Origin: Nannocystis bainbridge
Lineage (GTDB): Bacteria; Myxococcota_A; Polyangia; Nannocystales; Nannocystaceae
DNA: 64,000 nt
Direction of reading: 5' to 3'
Assembly (NCBI RefSeq): GCF_028368995.1
Contig: NZ_JAQNDL010000002.1
Coordinates: 481,724 to 545,723, forward strand
In this document: piece after piece, positions 1 to 64,000 of the stretch
How the letters are laid out: each line of letters starts with the position of its first letter
Numbering within the stretch: position 1 is the first letter of the stretch
Program-made: the position numbers and the translations under genes
Notes under the pieces: model-generated
What the model was told of the DNA's origin: nothing
What the model saw: the letters and a program-made list of their open reading frames with translations, nothing else
The model's database searches: none

Positions 1-562
1 CAAGGGGGCGCTCGATCCGTGCACCGGCGCCGTCCACCTGGTCGACTGGTACGAGAGCAACCTGATCCGCTTCGACCCGGTCACGGAGACGATGGCCAGC
101 AAGCCGCTCGGCGATTCGCTGTGGGACCTGCGCATCGACCCGTCCGGCTCGACCCTCTACGTGACCGACCGCGGGCTCGATGTCGTGCACGTGCTCGACG
201 TCGCCACGCTCGAGGTGCAGGGGACGGTGTCGGTCGGCAACGACCCGTGGGGCATCGACATCACGTCGGACGGGGCGCTGGTGGTGGTCGCGTGCGAGGA
301 CGACGCGACCGTGCACTTCATCGACACCGCCTCGTTGACGAGCACGAGCCTGGCGCTGCCGGCCGGCGCCGACCCGCGCGACGTCGAGATTAGCCTCGAT
401 GACGCGCGCGCGTACGTGCCGACCGGCGACATCCCCGGCAACGACGGGGTCTACGAGATCGACCTCGCCACGCAGACGGTGACGGGGCTGATCGACTTCG
501 GGATCAGCGCCAACACCAACGTGGTGGCCGTGAAGCCGCAGCCGGTCGCCTGCGAGCCCTGA
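1..562 (+). CDS. YVTN/beta-propeller repeat protein, C-terminal part (5' end lies outside the window; reading frame starts at nt 2)
   Basis: Open frame from the window edge with high GC3. Repeated motifs 'LYVTDRGLDVVHVLDVAT', 'GNDPWGIDITSDG', 'VYEIDLAT' are typical of YVTN-type propeller blades. Stop at 560-562. Confidence 0.55.
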   Translation, partial: KGALDPCTGAVHLVDWYESNLIRFDPVTETMASKPLGDSLWDLRIDPSGSTLYVTDRGLDVVHVLDVATLEVQGTVSVGNDPWGIDITSDGALVVVACEDDATVHFIDTASLTSTSLALPAGADPRDVEISLDDARAYVPTGDIPGNDGVYEIDLATQTVTGLIDFGISANTNVVAVKPQPVACEP

Positions 563-579
563 GGGCCGCGGCCGGGGGT

Positions 580-3330
580 ATGCTCCCGGCCGGGATGGCC
601 GCGCCGGACGATCGTCGAGGAGCCAGCGGGCGCGTGGATGCTCTGCCGGTCGCCGCCTCGTCGTTCGTCGGCCGCGCCGCCGATCTCGAGGCGATCGCCG
701 ATCGCTTCGAGGACGGGGCGCGGCTCGTGACGATCACCGGGCTCGGCGGGATGGGCAAGACCCGCCTGGCCCAGCGCTTCGCGAAGGCGCAGGCCAGCAG
801 CTACGCGGCGCCGGGAGCCGGCGGGGTGTGGTTCTGCGATCTCACGGGGGTCCGCGGCCGGGCGGGGTGCTGCTCGGCGGTCGCGTCGGCGCTCGGCCTG
901 CAAATCACAGCGGACGAGGCCGCGCTGGTCGAGCAACTCGGGGCCGCGCTGGCGCGGTGCGGGCGGATCCTGATCGTGCTCGACAACTTCGAGCAGCTCG
1001 CCGAGGTGGCCGCGGTGACGCTCGGCGCGTGGCTGCGGGCGGCCGCGCGGGCGCGGTTCGTCGTCACTTCGCGGGTGGCGCTCGGCGTCGATGGCGAGCA
1101 CCTGTGGCCGCTGCAACCACTCGAGTTGCCGCCGCCGGAGCTGCGCGAGCCGGCGGAGCTGGCTGCGGTGGAGTCGGTCGAGCTGTTCGTCCGCCGCGCG
1201 CGCCAGCTCCGCCCCGATCTGGTGCTGCGACCGGAGGATCTGTCGGCGATCGCCGAGGTGGTTCGGCGCCTCGAGGGGATCCCGCTGGCGATCGAGCTGG
1301 CGGCGGCGCGCGTGACGGTGCTGTCGGTGATCCAGCTGCGCGACCGCCTGGTCGATCGGCTGGCGCTGCTGGTGCGCCACGGCGAGAGCGGACGCCACGC
1401 TTCGATGCGCCGGGTCATCGCCGAGACCTGGGATCAGCTCGAGGCCGGCGAGCAGGACTGCCTCGCGGGGTGCACGATCTTCGCCGGCGGCTTCACGCTC
1501 GCGACCGCCGAGGCGGTGCTCGCCGAGGACGTGGGGCCGGTGCTGCCGCGGCTCGAGTCGCTGTGCCTGCGCTCGCTGGTGCGCGCGACGCCCCGGCTCG
1601 AGCTCGAGGGCGAGCTGCGGTTCTCGCTGTTCGAGACGATCCGCGAGTTCGCGGCGGCGCGCCTGTCGGCGATGCCCGAGCTGGCGGCGCGGCTCGCCGG
1701 ACGCCACGCGAGCGTGTACGCCGGGCTCGCGCGCACGCTCGCGGCGCCCGCGGTCGGTGGCGGGCCAGCGGCGGCGCGGCTCGACCTCGAGCTCGACAAC
1801 CTGGTCGCGGCGCACGCTCACGCGCTAGCGAGCAGCGATGCCGAGGCCGCCGAGCGGGCGCTCGTCCTGGCGTGCGCGGCTCACCGGCCGTCGATGCGCC
1901 GCGGCATGGTCGGGCACGCGCTGCGCTTGCTCGACGCGGCGATCGCCAGAGCCGGGGCCACGGCCGCGCCGGCGGACCTCGCCGCGGCCGTGCTCGCGCG
2001 AGGTCGGGCGCACCGCCTGCTCGGGGCCGGGCAGGAGGCGCGCGCGGACTTCGTGGAGGGGACCGCGCTGGCGCGCTCGGCCGTCGATCCGTCGCAGGAG
2101 GCGCTCGGGCGGATGCTGCTGGGCGAGCTGGTCGAGATCGACGGCGCCACCGCGGAGGCGCGCGAGCACTTCGCGGCCGCGCTGGCGTGCCTGGTCCGCG
2201 CGCCGGACGATCCGCTGGCGCCGCTGCGCGAGGCCGAGATCCGCACGCGCCTGGCCCACGCGTACCGGCGCGAGGGCCAGCTCGATCGCGCGGAGCAGGA
2301 GATCGATCGCGCGCTGGCGCTGCACCGCGCGGCCGAACACTGCGAGGAGCTGCCGCTGGTGCTCTACGAGGCGGGGGTGATCGCGTGGTTCCGCGGCCGT
2401 CACGAGGAGGCGCTGGCGCGCTACGACGAAGGGCTCGCGCGGGTCGAGGCGAGCGATCCACGGCACGCCCGCGGCGCGCTGTCGTACGTCCGCGCGATCC
2501 TGCTGCAGGAGCGGGGCGACCTCGACGCCGCGTTCGACCACTACGTCCGCGCGCTCGCGCTGATCCGCGTCAGCGGCAACCTCCACCTCGAGGCCAGCGC
2601 GCTCTATTACTTCGCGGGCGCGCACCTCGAGCGCGGCCAGCGTGACGACGCGGCGCGGTTGCTCGAGCGCGCGCTGAGGATGTTCCACGAGCTCGAGATC
2701 CCCCGCTACCAGGCGCTGACCGAGAGCTGTCGCGCGACGGTGTTCGCGCTCGCCGGCGAGGTCGAGGCGGCGCGTCGCTGTCTCACCGCCGCCGAGCGGG
2801 CCGCCGCGGCGTGTCGCTCCGAGGGCGCGCTGACGGCCACGGTGGCGATCCACGGGCTCCACGTGCGCATGACGACCGCCGCCCCGGCGGCCCGTGCGGG
2901 GCTGTTCGAGGAGGCGCGCGCGCTGGCCGAGGCGTACCCGAGCGACGACTCTCGCTTCGCGCTGCGGGTCGCGCTCGCCAGCGTGGCGCACGGCGAGCCG
3001 CCGGGAGCGCCGCTGATCGTGCGCGCCGGCGGCCAGGCGTTGCGCCTGCCGGGCGCCGCGGTGGACGTCGATCTGCGTCGCCGGGTGCCGCTGCAGCGGA
3101 TCGTCCTGGCGCTGGCTCGCAAGCGGATCGAGGCGCCCGGCGAGGCGCTCGCGCTCGAGGAGCTGCTGGCCGCCGGTTGGCCCGGCGAGCGCGTCGGCGA
3201 CAGCGCCGGGACCAATCGCGTGCACGTCGCGCTGTCGACCCTGCGCAACCTCGGGCTGCGCGCGGTCCTCGTCAGCAGCCGCGAGGGCTATGCGCTGACT
3301 TCGGCGAGCCCGTGCGTGCTCGAGCAGTGA
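580..3330 (+). CDS. STAND-type NTPase (NB-ARC/AAA) with TPR repeats and a C-terminal winged-helix (OmpR/BTAD-type) DNA-binding domain; probable transcriptional regulator
   Basis: Walker A 'ITGLGGMGKTRLA' and NB-ARC-like downstream motifs, then TPR-like helical repeats. C-terminus 'ALSTLRNLGLRAVLVSSREGYAL' resembles the trans_reg_C winged helix. Starts 18 nt after the upstream gene, so likely co-transcribed. Confidence 0.7.
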   Translation: MLPAGMAAPDDRRGASGRVDALPVAASSFVGRAADLEAIADRFEDGARLVTITGLGGMGKTRLAQRFAKAQASSYAAPGAGGVWFCDLTGVRGRAGCCSAVASALGLQITADEAALVEQLGAALARCGRILIVLDNFEQLAEVAAVTLGAWLRAAARARFVVTSRVALGVDGEHLWPLQPLELPPPELREPAELAAVESVELFVRRARQLRPDLVLRPEDLSAIAEVVRRLEGIPLAIELAAARVTVLSVIQLRDRLVDRLALLVRHGESGRHASMRRVIAETWDQLEAGEQDCLAGCTIFAGGFTLATAEAVLAEDVGPVLPRLESLCLRSLVRATPRLELEGELRFSLFETIREFAAARLSAMPELAARLAGRHASVYAGLARTLAAPAVGGGPAAARLDLELDNLVAAHAHALASSDAEAAERALVLACAAHRPSMRRGMVGHALRLLDAAIARAGATAAPADLAAAVLARGRAHRLLGAGQEARADFVEGTALARSAVDPSQEALGRMLLGELVEIDGATAEAREHFAAALACLVRAPDDPLAPLREAEIRTRLAHAYRREGQLDRAEQEIDRALALHRAAEHCEELPLVLYEAGVIAWFRGRHEEALARYDEGLARVEASDPRHARGALSYVRAILLQERGDLDAAFDHYVRALALIRVSGNLHLEASALYYFAGAHLERGQRDDAARLLERALRMFHELEIPRYQALTESCRATVFALAGEVEAARRCLTAAERAAAACRSEGALTATVAIHGLHVRMTTAAPAARAGLFEEARALAEAYPSDDSRFALRVALASVAHGEPPGAPLIVRAGGQALRLPGAAVDVDLRRRVPLQRIVLALARKRIEAPGEALALEELLAAGWPGERVGDSAGTNRVHVALSTLRNLGLRAVLVSSREGYALTSASPCVLEQ

Positions 3331-3497
3331 TTCGGACGCATCGAGATCGAGTGATGCGCGACCGGTCCTCTCTGCGGAATTTCGAGGCGACTGCCTTAAG
3401 CGGAGCCGCGAACATTTAAGAGCTCGCGGCGATTGTTTAAGCGCTACGGGCGAGGCGCGCCGCGGCCCGGCTCATGGCGATCGGATAGGCTCGCCGG

Positions 3498-4970
3498 ATG
3501 TTTCGTGACGAATTGATTGCGTTCTCCTGCGTGCTCGCGCTGGCCGCGTGCGGCCCGATCGCAGGCGACTCCACCGGGAGCAGCAGCACCGATGCCAGCG
3601 CTGGCTCGACCACGACCGGCGAGCCGACCTCGACCGGCGTGCAGCCGACCACCGGCGAGGCGACGAGCACGACCGGCGAGCCCACCACGCTGACGAGCAC
3701 GACCGAGGCGAGCACGACCACGGGTGAGCCCGGCCTGTGCGACGTCGTCCAGGGCGATCACGCCGCCGCCTGCCGCGAGCCGGATTGTGCCATCACGGTC
3801 GACCTCGAGATCCGCTGTCAGGACGGCGGGCTCGGGGTGCCCGGGATGGGCGTCGCCGCGGCCCCCGACGCGACCTGGCTGGTGACCGCGAGCTGGAACG
3901 AGGCGCTGCTGTTCCGCGCCGACGCCGACGGCGCCGAATCGATCGGCGGCGTGATCGATGCTTACCCGGGCAAGCAATTCCAGATGACCCTGGGCCCCGA
4001 CGGGGCGCCGCACATCGTCGTCGATGCCACGGCGATCCCGAACTACACGGACGGGCTGCGCCACCTCGGGCTGGTCGGAGGGTCCTGGACCGACACGCTC
4101 GTCACCGACGGCGAGCAGTACGTGCCGGCCTTCGACGTCAAGGTCGACAGCGCGGGCCGCCCGCACGTGTTCTTCGACGGGCCGAAGAACGCCGACTACG
4201 CCGCGGCCGTGCGCGAGGGCGAGACGTGGACGACCCATGACATCGCCTCGGCGGGGTCGTGGGCGCGCTTCGTGCTCGGGCCCGACGACCAGGAGATCGC
4301 GCTCGGCGTCGCCGACGATCATCTGCATGCGCTCGTCGACGGCGAGGCGGTGCCGCTCGGATCGAGCTTGCCGCTGACCGTGCGCTACCAGGCCGCCTCT
4401 GCCCCCGTCGGTCCGACGATCGCGGCGGCGCTGCAGCTCGGCGACGCGCTCGAGGTGGCGTGGGGACCGAACGGCGGCGCGGCGGGGATCGCCGGCACGG
4501 CGCCGGTCGGCAACCCCTGTGGATCGATCGACGCCGACGGGCCGGACGCCACGTGCCCGGGCCCGTGTCAGGACGATAGTGTCGGCATGCAGCCCGAGGC
4601 GTTCTCGTTCGCGCGCACCGCCGACGGCGTCGGCTGGCTCGCGTGGGTGGTGACGCATCGCGATGTCGCGTCCCACTACGAGCTGGGGCAGATCGAAGGC
4701 GATTATTTCTGCGTGGGCCAGGTGGACAGCGATGCGACCACCGGGGTGCTGCACCTCGCCCGCGTGCCGCTCGGCGCCGGCGCGCCGACCGAGGTCCTGG
4801 TCCTGCCGGTCGCCGACGTCGTCCCCTCGGGACCGCCTCAGGGCGGCCCTCGCCTCAGCGCGGTGACGCTCGAAGCTTTTGATCGTGACCTCGCGCTGGC
4901 GCTGCGCCTGCGCGACGACGTGGACTCGTACATCCGCGTGATCCGCCTGGACACGCTGGCGCTGCCGTAG
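3498..4970 (+). CDS. Hypothetical secreted lipoprotein with a Thr/Ser/Gly/Glu-rich linker
   Basis: Signal/lipobox 'VLALAACG', then a low-complexity 'STTTGEPTSTG' linker, then a globular domain with coding-like GC3. The antisense 532-aa ORF is Arg-rich nonsense. Confidence 0.6.
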   Translation: MFRDELIAFSCVLALAACGPIAGDSTGSSSTDASAGSTTTGEPTSTGVQPTTGEATSTTGEPTTLTSTTEASTTTGEPGLCDVVQGDHAAACREPDCAITVDLEIRCQDGGLGVPGMGVAAAPDATWLVTASWNEALLFRADADGAESIGGVIDAYPGKQFQMTLGPDGAPHIVVDATAIPNYTDGLRHLGLVGGSWTDTLVTDGEQYVPAFDVKVDSAGRPHVFFDGPKNADYAAAVREGETWTTHDIASAGSWARFVLGPDDQEIALGVADDHLHALVDGEAVPLGSSLPLTVRYQAASAPVGPTIAAALQLGDALEVAWGPNGGAAGIAGTAPVGNPCGSIDADGPDATCPGPCQDDSVGMQPEAFSFARTADGVGWLAWVVTHRDVASHYELGQIEGDYFCVGQVDSDATTGVLHLARVPLGAGAPTEVLVLPVADVVPSGPPQGGPRLSAVTLEAFDRDLALALRLRDDVDSYIRVIRLDTLALP

Positions 4971-5129
4971 CCGGCGAGCGTGAGGCTCCCGCTCGCGGAG
5001 GCCGCATGCAAAGGGCGAGATGCGGAGGCTCGCAATATCCATCGATGGACGGCGCTGGAGGAGCGCCGCGAGCCTTCGCGTCCGCGCGACGGCTCGCCGT
5101 GATGACGCGCCTATCTTGCGACGCTGCGG

Positions 5130-5420
5130 TCAGTCGTGGACGCAGCCGTGGCGGCCGTCGAAGCGGGCGTCGGCGGCCCAGAAGCCGAGGGCGACCGCGT
5201 GCACGCGCTTGTTCTCGCGGTCGATCGTGGCTCTGGCGACGTTCGGCGAGACGCGGGTCCAGGCGGCGCACTCTTGCTCGCTCAGCTCCATCACGAACAG
5301 GCAGGAGCACATCTCCTTGGCCTTCTGGCGCACGGCGAGCTCGGCGTCGTTGTTGTCGTAGGCCTCGGCGTTGCAGGCGGCGAGGGCGAGGGTGCTGGCG
5401 AGCAGGGCGCGGCGGATCAT
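5130..5420 (-). CDS. Small lipoprotein (about 96 aa), translationally coupled to the upstream hydrolase gene
   Basis: 'MIRRALLASTLALAACNA' lipoprotein signal. Its ATG overlaps the stop of the upstream gene (ATGA). Confidence 0.5.
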   Translation of the reverse strand: MIRRALLASTLALAACNAEAYDNNDAELAVRQKAKEMCSCLFVMELSEQECAAWTRVSPNVARATIDRENKRVHAVALGFWAADARFDGRHGCVHD

Positions 5421-6565
5421 GGCGAGTCCTCGGCGGCGAGGGCGAGGGCGAGCTCGAGGTAGCGGTTCTGGTCGAAGCCCGCCTCGCGGTCGTCGGCGGT
5501 GCGCACGAGGACGAGGTCGGCGGAGGGGATGACGAAGATCGTCTGACCCCAGTGACCGAGCCCGGCGAAGGTGTCGGGCGGCGCGGCCGGCCAGCGGCGC
5601 TCGTGCGCGAGGTCGGGGACCGGCAGGTTGAGCCACCAGTGGCGCCCGGGCACGGCGTCGCCGTCGCGCAGGAAATGATCATAGGACTCGCCGACCTGAA
5701 ACGAGGGGTTCGGCTGGGTGCTGGCGGCGATCCAGCCCTCGGGCAGCAGCTGCTCACCGGCCCAGCAGCCCTCGCGCAGGGCCAGATAGCCGAAGCGGGC
5801 CAGGTCGCGCGGGGTCGCGTAGACGTAGGACGAGCCGACGTAGGTGCCGGCCAGGTCGCGCTCGAACATCGCGCTGGTCATGCCGATCGGGTCGAACACG
5901 AACTCCCACGGATAATCGCCGGCGAGGCCGGGGCCGAGGGCGCTGGCGAGCACGGCGGACAGCAGCACGGAGTCGCCGGAGCTGTAGCGATAGACGGTGC
6001 CGGGCGTCTCGGCGAGGCCCTGCGAAGCCACGAAGGCGGCCATGTCGCCGGAGCCGATGCCGTAAAGCATGGCGATCACCGACGACAAATAATAAGGGTC
6101 GTCCTCGTAGCCCTCGTTCCAGTCGATCCCGGAGCCCCAGTCGAGCAGGTCGCCGACAGTGACGTCGCACAGCTCCGGGCCCGGGTCGTAATGATCGCAG
6201 ATCGAGTCGTCGACGGTGAGCGCGCCGCGGCCGACGCCGACGCCGACCATCGCGTTGAGGAAGCTCTTGGACACCGACCAGGCGAGGTGGCGGTTGTGCC
6301 GGGCGTAGCCGCGAGCGTAGCGCTCGTAGACGATGCGGCCGCGGTGGACGATGACGACGCCGTCGGTGCGGATGCCCTTGCGATCTTCGTCGCGGCCGGT
6401 GAGCGTGAAGAGGTAGTCGTCGGCGGCGTCGGCCGTGGGACCGCGGACGAGCGCCTCGGGCCAGTCGGCCGCGGGCCAGGTGACGCCGGTGGGACAGGCC
6501 GCGGCGGCCTCGCGGGCGACGAGCAGCGACGCGACGGTGCAACAGGAAAGGACCAGCCGCTGCAT
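5417..6565 (-). CDS. Beta-lactamase-family serine hydrolase / penicillin-binding-protein-like esterase
   Basis: SxxK motif 'SVSKS' and beta-lactamase-fold-like sequence. Paralogue of the 23677..25107 gene ('SMAKS'). Confidence 0.7.
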   Translation of the reverse strand: MQRLVLSCCTVASLLVAREAAAACPTGVTWPAADWPEALVRGPTADAADDYLFTLTGRDEDRKGIRTDGVVIVHRGRIVYERYARGYARHNRHLAWSVSKSFLNAMVGVGVGRGALTVDDSICDHYDPGPELCDVTVGDLLDWGSGIDWNEGYEDDPYYLSSVIAMLYGIGSGDMAAFVASQGLAETPGTVYRYSSGDSVLLSAVLASALGPGLAGDYPWEFVFDPIGMTSAMFERDLAGTYVGSSYVYATPRDLARFGYLALREGCWAGEQLLPEGWIAASTQPNPSFQVGESYDHFLRDGDAVPGRHWWLNLPVPDLAHERRWPAAPPDTFAGLGHWGQTIFVIPSADLVLVRTADDREAGFDQNRYLELALALAAEDSP

Positions 6566-7216
6566 CAGAACTTGAACTCCAGGACCGGGACGATCATCTC
6601 GTTCGCGGCGGTCGGGGTCGGGTTGCGCGGCCGCCGGGTCAGCTCGGCGGTGATCGTCGCCAGGCCGCTGTTGAGGAACGCCTCGCCGAGCACGATCGCG
6701 GTGGCGTGGCCGAGGTTGCGGAAGTCGGCGCCGCCGACGACCGCGCCGATGAAGATGCCGAGGTGCGAGATCTGGTTGACGAGGAAGCCGGGCCAGAAGC
6801 GATCGCGGCCCGGCGCGATGGTCCGCCCGACCGCCCACTGCACGGTGTAGTTGAGGATCGGCGGCAAGAAGGCGCCGAGCATCAGGGCGCCGATCGCCGG
6901 GCCGAGGCCGTGGCCGGTCTCGCCGACGCGGGTGGCGACGAAGTAGGTCGCCGGCTGGATGATGATGGTGCTGAACACGCCGGCGCTGAAGTGCGAGAAC
7001 ACGAAGTTGCCGTCGGTCGGGCCGCGCTCGCGGCGACGGCGTTCGCGGCGGGTGGTCGCGGGCGCCGGGGCCGGCTCGCTGGCGGCGGCTTCGGGGGTGG
7101 CGACGGCGGCGGTGGAGGTCGGCGGCGTCGCGGTCGGGCCCGGCTCGCGCAGTTCGCCGGCGCACGCGACGAGCGCGAGGCAGCCGGCGAGGAGGGTGGG
7201 ACGGTGCCCCTGCATG
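6566..7216 (-). CDS. Outer-membrane beta-barrel protein (OmpW/porin-like), lipoprotein-type signal
   Basis: 'MQGHRPTLLAGCLALVACAG' signal, alternating amphipathic strands and C-terminal '...VPVLEFKF' aromatic terminus typical of outer-membrane barrels. Stop directly abuts the ATG of the downstream hydrolase. Confidence 0.55.
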
Positions 7217-7485
7217 CGGCCGAGGATACCGCAGGCGGCGGCGGGCCAGAAGGACCGCGGGAGCCCGTGCGAGGCCGGCCCGCGAAGGGCGTCAGGGACT
7301 TCGGGAGCGCGCGGTCGGCGGGTCACGAGGTCTGCGCCGGCCCAGGGCCACCGCGAGCGCGGGCGAGAAAAAAAATCGAGGGCCCACGAACCACCCCGCG
7401 GAGTCCCATCACTAAGCCTCGGACGGTGATGGCCGCGTGTCTGCTCGACTCGGGCCCCGTCACACGCCCCTTGGAGGAGTCCGCC

Positions 7486-9402
7486 ATGAGTCCGCGCATT
7501 GTCACTGCCCGAAGTGTTTCTTTCGCCATCCTCTTCGTAATGATGGGACCCACAGTGGTCCAGGCCGAGCCGCTGGTGTGGCCGACCCGCGGGGAGGCGC
7601 TTCCCCCCGACACCTATATCACCACGTCCGGCCACGCCTTCACGACCAACGCGATCGACTTCTCGGCGCTGCGCTGGGACGCGAGCGCCGGTCAGTATTC
7701 GATCTGGAGGGCCGACGCGACCTCGCCGCTGACCGTCGACGATCACGCGGCGTTCGGCACCGCGCTGTTCGCCCCGGAGGACGGCTTCGTGGTCGCGTGC
7801 TTCCACAATCACCCGGACAGCCAGGATCCGACCGTCAATCAGTGCCCCGGCGGGAACTGTCCGGCGGGCCTCAACGAGGGCGGCAACTTCATCATGATCG
7901 TCGGGGCCGACGGCGATCACGCCGTCACCCTCGCGCACCTGCAAGAGGACTCGATCCCGCCCGGACTGTGCCCCAACGCCTCGACGCCGCCGGTCGCCAA
8001 CGCGGGCTCTTGCAGCATCTCGGGCATGGACGCGATCCGCGACGAGTTCCGCCTCGACATCCAGAACCCCGGCCAGCCGTATCCGCTGGTGTTCAAGGGC
8101 GATCTCGTGGGCAGGCTGGGCCACAACGGCAACTCGACCGGGCCGCACACCCACGTGCACTGGAAGCCGTTCGCGTTCGACGGCTCCGACAATCCTTGTG
8201 AGGGCGATTCGGAGCCGATCGAGTGGTTCGAGGGCTACCGGCAGAGCCGCACGCCGGGCGTGGCGCCGACTTCCACCTGGACGCAGATGGACGGCCACGA
8301 GGTCGTCGACGGGGTCAGCCTGCTCGTCTGGCCGGACCCGGTCGGCTGGGCCTTCAGCCCGCTCGCGTACGGCCACGACGCCTCGAACCTGCACCTGTAC
8401 TCGTATGGGGCCGGCGGCGTCGGGGCCTACCAGGACGCCACGGGCAACCTCGACATCCGCACGTGGACGGTGTCGACCGCCGGCGTGGTGACCGACCAGG
8501 ACCTGCGCGAAGAGGGCGCCGTCCTGGACGTCGCGCTCGCCGGGCCGATGAGCTCGCGCGACGTGATCGCGGTGATCCGCGGCTCCAACGGCGACCTGAA
8601 GCTCATCCCGTACGACGTCGACAGCAGCGGCAACATCACGCGCCTGACCGGCCAGGAAGAGGACGGCGGCGCGGTCAGCCAGGTCGCGGCGGTGAAGTCG
8701 CCGACGCACATGGGCGTGGTGGTGGCGGTCCGGGACGGCAGCGGCAACCTCGAGGTGATCGACTACACCTCCGACATCTCGCTGAACCTCACCAAGGAGG
8801 TCGACGAGGGCAGCGGCGGGGCGATCCGCGACATGGCGATCACGAGCGTCCAGGTCGAGTTCCAGGGCGTGGTGACGGCGGAGCTCAAGCAGTCGAACGG
8901 CGAGCTGATCGTGCGCAGCTTCGACGTGCCGACCGGCGGCGGGGTGTTCGCGGCCGACGACTTCGCGTCCGGCGTGCTGGCGACCGCGGTCGACATCGAC
9001 ACGGTCCCGGTCGGCCTCGGCGAACAAGTCGTGACCAGCGTGCAGCTCGCCAGCGGGGTGCTGCGCCTCGATACGTGGGAGGTCGATGTCGCCGGCACGA
9101 TCGTGCACAACGAGACGATCTCGACCGACGGCACCGTCAGCGCGCACTCGGGCACCCACGGGGGCAATGGCGATTTCCTGACGGCCGTCGTCGACTCCAC
9201 CGACCACGCGCGCCTGATCAGCTGGCAGGTCGCGAGCGACGGCCAGCTCCGCCGCAGCGGCACCCGCCTCGGCCGCGAGACGACGGCGCTCGCCGTCATG
9301 CGGGCGAACGATTCGGTCGGGCACGTCACGCTCCTCTACACCGATGAGAATGACGCGCTGAACCTGCGGGTCTACGATCGCAACTACGATTCGAACCTGT
9401 GA
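7486..9402 (+). CDS. Secreted M23 (LytM-type) metallopeptidase fused to about 7 beta-propeller-like repeats
   Basis: RBS GGAGGAG 7 nt upstream. Signal peptide present. M23 signature 'LVGRLGHNGNSTGPHTHVHW'. C-terminal repeats 'DLKLIPYDVDSSGNITRL', 'NLEVIDYTSDISLNL', 'ELIVRSFDVPTGGG', 'VLRLDTWEVDVAGTIV', 'ALNLRVYDRNYDSNL'. Confidence 0.7.
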   Translation: MSPRIVTARSVSFAILFVMMGPTVVQAEPLVWPTRGEALPPDTYITTSGHAFTTNAIDFSALRWDASAGQYSIWRADATSPLTVDDHAAFGTALFAPEDGFVVACFHNHPDSQDPTVNQCPGGNCPAGLNEGGNFIMIVGADGDHAVTLAHLQEDSIPPGLCPNASTPPVANAGSCSISGMDAIRDEFRLDIQNPGQPYPLVFKGDLVGRLGHNGNSTGPHTHVHWKPFAFDGSDNPCEGDSEPIEWFEGYRQSRTPGVAPTSTWTQMDGHEVVDGVSLLVWPDPVGWAFSPLAYGHDASNLHLYSYGAGGVGAYQDATGNLDIRTWTVSTAGVVTDQDLREEGAVLDVALAGPMSSRDVIAVIRGSNGDLKLIPYDVDSSGNITRLTGQEEDGGAVSQVAAVKSPTHMGVVVAVRDGSGNLEVIDYTSDISLNLTKEVDEGSGGAIRDMAITSVQVEFQGVVTAELKQSNGELIVRSFDVPTGGGVFAADDFASGVLATAVDIDTVPVGLGEQVVTSVQLASGVLRLDTWEVDVAGTIVHNETISTDGTVSAHSGTHGGNGDFLTAVVDSTDHARLISWQVASDGQLRRSGTRLGRETTALAVMRANDSVGHVTLLYTDENDALNLRVYDRNYDSNL

Positions 9403-9765
9403 GGGCGCGCGGCGAGCGGCGAGGTCGTGACCGTCGCCGCTCGGTCCGCGAGTTTCACGAGCGGGCGGACGCATACCGGCTGCCTCGATGCGCGGCGCCG
9501 CGAATGGCGTGTCATGACCGCGAGTCATCCGAGCGGTTCCGCGAGGGAGCAGGTGCCTCCGCAGTTCACGGGTGGATACCCTCGTGGGGCCTGGTGTCCT
9601 CGATTGTCCTGCGCGATTCGTGGGAGGGCGCCGGCGAATGAGCCGTGTCGATTGTCGGCGATACGATGATTCGCGGTGTCGTGATTTTATCGGTGACAGC
9701 GATATCGATATCGACAGTCGCACCCGTATGCGCTGCCGACATATCGTGCGTGGCGAAGGATGGGA

Positions 9766-12700
9766 TCAGCCGCCGTGATCCGCCAGCCAGGCCGCGACGC
9801 GTGCGGCGTCGGCGTCGCCGGCCGGGGTGGCGAGCGCGCGGAAGCCCTGCGCGGCGCTCGTGGCCAGGCGCAGCGCCTCGTCCTGGCGCTGGTCGGTGTC
9901 GGCCAGGGCGCGCGCCAGCAGGAAGCGCACCTTCGCCAGCAGCGAAGGCAGCACCTGGTGCCGCTCGAGCAGCGCCTGCGCCCGCTCGAGCGGTGGGATC
10001 GCCGTCGCCGGCGCGCCGCGCATGACGTGCGCCTCACCGATGCCCGCGAGCGCGAACGCGTTGTCGATGAATTCCGCGCCGTGGGCCCTCTCTTTGAGGG
10101 CGAGCGCTCGCTCGTGGTGGTCCAGCGCGGCCGCGAAGTCGCCGCTGCGCAGGAACACGTTGCCGAGGTTCTCGAGCGCGTTGCCGATCTGCTCGTGGTC
10201 CGCGCCGAACACCTCCTCGTAGAGCGCGCGCGCCTGCTCGTGGGCGGCGAGGGCCGCTGCGAAGTTCCCGAGCTCGCTCTCGGCGTTGCCGAGCGCCGAC
10301 AGGGCGTCGGCCGCGAGCGGGCCGGCCCCCGCGGTGGCGGCGAAGATGCGGTGCGCTCGCTTCGCCGCGTCGACGGCCTCGTGCAGCCGGCCCAGTCGGC
10401 GCAGCGCGCTGCTGTGATGCTCGAGGATGAGCGCGACCTGCGGGTGGTCCGGCCCGCGCGCTGCCTCGACGATGGCGAGCGCCTCGGCGAACGACGCCTC
10501 GGCCTCGGCGGCGCGATCCTCGAGCATCGACTGATTTCCGACCCGCACCAGCAGCGCGCCGTGGGCCGGGTGTTTGGCGCCGAACAGCCGCAGCGACAGC
10601 GCCGTCGCGCGCGCCAGGTAGTCGCGGGCCGCCGCGGCGTCGCCCTCGGCGCTGGCGGCCATGGCAAGGAGCTCGAGCGACTGCGCGGTCTGGCGGTGCT
10701 CCGCGCCGAGCCCCTGCTCGCGGGCGGCCAGCGCCGCCGCGTACTCGGCCCGCGCGCCGGCGAAATCGCCGTCATTGTAGCGCAGGCTGCCGAGGTTGGC
10801 GTGCAGCGCCCCTTCGAGCTCCGGGTCGGCGCCCCAGCGCGCGAGCGCGGCCTCGGCGTGGAAGGCCCACTCGCGGCCGGCCTCGAGCTGGAACAGCTGC
10901 GAGCCGACCACGAACACCAGATCGATGGCCGCGCGCGCGGCCGTGCGATCGTGGCGGCCGGCCTGGGCCGCCGCATAGGCCGCGCGCAACGTGGCCTGCG
11001 CCGCCGCGGGATCGACGGCCTGCAGCTGCACGGAGCCGAGAGTCTCGAGCGCCTCGGCCTCGGTCGAGGGGTGGCCGAGCGCGCGCGCCCGCGTGACCGC
11101 CCGCGTGGCCTCGACGAGCCCCTCCTGGTGGCGCCCGAGCGAGGCCAGGAACTTGGCCTGGGCCAGCACGGCCTCGATGGCGCGCGCCTCGGCGGCCTGC
11201 TGGGTGCCTTCGGGGGCCCGCACGGGCAGGCGCAGCGCCTCGAGGTTGGCGCAGGCGGTGATGCTCGGCAGCTGGAAGGCGGCGTCGACGGCCTTGGTGA
11301 CCCCGTCGGCGTCGGCGGTGCCGAGCAGGGCCGTCAACGTCCGCACCTCTGTGAGGCGGCGATCGAGGCAGAGCATGCGCAGCGACAACAATTCGTCCGA
11401 TTGTTCCCCGCGCACGCGGGTGGCCTCGCACGCCTCGGTGTGCATGGCCGACCACGCGCGCTCGTAGGCGTCGAGCGTGCGCGCGACGGTGTGCCAGTCG
11501 TCCTCGGCGTGGGCCAGGCCGCTGGCCGCGAAGCGCTCGTGGATCGCCTGGCGCGCCGGCTCGCTCCACACCGCGGCGAACCTGGCCGCGCTGCCCTGAC
11601 ACAGCGGCGCCGGCTCGCCGGCGAGGCGCGTCGCGGCGACGACCGAGAGCCCGAGAGCGACCGCGCCGAGCCCGACGAACGCGCCGCGCCGCCAGGTCTG
11701 CCGCGGGTCGCGGGACAGCGCGTCGAGCAGGGCGTCCATCGACGGGAACCGCTCCTCCGGGGCCAGGCGGAGGCCGCGTTCCAGGACCCGGCGGACGAAC
11801 GCGGGCACCGGCGGATCGCCGGGCAACGCGGGCAGCTTGCCGCGCTGGGCCTCGGCGCGCAGGACCTCGCGGGTGTTGATCGAGAACGGGCGCCGCTGGT
11901 ACAGCGCGGCGAACAGGGCGACGCAGAAGCTGAACTGATCGGCGCTGGCATCGACCACGCTGCGCTCGAACTGCTCCGGCGCCATGAAGGCGGGGGTCCC
12001 GAGGAACGCGCCCGCCTGGGTGATCGTGTGGCCCGGCCCGGCGAGCTCCGCGGCGACCTCGACCTCGGGCTCGGTCCGCGCGGCGCTCGAGCGGACCAGG
12101 CCGAAATCGACCACGCAGACGCGCCCGTCGCGGCCGACGAGCACGTTGGCCGGCTTGAAGTCGCGGTGGATGAGCCCCTCGGCGTGGGCCGCCGCCAGGC
12201 CGCGGCCGACCTGCTTGAACACCTCGACGACGGCGCGCCACGGGTGCTGCCGCTGCGCCAGCCAGGCGCCGAGAGTGACGCCGTCGATCAGCTCCATGGC
12301 GATGAAGACGCTGGCCCCGAAGGTGCCGACGTCGTACACGGCGACCACGTTGGGATGGGACAGCCGCGCGAGCGCCTGGGCCTCGCGCATCAAGCGACCG
12401 CGCAGCTCGTGCGAGCGGGCGAACGCGGCGCTGCGCAGCAGCTTGAGCGCGACCTTGCGGCTCAGCTCCGGATCGTAGGCGGCATAGACGACGCCGGTGC
12501 CGCCGACGCCGAGCGTCTCCAGGACGACGTAGCGGCCGACGAGGGCGCCGCGCAGGAGCAGCCGCGGCGACGCGGCGTCGGCGTCGGCGGCATCGGTGGC
12601 GGACGCCGACGAGGTGCTCTTCGCGAGCGCGGACAGCAGCCGGCGACACGCGCCACAGCCGGCCGCGTGGGCCTCGACGCGGCCGCTCTCCTCCGGCCCG

Positions 12701-12789
12701 AGCAGCCCCGCGACGAACTCGGTGATGGTGTTCTCTTGCGGACAGACCATCGCCGGCAAGAGATAGGGCGGCCGGGCGAGCGTGTCCAC
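9766..12789 (-). CDS. Ser/Thr protein kinase with an N-terminal zinc-finger anti-sigma-like region and C-terminal TPR repeats
   Basis: N-terminal 'HAAGCGACRRLL' (ChrR/anti-sigma zinc-finger-like HxxxCxxC). Hanks kinase motifs 'VALKLL', 'HRDFKPANVL', 'DFGL', 'APEQ'. Long TPR-like C-terminus. Confidence 0.8.
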   Translation of the reverse strand: MDTLARPPYLLPAMVCPQENTITEFVAGLLGPEESGRVEAHAAGCGACRRLLSALAKSTSSASATDAADADAASPRLLLRGALVGRYVVLETLGVGGTGVVYAAYDPELSRKVALKLLRSAAFARSHELRGRLMREAQALARLSHPNVVAVYDVGTFGASVFIAMELIDGVTLGAWLAQRQHPWRAVVEVFKQVGRGLAAAHAEGLIHRDFKPANVLVGRDGRVCVVDFGLVRSSAARTEPEVEVAAELAGPGHTITQAGAFLGTPAFMAPEQFERSVVDASADQFSFCVALFAALYQRRPFSINTREVLRAEAQRGKLPALPGDPPVPAFVRRVLERGLRLAPEERFPSMDALLDALSRDPRQTWRRGAFVGLGAVALGLSVVAATRLAGEPAPLCQGSAARFAAVWSEPARQAIHERFAASGLAHAEDDWHTVARTLDAYERAWSAMHTEACEATRVRGEQSDELLSLRMLCLDRRLTEVRTLTALLGTADADGVTKAVDAAFQLPSITACANLEALRLPVRAPEGTQQAAEARAIEAVLAQAKFLASLGRHQEGLVEATRAVTRARALGHPSTEAEALETLGSVQLQAVDPAAAQATLRAAYAAAQAGRHDRTAARAAIDLVFVVGSQLFQLEAGREWAFHAEAALARWGADPELEGALHANLGSLRYNDGDFAGARAEYAAALAAREQGLGAEHRQTAQSLELLAMAASAEGDAAAARDYLARATALSLRLFGAKHPAHGALLVRVGNQSMLEDRAAEAEASFAEALAIVEAARGPDHPQVALILEHHSSALRRLGRLHEAVDAAKRAHRIFAATAGAGPLAADALSALGNAESELGNFAAALAAHEQARALYEEVFGADHEQIGNALENLGNVFLRSGDFAAALDHHERALALKERAHGAEFIDNAFALAGIGEAHVMRGAPATAIPPLERAQALLERHQVLPSLLAKVRFLLARALADTDQRQDEALRLATSAAQGFRALATPAGDADAARVAAWLADHGG

Positions 12790-12860
12790 AGCCGCGAGGC
12801 CCCGCGCCGGTCGTCGTCACCGAGGACCGGAGCGCCGTCACTGCGCGCACCGGCGCCGGC

Positions 12861-13700
12861 TCAGGTGCGATCGATGACGCCGACGCTGAGCTGGCTCTGG
12901 GCGAACTCGAGGAGCCGCTCGAGCTCGTCGCCCCACAGCTTGTGATGGGACATCAACGACCGCCGCACCTGCGCCAGCAGGCCGCCGCGGATCCGCGCCA
13001 GGCTGCGGCTGATGGTCGACGGCGCCACGTCGTAGAGGCGGCCGAGCTCGACGACCCCGACGCCGTCGAGGTGATACTGGAGCAAGAGCATGCGGTCGCG
13101 CGCCGGCAGGGCCGCGATCGCCCCGTTGAGGGCCGCCTGCACGATCTTGCGGGCGTCCTGCTTGAGCTGCGCCAGCTCCGGGCTGTGCCCCGGATCGACG
13201 CTGAGCGCGTCGAGCAGGTCGTCGTCCGTGGGCTGCTCCCGCTCCGGCCGCGCGCCGTCGATGACGATGCGCGTGGCGACCGTGCGGACCCAGCGGCCGA
13301 GCTCGCCGCGCCCGCCGTAGCGCGCGATCCGGGCCGGCGTGTCGCCCTGGGCCAGGAACAACTTCTGGCGCAGCAGCTGCTTCTGATCGTCGGTGGTCCG
13401 GCGGTCGCGGGCGATGAACTCGGCGTCGAACGCGGCGATCGCCGCCGTCGAGCCGCCGGCGCACGCACACGTGAGGGCCAGCTCCGCGAGGCGCAGGCCC
13501 GCGAGCGCGGCCTCGACCGGCTCGGGGCCCGCGGGCAAGCGCGCGGCGACCCAGGCCGCGTAAGCCTCCGCGTCGACGGCGACGCCTGGCCAGCGGCGGT
13601 CGGCGTCCGCGAGGGCCGCGACGAGCAGCCGCTCGACGGCCTCCGCGTCGTGGTCGCGCTGCCCGTCGAGCAGCGACAGCAGGCGCGTGGCCGGGCGCAT
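12861..13700 (-). CDS. ECF-type RNA polymerase sigma factor
   Basis: Sigma-70 region 4 helix-turn-helix 'LPARDRMLLLQYHLDGVGVVELGRLYDVAPSTISRSLARIR'. Lies 72 bp upstream of the kinase gene on the same strand. Confidence 0.75.
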   Translation of the reverse strand: MRPATRLLSLLDGQRDHDAEAVERLLVAALADADRRWPGVAVDAEAYAAWVAARLPAGPEPVEAALAGLRLAELALTCACAGGSTAAIAAFDAEFIARDRRTTDDQKQLLRQKLFLAQGDTPARIARYGGRGELGRWVRTVATRIVIDGARPEREQPTDDDLLDALSVDPGHSPELAQLKQDARKIVQAALNGAIAALPARDRMLLLQYHLDGVGVVELGRLYDVAPSTISRSLARIRGGLLAQVRRSLMSHHKLWGDELERLLEFAQSQLSVGVIDRT

Positions 13701-13915
13701 GGCCGCGATCCTAAGCCTTCGCGGGAGGATCGCCGAGACCCTCCGGCGAGCCCCGGCGACAAATCACCGGGGGATGCCGGACCTCCGGCGCGGAGGTCGA
13801 CCGCCGCCGCGACGCCGGACAATCGGCCGCGCACGGGCTCGAAAAAAATCCGCAAAACGCCGGAGCGACCCCCGTCCTCCTGTCGGACCGGGCGCAAGCA
13901 CCCGGACGAGCGAAC

Positions 13916-15037
13916 ATGTCCTTCTCATCTTTTCGAACGACGGCCCGCCCTTCCTCTCTCTTTTGCGCAGTGCTGATCGCAGCGGCTTGCGGCGAAGATC
14001 CGCAGATCACCAGCGCGACCGGGGCTTCGGCCGCGGACTCCGAGACCTCCGGTGACACCTCCGGCGGCGATCCGACCGGGGGGACCGAATCGACGGCGAC
14101 GTCGGCGGACACCTCCGTCCCGACCTCGACCTCGCCCGCGACGACGGAAGGCACCGAAGGCACGACGCCCGGCACCTCGACGGACACCGGTCCGATGGCG
14201 ACCAGCCTGGCCACTGACACGACCACGGAGACCGACACCACGGTCGCCACGACCGGCGAGACGAGCGAGACCGGCGTGACGAGCGAGACCGGCGAGACGA
14301 GCGAGACCGGCGAGACCGGCGAGACCGGCGTCGATCCGTGCGGGCCCGACAGCGAGGGGCCGCTGCTGAACTGCTTCACCGGCTGTCCGCCCGAGCTGTT
14401 CGCGGTCCCGCCCTACGTCGAGGAGTTCGACGATCCGGCGCAGTACGAGGCTCACTGGAACGGCACCTGGGCGGCGCCGACGGTGGCAGGTGGCTCGCTG
14501 AATTTCGGCCCGCACCCGATGACGGACGACTGGTGGGACAACTACAGCCCGACCTGGTCGAAGGAGACCTACGGCGACGCGCTGCTGTGCGCGCGCATCC
14601 GCCTGACGCCGCCGATGATCGCCGTCCCGGACGAGGAGATGTTCGAGATCACGTCGCGCGTGCCGGCCGACGCCGCGTTCGAGAGCGGGGCGATGTCGCT
14701 GGGGCTGCTCACCGCAGACGCGCGGCTGGTGTTCCGCACCCGCATCGACGAGGCCGAGTGGCAGGAGCACGCCGAGGCGACCTTCCCGCTCGACCGCGGC
14801 ACCGAGAACACGCTCGACGTGCTGATCTACGCCCAGGGCGACAAGTACGTGGCCGAGCTGCGCAACGCCGCGTACCCGGGCGAGATCACGGTGCTGCCGG
14901 CCTCGGCGCAGTTCAGCCCGACCGGCCTGGTGACGCTGCTCGGGTGGCGCAACAGCATGGCGCTCCACGTCGATCGCCTGGTGCTCGGCGGACCCGCCGC
15001 GGACGTGCTGCCCCGCCTCGTGGCCGAGCTGCCGTGA
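13916..15037 (+). CDS. Hypothetical secreted lipoprotein with a Thr/Ser/Glu/Gly-rich linker (possible concanavalin/LamG-like C-terminal domain)
   Basis: Lipobox 'LIAAACG'. Long low-complexity linker with internal DNA tandem repeats (14251-14332, 'GETSETGETSETGETGETG'). C-terminal globular domain. Confidence 0.55.
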   Translation: MSFSSFRTTARPSSLFCAVLIAAACGEDPQITSATGASAADSETSGDTSGGDPTGGTESTATSADTSVPTSTSPATTEGTEGTTPGTSTDTGPMATSLATDTTTETDTTVATTGETSETGVTSETGETSETGETGETGVDPCGPDSEGPLLNCFTGCPPELFAVPPYVEEFDDPAQYEAHWNGTWAAPTVAGGSLNFGPHPMTDDWWDNYSPTWSKETYGDALLCARIRLTPPMIAVPDEEMFEITSRVPADAAFESGAMSLGLLTADARLVFRTRIDEAEWQEHAEATFPLDRGTENTLDVLIYAQGDKYVAELRNAAYPGEITVLPASAQFSPTGLVTLLGWRNSMALHVDRLVLGGPAADVLPRLVAELP

Positions 15038-15114
15038 GGGCCGGCGAGGCCGCGCGAGCGAACGGGCGATCGCGGTGAGAGACGCGCGCTCGCGGCCCAA
15101 GGTCGCGGGCGTCG

Positions 15115-15290
15115 ATCGCGGGCCTTCGGGGCCCTTTCTCGAGGGACAAGTCGAGGCGTGCCGGATCTTCGCGGCGCGAGGCGCCGAGCGGCCGACGCGG
15201 GCTTGTCGCGGCTCGGTGATCACCGGTGGTGATGCGCGGCGAAGATCATCGCGGGCCTTCGAAAACCTGTCTCGAGGGACATGTCGATTT
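15115..15290. repeat. Direct repeat (about 45 bp x2) containing CATG-core palindrome variants (TCGAGGGACAAGTCGA / TCGAGGGACATGTCGA)
   Basis: 'ATCGCGGGCCTTCG...CTCGAGGGACA(A/T)GTCGA' appears at about 15115-15158 and again at 15246-15290. Confidence 0.6.
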
Positions 15291-15323
15291 GCGGGCCGCT
15301 CGCGGGGCCGCGCCCGGCCTCAT

Positions 15324-15342
15324 TGTAAACTCCCGGTTTACA
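15324..15342. promoter_or_regulatory. Perfect 7-bp inverted repeat TGTAAAC-N5-GTTTACA, candidate regulator-binding site upstream of the 15417 gene
   Basis: AT-rich dyad in a 70% GC background, about 75 bp upstream of the start codon. Confidence 0.3.
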
Positions 15343-15416
15343 GCGCAGCCAATGCAAGATCGCTTCCTTCTGCCTCGCGGCCGCGTCATCGTCGAGGTGG
15401 GAGGATGGTTTTGGAC

Positions 15417-16016
15417 ATGACCTTAAAGACATCTCATCACGAGCACGCCCTGAGGACCGCGGCGGGGTTGGTCGGACGGCCGCGGCTGCGGTTCGGGCTG
15501 ATGTTGACGCTGGTCGCCGCCTGCGGGCCCGGCCTGGGCGAGGGCAGCGACGGCGCGAGCGATGGTTCGACGGCCACCACCGGGGCCGACGCGGCCACGC
15601 TGGCGACCACGAGCGCTGGCGCGAGCGCGACCGGCGACGACGCTTCGACGGGGGAGGCGACCACGACGGCGACGACCAGCGGCGAGGCGAGCACCACCAC
15701 CGGCGCCGACACGCTGCTGACCGACGCCACGACCTTCGCCACCACCACCTCGACGAGCTCGGGCACCAGCGAGACCGGCGAGACCACCGGCGAGACCACC
15801 GGCGATACGACCGGCACTGATACCGACACCGGCACCAGCACCGGCGAGCTCGACGACTGCGTCGATCGGCGCTCCGGCGAGATCGATTTCCGGTGCTGCG
15901 AGGCCCAGGACTGGCGGCCGCAGCCGCAGTGCACCCCGTGGGGTCCGCCGGCGCCGCCGGCCGCGGGGCACGATCGCCTGCAGCGGGCGCGGGCGGCCCG
16001 CGGGAGGTTCGTATGA
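15417..16016 (+). CDS. Hypothetical lipoprotein with a Thr/Ser-rich linker
   Basis: GGGAGGA RBS upstream. 'LMLTLVAACG' lipobox. Cys-containing C-terminal segment. Stop overlaps the next ATG (ATGA). Confidence 0.5.
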   Translation: MTLKTSHHEHALRTAAGLVGRPRLRFGLMLTLVAACGPGLGEGSDGASDGSTATTGADAATLATTSAGASATGDDASTGEATTTATTSGEASTTTGADTLLTDATTFATTTSTSSGTSETGETTGETTGDTTGTDTDTGTSTGELDDCVDRRSGEIDFRCCEAQDWRPQPQCTPWGPPAPPAAGHDRLQRARAARGRFV

Positions 16017-16843
16017 CAAGCCTCGATCTGCGCGGCGCGGCCGACCGCGCCGACCTGCGGCTCGGCGCTGGCGCGCTGGCGGGCCTCGACGAATTCGATC
16101 GTCAGTCGGCGATCCTCACCTGGCGCGGGCGCATGCTCAACGAGCACGTCTCGGCCCGCGTGTTCTCGACGCTGGCGCGCCAGCTCGAGCGCGCGGGCGT
16201 GCGCGGCGATCGCCCGGCCCGCGTCGGGGCGATGGTCGCCGAGGAGTGGCGCCACGCCGATCGCTGCGCCGCGGTCGTCGAGGTGCTCGGCGGCGATCCG
16301 GTGGTCGCGCTGCCGGCCCTGCCGCCGGTGCCCGAGCACGAGGACGCGGACGCGATCGAGGCGGTGCTGCGCAACGTGATCAGCGTGTCGTGCCTGAGCG
16401 AGACGGTGGCGGTGGCGCTGATCGACGCCGAGCGGCGCGCGGCCGGGCCGCCGGCGCTGCAGCGGCTGCTGGCGGAGATCCTCGCCGACGAGGTCGGGCA
16501 CGCGCGGTTCGGCTGGCGGCTGGTCGAGGAGTACGCGCCCTCGCTGTCGCCGACCCTGCGCGAGCGCCTCGGCGACTACCTGGTGATCGCGCTCGACGAC
16601 CTGGCGACCCACGAGCTGTCGCACTTGCCGGCCCGCCCGAGCCCGTCGAGCGCGGCGGAGGCGGTCGGGGTGTGCGACGGCCACGCGGCCCGCCGGCTGT
16701 TCTTCGCCACGGTGAACGAGGTCATCGTGCCGGGCCTGGAGGCGTCGGGGCTGCCGGCTCTGTCGGCGTGGCGCGCGGCGCAGGAGCTCGGCGCCTGGGC
16801 GAGCGCGCAGAAGGTCGACCCGCGGGCCCGCATGACCGCCTGA
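16013..16843 (+). CDS. Ferritin-like diiron-carboxylate family protein
   Basis: Two ExxH motifs ('VAEEWRHA', 'LADEVGHARF') in helical context. Translationally coupled to the upstream lipoprotein gene. Confidence 0.5.
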   Translation: MTSLDLRGAADRADLRLGAGALAGLDEFDRQSAILTWRGRMLNEHVSARVFSTLARQLERAGVRGDRPARVGAMVAEEWRHADRCAAVVEVLGGDPVVALPALPPVPEHEDADAIEAVLRNVISVSCLSETVAVALIDAERRAAGPPALQRLLAEILADEVGHARFGWRLVEEYAPSLSPTLRERLGDYLVIALDDLATHELSHLPARPSPSSAAEAVGVCDGHAARRLFFATVNEVIVPGLEASGLPALSAWRAAQELGAWASAQKVDPRARMTA

Positions 16844-16865
16844 GCGCGGCGATCGAGGGGGCGAG

Positions 16866-17175
16866 TCGACGTGTCGCGGCGGACATGTCGTCGCTGAAGG
16901 TGCGCGAAGGGACATGTCGTGACGGGCATGTCCTTTCGTGGTTCAGCGGACATGTCCTCGCAGAAGGTGGCGAATGGACATGTCGTAAAGGGCATGTCCG
17001 TTCGTGCTGCAGCGGACATGTCGGCGCAGAAGGTGTGCGAATGGACATGTCGTAAAGGGCATGTCCTCTCGTGGTTCAGCGCGCGCTGGACGGCCGTCGC
17101 GGTCACCTTCATGGACATGCCCGATCGGGCATGTCCTCGGGAGCATGTCCGTATCGACATGTCCGCGAGGACATG
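16866..17175. repeat. Array of CATG-core palindromes (GGACATGTCC family) containing a 67-bp higher-order tandem repeat x3 (16881-17080)
   Basis: Three near-identical 67-bp units of the form [GGACATGTCN-(18 nt)-GGACATGTCGTNAAGGGCATGTCC-(15 nt)]. Five further palindromes follow up to 17175. Lies between convergent genes. Confidence 0.85.
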
Positions 17176-17183
17176 CCGCTTCG

Positions 17184-18107
17184 TCAGGCGATCGGCGTGC
17201 GCGCCAGCTCGCCGGCCAGGGCGCGGTAGACCGCCTGGCGGGGGTCGTGGTCGCGGTACAGCAGGCGGAAGTAGTCGATCAGCAGGGCGACGCCGGGGAA
17301 CAGGCGGCGCAGGCGGCCGGCTCGCAGCTCGGCCTCGATCAGGTAGAGCGGCAGCACGGCGACGCCCTCGCCGGCGAGCACCTGGACCTTGACGGCGGCG
17401 CCGAGGCCGAGCCAGCGGTGGCCGCCGAAGCGGGGCAGGGCCGGGGCCGCGGGGGCGCCGCTGAAGTAGTGGAAAAGGGGCGTGCGGGCGTCGATGTCGA
17501 GCAGGACGTGGCGCGGGACGTCCTCGGGGCGGGTCAGCGGCAGGCGGTCGAGCAGCTCGGGCGCGCCGACGAACGCGTAGCGCTCCTCGTGCAGGCGCTC
17601 GGCCAGCAGGCGGCTGTCCTCGAGCTTGGCCGAGGTGACGGCGCAGTCGACCAGGCCGCTGCGCAGGCGGTCGACGATCTCCTGACCTGACCCGAAGAAC
17701 AGGTGCATCGTCACCCGCGGCAGGGCGGCGCGCAGCTGCGGCAGGGTGGGGACGATCCACGACATGCCGAGCTCGAAGCGGGTGCCGAGGGTGAGCTCGA
17801 TCGGCGGCGGGTCGTCCTCGCCGCGGACCACGCGGACGCACGCGGCCGCCTCGCCGAGGCAGGCGCGCGCGCGCGGCAGCAGCGACAGGCCGGCGTCGGT
17901 GAGGCGCACCGAGCGGGTGGTGCGGACGAACAGGCTCGCGCCGAGCTGCTGCTCGAGCAGGCGGATCCGCTGACCGACGGCGGCGGGGGTCAGGGCGAGC
18001 GCGCGGGCGGCTGTCCTGAAGTTCAGGTGCTCGGCGGCGGCGACGAAGCAGCGCAGGCTGTCGATCGCGGGCAGGTCGCTGGCGGCCGGCGGCGCGGGCC
18101 GGTTCAC
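17184..18107 (-). CDS. LysR-family transcriptional regulator
   Basis: N-terminal HTH 'LRCFVAAAEHLNFRTAARALALTPAAVGQRIRLLEQQLGASLFVR' and LysR substrate-binding region. GTG start overlaps the stop of the upstream gene. Confidence 0.75.
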   Translation of the reverse strand: MNRPAPPAASDLPAIDSLRCFVAAAEHLNFRTAARALALTPAAVGQRIRLLEQQLGASLFVRTTRSVRLTDAGLSLLPRARACLGEAAACVRVVRGEDDPPPIELTLGTRFELGMSWIVPTLPQLRAALPRVTMHLFFGSGQEIVDRLRSGLVDCAVTSAKLEDSRLLAERLHEERYAFVGAPELLDRLPLTRPEDVPRHVLLDIDARTPLFHYFSGAPAAPALPRFGGHRWLGLGAAVKVQVLAGEGVAVLPLYLIEAELRAGRLRRLFPGVALLIDYFRLLYRDHDPRQAVYRALAGELARTPIA

Positions 18108-19084
18108 GGGTGGTCCTGGCGGTACGACAGCAGCGCCGCCGCGTGCGCGCGCTCGGCCCGGGCCTGGGCCCGCTCGCGCGGCTCGTCCCAGGCGGCGGCG
18201 GCCAGCCAGTCGGCCAGCGGATCGATGGCCGCGGCCAGGCTGCGAGCGCGACGCAGCAGGGCGATCCGGTCGGACAGCCACGGCTCGCGGATCGCCCGCG
18301 TGGCCTGCATCGTGTCGGCTCGTGGATCGATGGTCACGGTCACCGGCGGCAGCGCGGCCAGGTCGAGCGCCGGATCGCCGAGGCGCAGCGCGTCCCAGCC
18401 GAGCACGTACCACGCCCCCGCCGGCGTCACGCACAGGTTGCCGGGCCGCAGCAGGGCGCCGTGGACCGGCAGGTCGGCCGGCACGGCGAACGAGTTCGAG
18501 GCGCGCACCTGGGCGGTCACGCGGTCGACCTCGGCGGCCAGCCAGGCGAGCGTGGCGGTGTCGACAAAGGCCGGGCCGGCGGCGCGAGCGGCCCGCAGGG
18601 ACGCGGTGCAGCGGACGAACTGGTCGACGAGGTAGGCCTCGCAGCAGGTCGGCGCCGGCCCGGGCAGGCGCGAGGCGAGGTCGCGGTCGGCGTGCAAGCG
18701 GCCGATCATGGTGGTGAGGACCCGGGCCAGATCTGGCGCTTCGGACAGGTCGCGCACGACCACGCCGTCGACGTGCTCGCGCAGCAGCCCGGCGTACGGC
18801 GTGTCGACGATCTCGAGCCAGCCGCAGATCCGCGGCGCGTGGTAGCGGGTGGCCAGCGTCGCGCCGAGGTCGTGCCAGCGGCGCAGGGCCGCGTGGCCGG
18901 CCGGGTCGGCGGCGAGCTCGAGGTCGAAGCGCGCGCCGGCGTCGGCGATCGAGAACGAGGCCCGCGAGGCGGCGGCCCGCTCTGCCACGTGACGCACCGT
19001 GAGCGTCGCCGGGTCGAGCGCGAGTCCGGCCGCGAGCATGCGGAACTGGGCCGTGACGCGCGGGATGAGCTCGGACAAGATCAT
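18104..19084 (-). CDS. Aminoglycoside-phosphotransferase (APH)-fold kinase-like protein
   Basis: APH-like catalytic segment 'VHGALLRPGNLCV' (similar to HGDLHPGN). About 326 aa. Confidence 0.55.
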   Translation of the reverse strand: MILSELIPRVTAQFRMLAAGLALDPATLTVRHVAERAAASRASFSIADAGARFDLELAADPAGHAALRRWHDLGATLATRYHAPRICGWLEIVDTPYAGLLREHVDGVVVRDLSEAPDLARVLTTMIGRLHADRDLASRLPGPAPTCCEAYLVDQFVRCTASLRAARAAGPAFVDTATLAWLAAEVDRVTAQVRASNSFAVPADLPVHGALLRPGNLCVTPAGAWYVLGWDALRLGDPALDLAALPPVTVTIDPRADTMQATRAIREPWLSDRIALLRRARSLAAAIDPLADWLAAAAWDEPRERAQARAERAHAAALLSYRQDHP

Positions 19085-19222
19085 CGAGGCGGGACACTAT
19101 ACGCCCGCCCGGGCCGCGGCAGGAGGGCCCCCGCAGATCGGCCGCTGCGCCCGGGATCGCGCGGCCCAGGCGGGTCGCCCGGCGCGCGCCTCGGGGCCGG
19201 CCGGCGTGTTAGCCTGGCGAAC

Positions 19223-19471
19223 ATGCCCACGTCCGACCCGATGCAGCGGCTGGCCTCGCGGGGCGTCGCCGCGGCCGCCGTGATGGTCCTCCTCGGCGGC
19301 GCCGCCCTGCTCGCCCTCGAGAGCTGCGCCCAGACCGGCGGCAGCAAGCCGATCCAGGCGGCCGAGCCCCGCCCCGCGCAGGACCCGGGCCCCGCGCCGC
19401 AGCCCGAGCCCGAGCCGCAGCCGGATCCGATCGTGCCCCGTCCAGAGGACCACCCGCCGCCGGTGACGTGA
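19223..19471 (+). CDS. Small proline-rich lipoprotein (PQPEPEPQP repeats)
   Basis: 'VMVLLGGAALLALESCA' signal, then a P/Q/E-rich tail. Paralogue of 19631..19936. Confidence 0.5.
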   Translation: MPTSDPMQRLASRGVAAAAVMVLLGGAALLALESCAQTGGSKPIQAAEPRPAQDPGPAPQPEPEPQPDPIVPRPEDHPPPVT

Positions 19472-19487
19472 GCGCGGGCGGGAGCCG

Positions 19488-19575
19488 AAAGGACATGTCC
19501 ATGAGGACATGCCGCAAAGGGCATGTCTCCACGGACTTGTCCATGAGGACATGTCGTTTCAGGCATGTCCTCCGG
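19488..19575. repeat. CATG-core palindrome cluster (6 units)
   Basis: GGACATGTCC, GACATGCC, GGCATGTC, GGACTTGTCC, GACATGTC, GGCATGTCC at about 15-bp spacing, 17 bp after a stop codon. Confidence 0.8.
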
Positions 19576-19630
19576 GACAGAGCGGCCGCGCGCGGTGTGG
19601 CCGGGGCGGCGGCGTGGTAGCGTGAGGTCG

Positions 19631-19936
19631 ATGTCGAAGCCGCCCGAACCACCCGCCACCGCACTCCCGTCCCGTCGCACGCCGCTGGCGCTCGCGGCTC
19701 TGGTGCTCTCGCTCGCGGCGGCCGGCTGCACCGGCACCGCCCCGGCGCCGAAGACCGGCGAGAAGGAAGCTGCGCCCAAACAGCCCGGCGACCAGCCCTA
19801 CGCCCCGCCGCCCGACGCCAGGGTCGAGCCGCGGCCGCAGCCCGTGCCGCAGCCGGAGCCGCAGCCGGAGCCGCAGCCCAGGACCGACCCCGAGCCGCAG
19901 CCGGTCCCGCGGCCCCACCTGCCGCCGCCGACCTGA
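19631..19936 (+). CDS. Small proline-rich lipoprotein (PQPEPQPEPQP repeats)
   Basis: 'LALAALVLSLAAAGCTG' lipobox followed by a PQPEP repeat tract. Confidence 0.5.
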   Translation: MSKPPEPPATALPSRRTPLALAALVLSLAAAGCTGTAPAPKTGEKEAAPKQPGDQPYAPPPDARVEPRPQPVPQPEPQPEPQPRTDPEPQPVPRPHLPPPT

Positions 19937-19941
19937 GCGGG

Positions 19942-20964
19942 ATGCGGGAGCCTGCGCACGAGCCCCACGGATCTGCCGACTGGCTCCGCGGGCCGCGCTT
20001 CGATCTTTCGCTGATCGTCGGCGTGCTGGCGCTGGCGCTGGTGCTCGGCGGGGCGGCGTGCGCCTCGCCGGCGCTGTTCGCCGCGGTGCTCGCCCTCGAC
20101 TTCTGGCTGCTGGCCTACCCGCACGCGGCCTCGACCTTCACGCGCATCGCGTTCGATCGCCAGGCGGCGCGCGCCCACGGATTCTTGCTGTTCGGGCTGC
20201 CGCTGCTGGTGTTCGCGGGCACGGCCGGGGCGGTGGCGCTCGGCGGAGTGCTCGCGCTCAACACGATCTACTTCTATTGGCAATCGTGGCACTATACCCG
20301 CCAGAGCTACGGGATCGCCCGCGCCTATCACCGCCATGCAGGGGCCGATCCGGGGGGTGATCGGCTCAGTGATCTGGTGGTGTTCGCCTGGCCGCTGTGG
20401 GGCCTGCTGCACCGCGCGCACCAGGAGCCGCGGCTGTTCTACGGCGGGCCGATCTGGATGCCGCCGGCGCCGCGGTTGCTGGTGATCGTCGCCGGGGCGC
20501 TGGCCGTCGGGGCGCTGGCGCTGTGGACGGTCCGGCACGTGCGAGCTGCCGGCGCCGGCCGGCCGCGCAGCACCGGGCACGCGCTGTTCGTGCTGTCGCA
20601 CGTGGTGATCACGGCGGTCAGCTACCTCGTGGTCCGCGAGATCACCCTCGGCTGGCTCTTCATCAATATCTGGCACAACGCGCAGTACCTGCTGTTCGTG
20701 TGGGCGATGAACGCCCGCCGGTTCCGCGGCGGGATCGACCCGCGCCGGCCGTTCCTGTCGCGCCTGTGCCAGCCCGACCAGGTGCTGCGCTATGTGCTGG
20801 TGTGCCTGGCGCTGTCGTCGGCCTTCTACTTCGCGCTCGGGCAGGCGACGGGGCGGATGACGTGGGAGGTGCTGCCGCTGGTGCTGGTGTGCCATCAGAC
20901 TGTCAACTTTCACCATTACGTGGTCGACGCGGTGATCTGGCGCTCGCGCGGCCGGGCCGCATGA
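19942..20964 (+). CDS. Hypothetical polytopic integral membrane protein
   Basis: About 8 hydrophobic segments, Trp/Tyr-rich loops. Coding GC3. Confidence 0.6.
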   Translation: MREPAHEPHGSADWLRGPRFDLSLIVGVLALALVLGGAACASPALFAAVLALDFWLLAYPHAASTFTRIAFDRQAARAHGFLLFGLPLLVFAGTAGAVALGGVLALNTIYFYWQSWHYTRQSYGIARAYHRHAGADPGGDRLSDLVVFAWPLWGLLHRAHQEPRLFYGGPIWMPPAPRLLVIVAGALAVGALALWTVRHVRAAGAGRPRSTGHALFVLSHVVITAVSYLVVREITLGWLFINIWHNAQYLLFVWAMNARRFRGGIDPRRPFLSRLCQPDQVLRYVLVCLALSSAFYFALGQATGRMTWEVLPLVLVCHQTVNFHHYVVDAVIWRSRGRAA

Positions 20965-21045
20965 TGCTTGGGGCATGCCTGATGAGTCATGTCCTCGAGG
21001 GCATGTCTCGCGGGGCATGTCCCGGAGGTCATGCCTCGTCGAGCG
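20955..21045. repeat. CATG-core palindrome cluster overlapping the ends of two convergent genes
   Basis: GGCATGCC, GTCATGTCC, GGCATGTC, GGGCATGTCC, GTCATGCC. Confidence 0.75.
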
Positions 21046-21666
21046 CGGCGGCGCGGGCCAGGTGCTCGCGGACGCGGCGGACGTCGCGGCCGAGGGCGGC
21101 GGCGCGCTCGCGGTGGGCGAAGGCGACGAAGCGGCGCAGCTCGGCGTCGTCGGGCCGCTCGCGCACGAGCGCCTCGTAGACGGCGAACACGCCCGGCCAG
21201 TCGGGCTCGGGGCAGCGCCAGCGCCGGACCTCGGCGCAGCCCTCGGCGAGGGTGTACTCGTCGAGCCAGCGGTCGTCGCCGTCGCCGGTCGAGCGCACGA
21301 ACAGGCGCGCGTCCGCGAGGTGCACGGCCAGGCGATCGAGCGCCCAGTGGAGGTTGCGCGCGTCGATGTAGCAGACGTCCGACAGCAGCTCGAGCGACAG
21401 CAGGTCCTGACCGGGCTCGCCGTGGTCGAGCGACCACCCCCACGCGTGGGCGTCGCGGTTGATGCGTCGGAGCGGCCAGTGCTGCGCCGGCAGGGCCTCG
21501 ATCGCGGCGTCGAGCTCGGCGGTGGCGCCCGCTCGCACGGGGATCAGGGCCCGGTAGTCGTCGAGCCACGGCGTGACCTGCTGGAACCACAGGCGATAGC
21601 GGCCGTAGAAGGCCGGGTCCTGGTCGCGGACAAAGGCGCGGACGACGGGGAGAGGCTGCGGGTGCA
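21029..21666 (-). CDS. Hypothetical cytoplasmic protein (212 aa)
   Basis: ORF starting 'MHPQPLPVVRAFVRDQDPAFYGRY' with coding GC3. No recognisable motif. Confidence 0.45.
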
Positions 21667-21869
21667 TGCGGGCCCGGGGCCAGCATGGCACGCGCGGGCG
21701 CATCGGGGCGAGCGAACCCGAAAGCGGAGGGGACAATCGCGGGCGGTGGCGGTCGTGGGCCGAGTTCGAGGTCGCGGGTTCGGGCGGCGGGGCGTCGGCG
21801 AACTCGGGGTCGTGCGAGCCGCGGCGACCGATCGTGACAGCGAGGCGGGGCGCGTGCGAGGATGCTCGC

Positions 21870-23120
21870 ATGCGCGGGAACGGGCTGCTGTGCGGGGTGT
21901 TGTGCGGGGTGCTGGGGCTGCCGGCGTGCGGCGAGCCGAGCCCGGGCGGGGCGAGCGAGACGGGGACCTCGACCGGCACGGGCCCGGGGAGCACGAGCAG
22001 CACGGGCACGACGGGCGAGGCGCCCACGACTTCCGTGGCGCCGACGTCGGGCAGCGGCACCGGCGGCGAGACCTCCTCGACGACCGGCACGACCACCGCG
22101 GAGACCACGACCACCGAGGCGCTGACCTCGACGAGCACGAGCACGAGCACGAGCACGTCCACGACCACGACCACCGGCGACACCACCGACGGCGACACCA
22201 CCGACGGCGACTCGCTCGACGACCTGCTCACCCTGCAGCACGTGCAGGTCAAGGGCACCCACAACAGCTATCACGTCGAGCCGCTGCTGCCGTTCGATCC
22301 GAGCCACGAGTACAGCCACGCCCCGCTCGACATCCAGCTCGGCCAGCAGGGCGTGCGGGCCTTCGAGCTCGACGTCCACAAGGGCATCGGCGAGTTCGAG
22401 GTCTATCACATCACCGTGATCGACTCGTCCGCGACCTGCACCGACATCCCGGAGTGCCTCGGCATCGTGCGCGACTGGTCGCTGGCGCACCCGGGCCACC
22501 TGCCGATCGTGGTGTGGATCGAGATCAAGGACTCGACCGGCGGGCTGCCGATCGGCGCGTCGGACCTCGACGCGCTCGACGACACCATCCGCGAGGTTCT
22601 GCCGCCCGAGCAGCTGTTCACGCCCGACGACCTGCAGGCCGGGCACCCGAGCGTGCGGGCGGCGCTCGAGGCCGACGGCTGGCCGACGCTGGGGCAGCTG
22701 CGCGGGCAGGTGCTGATGGTGCTGCTCAACGTCGAGGACGGCCACGCGGAGAATTACACCGACGGGTTCACGTCGCTGGCCGGGCGGGCGATGTTCGCCC
22801 GGGCGACGCCGAATCAGTTCTCGGCCGGGTGGGCTGCGATCGCCAAGCTCGGGGTCGATCAGGACGGGCCGATCGCGGCGGCCCATGCGGCGTCGATGCT
22901 GATCGCCACCAACGTATGCGGGGCGGGCGACGCTGACGCCGCGTGCGCGGCCAAGGCGGAGCTCGCCAGGGCCGCGGGGATCCACATGCTCAAGGACGAC
23001 TTCCCGGCGCCCGTCGACGGGATGGGGTATTTCCTCGATTTCGCCGACGGCAACCCGGCCCGCTGCAACCCGGTGACGGCCCCGCCGGAGTGCACGAGCG
23101 TGGCGCTGGAGGACCTGTGA
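21870..23120 (+). CDS. Lipoprotein with Thr/Ser-rich linker and a phosphoinositide-phospholipase-C-like (PLC-like phosphodiesterase) domain
   Basis: Lipobox 'VLGLPACG'. Linker with STSTSTSTS and DTTDGDTTDGD DNA tandem repeats. 'VKGTHNSYH' motif typical of Ca-dependent PI-PLC-like phosphodiesterases. Confidence 0.55.
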   Translation: MRGNGLLCGVLCGVLGLPACGEPSPGGASETGTSTGTGPGSTSSTGTTGEAPTTSVAPTSGSGTGGETSSTTGTTTAETTTTEALTSTSTSTSTSTSTTTTTGDTTDGDTTDGDSLDDLLTLQHVQVKGTHNSYHVEPLLPFDPSHEYSHAPLDIQLGQQGVRAFELDVHKGIGEFEVYHITVIDSSATCTDIPECLGIVRDWSLAHPGHLPIVVWIEIKDSTGGLPIGASDLDALDDTIREVLPPEQLFTPDDLQAGHPSVRAALEADGWPTLGQLRGQVLMVLLNVEDGHAENYTDGFTSLAGRAMFARATPNQFSAGWAAIAKLGVDQDGPIAAAHAASMLIATNVCGAGDADAACAAKAELARAAGIHMLKDDFPAPVDGMGYFLDFADGNPARCNPVTAPPECTSVALEDL

Positions 23121-23494
23121 GGTCGGTGGTCGTGATCGTCGGGTTGCTGCTGGGCGGCTGCGGGCGCGGCGAACCGGCGCCGAGCCGGCCGGGTGGCGAG
23201 GCGGCGGGGAGCGTGGACGCGGCGGGGGCGACGAGGTCGGTGGACCCGGCGGCCACGATCCCGGATACGGTGTCGACCGCGGGCGAGGCCGCGAGCGGCG
23301 AGGGGCCGCCGGCGCAGCAGCGAGGCGTCGACGGTCGCTGCGAGCCGACGCCGAAGTCCGGCGCGCCGTGCCGCGAGGGCGACGGGTACTGCGTGCTGTC
23401 GTGGGGCGAGCCGGGCGGCCACAGCGAGGCGCTGTGGTGCCGCGGCGGGCGCTGGGTGCTGGAGCAGGAGGTCAACCTGCCGCGCGGCGGCTGA
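23117..23494 (+). CDS. Small lipoprotein; GTG start overlapping the upstream stop (GTGA)
   Basis: 'VVVIVGLLLGGCG' lipobox. 125 aa. Confidence 0.45.
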   Translation: MRSVVVIVGLLLGGCGRGEPAPSRPGGEAAGSVDAAGATRSVDPAATIPDTVSTAGEAASGEGPPAQQRGVDGRCEPTPKSGAPCREGDGYCVLSWGEPGGHSEALWCRGGRWVLEQEVNLPRGG

Positions 23495-23502
23495 TCGCCG
23501 GG

Positions 23503-23585
23503 GACATGTCGCAGAGGACATGTCCGAACGGGAATGACCTCGACGACATGCTCTATGGAGCATGTCCTGATGGACATGTCGAAGT
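23503..23585. repeat. CATG-core palindrome cluster
   Basis: GACATGTC, GACATGTCC, GGAATGACC, GACATGC, GCATGTCC, GGACATGTC starting 9 bp after a stop. Confidence 0.75.
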
Positions 23586-23676
23586 GCGGCTCGCGCGCGA
23601 CCGACGGTGCCGCCGCCTGGTCTCGTCTCGGCGCGTCTCCGCGTGACGCCCTGCGCCCCGCGTCTCGGCGCTCCGC

Positions 23677-25107
23677 TCAGGCCGGCGGGAGGGCGGCGAG
23701 CACCGACGCGGCGAAGCCGTCGAGGTCCCACGCGGCGCGGTCGTGGGTCATGCCGAGGCGGACGATCACGGCGTCGCGCGAGGGCACGACCAGCACGGCC
23801 TGGCCCTGGAAGCCGGAGGCCTGGAAGGCGTCGGCGGGCACGTGCGGCAGGCGGCGCTTGGCCGGGTCGGCCGGGTCGGGGGCGTTGGCCCAGAAGTGGG
23901 CCGCGTAGTCGCCGGGGCCGGTGCGGGTCGGCGTGCGGCTGTACGCGACCCAGCCCTCGGGCAGGATCCGCGCGCCGTCCCACACGCCGTCGCGCAGGTA
24001 CAGCAGGCCGAAGCGGGCCCAGTCGCGCGCGGTCGCGTGCACGAACGAGGACCCGAGGAAAGTGCCGGCGGCGTCGGTCTCGAACACGGCCGAGCGCATG
24101 CCGATCGGCGCAAACAGGGCCTCGTGGGGGAAGCGGTGGTAGTCCGCCAGCGCGGCGAACTGGTTACGCACGATCCAGCTGAGGATGTTGCTGGTGCCGC
24201 TCGAGTAGGCGAACGCGGTGTCGGGGTCGCGCGCGAGCGGGCGCGCGAGGGCGACGTCGGCGGCGTTGGTGACCTCGAACAGCATGTGGGTGGCGTCGGC
24301 GAGCGGGCCGTAGCGCTCCTCGAATTGCAGGCCGCTGCTCATGCGCAGCAGCTGATCGAGGGTGATCGCGCGGCGGGCGTCGCCGGCCCACGCGGGCACC
24401 GGCGCGGGCGCTTCGCGGGCGAGCAGGCCGCGGCCGACGAGGATCCCGACCAGCGCGCCGGTGATGCTCTTGGCCATCGACCAGCCGAGGTGACGGGTGT
24501 CGCGGTCGAAGCCGTCGGCGTAGCGCTCGGCGACGATGGCCCCGCCGTGCACGACGACGACGGCGCGGGTGCGACGCAGCGCTTCGGGGTTCGGCTCGGT
24601 GAAGGCGGCGGCGACGGCCGCGTCGAGCGCGGCGCGATCGAGGCCGGGTGGATCGGCGGCGATCCGCTCGCCCTCGCCGGCGGGCCACGGCGCGTCCGCG
24701 GCCGCAGCGTGAGTCACGGCGAGGGTCTGGGCCTGCAGGGCGTCGGGCTCGACGCCGATGGCGAGGGCGCAGCCGAGGCCGTCGCGGTGGACGGCGGTGC
24801 GCCCGGCCAGCCCGAGCACGCTGGCGTGGACGCGCCGGCGCTCGCGGTCGACGGTGAAGGACACGTACCACTGCGGCGCGAGGTCCTCGGCGCCGACGCG
24901 GTCGGGATCGCGGCCGGCGACGAACACGGCCGAGCAGGCGTTCTTGGCCACGTAGCCGGTCGCGGTCGGGAGGATCCAGCCGGCCGCGAACACCAGCGCG
25001 GCCAGCAGCACGAGGACGAGGCCGACGAGGAGCCGCCGACGCAGGCGAGAGGGTGCAGGCGTGGCGGTCACGTGCAGGCGAGTGTACCGCCTCGGCGCGT
25101 CATGCAT
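23677..25107 (-). CDS. Beta-lactamase-family serine hydrolase, membrane-anchored
   Basis: N-terminal TM helix. SxxK 'SMAKS'. Paralogue of 5417..6565 with extensive shared motifs ('VVHGG.IV.ERYA', 'LPEGW.A.S'). Confidence 0.7.
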   Translation of the reverse strand: MHDAPRRYTRLHVTATPAPSRLRRRLLVGLVLVLLAALVFAAGWILPTATGYVAKNACSAVFVAGRDPDRVGAEDLAPQWYVSFTVDRERRRVHASVLGLAGRTAVHRDGLGCALAIGVEPDALQAQTLAVTHAAAADAPWPAGEGERIAADPPGLDRAALDAAVAAAFTEPNPEALRRTRAVVVVHGGAIVAERYADGFDRDTRHLGWSMAKSITGALVGILVGRGLLAREAPAPVPAWAGDARRAITLDQLLRMSSGLQFEERYGPLADATHMLFEVTNAADVALARPLARDPDTAFAYSSGTSNILSWIVRNQFAALADYHRFPHEALFAPIGMRSAVFETDAAGTFLGSSFVHATARDWARFGLLYLRDGVWDGARILPEGWVAYSRTPTRTGPGDYAAHFWANAPDPADPAKRRLPHVPADAFQASGFQGQAVLVVPSRDAVIVRLGMTHDRAAWDLDGFAASVLAALPPA

Positions 25108-25199
25108 GCGCGGACAGGCGAGTCGGTGCGGCAGGCGGGCCGCGAGTGACTTGAGGCATCCGTGCTCGCGGCGCGCGGGCGCGCGAGGGCTGGCGGGGC

Positions 25200-26375
25200 G
25201 TGATACGGTGCGGACCGATGCGATCTTCGGCTTGGCAGGGACTGCTGGGGGCCTCCGTGGCGGTGCAGGTGTTGGCGTGCGGCGACGTGGGCAGCGGCGC
25301 GGACACGAGCGCGACGGGGGTGACGGGGGCGACCTCGCTGACGACGACGACGTCAGGCGAGCCGACCACCGGCGGGACGCCGACGTCGTCGGGCGAGGCG
25401 AGCGCGACGAGCGTCGACGACAGCACGGGCGCGGCGACCTCGACGAGCACCGCGACGGGCGGTCCGGCGCTCGACCTCGGCATGCCGGATTTCGGCGGCC
25501 CGAGCGAGTGCGCGGCGCAGCAGCACGTCGCCTGCGACGCGGTCGACGGCGATCCGCTGCAGGCGATCGGGCTCAACTGCCCCGGCGAGCTGGCGGTCAC
25601 GGGCGGCTTCGACGGCCACCCGGACGGGCTGCGGGTGATCTCGCAGTGGGGCCAGGCGGACACGTTCACGCCGCGCGAGGGCGACAGCTTCCTCGTGCTC
25701 AGCACCGGCGACCTGGCGGAGATGCACGACGCGCCGGCCGACGCGGGCGACGTGTCGTATCACTGCAACTCGTGGTTCTCGCCGGGCGACGGCATGGACA
25801 CGACCAAGTTCCCGCCGCCGATCACCAAGCAGCCGGTCCAGGGCGACTGCCTGAGCGACCCGTCGCTGGTCGGCACCGGCGACTGCTCGAAGACGGTCAA
25901 GAACCAGTTCGACCAGAGCGGCTTCAAGTACGACTATCAGGAGCTGCGCTTCACCGCGGTGGTGCCGGACGGGGCGGAGTCGTTCAGCTTCGATCTGGCG
26001 TTCTTCACCAAGGAGTACCCGATCTGGCAGGACCAGCCGTATAACGACATGTTCATCGGCTGGCTCGAGTCGGAGCACTGGACCGGCAACATCTCGTTCG
26101 ACGCCCAGGGCAAGGCGCTGTCGCTCAACGCGGCGTTCCTCGAGCTCTACGACGACGGCGGCGACCTGCCGGAATTCGCCGGCACTTGCATGCGCTACAG
26201 CGCCGGCACCAAGTGGTTGACGACCACGGCCGACGTGGTGCCGGGCGAGACGATCGAGCTGGTGCTGGCGATCTTCGACCTCGACGACGTCAACTGGGAC
26301 AGCTTCGTGCTGGTCGACAACTTCCAGTGGCACTGCGGCGACGCGACCGGTCCGGTGACCGAGCCGGTGGGCTGA
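25200..26375 (+). CDS. Hypothetical secreted lipoprotein with Thr/Ser-rich linker (alternative start at 25218)
   Basis: 'AVQVLACG' lipobox, TTTSGEPTTGG linker, conserved-looking C-terminal domain rich in Asp/Trp/Cys. Confidence 0.55.
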   Translation: MIRCGPMRSSAWQGLLGASVAVQVLACGDVGSGADTSATGVTGATSLTTTTSGEPTTGGTPTSSGEASATSVDDSTGAATSTSTATGGPALDLGMPDFGGPSECAAQQHVACDAVDGDPLQAIGLNCPGELAVTGGFDGHPDGLRVISQWGQADTFTPREGDSFLVLSTGDLAEMHDAPADAGDVSYHCNSWFSPGDGMDTTKFPPPITKQPVQGDCLSDPSLVGTGDCSKTVKNQFDQSGFKYDYQELRFTAVVPDGAESFSFDLAFFTKEYPIWQDQPYNDMFIGWLESEHWTGNISFDAQGKALSLNAAFLELYDDGGDLPEFAGTCMRYSAGTKWLTTTADVVPGETIELVLAIFDLDDVNWDSFVLVDNFQWHCGDATGPVTEPVG

Positions 26376-26431
26376 GGTCGCATTGACAGGGCGCGGCGCG
26401 GTCGGTAGGAACCAGGGCTCGCCCGCCCGCC

Positions 26432-27124
26432 ATGACGATCGCATCGACGCTGCTTGACGAACTCGAGGCGCGGATGATCGCGCTGCCGGCGGCGTCGGTG
26501 ACCCTGCGCGACGAGGGCTCGAAGACGAACTGGAGCGTCGCGGTGGCGGCGTTTCGCCTGGCGGCGGTGCCGGTGACCCGCGAGCTGTACGCGGCGGTGC
26601 ACGGCGAGGCGCCGCCGTCGCCTGCGGGGCCGCGCACGCCGGTGACCGAGGTGTCGTGGAACGACGCGGTCCGGTTCTGCAACGCGCTGTCGCTGCAGGC
26701 GGGGCTGCGGCCGTGCTACGCGATCGGCGGCGACCCGGAGGCGCGCGACGTGACGTGCGACCCGGCGGCGGGCGGCTACCGCCTGCCGTCGGAGGCGGAG
26801 TGGGAGTACGCGTGCCGGGCTGGGACGACGGGCGAGCGCTATGGCGAGCTCGACGCGATCGCGTGGCACCGCGACAACTCGGGCGGCGCGCCGCACGAGG
26901 TGGCGACCCGCGAGCCCAACGCGTGGGGCTTCTTCGACACGATCGGCAACGCCTGGGAGTGGTGCTGGGACGTCTACGATCCGAAGGTCTACGGGCCGTA
27001 TCGGGTGTTCCGCGGCGGGGGCTGGAACGACCGCCCGCGCGGCCTGCGGGCCTCGTGCCGGCGCAAGAGCCACCCGACCTTCCGCGTCGACGACCTCGGA
27101 TTTCGCGTGGCGCGCTCGATCTGA
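26432..27124 (+). CDS. Formylglycine-generating-enzyme (FGE/SUMF1/EgtB-type) domain protein
   Basis: 'WEYACRAGT', 'GNAWEWCWD', 'RGGGWNDRPRGLRASCR', 'GFRVARS' match the FGE-sulfatase domain. Confidence 0.75.
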   Translation: MTIASTLLDELEARMIALPAASVTLRDEGSKTNWSVAVAAFRLAAVPVTRELYAAVHGEAPPSPAGPRTPVTEVSWNDAVRFCNALSLQAGLRPCYAIGGDPEARDVTCDPAAGGYRLPSEAEWEYACRAGTTGERYGELDAIAWHRDNSGGAPHEVATREPNAWGFFDTIGNAWEWCWDVYDPKVYGPYRVFRGGGWNDRPRGLRASCRRKSHPTFRVDDLGFRVARSI

Positions 27125-27140
27125 GGCGATCGGCTGGCGA

Positions 27141-27240
27141 AATGGACATGTCCTTGGGGACATGTCATTCTTCGGAGTCGGGGCCGCGTGAACGTGGTTC
27201 CTGGTGGACATGACTGTTTCGACATGTCCCAAGAGACATG
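27141..27240. repeat. CATG-core palindrome cluster
   Basis: GGACATGTCC, GGACATGTCA, GGACATGAC, GACATGTCC, GACATGG starting 17 bp after a stop. Confidence 0.8.
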
Positions 27241-27330
27241 GGCGGTGCAGCACGGACGCGCGCCTCCTGGGTCCACGGGCGGCGTGCGATCGCGGCGCGC
27301 GATGGGCGAGTCATGGGCTATGCTCGGAAG

Positions 27331-29121
27331 ATGCGAAACTATTTTTGGCTTGGCTCCCCGCGGAAATTTGGCTTGTGGATGGCGATGGCGGCGGCCCCGG
27401 GCTGCACCGAGCGCGACCCTGGCGGTGACACGGACAGCGACGGCGACACGGGGGGGCCCGCGACCGCCGGGACGATGACGGACGGGTCGATGACGGATCC
27501 GGCGACGACCGCTCCGACGACGGTCGCTCCGACGACGACCGATCCGACCGACGGGCCGACGTCGGACAGCGAGGGCACGACGGACGGGCCCGAGCCGGCG
27601 CAGACGGTGCTGATCGCCGGCAGCAACGACGCCGACATCCTGTTCGTGATCGACAACTCGGTGTCGATGGCGACCCGGCAGGCCAAGCTGGCCGCGGCCA
27701 TGCCGGCGTTCGTCGACGCGCTCGGCAGCCTGCGCTACCGCATCGGCATCACCACCACCGACGACGGCAACCCGCGCTGCGCCGAGGCGTCCACCGGCCC
27801 GGAGCACGGCGAGCTGGTGCTCACGAGCTGCCTCGAGCGCGTGGCGGCCGGCGAGTTCGAGGTGCCAGGGGTGCTCGAAGACGTGTCGGCCGCGTGCACC
27901 GCGACGTGCGAGCTCGGCGACGCGCAGCTGCCGATCAAGCCCACGGCCACCCACGCGTCGGGCGGCGAGCTGGCGCCGCGCAAGTGGGTCGAGGTCGACG
28001 GCCTGCACACCAACCTGCCCGACGGGGTGACGCCGGCGCAGGCGCTGCAGTGCTTCATGCCGCAGGGGGTGACGGGCTGCGGCTTCGAGTCGCACCTCGA
28101 CTCGATGTTCCGGGCGATCGCGCGGACCACCGACGCGGGCTCGCCGAGCAACTTCGGGTTCTTGCGCCCGCAGGCGAGCCTGACGGTGGTGGTGTTCAGC
28201 GACGAGACCGACTGCTCGCGCCAGGTCGACGAGATCTTCACCACCAACAAGGTGTTCTGGGAGGACCCCGACGGAGTGGTGCCGACGAGCGCCCTGTGCT
28301 GGAACGCTGGCGTGCGCTGCGACGGGCCCGGGCCGGTGTTCGCGGGCTGCGCGGCGGACAACCACGACATCACGGGTGCGGTCGGGGTGGCCGACGAGGC
28401 GGCGGTGCTGCCATCGGTGACGCAGTACGTCGCGTTCTTGCAGGCGATCGAGGACGACAAGCGCAAGCTCGACCCGCTGGCCGAGGTGCGGATGATGATG
28501 ATCGCCGGGGTGCCGCCCGGCTACGAGTCGCACCAGGCCGAGATCGTGTACGCGGACGCGGCCGACCCCGAGGTCCAGAACAGCTTCGGCATCGGCTTCG
28601 GCTGCGTCGACGGCGACGCGCTCGGCTCGGTCCCGCCGGTGCGCGAGCGCGAGGTCGCCGAGGCGTTCGCGGTCGGCGACGGGCGCGACATCTTCTCGAT
28701 CTGCGAGGACGACTACAGCGCCGCGCTGGCCGCGATCGCGTCGCGGATCGCCGACCAGATCCGCCCGGCCTGCATGCCGCTGTGCGTCGCCGACGTCGAT
28801 CCCAATACGGCGGTGCTCGATCCGCTCTGTGAGGTGTTCGAGGTCGATGACGCGGCCCAGACCCGCGTGGGGCTGCTCCCGTGCGAGTCGCTCGACGACA
28901 ACTGGGTCGTGCCCGCCGGGGTGACGGCCTGCTTCGCCCCATTGCTCGACCCGGACGGCAGCACGCCGAGCCCCATTGACGACATGTCGAGCGTGTGCGT
29001 CGACCAGGGCTGGAACCTCGAGTTCTTGCTCCTGCGCTCGGCGCCGGCGCCGCTGGGCGTGACGATCGAGGCGACGTGCGAGGTCGCTACGAACCCGGCC
29101 GCCCAGTGCCCGCTGCTGTGA
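27331..29121 (+). CDS. von Willebrand factor A (vWA) domain lipoprotein
   Basis: Signal/lipobox, Thr/Asp-rich linker, MIDAS motif 'ILFVIDNSVSMA'. Paralogue of 42212..43255 ('VLFVVDISASM'). Confidence 0.65.
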   Translation: MRNYFWLGSPRKFGLWMAMAAAPGCTERDPGGDTDSDGDTGGPATAGTMTDGSMTDPATTAPTTVAPTTTDPTDGPTSDSEGTTDGPEPAQTVLIAGSNDADILFVIDNSVSMATRQAKLAAAMPAFVDALGSLRYRIGITTTDDGNPRCAEASTGPEHGELVLTSCLERVAAGEFEVPGVLEDVSAACTATCELGDAQLPIKPTATHASGGELAPRKWVEVDGLHTNLPDGVTPAQALQCFMPQGVTGCGFESHLDSMFRAIARTTDAGSPSNFGFLRPQASLTVVVFSDETDCSRQVDEIFTTNKVFWEDPDGVVPTSALCWNAGVRCDGPGPVFAGCAADNHDITGAVGVADEAAVLPSVTQYVAFLQAIEDDKRKLDPLAEVRMMMIAGVPPGYESHQAEIVYADAADPEVQNSFGIGFGCVDGDALGSVPPVREREVAEAFAVGDGRDIFSICEDDYSAALAAIASRIADQIRPACMPLCVADVDPNTAVLDPLCEVFEVDDAAQTRVGLLPCESLDDNWVVPAGVTACFAPLLDPDGSTPSPIDDMSSVCVDQGWNLEFLLLRSAPAPLGVTIEATCEVATNPAAQCPLL

Positions 29122-29349
29122 CGGCAGGCGCCGAGCTGCCTCGTCGTCGATCGCGGCGGTGACGGGCGGCCCGGCGGGTGGCCATGCACGAAGCGTCGCA
29201 GTTCCGGAGACGGACGGATGTCGGGCTGGCCACGCGGCGCGCCCGTGATCGCCGACACGCCCTGCGGAGACGGACGACCCGCGCCCCGGCCACTGCAACG
29301 ATCAGGGGCGCGAGCGCGGGTCGGCGGAGCGATCGGCGGCGGGCGTCGC

Positions 29350-29395
29350 GGAGGATTTTATGGAGATGTCTCGAGGGCCATGTGACGACATTCGC
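29350..29395. repeat. Degenerate CATG-core palindrome cluster
   Basis: GGAGATGTCTC, GGCCATGTGAC, GACATTC. Weaker copies upstream of the radical-SAM-like gene. Confidence 0.45.
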
Positions 29396-29418
29396 CGCGG
29401 CGGCGCGGAGGTGCGGTC

Positions 29419-30447
29419 ATGACGGGGGTCGCACCTGCGGACGGTCTGCTGGCGCGGGCCCGGCGGATGGTGGCGCGCTCGCCGACGGCGGTGGCGCTGG
29501 CGGAGCAGGTCTATCGCTCGCCGCGGCTGCAGCGGACTCCCGTGTTCCGCCGCTTCGTCCACCAGCGCGTGGCGGGGGCCGAGGCGGCGGTGCAGGCCGG
29601 GGCGCCGCCGCTGCTGTGGCTCGAGACGGTCTCGCTGGGCAAAGGCCGCGGCGCGCGGTGCGACCCCAGCACGATGGCGGAGGTGATGGCGATGGACCTG
29701 TTCCGCCGCCTGGTCGACGAGGCGTCGGCGTGGGGCGTCGATTCGGTGGGCCTCAGCATCCACGGCGAGCCGATGATCGACGCGCGCTGGATCGAGCGGC
29801 TGCAGTACGTGCGCATGGCGGGGATGACGTACCGATTCTCCTCCGACGCGAGCATGCTGACGCCCGCGCTGGCGGCGACGATGCTCGAGCTCGGCGGCTG
29901 GGCGGAGGTCGAATTCAGCGTCCAAGGGCGCTCGAAGCCGGTCCACGAGGCCACGATGCCGCCGCGGCCGCGCGACCTCGTGCACGCCAACATCGAGCAG
30001 TTCCTGGCGCTGCGGCGGGCCCACGTGGGCGAGGTGCCGCAGGTGACGGTGTCGTGCGTGACGCTGGCCGAGGACGAGCTGCCCGAGTTCGTGCGCTACT
30101 GGCGGCCGCGCGTCGATCGGGTCAGGGCCGGCTGGCCCGGTGAGGCGCAGCAGACGGACCGGTCGGTGCCGGTGCGCGGGCACCTGCCGGTGGTGGATGA
30201 CGCGGGGCCGCAGATGCCGTGCCCGGCGCCGTGGCGCAAGATGTATGTGTACGCCGACGGGCGGGTGTCGCCGTGCAGCGAGGACGCGGCGCTGCGCGAG
30301 CTGATCCTCGGCGACGCGAATGCTCAGACGCTGCGCCAGATCTTCCACGGGCCCGCCTACGCGGGGTTGCGCGAGCGTCACCGCGAGGAGCGCCGTCACG
30401 AGCACCGGATCTGCGGCGGCTGTCACGTCAATCCGCCGTGGATCTGA
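29419..30447 (+). CDS. Radical-SAM-fold protein with C-terminal twitch/SPASM-type cysteine cluster but no canonical CX3CX2C motif
   Basis: 'SIHGEPMID' (GGEP SAM-binding motif). C-terminal 'CPAPWRKMYVYADGRVSPC...CGGCHV' (C-x17-C with G-x4-C, then CxxC). The expected CX3CX2C position reads 'LGKGRGARCDP' in all frames. Confidence 0.55.
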   Translation: MTGVAPADGLLARARRMVARSPTAVALAEQVYRSPRLQRTPVFRRFVHQRVAGAEAAVQAGAPPLLWLETVSLGKGRGARCDPSTMAEVMAMDLFRRLVDEASAWGVDSVGLSIHGEPMIDARWIERLQYVRMAGMTYRFSSDASMLTPALAATMLELGGWAEVEFSVQGRSKPVHEATMPPRPRDLVHANIEQFLALRRAHVGEVPQVTVSCVTLAEDELPEFVRYWRPRVDRVRAGWPGEAQQTDRSVPVRGHLPVVDDAGPQMPCPAPWRKMYVYADGRVSPCSEDAALRELILGDANAQTLRQIFHGPAYAGLRERHREERRHEHRICGGCHVNPPWI

Positions 30448-30619
30448 CTGCGCAATTTCATGGGACTCGCTTTGAGGTGAGGCGAAGCCGCGGGCGGCTC
30501 GGGTCATGTGATTTCGTGACGCGGCAGCGAGGCGTAAATCAGCAGCGCCGTGTACTCGCACGAGGGCGGCGCGGCAGGGTGAGGTCGGGCGCGGAATCGA
30601 GCTGCGGAGGCGGCTGTGG

Positions 30620-30665
30620 GGCGAAATTCGCGCCTTGACGGTGATATTGAAATTCGTTATCAAAT
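30620..30665. promoter_or_regulatory. AT-rich promoter-like element (TTGACG-N17-TATCAA) upstream of the methyltransferase gene
   Basis: 'cttgacggtgatattgaaattcgttatcaaataatc' is about 30% GC in a 70% GC background, 30-70 bp upstream of the ATG at 30693. Confidence 0.3.
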
Positions 30666-30692
30666 AATCATGCGCACGAAAGAAGTGGAAGC

Positions 30693-31391
30693 ATGAGCCA
30701 CGCAGCCTTCGACCTGCTCGACAGTCGGACCGCGCGCGTCCTCCAGCGGCTTCACGCCGAGGCGGACCGGCAGATGCCGCGGCTCCTATTACAGTACCTG
30801 CCGGTGCTGCCGCGGCTGCTCCTGGGTCAGCGGATCGATTTCAAGGACGAGCACCTCGGGTTTTACGCGGACAAGTTCATCGCCCTCGACCGCGATCAGG
30901 CGGCCTTCTGCTATTTGCAGGTGCGGGCGCTCCGGGCCCGTCAGGTCGTCGAATTCGGGACTTCGTTCGGGGTCTCGACGATCTGGCTGGCGGCCGCGGT
31001 CCGCGACAACGGCGGGGGCAAGGTGATCGGCACCGAGATGGTGCCGGCGAAGGCGCAGCGGGCCCGCGAGCACGTCGCGGAGGCGGGGCTCACGGAATAT
31101 GTCGAGATCCGCGAGGGCGACGCCAACGAGACGCTGCGGTCGATCGACGGCGAGGTCGATTTCTTCCTCAACGACGGGTTCCCGATGCTCGCGCTCGACA
31201 TCCTCAGGCTGGTCGCGCCGCACATTCGCCCGGGGGCGGTGGTCCTGACGGACAACGTCGGTCACTTTCGCGGCAACTACCGCGAATACCACGCCTACCT
31301 GCGAGACCCCCGGAACGGCTTCCAGACGATCACGATGCCGCTCCGCTCCGGGACCGAATATTCGGTGCGCACGGCCGAGGCCCCGCGCTGA
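30693..31391 (+). CDS. Class I SAM-dependent O-methyltransferase (caffeoyl-CoA OMT-like, family 3)
   Basis: Motif I 'VVEFGTSFGVSTIWLA', 'KVIGTEM', 'DFFLND'. Length and layout of cation-dependent OMTs. Confidence 0.7.
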   Translation: MSHAAFDLLDSRTARVLQRLHAEADRQMPRLLLQYLPVLPRLLLGQRIDFKDEHLGFYADKFIALDRDQAAFCYLQVRALRARQVVEFGTSFGVSTIWLAAAVRDNGGGKVIGTEMVPAKAQRAREHVAEAGLTEYVEIREGDANETLRSIDGEVDFFLNDGFPMLALDILRLVAPHIRPGAVVLTDNVGHFRGNYREYHAYLRDPRNGFQTITMPLRSGTEYSVRTAEAPR

Positions 31392-31504
31392 GCGGGCGAT
31401 CGGGCGCGCGCCCGCGAGGCCGAAGTCCTCGCGGTGTGGTGAATGCCGGATCGGAGGGTGGAGCGATCGGCGGAGGTGGGCGGCGTCGTTCGCCGGCCGC
31501 GTGA

Positions 31505-32770
31505 TCAGGTGCCGGAGCGCCAGCCGGCGAGGTAGTCGCGCTGCGCGTCGCTCAGGACGTCGAACTCGACCCCGAGCGCGCGCAGCTTGAGGCGCGCGAC
31601 CTGTTCGTCGAGCGCGTGCGGGAGGGTGTGCACGTCGGGGGCGAGCGCGCGGCCGGACTGCAGCACGTACTCGGCGGCGAGCGCCTGGTCGGCGAAGCTG
31701 AGGTCCATGACCGCGGCGGGGTGGCCCTCGGCGGCGGCGAGGTTGACGAGGCGGCCCTCGGCGAGCAGGTAGATCCGGCGGCCGTCGGGGCGCACGAATT
31801 CGTCGAGGGACGGGCGGATCCGCCGCTGCTGTGGGGCCGCGGCGGCCAGCGCGGCGAGGTCGATCTCGACGTCGAAGTGGCCGGCGTTGGCGATCACGGC
31901 GCCGTCCTTCATGGCCGCGAACTCGGGGCCGCCGATGACGTCGCGGTTGCCGGTGACGGTGCAGAAGATGTCGCCGACGGCGGCAGCGTGGGCGATCGGC
32001 AGCACCTGGAAGCCGTCCATGGTCGCCTCGAGCGCGCGCAGCGGGTCGACCTCGGTGACGATGACGCGCGCGCCCATGCCGGCGGCGCGCGCAGCCAGGC
32101 CGCGGCCGCACCAGCCGTAGCCGCAGACGACGAAGCAGGCGCCGGCGAGCAGGCGGTTGGTGGCGCGCAGGATGCCGTCGATGGTGCTCTGGCCGGTGCC
32201 GTGGCGGTTGTCGAACATGTGCTTGGTGGCGGCGTCGTTGACGGCGATCACGGGGTAGCGCAGGGCGCCGTCGCGGGCCATCGCGCGCAGGCGGGTGACG
32301 CCGCTGGTGGTCTCCTCGGTGCCGCCGACGATGGCGTCGCCGAGCGCGGCGTGGCGGGTGTGCACGAGCGTGGCGAGGTCGGCTCCGTCGTCCATGACGA
32401 GCTGCGGCCGGTGGGCCAGCGCCGCGGCCAGGTGCGCGAAGTAGGTCGGGCGATCCTCGCCGGCGCGGGCGTAGACGGCGATGCCGTCGTCGAGCGCGAG
32501 CGAGGCGGCGACGTCGTCCTGGGTGCTGAGCGGGTTGCTGGCGCACAGGCGCAGGTCGGCGCCGCCGGCCTGGAGGGTGCGCACGAGCGCGGCGGTCTCG
32601 GCGGTGACGTGTAGGCAGGCCGCGACGCGCACGCCCGCGAGCGGGCGCTCGCGGGCGAACCGCTCGCGCACGGCGGCGAGCACGGGCATGGCCCGCTCGG
32701 CCCAGTCGATCTTGTCACGCCCACGCGGGGCCAGGGTGTCGTCGCTGATGTCTCTCGTGGTGGTCGTCAT
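31505..32770 (-). CDS. ahcY: Adenosylhomocysteinase (S-adenosyl-L-homocysteine hydrolase)
   Basis: Strongly conserved AdoHcyase motifs 'HMFDNRHGTGQS', 'CGYGWCGRG', 'VTEVDP', 'VNLAAAEGHPAAVMDLSFA'. 421 aa. Confidence 0.85.
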   Translation of the reverse strand: MTTTTRDISDDTLAPRGRDKIDWAERAMPVLAAVRERFARERPLAGVRVAACLHVTAETAALVRTLQAGGADLRLCASNPLSTQDDVAASLALDDGIAVYARAGEDRPTYFAHLAAALAHRPQLVMDDGADLATLVHTRHAALGDAIVGGTEETTSGVTRLRAMARDGALRYPVIAVNDAATKHMFDNRHGTGQSTIDGILRATNRLLAGACFVVCGYGWCGRGLAARAAGMGARVIVTEVDPLRALEATMDGFQVLPIAHAAAVGDIFCTVTGNRDVIGGPEFAAMKDGAVIANAGHFDVEIDLAALAAAAPQQRRIRPSLDEFVRPDGRRIYLLAEGRLVNLAAAEGHPAAVMDLSFADQALAAEYVLQSGRALAPDVHTLPHALDEQVARLKLRALGVEFDVLSDAQRDYLAGWRSGT

Positions 32771-32872
32771 GTCCCGGTCCCCGCGGTGCGCGGGGCCTCC
32801 TGCCAGCGAAGATGCGGGAGGGCGATGCATCAGTCACGTTCGGGTTTTTTCGAGATGGTATAAGTCGAGCTA

Positions 32873-33805
32873 ATGCTGCCGGACTTCAACCGCCTGCGGG
32901 TGTTCTTCCACGTCCACGAGGCACGCAGCGTCAGCGCGGCCGCGGCGGCGCTGCACGTGACGCAGTCGGCGGTGAGCCAGAGCCTGGCCAAGCTCGAGGA
33001 CGAGCTGAAGGCGCAGCTGTTCGTCCGCCGCCACCGCGCGATCGTGCCGACGGCGGCAGGCGAGGCGCTGTTCGCCGTGGTCGCGCCGTTCGTCGCGGGG
33101 CTGCAGGAGGGGGTCGGGCAGATCCACCGGGCGCGCCACGAGCTGGCAGGGACGCTGCAGATCGGGGCGCCGGTGGAGTTCGGGTCGCATCGGCTGCCGG
33201 AGGTGCTGGCGAGGTTCGCCCGCGCACACCCGGGGGCGCGCTTCTCGCTGCGCCTGGGCCACCCGTCGGAGATCGTGCCGCTGCTCGAGGAGGGCCGGCT
33301 CGACCTGGGTTTCGCGGACTTGTTCGAAGGGACAGGCGCTTCGGAGCGCCGACTGGCGGGCTTCGAGGTGGCGGAGGTGATGGAGGAGGCGCTGGTGCTG
33401 GTGGCGAGCGCGGAGGTCGAGGCGGCGGCGCTGCAGGGCAGCGGGGCGTTCACAAAGTTGTCGCGGCTGCGCTTCGTCGACTACCACCCGAGCGCGCCGG
33501 CGGTGCGCGGGTGGTTCCGCCACCACTTCGGGCGGGTGCCGCCGCGGCTCGAGCCGACGCTGGCGGTGGAGAGCGTGCAGGCGGTGATCGCCGCGACGAG
33601 CCACGGGATGGGCTTCGGGGTGGTGCCGGCCCACACGGTGGCGCGGGCGCTGGCAGAGGGCGAGCTGGTGGCAGTGACGACGCGCAAGCGAGCGCTGACG
33701 AACCGGATCTCGCTGGTCCGCCTGCTCGACCGGGTGCCGAGCCGATTGGAGCGGACGTTCGTGGCGTTCGTGACGCAGGCGCTCGGGAAGCGCGCGGCGG
33801 GGTGA
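32873..33805 (+). CDS. LysR-family transcriptional regulator (divergent from ahcY)
   Basis: HTH 'LHVTQSAVSQSLAKLEDELKAQLFVR' plus LysR substrate-binding domain. Confidence 0.8.
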   Translation: MLPDFNRLRVFFHVHEARSVSAAAAALHVTQSAVSQSLAKLEDELKAQLFVRRHRAIVPTAAGEALFAVVAPFVAGLQEGVGQIHRARHELAGTLQIGAPVEFGSHRLPEVLARFARAHPGARFSLRLGHPSEIVPLLEEGRLDLGFADLFEGTGASERRLAGFEVAEVMEEALVLVASAEVEAAALQGSGAFTKLSRLRFVDYHPSAPAVRGWFRHHFGRVPPRLEPTLAVESVQAVIAATSHGMGFGVVPAHTVARALAEGELVAVTTRKRALTNRISLVRLLDRVPSRLERTFVAFVTQALGKRAAG

Positions 33806-33965
33806 GGCGGAGTCATGCATGACTCGATCGGGACGAGGCGGAGGATGAGCCCGATCGGAATGCGGATGCTCGACCGGCCGAAGATTCGAGATGTCTCTCG
33901 GGTCATGTCGGCCGGTTGCCGTGAGCACAGGACGAATCAGGAGCGCTGGGCTATGCTCGCCGCGC

Positions 33966-34538
33966 ATGCTCGGTGCTCGGATCGATCTCGAGGGGCTGCG
34001 GACCGGTGGGCCGCGGCAGCAGCGGGCGTACGCGGTGCTGCGGTCGCTGGCGATCTTCGAGCGGCTGGCGGCGTTTCGCCCGGCGCTGGCGGGCACGTTG
34101 CCGCTGCCGATCCATACCGAGGCGAGCGACCTCGACGTGCTGTGCGAGGTGCACGATCCGGGGGCGTTCGTGGCCGCGTGCTCGGTCTACGCGGCGTGGC
34201 CCGGGTTCAAGACATCGCAAGCCGAAGTGCGCGGGGTGTCGTCGACGATCGTGCGCTTCACGGCCGAGGAGTTCCCGGTCGAGCTGTTCGGGCAGCCGCA
34301 GCCGGTGGCGCAGCAGCACGGCTGGCGTCACCTGCAGGTCGAGGCGCGGGTGTTGGCGCTGGCGGGTGAGGCGGCGGTAGCGACGATCACGCGATGGAAG
34401 CGCGAGGGCATGAAGACCGAGCCGGCGTTCGCGCGGTGGTTGCAGCTGCCCGGCGACGATCCGTACCTGGCCGTGCTCGCGCTCGAGGGGCTCGACGACG
34501 AGGCGCTGCGGCGGCTGGTGGCGCGGGCCGGGCGGTGA
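33966..34538 (+). CDS. Hypothetical protein (DUF4269-like)
   Basis: 190-aa ORF with coding GC3. No catalytic motif recognised. Confidence 0.45.
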   Translation: MLGARIDLEGLRTGGPRQQRAYAVLRSLAIFERLAAFRPALAGTLPLPIHTEASDLDVLCEVHDPGAFVAACSVYAAWPGFKTSQAEVRGVSSTIVRFTAEEFPVELFGQPQPVAQQHGWRHLQVEARVLALAGEAAVATITRWKREGMKTEPAFARWLQLPGDDPYLAVLALEGLDDEALRRLVARAGR

Positions 34539-34802
34539 GCCGCGGCTGATCGGGTCGCGGTCCCCGCGGGTGTGTCGCAATGCCTCCGTCGGCGGGGAGG
34601 TCACGCGTCGCAATCAGCGCGCGTGGCTGCGGTCGAGCTCGCTCGGCGCCGCGCGGGCGCCCTGCTGGCGGCCTCGGCGGCGGTTTGTCGCCGGCGCGGC
34701 GAAACCAGGGCGCGGGTCGCTTGCCGAGGGCGGTGGTCGTCGACAGATAGGAAGAGCACGGTTCGCCTGGCGAGCCGGCGAATCCGAAGGAGATCCAGCT
34801 TC

Positions 34803-35006
34803 ATGACGCAGCCCCTCAAAGTCCCGGTAGGCACGCGAGTCACGACCCCTTCAGGCGAGGAGGGCGACATCATCGAGGCGCTCGGGCGCGACGGCACGGC
34901 GCCGTACCGGGTGAAGTACGCGGACGGGCGCGAGTTCGTGTGGACGCCGCCGCCGGACTACGCCCTCGGCGACGAGCCGGCCCCGGAGAACGCGCCGCTG
35001 CCCTAG
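34803..35006 (+). CDS. Small hypothetical protein (DUF1918-like, 67 aa)
   Basis: 'VTTPSGEEGDIIEALGRDGTAPYRVKYADGREFVW' resembles the small beta-barrel DUF1918 family. Confidence 0.45.
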   Translation: MTQPLKVPVGTRVTTPSGEEGDIIEALGRDGTAPYRVKYADGREFVWTPPPDYALGDEPAPENAPLP

Positions 35007-35014
35007 ACGCCGTC

Positions 35015-35100
35015 TGTCTCGTGAGACATGCATGAAGGGACATGTCCTCGGGTTTATGCGCATAAGCGCAGGTACGAAGGGACATGTCCTCGGGTTCATG
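35015..35100. repeat. CATG-core palindrome cluster with a duplicated 'GAAGGGACATGTCCTCGGGTT' unit flanking a TTTATGCGCATAA palindrome
   Basis: GACATGCATG, GGGACATGTCC x2. Starts 9 bp after the stop of the 34803 gene. Confidence 0.8.
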
Positions 35101-35220
35101 TGCCGGGGTACAGGCGCTGACCTCGGCGGGCAGCCACGGCGCGGGCCGCTAGTTCGGCCCAGCGGACGGCTTCTCGAACACCACGGCGCCTTCTTTGACG
35201 ACCCGCGACCACGTTGTGGG

Positions 35221-36525
35221 CTAGTTCGGCCCGGCGGACGGCTTCTCGAACACCACGGCGCCTTCTTTGACCACCGCGACCACGTTGTGGATGTGCTCGA
35301 TCTGCGACAGGTCGCCGTCGATCACCACGAAATCGGCCAGGAACTCGGGGCGGATCGCGCCGATGCGGTCGTCGGCTCGCAGCAGCTTGGCGGCGTCGGT
35401 GGTGGCGGTGGCGAGCGCCTCCATCGGCGTCATGCCGACGTCGTGGACGAACACGTCGAGCTCGCGGGTGCTCTCGCTGAAGGCGGTGTAGACGGCGTCG
35501 GAGCCCATGACGATGGTGACGCCGGCGGCGTGGGCGGCCCGGGCGGTGGCGACGTTGTCGGCGATGAATGCGTCGAAGGCGGCCCGCTTGTCGGGGGAGA
35601 AGCCGAAGCGCTCGATGTTGTCGCGGTAGTAGCGGTTGTGATGGATGGTCGGCACGTAGGCGACGCCGCGCTCGCGCATGGCGGCGAGGGTCTCGGGCGA
35701 GAGCGTGCGCGGGTGCTCGACGCTGTCGGCGCCGGCGCGCACGATGTCGGGGGTGACGGTGCCGAGGGTGTCGTGCACGGCGACGGGGATGCCGTGGGCG
35801 TGGGCGATGTCGACGGCGGTCTTGATCTCGTCGAAGGAGTAGGTGCGCTCGCCGGTGAGGTCGTCGTCGCTGCCGGTCGAGGCCCACAGCTTGACGACCT
35901 TGACGCCGGCGGCGATCTCCCGCCGCACGGTGGCGGCGACCTGCTCGGTGCCGTCGGCCTGGCCGGGGCGTGTCGACTCCGTGGGCGTGAGCCGCGACGA
36001 CCACACGCCATCGGCGGCGCCGAAGATCCGCGGGCCGACGAGCTCGCCGGCCTCGATGCGCGCGGCGGTCTCGAGGTCGAGGTGATTGTCGGAGCCGAGG
36101 TCGCGGATGGTGGTGACGCCGAGCGAGAGCAGGGTGCGGCCGTTGGCCTCGACCAGCGGGACGAGGCGGTCCTTGGGCTGGGAGATCTGGAACGGGTCGT
36201 TCGGGGCGCGCTCGCCCCACGCGGGATCCCAGCAGAAGGTGATGTGCGTGTGGGCGTCGATGAGGCCGGGGATCGCGGTGTAGCGGCCGTGGTCGACGAC
36301 GCGGGCGCCGGCCGGCAGCGGCTCGCCGGCCGCGAGCACGCTGTGGAAGCGCTTGCCCTCGACGACGACGGCGCCGCCCTCGACGACCTGGTGCGGGGCG
36401 GTGACGACGCGCGCGAACTTGTAGACGGTGAGGCTGGAGGCGGGGATGTCCGCAGGGACAGGTCGGTCGGGGACCGCCTGCTCGGGCTTGCAGCCGAGGC
36501 CGGTCGCGGCGAGGAGGCCGAGCAT
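35221..36525 (-). CDS. Amidohydrolase-family metal-dependent hydrolase, lipoprotein
   Basis: 'GLIDAHTHI' metal-binding HxH motif, 'DAVYTAF', 'VAVHD'. 'MLGLLAATGLGCK' lipobox. Confidence 0.7.
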   Translation of the reverse strand: MLGLLAATGLGCKPEQAVPDRPVPADIPASSLTVYKFARVVTAPHQVVEGGAVVVEGKRFHSVLAAGEPLPAGARVVDHGRYTAIPGLIDAHTHITFCWDPAWGERAPNDPFQISQPKDRLVPLVEANGRTLLSLGVTTIRDLGSDNHLDLETAARIEAGELVGPRIFGAADGVWSSRLTPTESTRPGQADGTEQVAATVRREIAAGVKVVKLWASTGSDDDLTGERTYSFDEIKTAVDIAHAHGIPVAVHDTLGTVTPDIVRAGADSVEHPRTLSPETLAAMRERGVAYVPTIHHNRYYRDNIERFGFSPDKRAAFDAFIADNVATARAAHAAGVTIVMGSDAVYTAFSESTRELDVFVHDVGMTPMEALATATTDAAKLLRADDRIGAIRPEFLADFVVIDGDLSQIEHIHNVVAVVKEGAVVFEKPSAGPN

Positions 36526-36817
36526 GGCCCACGCGCGCGGCCGCGCGTACTCGCGGGGCCGACCGCCGGCGCTGTCCGGGGGCCGCAGACGACCACGCAA
36601 GACCATGCCCGGCCGAGGATGCCGGAGGCGCCCCGGGTTGTCGAGGCGACGTCGACGCGCGCCAGGCCCAGGGAGCGCCGGTCCCAGGGTCGCAGGGAGT
36701 GGGCGCAGGCATCACGGGCGCGAGGCTGGGAGGCGCGAGGGCGCGGGCGTCACCCGCGGGGCGGATGCAGGACAGAGGGATCGGGCATCACCGGCGCGAG
36801 GAGCGTGGACGCGGGCA

Positions 36818-37983
36818 TCACATGCGCGGGGCCGGGACGCGCAGGACGAAGGTCGAGCCGCGCCCGGGGGCGCTGGTGACTTCGATGTCGCCGCCGAGCA
36901 GGCGGGCGAACCGATGGGCCAGCGCGAGGCTGACGCCGCTGCCTTCGTGGGAGCGCGTGGGCCCGTCGTCGAGCGGCTGGAAGGCGACGAACAGGCGCGG
37001 CAGGTCGGCGGCCGCGATGCCGACGCCGGTGTCGGCGACCCGCAGCTCGAGCCACGGGAGGTCGTGCACGGCGATCGCGGCGAGGCGGACCTCGACGCGG
37101 CCGCGGTCGGTGAAGCGGACCGCGTTGTCGACGAGGGTGTGCACACAGTGGGCGAGCATCGCGGGATCGGTCAGGCAGACGAAGGCCGTCGGCAAGGGCG
37201 CGAGCGTGAGCGCGTCGCCGCGCGCGCGGGCCTCGAGCTCGCAGTGGGCCACGGCCTCGCGCACCAGCGTTGCGACGTCGACGGGGACGCGCGCGGGCTG
37301 GACGACGTCGGCCTCGACGCGCGACAGCTCGAGGATATGCGTCAGCGTGCGGACCAGGCGCGCGGCGGCCCGCCGGATTCGCTCGGTGTCGCCGTCGATC
37401 GCCGCCAGGTCGCCCTCGGCCGCCGACTCGCGGATCAGCTCGGCGTAGCCGACCACGGCGTTGAGCGGGGTCCGCAGCTCGTGGCTCATGTTGAGAAGGA
37501 AGCGGGTCTTGAGCCGATCGGCGCGCACGGCCGCGTCGCGGGCGCGGGCCAGGTCCTCGTAGAGGCGGGCGTTGTCGATCGAGGTGGCGATCTGGGCGGC
37601 GAGGTGGCGCAGCAGCGCGAGCCGGCCGCTGCCGAAGGTGTGCGGGGCGAGGTCGTTGTCGAGGTAGAGGACGCCGAGCAGCTCGCCGTGGCCGAGGATC
37701 GGCGCGCACAGGACCGAGCGCACGCCGGCCAATGCGGGGTCGCCGGCGAAGTCGTGGTCGACGGCGACGTCGCCGAGGACGACGTCGCGGCGGGTGCGAG
37801 CGACGAAGTGGACCAGCGACTGCGGTAGACCTGGCTCTTCGGACATGGCCCGAGATTGCAAGACGTCGAGCCGCTCGCGGGCGACGTCGGCGGCGGCGGC
37901 GATCTGCAGGCCGCCGTCGCCGTTCAGCAGGACGAAGCAGCGGCGGGCGCCGGCGACCTCGAGCACGGTGCGGACGAGCGCGC

Positions 37984-37990
<7 letters not shown>
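36818..37990 (-). CDS. GAF-histidine kinase (HisKA+HATPase_c) module; C-terminal fragment of the frameshifted giant kinase gene
   Basis: GAF-like 'CAPILGHGELLGVLYLDN'. H-box 'NMSHELRTPLNAV'. G-boxes 'DTGVGI', 'GSGVSLAL'. Frame differs by 1 from the upstream fragment. Confidence 0.6.
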
Positions 37991-41861
<3,871 letters not shown>

Positions 41862-42149
41862 GTGGGGCCCAGTGTGCCTTGCCGCGCGGGCGACAGACAC
41901 TGCGACGTGAGGGCTCGCTTCCGCGCCGACGCTGCGGCGGCGCGAGCGACCTCCGGCGGCGCCGCCCCGGTCGCCTCGCAGCGCCGATGCGGCGCCCGGG
42001 GTCGGGCGCGGGCGGCGGGATCACGGGCGCGTCGTGAGGCTCGTCGCGCGGCGCCGCCGTCGGTGACGTCGTGGCGCGCGAGCCGGCGATCTCTGTGCGG
42101 CGACTGGACCTCGCGTCCGGCGGGGCGGAGCGCTGCTGTCCCGGGGAGC

Positions 42150-42197
42150 ATGACTTTTCAGTCATGTTCGCGGGGACATGTCCTTTGCAGCTTCTCG
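42150..42197. repeat. CATG-core palindrome cluster
   Basis: GCATGAC, GTCATGTTC, GGGGACATGTCC immediately downstream of the stop of the vWA gene (minus strand). Confidence 0.7.
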
Positions 42198-42211
42198 CAG
42201 GTGGGTGCGGC

Positions 42212-43255
42212 TCAGCCGACCGGCGGCGGGAGGGTGTCGCACGACAGCTGGATGAGGGTGAGGGCCTGGTCGAGGGCCTGGGCCAGGTCGCCCTGGCAGA
42301 TGTCGCCCATCAGGCCGTTGGCGGCCATGGACGTGAAGTCGTGCAGGGTCGGGGCCGGGTCGGCGCTGCCGAACACCGAGTCGCAGGCGGCCGCCTGCGG
42401 GCCGGCGATGGTGACGACGACGTAGCGCTGGTCGCCGCCGACGAACGCGTCGAGCGCGGCCCGGGTCGCGGCCGGCGTGGTGGTGGTGTTGGCGAGGTCG
42501 TCGTCCTCGTCGGTCAAGAGGACGATCACCAGCAGCGAGGCCTCGCCGCGGTAGAAGCCGTCGTTGGCGCCGCCGAGCGCGGCCTTGGCGAGGAACATCT
42601 CGATGGCGTCGAGCGGCCGCTCGCGCCCGAGGTCGGTGCACAGGTTGCAACTCGATCTCGGGTCGGTAGCGAGGCAGCTGAAGGTGGCAGAGACGCCCGG
42701 CGCGGGGCCGTCGATCCACAGCTTGCCGTCCATGTCGCAGTCGTCGTCGAACTGGTTGTCGCCGTCGAACAGGGCGCCGTCGAGGCCCATGGTCGACTTG
42801 CCGTCCTTGTTGGCGACGATCGAGGAGTTGGTGACGCCGAGGCGGTAGCCGAGGGCCGCGGTCTGGCTGTCGCCGACGTAGGCGTCGAGCACGGCGACGA
42901 AGTCGGGGAAGTTGGCGTCGAGGTTGGCCTTCTCCTCGTTCATCGAGGCCGAGATGTCGACGACGAACAGGACGTCGATGGTCTCGCAGCCGACCTCGAG
43001 CGAGCTGCCGAAGTCGGCGGCGACCCCGAGGTCGAGCTTGAGGGCGTCGGTGGGGCCGCCGGGCCGATCGCCGGTGCTGGTGTCGTCGCCGCCGGTCGGC
43101 AACAGATCTTGCAAAGTCGTGCCGACCCCGGCGTGCATGACGGTGGTGATCCCGAGGGGGGCGGTCGCGCTGGCCCCGTCGCCGCCGCCCTCGCCCACGC
43201 AAGCGCACACGAGCGACGACGACGAGAGGGCGACCGAGACGAGGCGAAGCTGCAT
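42212..43255 (-). CDS. vWA-domain lipoprotein (paralogue of 27331..29121)
   Basis: 'LVCACVG' lipobox, MIDAS 'VLFVVDISASM', 'LLVIVLLTDEDDD'. Confidence 0.6.
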   Translation of the reverse strand: MQLRLVSVALSSSSLVCACVGEGGGDGASATAPLGITTVMHAGVGTTLQDLLPTGGDDTSTGDRPGGPTDALKLDLGVAADFGSSLEVGCETIDVLFVVDISASMNEEKANLDANFPDFVAVLDAYVGDSQTAALGYRLGVTNSSIVANKDGKSTMGLDGALFDGDNQFDDDCDMDGKLWIDGPAPGVSATFSCLATDPRSSCNLCTDLGRERPLDAIEMFLAKAALGGANDGFYRGEASLLVIVLLTDEDDDLANTTTTPAATRAALDAFVGGDQRYVVVTIAGPQAAACDSVFGSADPAPTLHDFTSMAANGLMGDICQGDLAQALDQALTLIQLSCDTLPPPVG

Positions 43256-43343
43256 GCGCTGTTCTTGACCGCCGACGCCACGAACGGCACGCGAGCGACG
43301 TGCACGGCGTCTCACCGGCGCGCGCGCGGCCTGGTACTGTCGC

Positions 43344-44339
43344 GTGGTGCCGAAGCGTCCGCGTGTCGTCGTCCTGCTCACCCTCGTGATCGCGTGCACG
43401 CCCAGCAAAGCGCCGGTGACGGCGCCGACGAGCGCGGCGAAGACGACGCCCGCGGCGAAGGACACGCCGGCGGTGGCCGTGACGTTCGACGACCTGATCA
43501 TCGGCGGCCGCGACCTCGAGCTGGTACGCACCGAGGCGATGACGCGCGCGCTGCTGGGGCACTTCCAGGCGGGCGCGGTGCCGGTGGTCGGGTTCGTCAA
43601 CGGGTCCAAGCTGGAGGACGGGCCGGCGAAGACGGAGCGCCTGAAGATCTTGAAGCTGTGGACGGACGCCGGCATCGAGCTCGGCAACCACACGTTCTCG
43701 CACCCGTCGCTGCACGCGACGCCGGTGAACGAGTACGAGGCCGACATCGTGCGCGGCGAGCCGGACATCCGGGCGCTCAACGCGACGCTCGGGCTGGGGC
43801 TGCGGTGGTTCCGGCACCCGTACCTGCACACGGGCACGTCGCTCGAGATCCGCGCGGAGATCGATCGCTTCCTCGCCGAACGCGGCTACACGGTCGCGCC
43901 GGTGACGGTCGACAACGCGGACTGGCTCTACAACTTCGTCTATACCGACGCGAAGACGCGCGGCGACGAGGAGACGATGGCCCGGGTCGGGGCGGCGTAC
44001 GTGGCGTCGATGGAGGCCGCGCTGGAGTTCCACGAGCGCGCGACCGAGGCGCTGTTCGGCCGGCCGATCCGCCACGTGCTGCTGCTGCACGCCAACGAGA
44101 TCAACGCGGCGCACTTCGACGAGGTGGTGGCGATCTATCGACGCCGCGACTATCGCTTCATCACGCTGGAGGAGGCGCTGAAAGACCCGGCGTACCAGGA
44201 GGCCGACCGCTTCGTCGGCAAGGGCGGGGTGTCGTGGCTGTACCGCTGGGACTGGACGCGCGGGCGCAACCAGGTCGACTGGAAGACGCAGCCGGAGCCG
44301 CCGGCGTTCGTGCAGGAGCTGTTCGCGGCCAGCCAGTGA
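43344..44339 (+). CDS. Polysaccharide deacetylase (NodB-homology, CE4) family lipoprotein
   Basis: 'VAVTFDDL' (TFDD motif 1), 'GNHTFSH' (motif 2), 'LLLHAN'. Confidence 0.75.
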   Translation: MVPKRPRVVVLLTLVIACTPSKAPVTAPTSAAKTTPAAKDTPAVAVTFDDLIIGGRDLELVRTEAMTRALLGHFQAGAVPVVGFVNGSKLEDGPAKTERLKILKLWTDAGIELGNHTFSHPSLHATPVNEYEADIVRGEPDIRALNATLGLGLRWFRHPYLHTGTSLEIRAEIDRFLAERGYTVAPVTVDNADWLYNFVYTDAKTRGDEETMARVGAAYVASMEAALEFHERATEALFGRPIRHVLLLHANEINAAHFDEVVAIYRRRDYRFITLEEALKDPAYQEADRFVGKGGVSWLYRWDWTRGRNQVDWKTQPEPPAFVQELFAASQ

Positions 44340-44373
44340 CCGGCGCGCGACAATGAGTGGTGCTGACATTCGA

Positions 44374-44458
44374 CGGAAGAGACAGGAATCGAACCTGCTA
44401 CGGTGTCACCCGCGACGGTTTTCGGGACCGTTTGCCAAACCAAATGGCCGCTCTTCCA
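44374..44458 (-). tRNA. tRNA-Ser (anticodon CGA, tentative), class II with long variable arm
   Basis: Acceptor GGAAGAG/CTCTTCC. Anticodon stem ACGGT/ACCGT with loop CCCGAAA. T-arm GGTTCGATTCC. No encoded CCA. Confidence 0.8.
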
Positions 44459-44462
44459 GGTG

Positions 44463-44550
44463 TGCGGAGCGGGAGGGATTCGAACCCCCGCAGGCTTGCG
44501 CCCTCCAGCTTTCCAGGCTGGTGTCCTAAGCCGCTGGACGACCGCTCCGC
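44463..44550 (-). tRNA. tRNA-Ser (anticodon GGA), class II
   Basis: Acceptor GCGGAGC/GCTCCGC. Anticodon stem CCAGC/GCTGG with loop CTGGAAA. T-loop GGTTCGAATCC. Long variable arm. Confidence 0.85.
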
Positions 44551-44587
44551 AATGGACAATGGGCGCCGCTGGCTCGCGCTGAAATGA

Positions 44588-44674
44588 CGGAAGGAGCGCG
44601 GATCGAACGCGCGCGGGTTTTCAGGCCCGTCCACGGGTTAGCACCCCGGAGCCTTGCCTCTCGGCCATCCTTCC
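44588..44674 (-). tRNA. tRNA-Ser (anticodon GCU, tentative), class II
   Basis: Acceptor GGAAGGA/TCCTTCC. Loop GTGCTAA. T-arm GCGCGTTCGATCCGCGC. Long variable arm. Confidence 0.8.
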
Positions 44675-45527
44675 ATATCGCGCGAGCCGGTGCGGCGATT
44701 CGAGCGCAGCCCGTGCGATTCGCAAATCACACAGGTGCGGACTTCCACGAGTGTTTGGCGTGACCCTGTCGCCCGCTCATGCGCAATCGCATGAGGACCG
44801 ACCTGGCCCGCGAAACCCCGCGTAGAGCCCTTGCGCCGCCTCCGGAGCCGCTGGTGCGTGAACGCCCGTAGGCGCCCACGCTAGCGTGAACTCGAACTGG
44901 AGCGCCCGAATCCGCTGACGGATCGAGGACTCCGGGTCCGGTCGGTGCGACGAGGCAACATACGGACGATGTATCATGGGGTCGCCGGGGCGTCAAGCGA
45001 CCTTCGCATAATTCGACGATGAATGATGCGAGCGACAATGCGAGGGGAGGCGGCACGCACTGCGATGATTGACGGCCCGCCGCGGGCGCGCGGACAGGGG
45101 CCGCACGGGCGCGCACGATCGAGCGCATGGCGGCGAGGGCCGGGCGCGTCGTCGAGTTCGTCCGTGCCTCCACGCGCCACGCGCCGGAGATTCTCGTCGT
45201 CGGGCGTGACGGCAGACGCCTGCGTCCCCGCAGGTCAGCGCCGATCTACCCAGGGCGCGGGCGTTGACGCCGCCGGGGCCGGTGAGGTACGCATGGGGCC
45301 GCATGGCAGTCCACGGCGGCGGATCGCCCGGGCCCAAGGCGGGCGAACGCGCCGGCGGCGTGGCGGGCCGCCGCGACATGGGCCTTGAGGCGACCGTCGA
45401 CTCCGACACCGTCGACGGCCCGAGCGCGGGCATGACCGGCGGCCCCTCGACCGGCCGGGCGCGGATGCCCGCGCACCTCGACTCGACGTCGTCACAGGAC
45501 GCGTCGAGCGTGTTCGACGCGCGGTCG

Positions 45528-48500
45528 ATGCCGATGAACATCGGCCGCCACGAGCTGGTGCGGCCGCTCGGGATGGGCGGCATGGGCCAGGTGTTCGAGG
45601 CGCGCGCGCCCGACGGCACCACGGTGGCGCTGAAGATCATTCGCGGCACCAGCCCCGAGCGGCTCTACCGGTTCAAGCGGGAGTTTCGCTCGCTGTCGGC
45701 GGTGGTCCACCCGAACATCGTCGCGCTCTACGACCTCGTCCACGTCGACGACGGCGGCGGCCAGGGCCTGGCGTTCTTCACGATGGAGCTGCTGCGTGGG
45801 GCCCACTTCGTGTCCGCGGTGCGCGACGAGCTGGCCGAGGGCGCGCTCGACGAGCCGGCGCTGCGACGATTGCAGGACGCGATGGTCGGCCTGGCGTGCG
45901 GGCTGTCGTGCGTGCATCGCCATGGCCTGGTCCACCGCGACATCAAGCCGTCGAACGTGATGATCACGCCGACCGGCCGCGTGGTGGTGCTCGACCTCGG
46001 CCTCGTGCGCGAGAGCCGGGTCGCCTCGTTCGACAGCGTCGGCGAGAACCACGCGCTGCTCGGGACGCCGCTCTACATGGCGCCGGAGCAGGTGATCCGC
46101 TCCGACGACGCCGGCCCGGCCGCCGACTGGTACGCCGCCGGCGAGGTGCTGTGGGAGTGCCTGCACGGCGAGTCGCGCCACGCCGGGCGCACGCTGGTCG
46201 AGGTGTTCGAGCGCAAGCTGATGGAGCCGCCGACGCTGCCGCGGCGCGCCGGCGTGCCGCCGCACCTGGCGCAGCTGTGCCTCGACCTGCTGGCGCGCGA
46301 GCCCGCGGCGCGGCCGAGCGCCGGCGACGTGCTGGTGCGGCTCGGTCGCGGCGATCTGGTTGCGATCGAGCTCACGGTCCAGGGGCTGCTCGGGCGCGAG
46401 CACGAGGCCCGGCTGCTGCGCGATCAACTGGCGCAGACCGGCCGCACCAACGCGGTGTTCGTCAGCGGGCCGTCGGGCTTCGGCAAGACCACGCTGGTCG
46501 AGCACGTGCTCGACGTGGCCCGCCGCGAGGACGCGGTGGTCGCGTTCACCGGCAGCTGCTCGGAGCGCGAGTCGATCCCGTTCAAGGCGCTCGACTCGGC
46601 GATCGACGCGCTCAGCCTCTACCTCTGCAACACCGACGCCGACGCGACCGCGATCGCCCGCCCCGACGATCTGGCGGCGCTGGCCCGCCTGTTCCCGATC
46701 TTGCGCACGGTGCCGGCGATCCGCGATCTCGACGACGCGTGGCTCGAGGGCTGCGATCCGATCGAGATCCGCCGCCGCGCCGCCGATTCGCTGGCCGCAT
46801 TGTTGACGCGGATCGCCACGCGCCGGCCGGTGGTGCTGGCGCTCGACGACCTGCAGTGGGCCGACCTCGACAGCGTGCTGCTGCTCGAGTCGATCCTGCT
46901 GCGCAAGCACCCGCCGCCGATCACGCTGCTCGGCAGCCACCGCGAGGGCACCGAGACCACGCGCGCGCCGCTGTCACACCTGTGGAAGGCGCTCGAGGCG
47001 GCCGAGTTCATCGGCCTGCGCCGGGTATTGGTCGGGCCGCTGTCGGACGAGCAGTCGCTGGCTCTGGCCGCACGCCTGCTCGGCGGGCCGGTCGACGATC
47101 CGGTGGCCGCGCGGATCGCCCGCGAGGCCGGTGGCAGCCCGTTCTTCATCGGCGAGCTGGTCCGCCACGCGCTCGCCCACGGCGGCCTCGACGAGGCCGG
47201 CCTCAGCCTCGACAGCCTGCTGCGCGCGCACCTGCAGCGGCTGCCGCCGTCGGCCAAGCGGCTGGTCGAGGTGCTCGCGGTCGCCGGCGGTCGGCTGCCG
47301 CGCACGCTCGCGGTCGACATCGTCGCCGCCGCGGCCGGCCCGGTCGATCGCGGCACGCTGGCCCGCCTGCGCGCCGAGCATTTGATCCGCATCGCCGACG
47401 CGTCGCAGGACGACGTGCTCGAGACCTACCACGATCGCGTGCGCGAGGCCGCGGCGCAGGAGGCCGCCGAGTCGCAGGGCTCCGAGCTGGCGGCGATCCA
47501 CCTGGCGATCGGCGAGGCGCTGCTGAGCAGCGGCGCGGCCGACACGGCCACCCTGGCGCACCACTTCCGCGCCGCCAACGACACCGAGCGCGCGACGCAA
47601 TTCACCCTCGCGGCCGCGCTGGAGGCCGCCCGCGCGCTGGCCTTCGATCAGGCGGCCGAGCTGTTCCGGGCCGCGCTGTCGATCGGGGGCATCGACGCCG
47701 CCACGGCCACGCACACGCGCGCGCACCTGGCCGAAGCGCTGGCCAACGCCGGGCGCCTGCACGCCGCGGCGCGCGTCTACACCGACGCCGCCCACGCCGA
47801 CGACACCTCCGCCAGCGAGGCCCAGCGGACCGAGTGGTTGCGCCTGGCGACCGCGCATTTCCTCTCGACGGGGCACCACGACGAGGGCCGCGCGGTGCTC
47901 GAGGAATTGCTGCCGCGCGTCGGCCTGTCGCTGCCGCGCGGGACCGCCTCGACGATCGTCGCGCTGCTCGGCCAGCGGGCGCTGCTCGCCACCCGCAAGC
48001 TGGTGCTGCCGCCGCCCGGCGGTCCGCGCCTGTCGGAGCGCGACGCCCAGCGCCTCGACGTCTGCTGGACGGCCACGCGCGGCCTGCTCTACAGCGACGG
48101 CATCAGCTCGACGCTGTTCCACGCCCGCCACTTGCGGCTGGCGCTGGCGAGCGGCGATCCGCTGCGGGCCGCGCGGGCGATCGGCTACGAGGCCTACCTG
48201 CGGGCCTTGATGGAGGGCGGGGCCGCCGACGCGGCCGCGACCGCGATCTTCGACAGCCTCGAGGCCTCGGCGCCGATCCAGGCCAGCCCGTACGTGCTGG
48301 GAATGCTGGCACAGTACCGGGCGGGCGCGCATCAGATGCTGTGTCGATTCGAGCCGGCGATGGCCTCGTACGAGCGCGGCATCGCCATCCTGCGCGAGCA
48401 GTGCACCGGCGTGATGGACGAGATCGCGCAGATGGACGCGCATCGCATGATGGTCCTGCTGTACCTCGGCCGGATCGGCGAGCTCGGCGACGTCGCGTTC

Positions 48501-49199
48501 CGGCTGCTGCGCGAGTGCGCCGAGCGGCCCAACCCGTACGTCGAGGGCTTCGCTCGCGGCGTGCTCGGCAACCACGTCCACCTCGCGCAAGATCAGGCCG
48601 ACGCCGCTCACGAGCAGCTCGAGCTGTACCGTCGCAACGCACCCAAGAAATTCGAGGCGCATTTCTTCAACTGCGCGTCGAAGCAGACCGAGCTGCTGCG
48701 CTACCGCGGCCTGGCCGAGGAGGCGTGGCGGCAGAACCAGGCCGACTCGGCGATCGTCGAGAAGTTCCCGTTCTTCCGCGTGCCGTACGTGAAGGCCGAG
48801 TTCTACCGCTCGCGCGCCGCCAATGCGCTGGCCCTGGCCGCGCGCTCGCGGGACCCGGAGCCGCTGCTGAAGATCGCCCGCGCGGCCGCCAAGCAGTGCT
48901 TCCGCGTGCCGCTGCCGATGGCGGACGCCTACGGCCACCTCACGCTCGCCAGCGTCGCCGCGCTCGAGGGCAAGCTCGAGCTCGCGGCCACCGAGCTGCG
49001 CCGCACCGTCGCCGTGTTCGAGCGCCTGAACATGGCCAGCGACCTCGCGGCGTGCCGGCGCCGGCTGGCGGCGCTGCTCGGCGGCGACGAGGGTCGCGCC
49101 CAGCAGCAGGCCGCCGACGCCTGGATGGCCGAGCAGCAGATCCTGCGCCCCGATCGCTTCACCGACATGATCGCGCCGGGCTTCGACCGGCACACCTAG
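45528..49199 (+). CDS. Ser/Thr protein kinase - AAA/STAND NTPase - TPR multidomain signalling protein (an upstream in-frame start at 45378 is possible)
   Basis: Kinase 'GMGGMGQVFEA', 'VALKII', 'HRDIKPSNVMI', 'DLGL', 'APEQ'. Walker A 'GPSGFGKTTLV'. Long TPR-like C-terminus. GC3 stays high upstream to about 45378. Confidence 0.75.
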   Translation: MPMNIGRHELVRPLGMGGMGQVFEARAPDGTTVALKIIRGTSPERLYRFKREFRSLSAVVHPNIVALYDLVHVDDGGGQGLAFFTMELLRGAHFVSAVRDELAEGALDEPALRRLQDAMVGLACGLSCVHRHGLVHRDIKPSNVMITPTGRVVVLDLGLVRESRVASFDSVGENHALLGTPLYMAPEQVIRSDDAGPAADWYAAGEVLWECLHGESRHAGRTLVEVFERKLMEPPTLPRRAGVPPHLAQLCLDLLAREPAARPSAGDVLVRLGRGDLVAIELTVQGLLGREHEARLLRDQLAQTGRTNAVFVSGPSGFGKTTLVEHVLDVARREDAVVAFTGSCSERESIPFKALDSAIDALSLYLCNTDADATAIARPDDLAALARLFPILRTVPAIRDLDDAWLEGCDPIEIRRRAADSLAALLTRIATRRPVVLALDDLQWADLDSVLLLESILLRKHPPPITLLGSHREGTETTRAPLSHLWKALEAAEFIGLRRVLVGPLSDEQSLALAARLLGGPVDDPVAARIAREAGGSPFFIGELVRHALAHGGLDEAGLSLDSLLRAHLQRLPPSAKRLVEVLAVAGGRLPRTLAVDIVAAAAGPVDRGTLARLRAEHLIRIADASQDDVLETYHDRVREAAAQEAAESQGSELAAIHLAIGEALLSSGAADTATLAHHFRAANDTERATQFTLAAALEAARALAFDQAAELFRAALSIGGIDAATATHTRAHLAEALANAGRLHAAARVYTDAAHADDTSASEAQRTEWLRLATAHFLSTGHHDEGRAVLEELLPRVGLSLPRGTASTIVALLGQRALLATRKLVLPPPGGPRLSERDAQRLDVCWTATRGLLYSDGISSTLFHARHLRLALASGDPLRAARAIGYEAYLRALMEGGAADAAATAIFDSLEASAPIQASPYVLGMLAQYRAGAHQMLCRFEPAMASYERGIAILREQCTGVMDEIAQMDAHRMMVLLYLGRIGELGDVAFRLLRECAERPNPYVEGFARGVLGNHVHLAQDQADAAHEQLELYRRNAPKKFEAHFFNCASKQTELLRYRGLAEEAWRQNQADSAIVEKFPFFRVPYVKAEFYRSRAANALALAARSRDPEPLLKIARAAAKQCFRVPLPMADAYGHLTLASVAALEGKLELAATELRRTVAVFERLNMASDLAACRRRLAALLGGDEGRAQQQAADAWMAEQQILRPDRFTDMIAPGFDRHT

Positions 49200-49225
49200 A
49201 CCCCACCACAATCAGGAGCTGTGCG

Positions 49226-52200
49226 ATGCAGGACCTCTCGCGTGCGCGTGAACTAGCCATTGCGCTTTCTCGAAACTCGGGCGGCACCGACGCCCACGCG
49301 CGGGCCGCCGCCCTCAGCGGCGAGCTGGCCTCGCTCTTCAATCACCCGACGGGCGCCCCGGGCACGCTGAGCGGCTATCAGGCCGAGGGCACCCTCGACG
49401 CGCGCGTCGCGGTGCTCGTATTGCCGGCGGCGACGGTGCGGCGATTGTTGCCCGCGGGGCTCGAGCTGGCGCCGCAGCCGGTCGTGCCGGCCGAGTATCA
49501 CCCGGTCTATCTGTTCTTCTCGCACGAGAACTTCCCCGCGTGGTTCGGCACCATGGATTACCATGAGCTGCTGATCGGCGTGCCGTGGGTGCAGATCGCG
49601 GATCCGAAGGCCACCTATCCCGGCCCGTTCGTCTACATGCCGCGGCTCTATCTCAATGAGCTGGCCCCGTGCGAGCTCGGCGTGCACATGTATGGGTGGG
49701 AGAAGCAGATGGGCACGCTCGACGTCGTCGGCGACGGCGCCCCGACGGTGCGGTTCACCGTCACGCCGAAGGACGGCAGCTCGCCGGCGGCGATCGGCGA
49801 GTTCACCGAGATCCCGGGCGTGGGCCCGAAGTCGTCGGCCGACTTCAAGAACTTCCTCATCGTCCGCCAATTGTTCGAGCAGCCGACCATCTCGCAGGCG
49901 CTGCACATCGTCGATCGCAACTCCTTCGACTCGAAGATCGCCGGCCCGTTTTTGGCCGCCAACAACACCCTCGAGGCCGACAAGGCGGGCGCGACGATCC
50001 AGCCGCTGGCGGCGACGATCACGATCGGCGCCTCGTTGACGCCGCCGGGCATCCCGCCGGGCACCTACCACGTGCCGAGCCTGCTCGACGCGGAGCTGGG
50101 CGCGTTCAGGATCCGCTGCCCGCAGGCCATCTCGCTGCCCGGCTCGTGCGCCGACGCCAGCTATCCGCGGCCGCCGGCCGCCCGCAAGCTCAGGGTCGCG
50201 GTGTTCGGCGGCGGGCCCTCGGCCTGCGTCGCCGCGCTGTACCTCGCGCGCCAGACCGATCGCTACCAGGTCACGCTCTACACCACCGGCTATCGCCTCG
50301 GCGGCAAGTGCCAGTCGTGGCGCAACCCGGACAAGGCCTGGCGGGTCGAGGAGCACGGCCTGCACGCGTTCCTCGGCTTCTATCACAACGCCTTCACGGC
50401 GGTGCAGGACGCCTATCACGACGGCTTCGCCAGCCCCGAGGTCGGCGAGGCGCTGTACCAGAACGCCTTCTACGCCGAGCACCACAACGGCCTGATGGTG
50501 CATCACCGCGGTGAATGGTCGTACTGTCCGCTGCCGAGCCCCTCGGCGGTGGCGCCGACGCCTTCGCCGACGGCCTCGTCGACCGGCGGGCACGCGCTGC
50601 TGATGGCCGTCGAGGCGCTGGCGCGGCGGGCCCTCGAACATTTCTCGGCGATGGCCGACGCGCACGCCGGCCTCGCCGACGGCATGGACGCGCACGCCTC
50701 GGTGCTGCAGCGGCTGCGCAGCGCGATCGTCGGGCTGGTCGTGCGCGCCGCGGAGGACATCTACGAGGCCGACCTCGGCGGCATCGACGACTTCATCGCC
50801 GCCGAGGTCGAGAAGGTGCGCGACAACCTCGCCAATCGGGTCCGCGCCACGCCTTCGCTGCCGACGTACCTGTGGTTCTTGTGGACCGGCGCCGACACGA
50901 TGCTGACGATCGCCGTCGGCCTGCTCAAGAACCCGGTGAAGAACCTGTCGGAGCTCGACGGCTCGGACTTCCGCGACTGGCTCAAGGCCAACGGCCTGCA
51001 CGAGGCCGCCGGCGAGTCGTGGGCCGTCATCGATCAGGTCTACGAGACCCTGTTCTCGCACCAGGACGCCGACCCGGCCAAGGACGCCTGCAAGCTGCTC
51101 GACACCGCCGTGCGCCCGGCCAACCTGGCCGCCGGCGTGGCCACGCGGTGGTTCTTGCTCGAGAGCCTCGGCTACCGCGGCGCGCCGGCCTACCGCTTCG
51201 AGTACAGCTGCGCGCAGACGATGATGACCCCGTACTACCTGGCGCTGCAGCGCCTGGGCGCCGAGGTCCGGTTCTTCCACACCGTCACCGGCCTCGAGCT
51301 CGCAGGCAGCGGCGAGCAGCGCGAGCTGGTGCGCGTGCACCTGCAGCGACAGGCCGAGGTCAAGGGAGGGCCCGCGGCGTATCAGCCGCTCGTCATCCCC
51401 GACCTCGCCAACAACCCGCCCGAGCTCCACGACTGGCCGCTCGATCCGGACTGGTCGCAGCTCGTCGACGGCGACTGGTACCGCGAGCACAACATCGACT
51501 TCTATGATTCGTGGCAGGCCGGTCGCAACACCCGGGCCACGCCGGTCCAGCTCGAGCGCGGCGAGGGGTTCGACCTGTGCGTGCTCGGGGTCCCGCTCGG
51601 CGCGTTGCCGCTGATCGACTCGCCGCTGACCCGGCCCACGCGGTCCGACGCCGATCCGGCGTGGAAGCGGATGATCGACGGCATCGCCGTGACGCAGACG
51701 ATGTCGTTCCAGCTGTGGCTCAAGCCCAACGCGGGGGCGCTGATCGCCGGGGCGCCGCGCGGCCTCCTTACCTGCTTCGCCCAGCCCGAGCCGAGCTACG
51801 GCGATTTTACGCCGCTCATCGCCCACGAGGAGTGGCAGGCCCCGGGGCCGCACCTGCTCTCGTACTTCACCGGGGCCTCGGTGGCCGGCAAGCCGCCGCT
51901 GCCGCCCGAGTGCGGGCCCGAATATCCGCGGCGGATCCAGGCGCAATGGGTCGCCAAGGTCACGCAGTGGCTCGGCGATCATTACGCCGAGTTCTATGAC
52001 GGCAGCAGCACGCCGGACAGCTTCGGCGGGTTCCTCGACGATCTCGTGGTCGAGGGTGAGCCGCTCATCGGCGCCGCGCGGCTCGAGTGGCAGCATTTGA
52101 TCGCCGACGTCGAGCCTTCGAACCTGTACGTCCTGAGCCAGCCGGGCTCGATCGGGCTGCGCCTCGGCCAGGCCGAGTCGGGCGTCAAGGGCCTGCTGCT

Positions 52201-52324
52201 GTGCGGCGACTGGACGCGCACCGATCTCAACTGCGGCTGCGTCGAGGCAGCGACCGCCTCGGGCATGCTGGCCGCGCGGGCGATCAGCAACGAGCCGCGC
52301 ACCGTATGGCGGCCAGGCTTCTGA
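49226..52324 (+). CDS. Fusion protein: N-terminal acetoacetate-decarboxylase-like (ADC-fold) domain plus phytoene-desaturase/amine-oxidase-like FAD oxidoreductase with a large internal insertion
   Basis: AGGAG RBS 7 nt upstream. ADC-like 'LLPAGLELAPQPVVPAEYHPVYLFFSHENF...YHELLIGVPWV'. FAD dinucleotide-binding motif 'VAVFGGGPSACVAALYLA...YRLGGK', 'EHGLHAFLGFYHN'. C-terminal 'LLLCGDWTRTDLNCGCVEAATASGMLAA' (amine-oxidase/CrtI/HpnE signature). Confidence 0.6.
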   Translation: MQDLSRARELAIALSRNSGGTDAHARAAALSGELASLFNHPTGAPGTLSGYQAEGTLDARVAVLVLPAATVRRLLPAGLELAPQPVVPAEYHPVYLFFSHENFPAWFGTMDYHELLIGVPWVQIADPKATYPGPFVYMPRLYLNELAPCELGVHMYGWEKQMGTLDVVGDGAPTVRFTVTPKDGSSPAAIGEFTEIPGVGPKSSADFKNFLIVRQLFEQPTISQALHIVDRNSFDSKIAGPFLAANNTLEADKAGATIQPLAATITIGASLTPPGIPPGTYHVPSLLDAELGAFRIRCPQAISLPGSCADASYPRPPAARKLRVAVFGGGPSACVAALYLARQTDRYQVTLYTTGYRLGGKCQSWRNPDKAWRVEEHGLHAFLGFYHNAFTAVQDAYHDGFASPEVGEALYQNAFYAEHHNGLMVHHRGEWSYCPLPSPSAVAPTPSPTASSTGGHALLMAVEALARRALEHFSAMADAHAGLADGMDAHASVLQRLRSAIVGLVVRAAEDIYEADLGGIDDFIAAEVEKVRDNLANRVRATPSLPTYLWFLWTGADTMLTIAVGLLKNPVKNLSELDGSDFRDWLKANGLHEAAGESWAVIDQVYETLFSHQDADPAKDACKLLDTAVRPANLAAGVATRWFLLESLGYRGAPAYRFEYSCAQTMMTPYYLALQRLGAEVRFFHTVTGLELAGSGEQRELVRVHLQRQAEVKGGPAAYQPLVIPDLANNPPELHDWPLDPDWSQLVDGDWYREHNIDFYDSWQAGRNTRATPVQLERGEGFDLCVLGVPLGALPLIDSPLTRPTRSDADPAWKRMIDGIAVTQTMSFQLWLKPNAGALIAGAPRGLLTCFAQPEPSYGDFTPLIAHEEWQAPGPHLLSYFTGASVAGKPPLPPECGPEYPRRIQAQWVAKVTQWLGDHYAEFYDGSSTPDSFGGFLDDLVVEGEPLIGAARLEWQHLIADVEPSNLYVLSQPGSIGLRLGQAESGVKGLLLCGDWTRTDLNCGCVEAATASGMLAARAISNEPRTVWRPGF

Positions 52325-52347
52325 GCCATCCAAAGGGAGGAAATGCC

Positions 52348-54348
52348 ATGACCGACGATCGCACCGGCAACGACATCGACCTCGCGCCCGCGGCCGCCGC
52401 CTCGCGCGACACGACCCAGAGCAACTGGTCGGAGACGATCAGCTTCACGCCCGCGACGGCCGCGTCGCCGCGCTGCCTCGTGGAGCTGCGCGAGCTCGTG
52501 CGAGCGGCCCACGCCGCGCGCAAGCAGGTGCGCGCGCGCGGCAGCGGCCACTCGTGGAACCCGGCGATCGTGACCGCCGATACCTCGGTGAACACCAGCC
52601 TGCTGGCCCCCAACGACGAGCACGTGTGCGGCGGGTCGGGGACCGGCAATTGCCTCGAGATCTTTCATTCGACGGTGACCGGCGCCGACGGTCGCACGTA
52701 TCGGCGGATCAGCGTGCCCGCCGGCATGTGCCAGGGCGATTTCGCAAGGTTGGCGCAGCAGCTCGGCGCGCCGCTGCCGACCCAGGGTCCGGCGCCCGAC
52801 ATCACCCTCAGCGGCTTCGTGGCCAACGGCTGCCACGGCACCGGCTGGTCCGAGCCGACCATCGCCGAGCTGGTCTACGGCCTCGACGTGGTGGGGCCTG
52901 ACGGCAGCGTGCTCAGCTTCACCGCCGATTCGAGCCCGCCGGGGTTCGAGGCGCTGGGGCTCGATCCGGCCGCGCTGATGAACGTCGTGCGCGTGAACCA
53001 GGGCGCGCTCGGGGTGCTGGCGCGCATCGTGTTCCAGCTGCCGGCCGAGCCGTTCAACCTGCGCGTCTCGAACGCGTTCGTGCCGGTGACCGACGTGTTC
53101 GACCGCGCCGATCCATCCAAGCTGCAGCGCCTGATCGAGGGCCACGATTACGTCGAGATTTTTTGGTTCCCCTACAATAATTATACGATGAAGGGGCTCA
53201 CCCCGGTGCCCGCGGGGCCGGAGCAGGACACGCTGTGGGTGATGATGCTCGACCGCACGAGCGAGCCGGTCAGCGGCGACGCGACCTTCGTCGATCTGTG
53301 GAACGACGCATTCGGGGTGTTGGCCCTGGCCGGTGGGGCGATCGGCCCCGTCATCGATCGCCTGCCGCGGGTGGTGCCGGCGATGTCGAACTTCGCGCTG
53401 CACACGATGAAGTGGAAGAACCACTTCAGCGACCCGGTCGTGCTGAGCCCGCCCGACGCGTTCCTGTATCAGAAACACTACTTCCGCAGCTTCCTCGACC
53501 TCGAGTTCACGCTGCCGATGGACGGGGCGCAGGGCTTCGCCGACGTGGTTGCGGCGTTCTATCAGTTGGTCGATCGCATGGAGGCGTGGCGCAGCGGCAG
53601 CGAGGGCGACGCCGAGTACCCGATCAACCTCAACGCCCACGCGCGGTTCGTCCGCAACAGCCAGGCGACGCTGTCGCCCGCGTTCGCGCCGGCCGGCTCG
53701 TCGCAGCACACCTGCTACTTCGAGTACCTCAGCTACTCGCACGGCGATCTGACCGACCACTACCTGGCGTTCAACCGCGAGTTCTACAAGCCGGCGCACG
53801 GGCTCGGCTGGAAGAAGTGGGGCGGCCTGCCCAATTGGGGCAAGTACCTGGGGAGCGTGCCGGGCATCGACGAATACGTGCACACGATCCTGGCGGCGAA
53901 GACCGGGGCGGAGCCGAGCCGACTCGAGCAGTTCCTGGCGGTGCGCGACCGCATCGATCCGGACGGGGCGACGTTCACCAACGATTACCTGCGCGGCTTC
54001 TTCAGCGGGCAGGCGGTGGCCGGCGAGACGCGGCTGCGCGGGGCGCCTGCGGGGCGCTTTTTGGCCATGCCGGCCGTGCCGCCGCGCCGGGCGTTCCCGC
54101 TGGCCAACGTCGAACACGCGACGCCGACGCGGCCGATGCAGGCGGAGAGCATGGAGCTCTATCACGACCTGGCGGCCGGGGCGGCGTTCCTGCTCAACGA
54201 GCACGGCGAGGTCAACCTGCTGGCGCTCGAGCACGATCCTTCGACGGGGCTGCTGCACTACGTGCCGGCGTCGCCGTCGCAGCACCTGGGCTTCGAGGAG
54301 ATCCTCGACCGGGTGGCGCGGTTCCATGCGCCGCTGCGGGCGGTGTGA
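52348..54348 (+). CDS. FAD-linked oxidase of the PCMH-type / D-arabinono-1,4-lactone (gulonolactone) oxidase family
   Basis: GGAGGA RBS. 'RARGSGHSWNP' (covalent-FAD GxGHS motif). ALO-type C-terminal domain. 666 aa. Confidence 0.65.
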   Translation: MTDDRTGNDIDLAPAAAASRDTTQSNWSETISFTPATAASPRCLVELRELVRAAHAARKQVRARGSGHSWNPAIVTADTSVNTSLLAPNDEHVCGGSGTGNCLEIFHSTVTGADGRTYRRISVPAGMCQGDFARLAQQLGAPLPTQGPAPDITLSGFVANGCHGTGWSEPTIAELVYGLDVVGPDGSVLSFTADSSPPGFEALGLDPAALMNVVRVNQGALGVLARIVFQLPAEPFNLRVSNAFVPVTDVFDRADPSKLQRLIEGHDYVEIFWFPYNNYTMKGLTPVPAGPEQDTLWVMMLDRTSEPVSGDATFVDLWNDAFGVLALAGGAIGPVIDRLPRVVPAMSNFALHTMKWKNHFSDPVVLSPPDAFLYQKHYFRSFLDLEFTLPMDGAQGFADVVAAFYQLVDRMEAWRSGSEGDAEYPINLNAHARFVRNSQATLSPAFAPAGSSQHTCYFEYLSYSHGDLTDHYLAFNREFYKPAHGLGWKKWGGLPNWGKYLGSVPGIDEYVHTILAAKTGAEPSRLEQFLAVRDRIDPDGATFTNDYLRGFFSGQAVAGETRLRGAPAGRFLAMPAVPPRRAFPLANVEHATPTRPMQAESMELYHDLAAGAAFLLNEHGEVNLLALEHDPSTGLLHYVPASPSQHLGFEEILDRVARFHAPLRAV

Positions 54349-54361
54349 GGACGAGTCCCGA

Positions 54362-54395
54362 AGGACATGTCGTAAAGGGCATGTCCTTGGGGGCT
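54362..54395. repeat. CATG-core palindrome pair, identical to units in the 16.9-kb array
   Basis: GGACATGTCGTAAAGGGCATGTCC begins 14 bp after the stop at 54348. The same 24-mer occurs at about 16978 and 17045. Confidence 0.85.
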
Positions 54396-54515
54396 TGTGA
54401 TTGGGGCTCCCGAACGACGCGAGGTGAAGTGGTTGTGGCGGCGAGCCGCGAAGCGGGCGGCTCCCGCGCGCGTGGCCGTGCGAAACTTCGCGGGTGGCGG
54501 GGCGTTCGCAAGGGC

Positions 54516-54824
54516 ATGCCCGTCCGCGCGCTGCTCGCCCTCGTCCTGGTCTCGATCGCCTGCGGCCACGCCCGCGGCAGAGAGGTGGCAGAGACGCCCG
54601 GGCTGGCAGAGCAGCCGCAGCCGGCGGAGGTCGAGGCCGCTGCGCCAGCGCCGGAGGTCGAGGCCGCTGGGCCGGGGTCGGAGCATGCGAGCGCGCAGGT
54701 GATCACGTTCAGCGGCGACGATGCGGATCCAGAGCCGTCGACGCAGATCCGCAGCCCGCCGAAGCGGCCGCCGATCCCGAGCTTCCAGCTGTACGGCACG
54801 CGGCCGACCGACGGGCCGCGGTGA
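54516..54824 (+). CDS. Small lipoprotein with Pro/Glu/Ala-rich tail
   Basis: 'LALVLVSIACG' lipobox. 102 aa. Confidence 0.4.
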   Translation: MPVRALLALVLVSIACGHARGREVAETPGLAEQPQPAEVEAAAPAPEVEAAGPGSEHASAQVITFSGDDADPEPSTQIRSPPKRPPIPSFQLYGTRPTDGPR

Positions 54825-54965
54825 GGCGCGCGGGGCCTTCGACCTCGAAGCGATGGGCCAGTGAGCCCCCCGTTCGCGTCGGTGGCGAACGTCCAGCCAG
54901 GGAGCTTTGCCCGAGGGCGCAGGGGAGCGGCGCGTGGGCCGGTGCGCGGCCGGGGGCTCGCGGCT

Positions 54966-56201
54966 ATGATGACGGCTCTCCTGCGCGAGCGAGCGCGCGC
55001 GCGAGGCCGAAGGAGCGACATCGTGAGCGTGTCCGTCAACCCTCCCAAGACGCCGGTGACCGCGGGCAGCAGCGGCGTGGCCGCCGCGACGGTGCCGAAC
55101 GTGTGCAAGATGCCCGGGCCGCCGGCGCCGTTCGTGCCGACGCCGCTGCCCAACATCGGCAAGAGCGGCGACTCGCCGAAGGGTTATTCGCAGCAGGTCC
55201 GGATCGCCGGCAAGAAGGTGGCGATCAAGGGCGCGAGCTTCGGCTCGACCGGCGACATGGCGAGCAAGGCGACCGGCGGCGGGATCGTGTCGAACAACAC
55301 GCACGGGCCGACGAAGTTCGTCGGGCCCGGATCGATGGACGTCAAGATCGAGGGCAAGAACGTGCAGCTGCTGAGCGACCCGATGCTCAACAACTGCGGA
55401 CCGAGCGGGACGCCCGCGAACGCGGCGACGCTGCTCGGGGTGATCCAAACCAGCGGGATGGTGACAGCGGTGGAAGCCGGGCCGTGCCCGATCTGCGAGA
55501 AGAGCCACGGAGAGCTGAGCGAGTCGCCGCAGACGAAGCTCGACGCAGGGGGGCTGGCTGCGAGATTCGAGGCGGAGGTCCGGCCGATCATCGACGAGGT
55601 GGAGGCGCGAGGCCCGGACGACAAGCTGCCCGTGAGCACGATGCTCGGAATCGTGGCGTGCAAATGCGGGAAGAAATACGCGGACCAGTCGGCGGCGACG
55701 ACCATCGAGTTCTGCAAGGCAGCCGAGGGGATGAAGCACCCGGCGGACGTGACGCTGTCGTATCGCCACGGAAGGCCGGTGCTCGACAGGGCCTATCTGG
55801 AGTCTCTCAAGACGGTGCGGGAGCGGATCGGCGCGCACCTCGGGAACTCGCCGCTCTTTCGCGAGACCTGGGAGGATGCCAGTCAGCGCGCTGCAGAGAG
55901 TGACAGGCAGCGGTCGGGGCCAGCCGCTTACCCGCCCGGCACTTGCGCAGCGCAGAAGACGCTCCTGTTGCTGATGGACGACGGCGCCCTGGCGGCGGCG
56001 ATGACGGAGAAGTGGTACAGCAGCAGGAAGAGCAAGACGCAGGCGCCGATCCGGTATGTGGATGCTCGCGGCGGCGCGCGTATGGAGGTCGTCGCAAAGT
56101 TCAAGCACGGCGACACGGTGCCGCCCTGCGGGGCATGCGAGCTGCTCGTGCCGTTGCTGCTCTGCGCGGGAGGTAAGGCGGAATGCGAACACAAGAGCTA
56201 G
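54966..56201 (+). CDS. Polymorphic toxin: N-terminal PAAR-like DUF4150 domain (T6SS-effector type) plus Cys/His-rich C-terminal putative toxin domain
   Basis: 'VSVNPPKTPVTAGSSGVAAATVPNVCKMPGPPAPFVPTPLPNIG...GSTGDMASKATGGGIVSNNTHGPTKFVGPGSMDVKIEGKNVQLLSDPMLNNCG' matches the DUF4150/PAAR-like architecture. C-terminus has 'CPICEKSHGE' and 'PPCGACELL' zinc-ligand-like motifs. Confidence 0.65.
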   Translation: MMTALLRERARARGRRSDIVSVSVNPPKTPVTAGSSGVAAATVPNVCKMPGPPAPFVPTPLPNIGKSGDSPKGYSQQVRIAGKKVAIKGASFGSTGDMASKATGGGIVSNNTHGPTKFVGPGSMDVKIEGKNVQLLSDPMLNNCGPSGTPANAATLLGVIQTSGMVTAVEAGPCPICEKSHGELSESPQTKLDAGGLAARFEAEVRPIIDEVEARGPDDKLPVSTMLGIVACKCGKKYADQSAATTIEFCKAAEGMKHPADVTLSYRHGRPVLDRAYLESLKTVRERIGAHLGNSPLFRETWEDASQRAAESDRQRSGPAAYPPGTCAAQKTLLLLMDDGALAAAMTEKWYSSRKSKTQAPIRYVDARGGARMEVVAKFKHGDTVPPCGACELLVPLLLCAGGKAECEHKS

Positions 56202-56938
56202 AGCCGGAGATGGAAGCGCTGTACCGCAGCCTCGTGCCTGACTTCGAAGCGCAGGTGGTCGGGGCGACGGAAGGCGAGGTGGAACATATCGAGGCGCTCG
56301 CCGGTCGGCCCTTGCCGCGGTTCTATCGCTGGTTCTTGCTGCGCATGGGAGGCCATATGGGCCCCTTCGAGTATCCGACGATCGACTTCACGGCCAAGGC
56401 GGTGCTCGCTGCCTATTCCAAACGGCTTGTTCATCCGGATTCGCGGTTCCTGATGATTGGCCATGAGGGGGACGAGATGATGCCCCTGCACGTGTTCTAC
56501 GATCTCGATTGCCTTGCACGGGACGATGCTCGCGTGACCAAGAACCACGTGCTCGGCGGCGAATTTCACCATCAGTTCGAGACCCTGCGAGAGATGTTCG
56601 CGTGGGGAAATGTCCTGGCGCTGCACGTCGAGGAGCTCGGGCAACGTTGCGTCGGCAACTTCTATGATCCCGAAGGCGATGTCCTGGCGCGCCTCGTGCC
56701 CGTCCTGACCAACCTCGGCTTCGCCAGCCCGATTGCGACCGGCTCGCATTGCGGCTTGTTTCGCGGACCGCGAGGGGCCGTGGTGACTCGCGCCACTCCC
56801 GGTCTCGAGACCGATATTCACACGTTTCGCATGGGCGCCGCCGATGCGGGCGGCCTGCGCCGGATCCTGGGCGCGATCGCTTGCGAGACGGCCCTGAAGG
56901 TCAACGTGAGAGAATGGTTCCCTCCGCTTGCGCCATAG
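56183..56938 (+). CDS. SUKH (SMI1/KNR4)-family putative immunity protein (true start may be the ATG at 56210)
   Basis: 'VEHIEALAGRPLPRFYRWFLLRMGG' resembles the SUKH N-terminal motif. Gene overlaps the 3' end of the toxin gene, as in toxin-immunity pairs. Confidence 0.5.
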   Translation: MRTQELEPEMEALYRSLVPDFEAQVVGATEGEVEHIEALAGRPLPRFYRWFLLRMGGHMGPFEYPTIDFTAKAVLAAYSKRLVHPDSRFLMIGHEGDEMMPLHVFYDLDCLARDDARVTKNHVLGGEFHHQFETLREMFAWGNVLALHVEELGQRCVGNFYDPEGDVLARLVPVLTNLGFASPIATGSHCGLFRGPRGAVVTRATPGLETDIHTFRMGAADAGGLRRILGAIACETALKVNVREWFPPLAP

Positions 56939-57177
56939 CGCGGGCGTGAAAGGCAGAATCCTGCCGGCGCCATCTCATCCTGGCGTCATGTAAGGCCGCC
57001 GCACCGTGTGCAGACCCACCATGGAACGCTGGCCCGCGTCGCTGCGGTGGGGACGTGCATTCGCGGGCCCGGCGATGCCCGCGTTTGAGCGACGTTTGCG
57101 CGCATGTGACCTGCGGATGGTGACGGCGGTGATGGCTGCGTCCGCTGGGGCGCCGGCTTGTGTATGGTGGGGGTTGT

Positions 57178-58839
57178 ATGTCCGCGCGCCGCCTCGCCCC
57201 GGTCCTCGTCTTGTTCGCCGCTTGTAGCCCGCCCACGGCCGGCGGGACCGACGACGCCAGCAGCGGCAGCGAGGCGACCGGCACGACGGCGCCGACGGGC
57301 ACCACCACGACTTCGAGCGGCGAGCTGCCCGATCCGACTACCACCGGCACCACGGGCGACGACAGCACCACCAGCACCAGCGAGCCGCTGCCCGAGCCGC
57401 TGGCGCCGCTCGAGGGGCCGGTGCCGCTGACCGACGAGGTGGTGCGCGTGCCGACGCACCCGGTCGACGAGGACAAGCTGCTCGACCTGCGGCTGCCGGC
57501 CGACGTGGCGACCGCGCTGGCCGAGGGCTACGGCGACGTCATGCTCGCGGCGGGCGAGCCGGTGCTGCCGCGCACGCTCGACGACGCGGAGCCGCCGACG
57601 CCGGGCGCGGCGCCGAAGCTGCTGGTGCGCTTCGTCCATCTGGCCGACACCCAGCTCGCGGACGACGAGTCGCCGGCGCGGCTGGCCTCGTTCGACGAGG
57701 TCTCGGGCGGCGCGTTTCGGCCGCAGGAGGGCCACGTGTGCCGCATGCTCAACGCGGGGGTGCGCACGATCAACGCCCTGCACGTCGACGACCCGCTCGA
57801 CTTCGTGCTGCTCGGCGGTGACAACACCGACAACGCCCAGACCAATGAGCTCGAGTGGTTCCTTGGGATCTTGAACGGGGCGCCGGCGGTCGAGTGCGAC
57901 TCGGCGATCGACGACGATCCGCTGCCGGGGCCCGACAACGATCCGAAGGACCGGTTCGCGCCGGTGGGCCTCGACGTGCCGTGGCGGTGGGTGGCCGGCA
58001 ATCATGACGTGCTGCGCCAGGGCACGTTTGGGATCCTCGACTTCAGCGAGCCGATCGGCGACGCGTCGGTCGGAGGGACCCGGGATTACGGGCAGCCGGG
58101 GGCGCCGATCGTCAAGGGCATGGTGCCGGCCGACCCGGCGCGGGCGTTCCTCACCGAGCCGGAGCAGGTCGCGTGGGTCGCGGGCGACGGCGACGGCCAC
58201 GGGCTCGACGCGGCGGCGGTCGAGCTCGGGCGGGCGTTTTACACCTTCGACGTCGCGGGCACGCCGCTGCGCTTCTTCGTCCTCAACACGTCGTCGCTGA
58301 AGGGATCGAGCCAGGGGCTGATCCGGGCGGTCGACCTCGAGGCGATCATCGGGCCGACGCTCGACCAGGCGGTGGCCGACGACAAGTGGGTGATCGTGAC
58401 GTCGCACCACCGCTCGGGCAGCCTCGGCGACGGCCAGGAGTTCGGCATCGGCACCAAGTACGACGACGCGCTGACGGCGGTGCAATGGCAGGAGTTCCTC
58501 GGCAGCTACGACAACGTGATCCTGCACCTTGCCGCGCACACGCACCGGCTGATGGTCGAGGCGATGCAGCCGGCCGGGGGCCACGCGTACTGGGAGATGG
58601 TGACGCCGTCGCTCAACGATTTCCCGTCGCAGATGCGGGTGCTCGAGGTGTGGGATCAGGACAACGGCGCGCTGACGATCCAGGCCCGCGCGTTCGACAT
58701 GATCACCGACGACGATCCGGTGGCCGAGATGGGCCGGACGCTGGCGATCGCCGACTTCACGTCGGGCTGGGAGAACGACGGCCGCGGCACCGGGCCCGAT
58801 CAGCGCAACGTGGCGCTGTGGATCGCGGCGCCGGAGTGA
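57178..58839 (+). CDS. Calcineurin-like metallophosphoesterase lipoprotein with Thr/Ser-rich linker
   Basis: 'LVLFAACS' lipobox. 'LLGGDNTDN', 'VAGNHD', 'LAAHTH' metallophosphoesterase motifs. Confidence 0.7.
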   Translation: MSARRLAPVLVLFAACSPPTAGGTDDASSGSEATGTTAPTGTTTTSSGELPDPTTTGTTGDDSTTSTSEPLPEPLAPLEGPVPLTDEVVRVPTHPVDEDKLLDLRLPADVATALAEGYGDVMLAAGEPVLPRTLDDAEPPTPGAAPKLLVRFVHLADTQLADDESPARLASFDEVSGGAFRPQEGHVCRMLNAGVRTINALHVDDPLDFVLLGGDNTDNAQTNELEWFLGILNGAPAVECDSAIDDDPLPGPDNDPKDRFAPVGLDVPWRWVAGNHDVLRQGTFGILDFSEPIGDASVGGTRDYGQPGAPIVKGMVPADPARAFLTEPEQVAWVAGDGDGHGLDAAAVELGRAFYTFDVAGTPLRFFVLNTSSLKGSSQGLIRAVDLEAIIGPTLDQAVADDKWVIVTSHHRSGSLGDGQEFGIGTKYDDALTAVQWQEFLGSYDNVILHLAAHTHRLMVEAMQPAGGHAYWEMVTPSLNDFPSQMRVLEVWDQDNGALTIQARAFDMITDDDPVAEMGRTLAIADFTSGWENDGRGTGPDQRNVALWIAAPE

Positions 58840-58988
58840 CGGCGAGTCTGTCCTGAAGGACATGTGCCTCGTCCCGCCGGGCTTCGAGCGCTCCGCCGGT
58901 GCATCGGCGCGCGGTTCGGCCCACCTCGCTCTACCGAGGTTCGCTGGCCGCGATTGCGCGTCCGTGGCATCTTGAGCGAGAGGTCGTG

Positions 58989-60104
58989 ATGCGAGTCCTG
59001 CACGCCATTCGCACCCCGTGGGCGCCCTATTCGCTGATGTTCGCCAACGACGGGACGCGGCTCGCGGTCGGGGGCGGGGCCTGGTACGGGGAGGGTGGGA
59101 TCTCGCTCGCGCGCCTCGACAGCGGGGAGGTGGCGGTCACGCCGATGGGGCCGCAGCGCGGCTACGGGCCGCCGTCGGTCGCCGGTGTCTATTTTTCGGC
59201 CGACGATCGCTACCTGGTGGCGGTGACCCGTGGATCGAGCTTGGGGCCGGGTCCGACGATCCTGTTCGCCGTCGACGGGCTGTCGATCGGCCGCGCGGCC
59301 GCGTTCGAGCCCGCCGGACAGCGGAGGATGGGAGACCCCTGCGCGACGGGGGCGATGATGGCGGGCGAATCGACGATCGTGCGCCACTGGGCGAGCTCGG
59401 TCGAGCAGTGCATCGCCGTGCGGCGGTTCTCGCCGCGCTTCGCCTGCCGCGCCGACGATCGCCGGCATCACCTCACGCACAGCCGCGTGGTGGTGCGGCG
59501 CGGGCGGGCGCTCACCGGCGGCGGCGGCTCGCTCGCGCTGGCCGAGTGGCGCGCGGACAGCGGGTTGCGCGAGTCGGGGAGAGCCGCAGAGGGATTGATC
59601 TCGGCGCCGCTCGCCGGCGAGGGGCCGTGCGAGACCATCCCCATCGAAGGTTGTCCGCGGGTGACGGCGATCGCGGCGCTGCCGGGCGAGGACGGGTTTC
59701 TGACCGGCGGCCTGCGGGGCGAGCTCGATCGCTGGTCGTGGGCCGAGACGCTGCGACAGGAGCGGCTGGCGGTCCCGGGCGCGCCGCTCGCGAACATCGA
59801 GCCGGCGCTGCCGACGACGCCGAAGGTGCAGGAGGCTGTGGCGGCGTTGGCGTGGGCGACGTACACCCGCGACAGCGTGGTGGCGATCTGCACGCTGCAC
59901 GACGAGACGCGGTGGGTCAGCGTCGACGCGGGCGGGCGGCTGCGGCTGTGGCAGGGCGCGCAGCAGCTCGGGGCGTGGACGCTGCCGGCTCCGGGCACGC
60001 CGAGGTCGCTGGCCGCCCACCCGAGCGAGCCTTGGATCGCGGTGGGCATCAAGCAGGGCGGCTTCGGCCACCCGAGCTCGCTGGTGCTGGTCCTGGAGCT
60101 CTGA
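58989..60104 (+). CDS. Hypothetical cytoplasmic protein, possibly WD40/beta-propeller-like
   Basis: 371-aa ORF with coding GC3 and repeated 'RLAVGGG / LVAVT / WVSVDAGGRLRLW' strand-like segments. Confidence 0.45.
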   Translation: MRVLHAIRTPWAPYSLMFANDGTRLAVGGGAWYGEGGISLARLDSGEVAVTPMGPQRGYGPPSVAGVYFSADDRYLVAVTRGSSLGPGPTILFAVDGLSIGRAAAFEPAGQRRMGDPCATGAMMAGESTIVRHWASSVEQCIAVRRFSPRFACRADDRRHHLTHSRVVVRRGRALTGGGGSLALAEWRADSGLRESGRAAEGLISAPLAGEGPCETIPIEGCPRVTAIAALPGEDGFLTGGLRGELDRWSWAETLRQERLAVPGAPLANIEPALPTTPKVQEAVAALAWATYTRDSVVAICTLHDETRWVSVDAGGRLRLWQGAQQLGAWTLPAPGTPRSLAAHPSEPWIAVGIKQGGFGHPSSLVLVLEL

Positions 60105-60139
60105 GCGCCGAGGCTCGTCGGCGACGGACGACGCGGATG

Positions 60140-60215
60140 ACATGGCGATTCGGACATGCTTATTCGAGCATGTCCGAATCGACATGGTTTCGAGGGCATG
60201 TCCTTCGGGACATTC
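60140..60215. repeat. CATG-core palindrome cluster including a perfect 28-bp palindrome TCGGACATGCTtattcGAGCATGTCCGA
   Basis: GACATGGC, GGACATGC, GCATGTCC, GACATGGT, GGCATGTCC, GGACATTC between convergent genes. Confidence 0.8.
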
Positions 60216-60309
60216 GACGCTCGCGGCGAGAACGAGCCGAGGAGCAGGTCGTGCTGGCCCTTGGAGCTCTTGGGGCCGCCGCCGCGGGTCGCGGGCGCGA
60301 CGACGGGCG

Positions 60310-61671
60310 TCACGCAGGATCGGTGACGCGGCCGTAGAACAGCAGCACGCCGCTCCGCACGTCGCGGATGTAGAACAGGAACGGGCGGTCGACCAGGAAC
60401 GGGGTCGGGCTGGTCGGTGCGCCGCCCACGGCGATCTCGATCGCGCTGGGCGGCGAGCCGTCGGCGCCGCGCTCCTCGACGGTGAGGCGCGCCCGGTGGT
60501 GCACGGCTTCGAGCGCCAGCTTCTTCTCGCTGGCCATCGCGTCGAGCTCCGCGCGGCGGGCGTCGAACACCCGCGCGGCCCCGAGCTTGGCGACCACCGG
60601 GGCCAGGTCGAGGGTGCTGTCGAGGCTGAAGCGCGGCATTTGGAGGTCGATCGGGGCCGGCTTGGCGGCGTCGATCCAGCCCTGCAGCCGCTCGTAGTCG
60701 AAGCCCTTCTCGACGTCCTCGAGGCCGCCGCGGGTCGAGGGCAGGAGGATGATCATGCTGTACTCGCCGCCCCGGTACGGCAGCTCGAGCAAGCGCAGCT
60801 TGCCGGCCAGGCCCAAAGTGGTGGAGAGGCGCTGGACGCTGCGCATCATCGGCACCGGCTCCTTGCGTTGGTGGCCGTAGAACAGCACCGGCTCGGTCGC
60901 CTTCGGGTCGAAGGGCTCGAGCCAGTCGGCCTTGAAGGCGGCGACGTCGGTGACGAGCAGGCGGGTGGCGGCGGTCAGGGCCTCGGGGCTGAGGATCTGG
61001 TCGATCGCGGCGTCGGTCTCCTCGCGGGCCCAGCCGTTGATGTGATCGCGCGCGCCGACGAGGTCGCCGGCGAAGTCGAGCGTGCCGAGCGGCGATGCGA
61101 AGACCTTGCGGGTGAGGTCGAGGTACTCGGGCTTGAAGTCGTGGCTGCGATCGCCGAACACCCGGCTGGCGGTGACGAGGCTGACGTGAGCGCTGGGGTG
61201 ATTCCAGCGAGCGGCGAGGTGGGCCAGGGCGGTGTGGACATCGCCGGTCAGGCCGTCGAGGTGGAGGACGTCGGCCAGTTCGCGCTCGGTGGCCCCGCTG
61301 GCGCCGGCGTGCAACATCGCCAGGGCGACCGAGACGCTCATGCCCGAGAAGAGCAGGTTGCCGGGCTGCTTGGCGAGCTTGCGCTGGAGGTCGATGGTGA
61401 GCTCGTTGATGCTGCGACCGAGAGCCTGCTTGAGCTCGGCGTTGTGGCCCTTGACGACCGGCGCAGGCGCGGGCTTGACCGGCTCGGAGGGCGGGGCCTC
61501 GGCGGCGAGCACGGTCCTGTCGGCGGCCGGCGTGGGGGTCGGCGGCGCGGTGGGGATGGCGGCCGGGGCGGCGACGGTGGCGAGCGGGGCGGGCTCCGAG
61601 GGCGCCGCCGTGGTGTCGCAAGCGACCAGGGCGACGCAGACGAACAAGAGGCGGGGGTCTCGCTGCGACAT
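60310..61671 (-). CDS. Serpin (serine protease inhibitor) family lipoprotein
   Basis: C-terminal serpin signature 'FLVDRPFLFYIRDVRSGVLLFYGRVTDP'. Hinge/reactive-centre-loop region 'GADGSPPSAIEIAVGGAP'. 'LLFVCVALVACD' lipobox. Confidence 0.75.
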   Translation of the reverse strand: MSQRDPRLLFVCVALVACDTTAAPSEPAPLATVAAPAAIPTAPPTPTPAADRTVLAAEAPPSEPVKPAPAPVVKGHNAELKQALGRSINELTIDLQRKLAKQPGNLLFSGMSVSVALAMLHAGASGATERELADVLHLDGLTGDVHTALAHLAARWNHPSAHVSLVTASRVFGDRSHDFKPEYLDLTRKVFASPLGTLDFAGDLVGARDHINGWAREETDAAIDQILSPEALTAATRLLVTDVAAFKADWLEPFDPKATEPVLFYGHQRKEPVPMMRSVQRLSTTLGLAGKLRLLELPYRGGEYSMIILLPSTRGGLEDVEKGFDYERLQGWIDAAKPAPIDLQMPRFSLDSTLDLAPVVAKLGAARVFDARRAELDAMASEKKLALEAVHHRARLTVEERGADGSPPSAIEIAVGGAPTSPTPFLVDRPFLFYIRDVRSGVLLFYGRVTDPA

Positions 61672-61944
61672 GAAGAAGGATGGTGCCGCAAGTCGCCGCG
61701 CACGAGCGCGCCTGCGAGGGGCTGTCGCCTGGCAGGACGGCGACGGGGGGCTGCGCGCCCAGGCGCGGGCGACAGGGCGCCAGGTCACCGGACTCAGCCG
61801 CGCGCGGCCATCGTGCGTGGGGGCGTGCAGCCTCGAAGGTCGCGATTGCGCGTGCGGCCGCCGGGCCTTTTAAACGGCCGATCGGGGCCGATCCGGGTGA
61901 TCGCGCCGTGAGGACCTCGGCGTGGGATCATGGCTTTTTGGACA

Positions 61945-62010
61945 GGTTGAGGCGAGCGGGAAGACCTGGCCTTCTGGACATGCTGTCTCATGGGACATGT
62001 CGATCGTCGG
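61945..62010. repeat. CATG-core palindrome cluster (degenerate)
   Basis: GGACAGGT, GACCTGGCC, GGACATGC, GGGACATGTC immediately downstream of the stop of the 62013..62999 gene (minus strand). Confidence 0.6.
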
Positions 62011-62012
62011 GC

Positions 62013-62999
62013 CTAGAAGTGATAGTCGAGCTGATAGGGGACGCAGGCGAGGCTGTCCGGGGTGTCGACGCGGATCCAAATCTTGGCGCTGTCGTCGAGG
62101 CCGTCGCAGTCGAGCTTGGGGGCGACGGAGGTGGTGCTGCAGCAGCCCTTCTGGCCCAGGGGGGCGGTGTCGGGGGTGGCGCCGCTGCAGTTGATCGAGG
62201 TGCCGCCGCTGTTGCATTGCAGGTAGACGCAGACGCGGCCGCCGCTGCCGTTCTGCTGGACCAGGCTGCGCACGGGATCGACGTAGTTGAGGAAGGCGTC
62301 GTCGCCGGCGAAGGTGTACCAGTCGACGTCGTTTTTGCCCTTGATGGTGGCGCACACGAAGGAGCCGTCCTTGTCGTCGTCGGAGATGGTGCCGAGGTTC
62401 TGCGCGGTCTCCTGGTTCTCGTGCGGCTCCTGGCCGTAGTCCTCGCAGGCGTCGGTGACCTGCTTGCAGGGGCGGCAGGCGCCGTCGGTGTGGCAATACT
62501 GGGCGAGGCCGGGGCCGCAGGCGGTGTGCATGGCCCGGGGCGTGTGCGTGGGGACGTCGCCCTCGCAGGTGTCGTCGGTGCAGTCGTTGTCGTCGTCGGG
62601 GAGGTCGGTGGGGTCGGGCTCGACGCCGGCGACGCCGGCGTCGCAGATGAACCGCCGACAGTCGCCCTTGACCTGGTGCGGCGGATCGTCGGCGATCTCG
62701 GTCTGGAGGCCGCCCTGGCCGTCGCACACGTTCTGCTGACAGTCACCGGAGGCGCTGGGCCAGACGCTGCCCGCGGGCAATTCGGCGACGCCGCAGACGT
62801 CGCCGTCACAGGTGACCTCCTGGCAGAGGCCCGGCCAGGGACAGCTGTCGGGGCAGACGGCGGCGCCGGTGGTGGGGACGACGTCGGTGGTGGAACCGGC
62901 CGAGGTGGCGGTGTCGGTCACCGGGCCAGTCGGATCGTCGCTGAGACACGCGCCCGCGAGCGCCGTGAGGATGATGATCGCCGCCGCGTCGCTTCGCAT
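62013..62999 (-). CDS. Cys-rich secreted lipoprotein (about 30 Cys; EGF/disulfide-rich N-terminal half)
   Basis: 'LTALAGACLSD' lipobox. Thr-rich linker. Multiple CxxC/CxC clusters. C-terminal beta-rich domain. Confidence 0.55.
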   Translation of the reverse strand: MRSDAAAIIILTALAGACLSDDPTGPVTDTATSAGSTTDVVPTTGAAVCPDSCPWPGLCQEVTCDGDVCGVAELPAGSVWPSASGDCQQNVCDGQGGLQTEIADDPPHQVKGDCRRFICDAGVAGVEPDPTDLPDDDNDCTDDTCEGDVPTHTPRAMHTACGPGLAQYCHTDGACRPCKQVTDACEDYGQEPHENQETAQNLGTISDDDKDGSFVCATIKGKNDVDWYTFAGDDAFLNYVDPVRSLVQQNGSGGRVCVYLQCNSGGTSINCSGATPDTAPLGQKGCCSTTSVAPKLDCDGLDDSAKIWIRVDTPDSLACVPYQLDYHF

Positions 63000-63143
63000 C
63001 GCCTGGGACTCCTCGTCGTCGAGGATGCCCGGGCAGGCGAGGGAGCGCGAGGGCTACGTCGAGAGACGGTGGACGAGCGTGAGCGCGCGCGGTGCTGCGG
63101 CAAGAGATGAGCGGCGCTGGCGTCGCCGCGCCCCCGGCCGGCC

Positions 63144-64000
<857 letters not shown>

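Follow-up and report, generated by a model that had tools for sequence, protein, structure and literature searches.

A proposed PAAR-like polymorphic toxin of Nannocystis bainbridge with a predicted deaminase-fold domain and a non-canonical active site

A predicted toxin gene overlaps its predicted immunity gene

The locus described here lies in a 64-kb window of Nannocystis bainbridge DNA (the window being the whole stretch that was analysed) and consists of a toxin gene and a shorter immunity gene on the same strand (Table 1). The toxin gene encodes a protein of 392 amino acids with a PAAR-like N terminus and a Cys/His-rich C-terminal domain, and its product is 100% identical to the NCBI entry 'PAAR-like domain-containing protein [Nannocystis bainbridge]'. 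Toxin residues are numbered throughout (C362, E383 and so on) according to the open reading frame 54861..56201 (+).

The toxin start had been placed at an ATG at 54966, which is 57 nt too far 5'. The N termini of homologues, which start MSVSVNPPKTPV, and the AAGGAG box point instead to the GTG at 55023, and the length of 392 amino acids rests on this start. The start used by NCBI (V66, nt 55056, giving 381 amino acids) looks 33 nt too short. The downstream gene does overlap the toxin stop, as had been claimed. We regard the overlap as real because GGAGG precedes the ATG at 56183, an N-terminal 'M.xQ[DE]LEPE' extension is retained in most immunity homologues, and Met is absent at NCBI's immunity start position in many of them. 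Around the module, neither promoter or terminator consensus sites nor the repeats and inverted repeats that mark mobile elements were found above background.

Table 1 Features of the toxin/immunity locus (window positions)
Feature	Position	Strand	Basis
Shine-Dalgarno-like AAGGAG, 7 nt 5' of the toxin GTG	55010..55015	+	read from sequence
Toxin gene, PAAR-like polymorphic effector, GTG start, TAG stop (56199-56201)	55023..56201	+	ORF list, homologue N termini, ribosome-binding site
PF13665 Tox-PAAR-like (DUF4150) domain	55086..55397	+	hmmscan; ORF residues 76-179
C-terminal toxin domain, 257 aa, predicted zinc-binding deaminase (CDA-like) fold, no Pfam family	55428..56198	+	
N-terminal 'CPxCxxxH...E' knuckle (C209, C212, H216, E221)	55485..55523	+	model (before helix 1), conservation
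Most variable region of the domain in alignments	55704..55907	+	model secondary structure, alignments
'PPGTCAAQK': C362, predicted helix-2 zinc ligand; A364 at the canonical catalytic Glu position	55932..55958	+	model, conservation, hhalign
E383 ('MTE[KRQ]W', strand 3), candidate relocated catalytic residue	56007..56009	+	conservation
'PPCGAC', PCxxC zinc motif (C423, C426), N terminus of helix 3	56121..56138	+	model, conservation
C-terminal tail C435...C442-x-H444	56163..56192	+	conservation
GGAGG ribosome-binding site of the immunity gene, inside the toxin 3' end	56169..56173	+	read from sequence
Immunity gene, 251 aa, 19-nt overlap with toxin	56183..56938	+	homologue N termini, adjacency, correlated divergence
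SUKH (SMI1/KNR4) fold domain of immunity protein, approximate limits	56210..56629	+	
Extra C-terminal alpha/beta domain of immunity protein, approximate limits	56630..56935	+	model

The toxin carries a PAAR-like domain away from T6SS genes

The N terminus of the toxin contains the DUF4150 PAAR-like domain that had been proposed: in hmmscan, PF13665 matched over profile positions 4-103 of 108 with a score of 61.8 bits (gathering cut-off 31) and E = 7.9e-17. The proposal of an orphan pair also stood: a Pfam search of 37 candidate ORFs in the window, with a few shorter ORFs outside the scan, detected no T6SS structural or adaptor domain, and no VgrG, DUF2169 or ketosynthase-like adaptor gene was found in the 64 kb. 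Similarly, the 8-10 kb that lie 5' of the orthologous loci in Nannocystis contained no T6SS, DUF2169 or ketosynthase-like adaptor gene.

In Archangium, Myxococcus, Enhygromyxa, Cystobacter, Pyxidicoccus and other genera, a DUF2169 gene is followed by a gene for a ketosynthase-like protein of about 350 amino acids, then by the PAAR-like toxin and the immunity gene. The DUF2169 and ketosynthase-like adaptor genes lie directly 5' of the toxin in most loci of other genera whose 5' sequence is long enough. A fusion protein, P0235, has an N terminus homologous to the ketosynthase-like protein; PRK06147-like proteins have been tied to adaptor function (PMC7714669).

The C-terminal domain is predicted to adopt a deaminase-like fold

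The AF2 model of the C-terminal domain (pLDDT 97.2) contains a three-layer alpha/beta/alpha core made up of helix 1, strands 1 and 2, helix 2, strand 3 and helix 3. A Foldseek search with this model returned nothing from the PDB at E <= 1e-3, and the weak matches that it gave were also cytidine deaminases. The canonical strands 4 and 5 were not found: helix 3 is followed by 13 residues without a strand, and a hairpin (model residues 208-223) precedes it. These strands thus appear, in the model, to be missing or replaced by the hairpin.

At the sequence level, the toxin protein had no deaminase match in Pfam or NCBIfam and no match of any kind over its C-terminal domain; 25 family members searched against Pfam at E <= 10 likewise gave no deaminase match, and a family profile found nothing among PDB sequences. 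Using hhalign, we detected nothing against a YwqJ-deaminase toxin or E. coli Cdd, and a weak match (probability 23%), correctly placed on the motif, against a narrow alignment of Bacillus cytidine deaminases. This alignment pairs 'AAYPPGTCAAQ' with 'AAYSMCNCAER' of B. subtilis cytidine deaminase, so that C362-A-A stands opposite C53-A-E.

A conserved cysteine core lacks the canonical glutamate

The two Cys/His-rich strings that had drawn attention to this domain, 'CPICEKSHGE' (ORF residues 209-218) and 'PPCGACELLVPLLLC' (residues 421-435), are both present, 214 residues apart. The suggestion that H216-G-E218 is a deaminase HxE motif failed, however, as it precedes helix 1, does not open helix 2, and contains a glutamate that is not conserved. 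The residue that opens helix 2 (model residues 174-184) is C362, which is invariant in all 144 family members. C423 and C426, both conserved in 143 of 143 aligned members, open the helix at model residues 237-244. The domain therefore shows the zinc-ligand pattern of deaminases (H or C at helix 2, PCxxC at helix 3), the binding of zinc itself being predicted. C362 lies 61 residues N-terminal of P421-P-C423-G-A-C426, a near-normal spacing given that a beta-hairpin insert of about 25 residues accounts for the excess.

The position after C362 that aligns with E55 of B. subtilis cytidine deaminase (hhalign), namely the C+2 position of the canonical catalytic glutamate, is Ala in 124, Gly in 19 and Leu in 1 of the 144 members, and is never Glu or Asp. 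Residue 383, on the other hand, is Glu in every member, the same invariance as that of the zinc cysteines; M261 is invariant as well, and S277 is conserved in 141 of 144. By a rough register against B. subtilis cytidine deaminase, E383 falls in the middle of its strand, possibly too deep for the zinc site.

The remaining Cys/His residues are less strictly kept. In the N-terminal knuckle, conservation is 134/144 for C209, 133/144 for C212, 116/144 for H216 and 120/144 for E221, and the knuckle is predicted to be a structural zinc site, not a deaminase HxE motif. One homologue, P0320, lacks all of the knuckle residues yet retains the core site (C362, E383, C423 and C426). In the same protein the tail Cys/His and C267/C269 are lost together, which was the only covariation signal found among the accessory Cys/His residues. 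For C435, C442 and H444 of the tail, the predicted partners in a structural zinc site are C267 and C269, a pairing that remains putative. Altogether, eight further Cys/His residues probably make up two structural zinc sites that staple the N terminus, the strand 1-2 hairpin and the C-terminal tail.

Because the helix-2 ligand is C362, E218 is not conserved and the canonical glutamate is absent, the C-terminal domain appears from the model to be a deaminase-fold domain with a non-canonical active-site constellation, and neither a canonical deaminase stretched by 200 residues nor an unrelated zinc fold. The original prediction had offered a heavily inserted deaminase or a novel zinc fold; at the level of the fold, a deaminase fold with insertions survives from it, while the 200-residue insert and the unrelated new fold do not.

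The immunity protein has a predicted SUKH fold

The downstream gene had been assigned to the SUKH group. This is right as far as the fold is concerned, with 131-143 residues of the immunity protein aligning to SUKH structures over an alpha+beta fold, but the family match falls short: SMI1_KNR4 (PF09346) scored 19.6 bits against a cut-off of 25.4 and covered only the N-terminal 36 profile positions. Among 77 immunity homologues, 46 matched PF09346 at E <= 0.01, the best at 6.3e-05. The model has additional secondary structure from about residue 145 (strand 145-152 onward), past the SUKH-aligned part. Compared with YobK/YobL-type SUKH immunity proteins (SMI1/KNR4, PF09346), the Nannocystis protein thus differs in scoring below the Pfam gathering threshold (19.6 versus 25.4), in being about 100 residues longer and in having an extra C-terminal alpha/beta domain. 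A paralogous immunity protein, P0179, is also encoded in N. bainbridge.

Toxin and immunity genes diverge together

The C-terminal domain is carried by about 87 close homologues and by 205 clusters at 50% identity, most of them fused to PF13665. Family members that are named or assigned to a genome are nearly all from Myxococcota, and most matches are unnamed metagenome proteins. The domain is an undescribed myxobacterial family, and the toxin/immunity pair, as a system, is of an ordinary type. Copies of the toxin domain were found behind CarboxypepD_reg repeats (P0323 and P0326), behind a UCH domain (P0320) and in the ketosynthase-like plus PAAR-like fusion P0235. Being reused behind differing N-terminal modules, it behaves as a mobile toxin cassette.

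Across 23 loci, mean pairwise identity was 82% for the PAAR domain, 45% for the toxin domain and 51% for the immunity protein. When Nannocystis species are compared with one another, identity is 83-88% for the flanking genes, 96% for the PAAR domain, 64-70% for the toxin domain and 52-71% for the immunity protein. Toxin and immunity divergence were correlated (Mantel r 0.74; none of 2000 permutations was as high), and in nearly all loci whose sequence continues past the toxin, an immunity homologue lies directly 3' of it. The locus thus has the pattern of a polymorphic toxin, with a conserved trafficking N terminus, a fast-diverging toxin and an adjacent downstream immunity gene. It lies away from T6SS clusters, at a chromosomal site that is conserved in Nannocystis and where N. 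exedens has only a remnant.

A divergent copy in N. pusilla (L004) has an RNA ligase and an HD/AAA_33 kinase upstream. We considered whether such RNA-repair neighbours point to an RNA-damaging toxin and dropped the idea because other members of the L004 subfamily show the usual DUF2169 and ketosynthase-like context.

Relation to known systems

Like Tde2 of Agrobacterium tumefaciens and TseV of Salmonella bongori, effectors whose loading involves a DUF2169 adaptor, the toxin has an N-terminal PF13665 domain, a C-terminal toxin domain and an immunity gene directly downstream, and it shares with them a DUF2169 gene upstream in other myxobacteria. A relationship between Tde2 and DUF2169 was reportedly described by Bondage et al. 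in 2016. Tde2 and TseV are nucleases (Ntox15 and VRR-Nuc), whereas the Nannocystis toxin has a deaminase-like fold, and next to the copy in the window the adaptor genes are absent, having been lost or having never been there. TseV effectors have been described as combining PAAR-like and VRR-Nuc domains (PMC9635880).

The T6SS deaminase toxins SsdA (BaDTF2/DYW-like) and DddA (SCP1.201-like) keep the glutamate of the H/C-x-E motif and match Pfam deaminase families. By contrast, the myxobacterial family has C-A-A/G, matches no family, lacks the strands after helix 3 and has about eight extra Cys/His residues. It differs from homotetrameric cytidine deaminase and blasticidin-S deaminase (CDA family, PF00383/PF08211) in that the catalytic Glu and the Arg that follows it are absent, in a helical insert of about 70 residues, in its fusion to a secretion domain and in the absence of oligomer-forming C-terminal strands.

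Discussion

We propose, giving the reading about an even chance, that the protein is a polymorphic effector of the T6SS whose toxin domain is a non-canonical, zinc-binding version of the deaminase fold and whose immunity partner has a SUKH fold. The PAAR-like domain would cap a VgrG spike encoded elsewhere in the genome, and the C-terminal domain, covalently joined to this cap, would thereby be injected into neighbouring cells. Its core zinc would be bound by C362, which opens helix 2, and by C423 and C426, which open helix 3. Going by conservation, E383 on strand 3 is a candidate catalytic residue, and together with S277 it would most likely complete the active site. In the cytoplasm of the victim, the domain would most probably deaminate a nucleic-acid base or a nucleotide by zinc-dependent hydrolysis, or catalyse some closely similar hydrolysis of such a substrate. 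We infer the toxicity, substrate and zinc stoichiometry of the C-terminal domain. The SUKH-fold protein most likely binds the toxin domain and so would shield the producer and its kin.

A more specific version is that the family is a previously unrecognised clade of active deaminase-fold toxins in which the acid/base has moved from helix 2 to strand 3 (E383), the zinc is held by three cysteines and two structural zinc sites brace the domain. This is possible, and we put it forward tentatively.

Rather unlikely, in our estimate, is a re-purposed deaminase scaffold, in which the C362/C423/C426 zinc, E383 and S277 carry out amidohydrolase or JAB/JAMM-like peptidase chemistry or cleave a nucleotide cofactor. 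The glutamate of the canonical C/H-x-E motif is missing from all 144 members, no deaminase HMM matches, and the invariant Glu and Ser sit on other secondary-structure elements, reminiscent of the layout of JAB catalytic residues. In addition, JAB and nucleotide or ADP-ribose enzymes share the deaminase-like fold (Iyer et al. 2011, PMC3239186).

The family-wide loss of the catalytic glutamate would also fit a pseudo-deaminase, that is, a dead domain that acts by binding nucleic acid or an essential protein tightly, or a non-toxin structural or spike extension. The deaminase-fold proteins known to lack this residue, such as ADAT3/Tad3, are inactive subunits. We consider this improbable because nearly every locus strictly pairs the domain with a SUKH immunity gene that diversifies alongside it, because the domain is reused behind unrelated trafficking domains and because C362, C423, C426 and E383 are absolutely conserved; immunity co-diversification, module reuse and a conserved core are hallmarks of an active toxin in an arms race. 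We hold it to be just as improbable that the deaminase likeness arises by chance from the small alpha/beta core of the predicted model and that the domain is a truly new multi-zinc toxin fold.

With regard to delivery, a route other than the T6SS, such as an extracellular contractile injection system or another contact-dependent pathway, would account for the absence of nearby T6SS genes, both from the 64 kb and from the 8-10 kb upstream of the Nannocystis orthologues, and some PAAR subtypes are linked to such systems (eCIS) (PMC8651086). This is very improbable, since DUF4150 PAAR proteins are linked to T6SS and DUF2169, the subtype being mainly T6SS and having a DUF2169 gene as its neighbour more than 75% of the time (PMC8651086), and exactly this DUF2169 context surrounds most of the sufficiently sequenced loci in other myxobacterial genera. 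vgrG and T6SS genes are present in the genus Nannocystis (PMC5801462, PMC10196010), and T6SS delivery of the toxin in the N. bainbridge strain is what we presume.

Finally, a canonical deaminase whose HxE (H216-G-E218) and PCxxC are split by a 200-residue insertion is hardly credible: both strings are present and H216 is conserved in 116 of 144 members, but E218 varies across homologues (E, D, A, T and others), the knuckle stands before helix 1 and not at the start of helix 2, P0320 keeps the core without it, and C362 already fits both the position and the spacing that are expected.

Mitochondrial and other base editors were derived from bacterial deaminase toxins such as DddA and SsdA, which makes each structurally distinct clade of deaminase toxins a candidate tool. 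Motif-based surveys would miss the myxobacterial family because it matches no curated deaminase HMM and lacks the textbook glutamate. An active family would mean that the deaminase fold can accommodate a catalytic residue that has moved. A genuine relocation to E383 would be a new active-site solution in the deaminase superfamily; such a toxin could act on a new substrate or prefer a new sequence context in DNA or RNA, and could become a scaffold for base editing. If the family instead performs other chemistry, the range of T6SS toxin activities in myxobacteria, which are social predators, would grow by a new one. In addition, the locus offers a clear single-site view of polymorphic-toxin dynamics, in which the PAAR domain and the flanks are conserved while toxin and immunity diverge rapidly.

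An overlapping toxin–immunity gene pair

Consistent with the original prediction of a PAAR-like N-terminus, we found that PF13665 (Tox-PAAR-like) matches the toxin open reading frame (ORF; 54861–56201, + strand) with a score of 61.8 bits (gathering score, 31). Both of the Cys/His strings that had been read in it are present, 214 residues apart, and its last 257 residues had no match in Pfam or NCBIfam. At 100% identity, both products match NCBI proteins of Nannocystis bainbridge, which are named 'PAAR-like domain-containing protein' and 'SMI1/KNR4 family protein'. The N-termini of 30 toxin homologues, which start with 'M[ST]VSVNPPKTPV', together with the box upstream of the GTG, give a toxin of 392 amino acids. 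Relative to this start, the one first proposed is 57 nt too long, and that of NCBI (55056) appears to be 11 codons (33 nt) too short.

The NCBI start of the immunity gene (56210) also appears to be too short, by nine codons. The N-terminal extension 'MRTQELEPE' is kept in most of the 77 immunity homologues, many of which lack a Met at the NCBI position; with the GGAGG box, this indicates that the predicted overlap with the toxin stop codon is real and spans 19 nt. The apparently wrong NCBI starts hide this overlap, which suggests translational coupling. Sequence support for the SUKH-type assignment is below threshold in the window protein (PF09346, 19.6 versus 25.4 bits) but is found repeatedly in its family: at E ≤ 0.01, 46 of the 77 homologues matched PF09346 and 19 matched SUKH_5. 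Two close immunity homologues from beyond Myxococcota, P0173 and P0175 (44–47% identical), come from metagenome-assembled genomes (MAGs) that carry the labels Luteimonas and Methylococcaceae, and a second N. bainbridge paralogue (P0179, 42% identical) lies on another contig. These three may be orphan immunity genes.

Positions of the module, predicted toxin-domain elements and other genes in the window
Feature	Position	Strand	Description
Toxin gene	55023–56201	+	GTG start; AAGGAG box 7 nt upstream; homologue N-termini
Immunity gene	56183–56938	+	ATG start; preceded by GGAGG box
Helix 1	Domain residues 34–59		Predicted
Strands 1 and 2	Domain residues 70–78, 83–87		Predicted
Helical insert	Domain residues 93–160		Predicted
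Helix 2	Domain residues 174–184		Predicted
Strand 3	Domain residues 189–198		Predicted
Beta-hairpin	Domain residues 208–223		Predicted
Helix 3	Domain residues 237–244		Predicted
Third kinase	9766–12789	−	TPR repeats, N-terminal zf-HC2 motif
Gene cluster	25200–30447	+	Possible cassette for peptide or sulfatase maturation; other ORFs without Pfam match
FGE-sulfatase-like gene	26432–27124		In the cluster
SPASM-domain protein	29419–30447		In the cluster
Very large Ser/Thr kinase	36750–41900	−	Fused to AAA_16/STAND NTPase; 1716 aa
Very large Ser/Thr kinase	45264–49199	+	Fused to AAA_16/STAND NTPase; 1311 aa
Decarboxylase-like/oxidase gene	49262–52324	+	1020 aa; acetoacetate-decarboxylase-like N-terminus, NAD_binding_8/amine-oxidase region
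FAD oxidase gene	52087–54348	+	FAD_binding_4/ALO-type
Lipoprotein-like gene	54516–54824	+	102 codons, just upstream of toxin; signal 'LVSIAC'
Tandem duplication	54622–54675		27 nt, inside the lipoprotein-like gene
Bacterial serpin	60310–61788	−	PF00079, 287 bits; 3.4 kb downstream of module

Toxin and immunity genes diverge together

Wherever a related locus extends downstream of the toxin, the very next gene is, in essentially every case, an immunity homologue. Between Nannocystis species, the PAAR-like domain is 96% identical and the flanking genes 83–88%, the toxin domain 64–70% and the immunity protein 52–71%; mean pairwise identities across 23 non-redundant loci are 82% (PAAR), 45% (toxin) and 51% (immunity). 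Divergence of the toxin correlates with that of the immunity protein (Mantel r = 0.74, with none of 2,000 permutations as high; partial r = 0.52 with PAAR divergence controlled), and shared phylogeny contributes to this correlation. The contrast in identity with the flanking genes is independent of phylogeny. Thus, the module behaves as a polymorphic toxin–immunity pair. It is also less G+C-rich (0.64–0.69) than its surroundings (~0.72; window, ~72%), with GC3 values of 0.88 for the toxin, 0.76 for the immunity gene and 0.94 for the next gene.

In N. exedens DSM 71 (locus L036, 7617–8842, corresponding to 54455–58846 of the window), this chromosomal site retains no more of the toxin gene than its final 96 nt, 82% identical to 56097–56192. 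The lipoprotein gene abuts this remnant on one side, and codon 315 of the metallophosphoesterase gene on the other. The immunity gene is missing entirely, as are the PAAR domain, most of the toxin and the neighbouring gene's 5' part. Either the module has decayed here or the assembly is at fault.

A predicted deaminase-like fold with a non-canonical active site

The toxin-domain model, built from a 78-sequence alignment, was highly confident, with a pLDDT of 97.2 and a pTM of 0.93. Foldseek found no PDB match at E ≤ 1e-3; the weak matches were cytidine deaminases. Behind these rank SsdA, a T6SS deaminase toxin (5.1), guanine deaminase (5.0), dCMP deaminases, TadA and ADAT2. In the model, helix 2 is opened by domain C173 (C362 in ORF numbering; 'PPGTCAAQK') and helix 3 by C234/C237 (C423/C426; 'PPCGAC'), which places C362, C423 and C426 exactly as the three zinc ligands of the deaminase superfamily. 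The model has no strands beyond helix 3; canonical strands 4 and 5 are thus either missing or substituted by the hairpin that precedes this helix. It is improbable that the match to the deaminase fold is coincidental. Pfam matched none of 25 toxin-family members, even at E ≤ 10, and an hhalign comparison with cytidine deaminases of Bacillus yielded a single weak match (probability 23%), aligning 'AAYPPGTCAAQ' with 'AAYSMCNCAER', C362 with zinc ligand C53 and A364 with the catalytic E55. A survey of deaminase clades published in 2011 makes no mention of myxobacteria (PMC3239186).

Searching 1.84 billion representatives with a profile returned 205 toxin-domain clusters, and conservation was counted over the 144 members with a near-complete domain. 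The second residue after the first zinc cysteine is Ala in 124, Gly in 19 and Leu in one, and is never Glu or Asp. Because this defining feature of deaminases is missing, we classify the domain not as a deaminase but as a deaminase-fold toxin whose chemistry is unproven. That the same scaffold performs another zinc-hydrolase reaction is a credible, if less probable, alternative. M261, C362, E383 ('MTE.W', strand 3), C423 and C426 are invariant, and S277, after strand 2, is kept in 141 of the 144; a catalytically dead binder is improbable. Eight more Cys/His residues (C209, C212, H216, C267, C269, C435, C442 and H444) are highly but not absolutely conserved. From the fold topology, they should lie at the domain end opposite the C362 site, and their number would suit a pair of structural zinc sites. 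The divergent homologue P0320 lacks all eight and keeps C362, E383, S277, C423 and C426, which fits these five residues being the functional core. P0320 (1183 aa) carries its toxin-domain copy mid-protein, plus a eukaryote-type ubiquitin C-terminal hydrolase domain (UCH, PF00443).

An orphan module in Nannocystis and a T6SS cassette elsewhere

As predicted, the module is an orphan within the window: a Pfam scan of 37 main high-GC3 candidate ORFs found no VgrG, Hcp, Tss, DUF2169, DUF4123 or DUF1795 domains. The scan identified STAND-type Ser/Thr kinases, oxidases, beta-lactamase-like proteins, PI-PLC, an FGE-sulfatase/SPASM pair, AdoHcy hydrolase, a LysR regulator, an amidohydrolase, polysaccharide deacetylase, metallophosphoesterase, a WD40-like protein and a serpin. 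The gene order of the window, FAD oxidase, small lipoprotein, toxin, immunity and metallophosphoesterase, recurs in N. pusilla and Nannocystis sp. RBIL2. The lipoprotein-like gene (motif 'AQVITFSGDDADPEP..QIRSPPKRPPIPSFQL') is kept in both and in N. exedens, the two genes at 49262–54348 stay beside the toxin site across Nannocystis species, and the orthologous N. pusilla locus also has the serpin.

A different order, in which DUF2169 and a ~350-aa protein come before the toxin, is seen in Archangium, Myxococcus, Citreicoccus, Pyxidicoccus, Hyalangium, Cystobacter, Enhygromyxa and several MAGs. The ~350-aa protein is homologous to the ketoacyl-synthase-like N-terminus of the fusion protein P0235. 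This agrees with the published PAAR context, in which T6SS linkage predominates for the DUF4150 subtype and >75% of cases have a DUF2169 neighbour (PMC8651086), and PRK06147-like ketosynthase homologues just upstream of PAAR-toxin genes are proposed adaptors (PMC7714669). Both vgrG and T6SS genes have been reported in Nannocystis and Nannocystales (PMC5801462, PMC10196010). For this strain, T6SS delivery is putative but well supported by analogy with these cases, and a non-T6SS route is very unlikely.

Citreicoccus inhibens M34 (L019, 2755–9478) has two complete cassettes of this family in tandem behind one DUF2169 gene, each with its own ketosynthase-like gene, the first of which looks fragmented. 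On a metagenomic contig (L005, 5400–7857), a YwqJ-deaminase (PF14431) toxin gene and a DcrB/DUF1795 gene lie directly upstream of a DUF2169, ketosynthase-like and PAAR-toxin cassette, an arrangement that resembles an effector island carrying two toxins of deaminase type.

Proposed mechanism

The PAAR-like domain would mount the toxin on a VgrG spike encoded elsewhere, and T6SS firing would carry the C-terminal domain into an adjacent cell, where a zinc site formed by C362, C423, C426 and water would hydrolyse the substrate, most likely with E383 as proton shuttle. By analogy with every structural neighbour, the substrate would most probably be a cytosine or adenine base in DNA, RNA or a nucleotide. 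The SUKH-fold protein from the overlapping gene would protect producers and kin. In this scheme, the architecture, predicted folds, conservation and linkage have been shown, whereas how the protein is delivered, its zinc content, the part played by E383, the substrate and even toxicity are inferred. The stretched HxE…PCxxC deaminase of the original prediction is scarcely tenable: H216-G-E218 is not the deaminase motif, as it precedes helix 1 and its E218 varies among homologues.

The toxin–immunity module is ordinary in kind, and its domain-level annotation is already in public databases. What is new is the C-terminal domain, a variant on the theme of deaminase-fold toxins that is largely restricted to Myxococcota and has a non-canonical active site. 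An enzyme with a relocated glutamate would be of greater interest if it proved active on nucleic acids.
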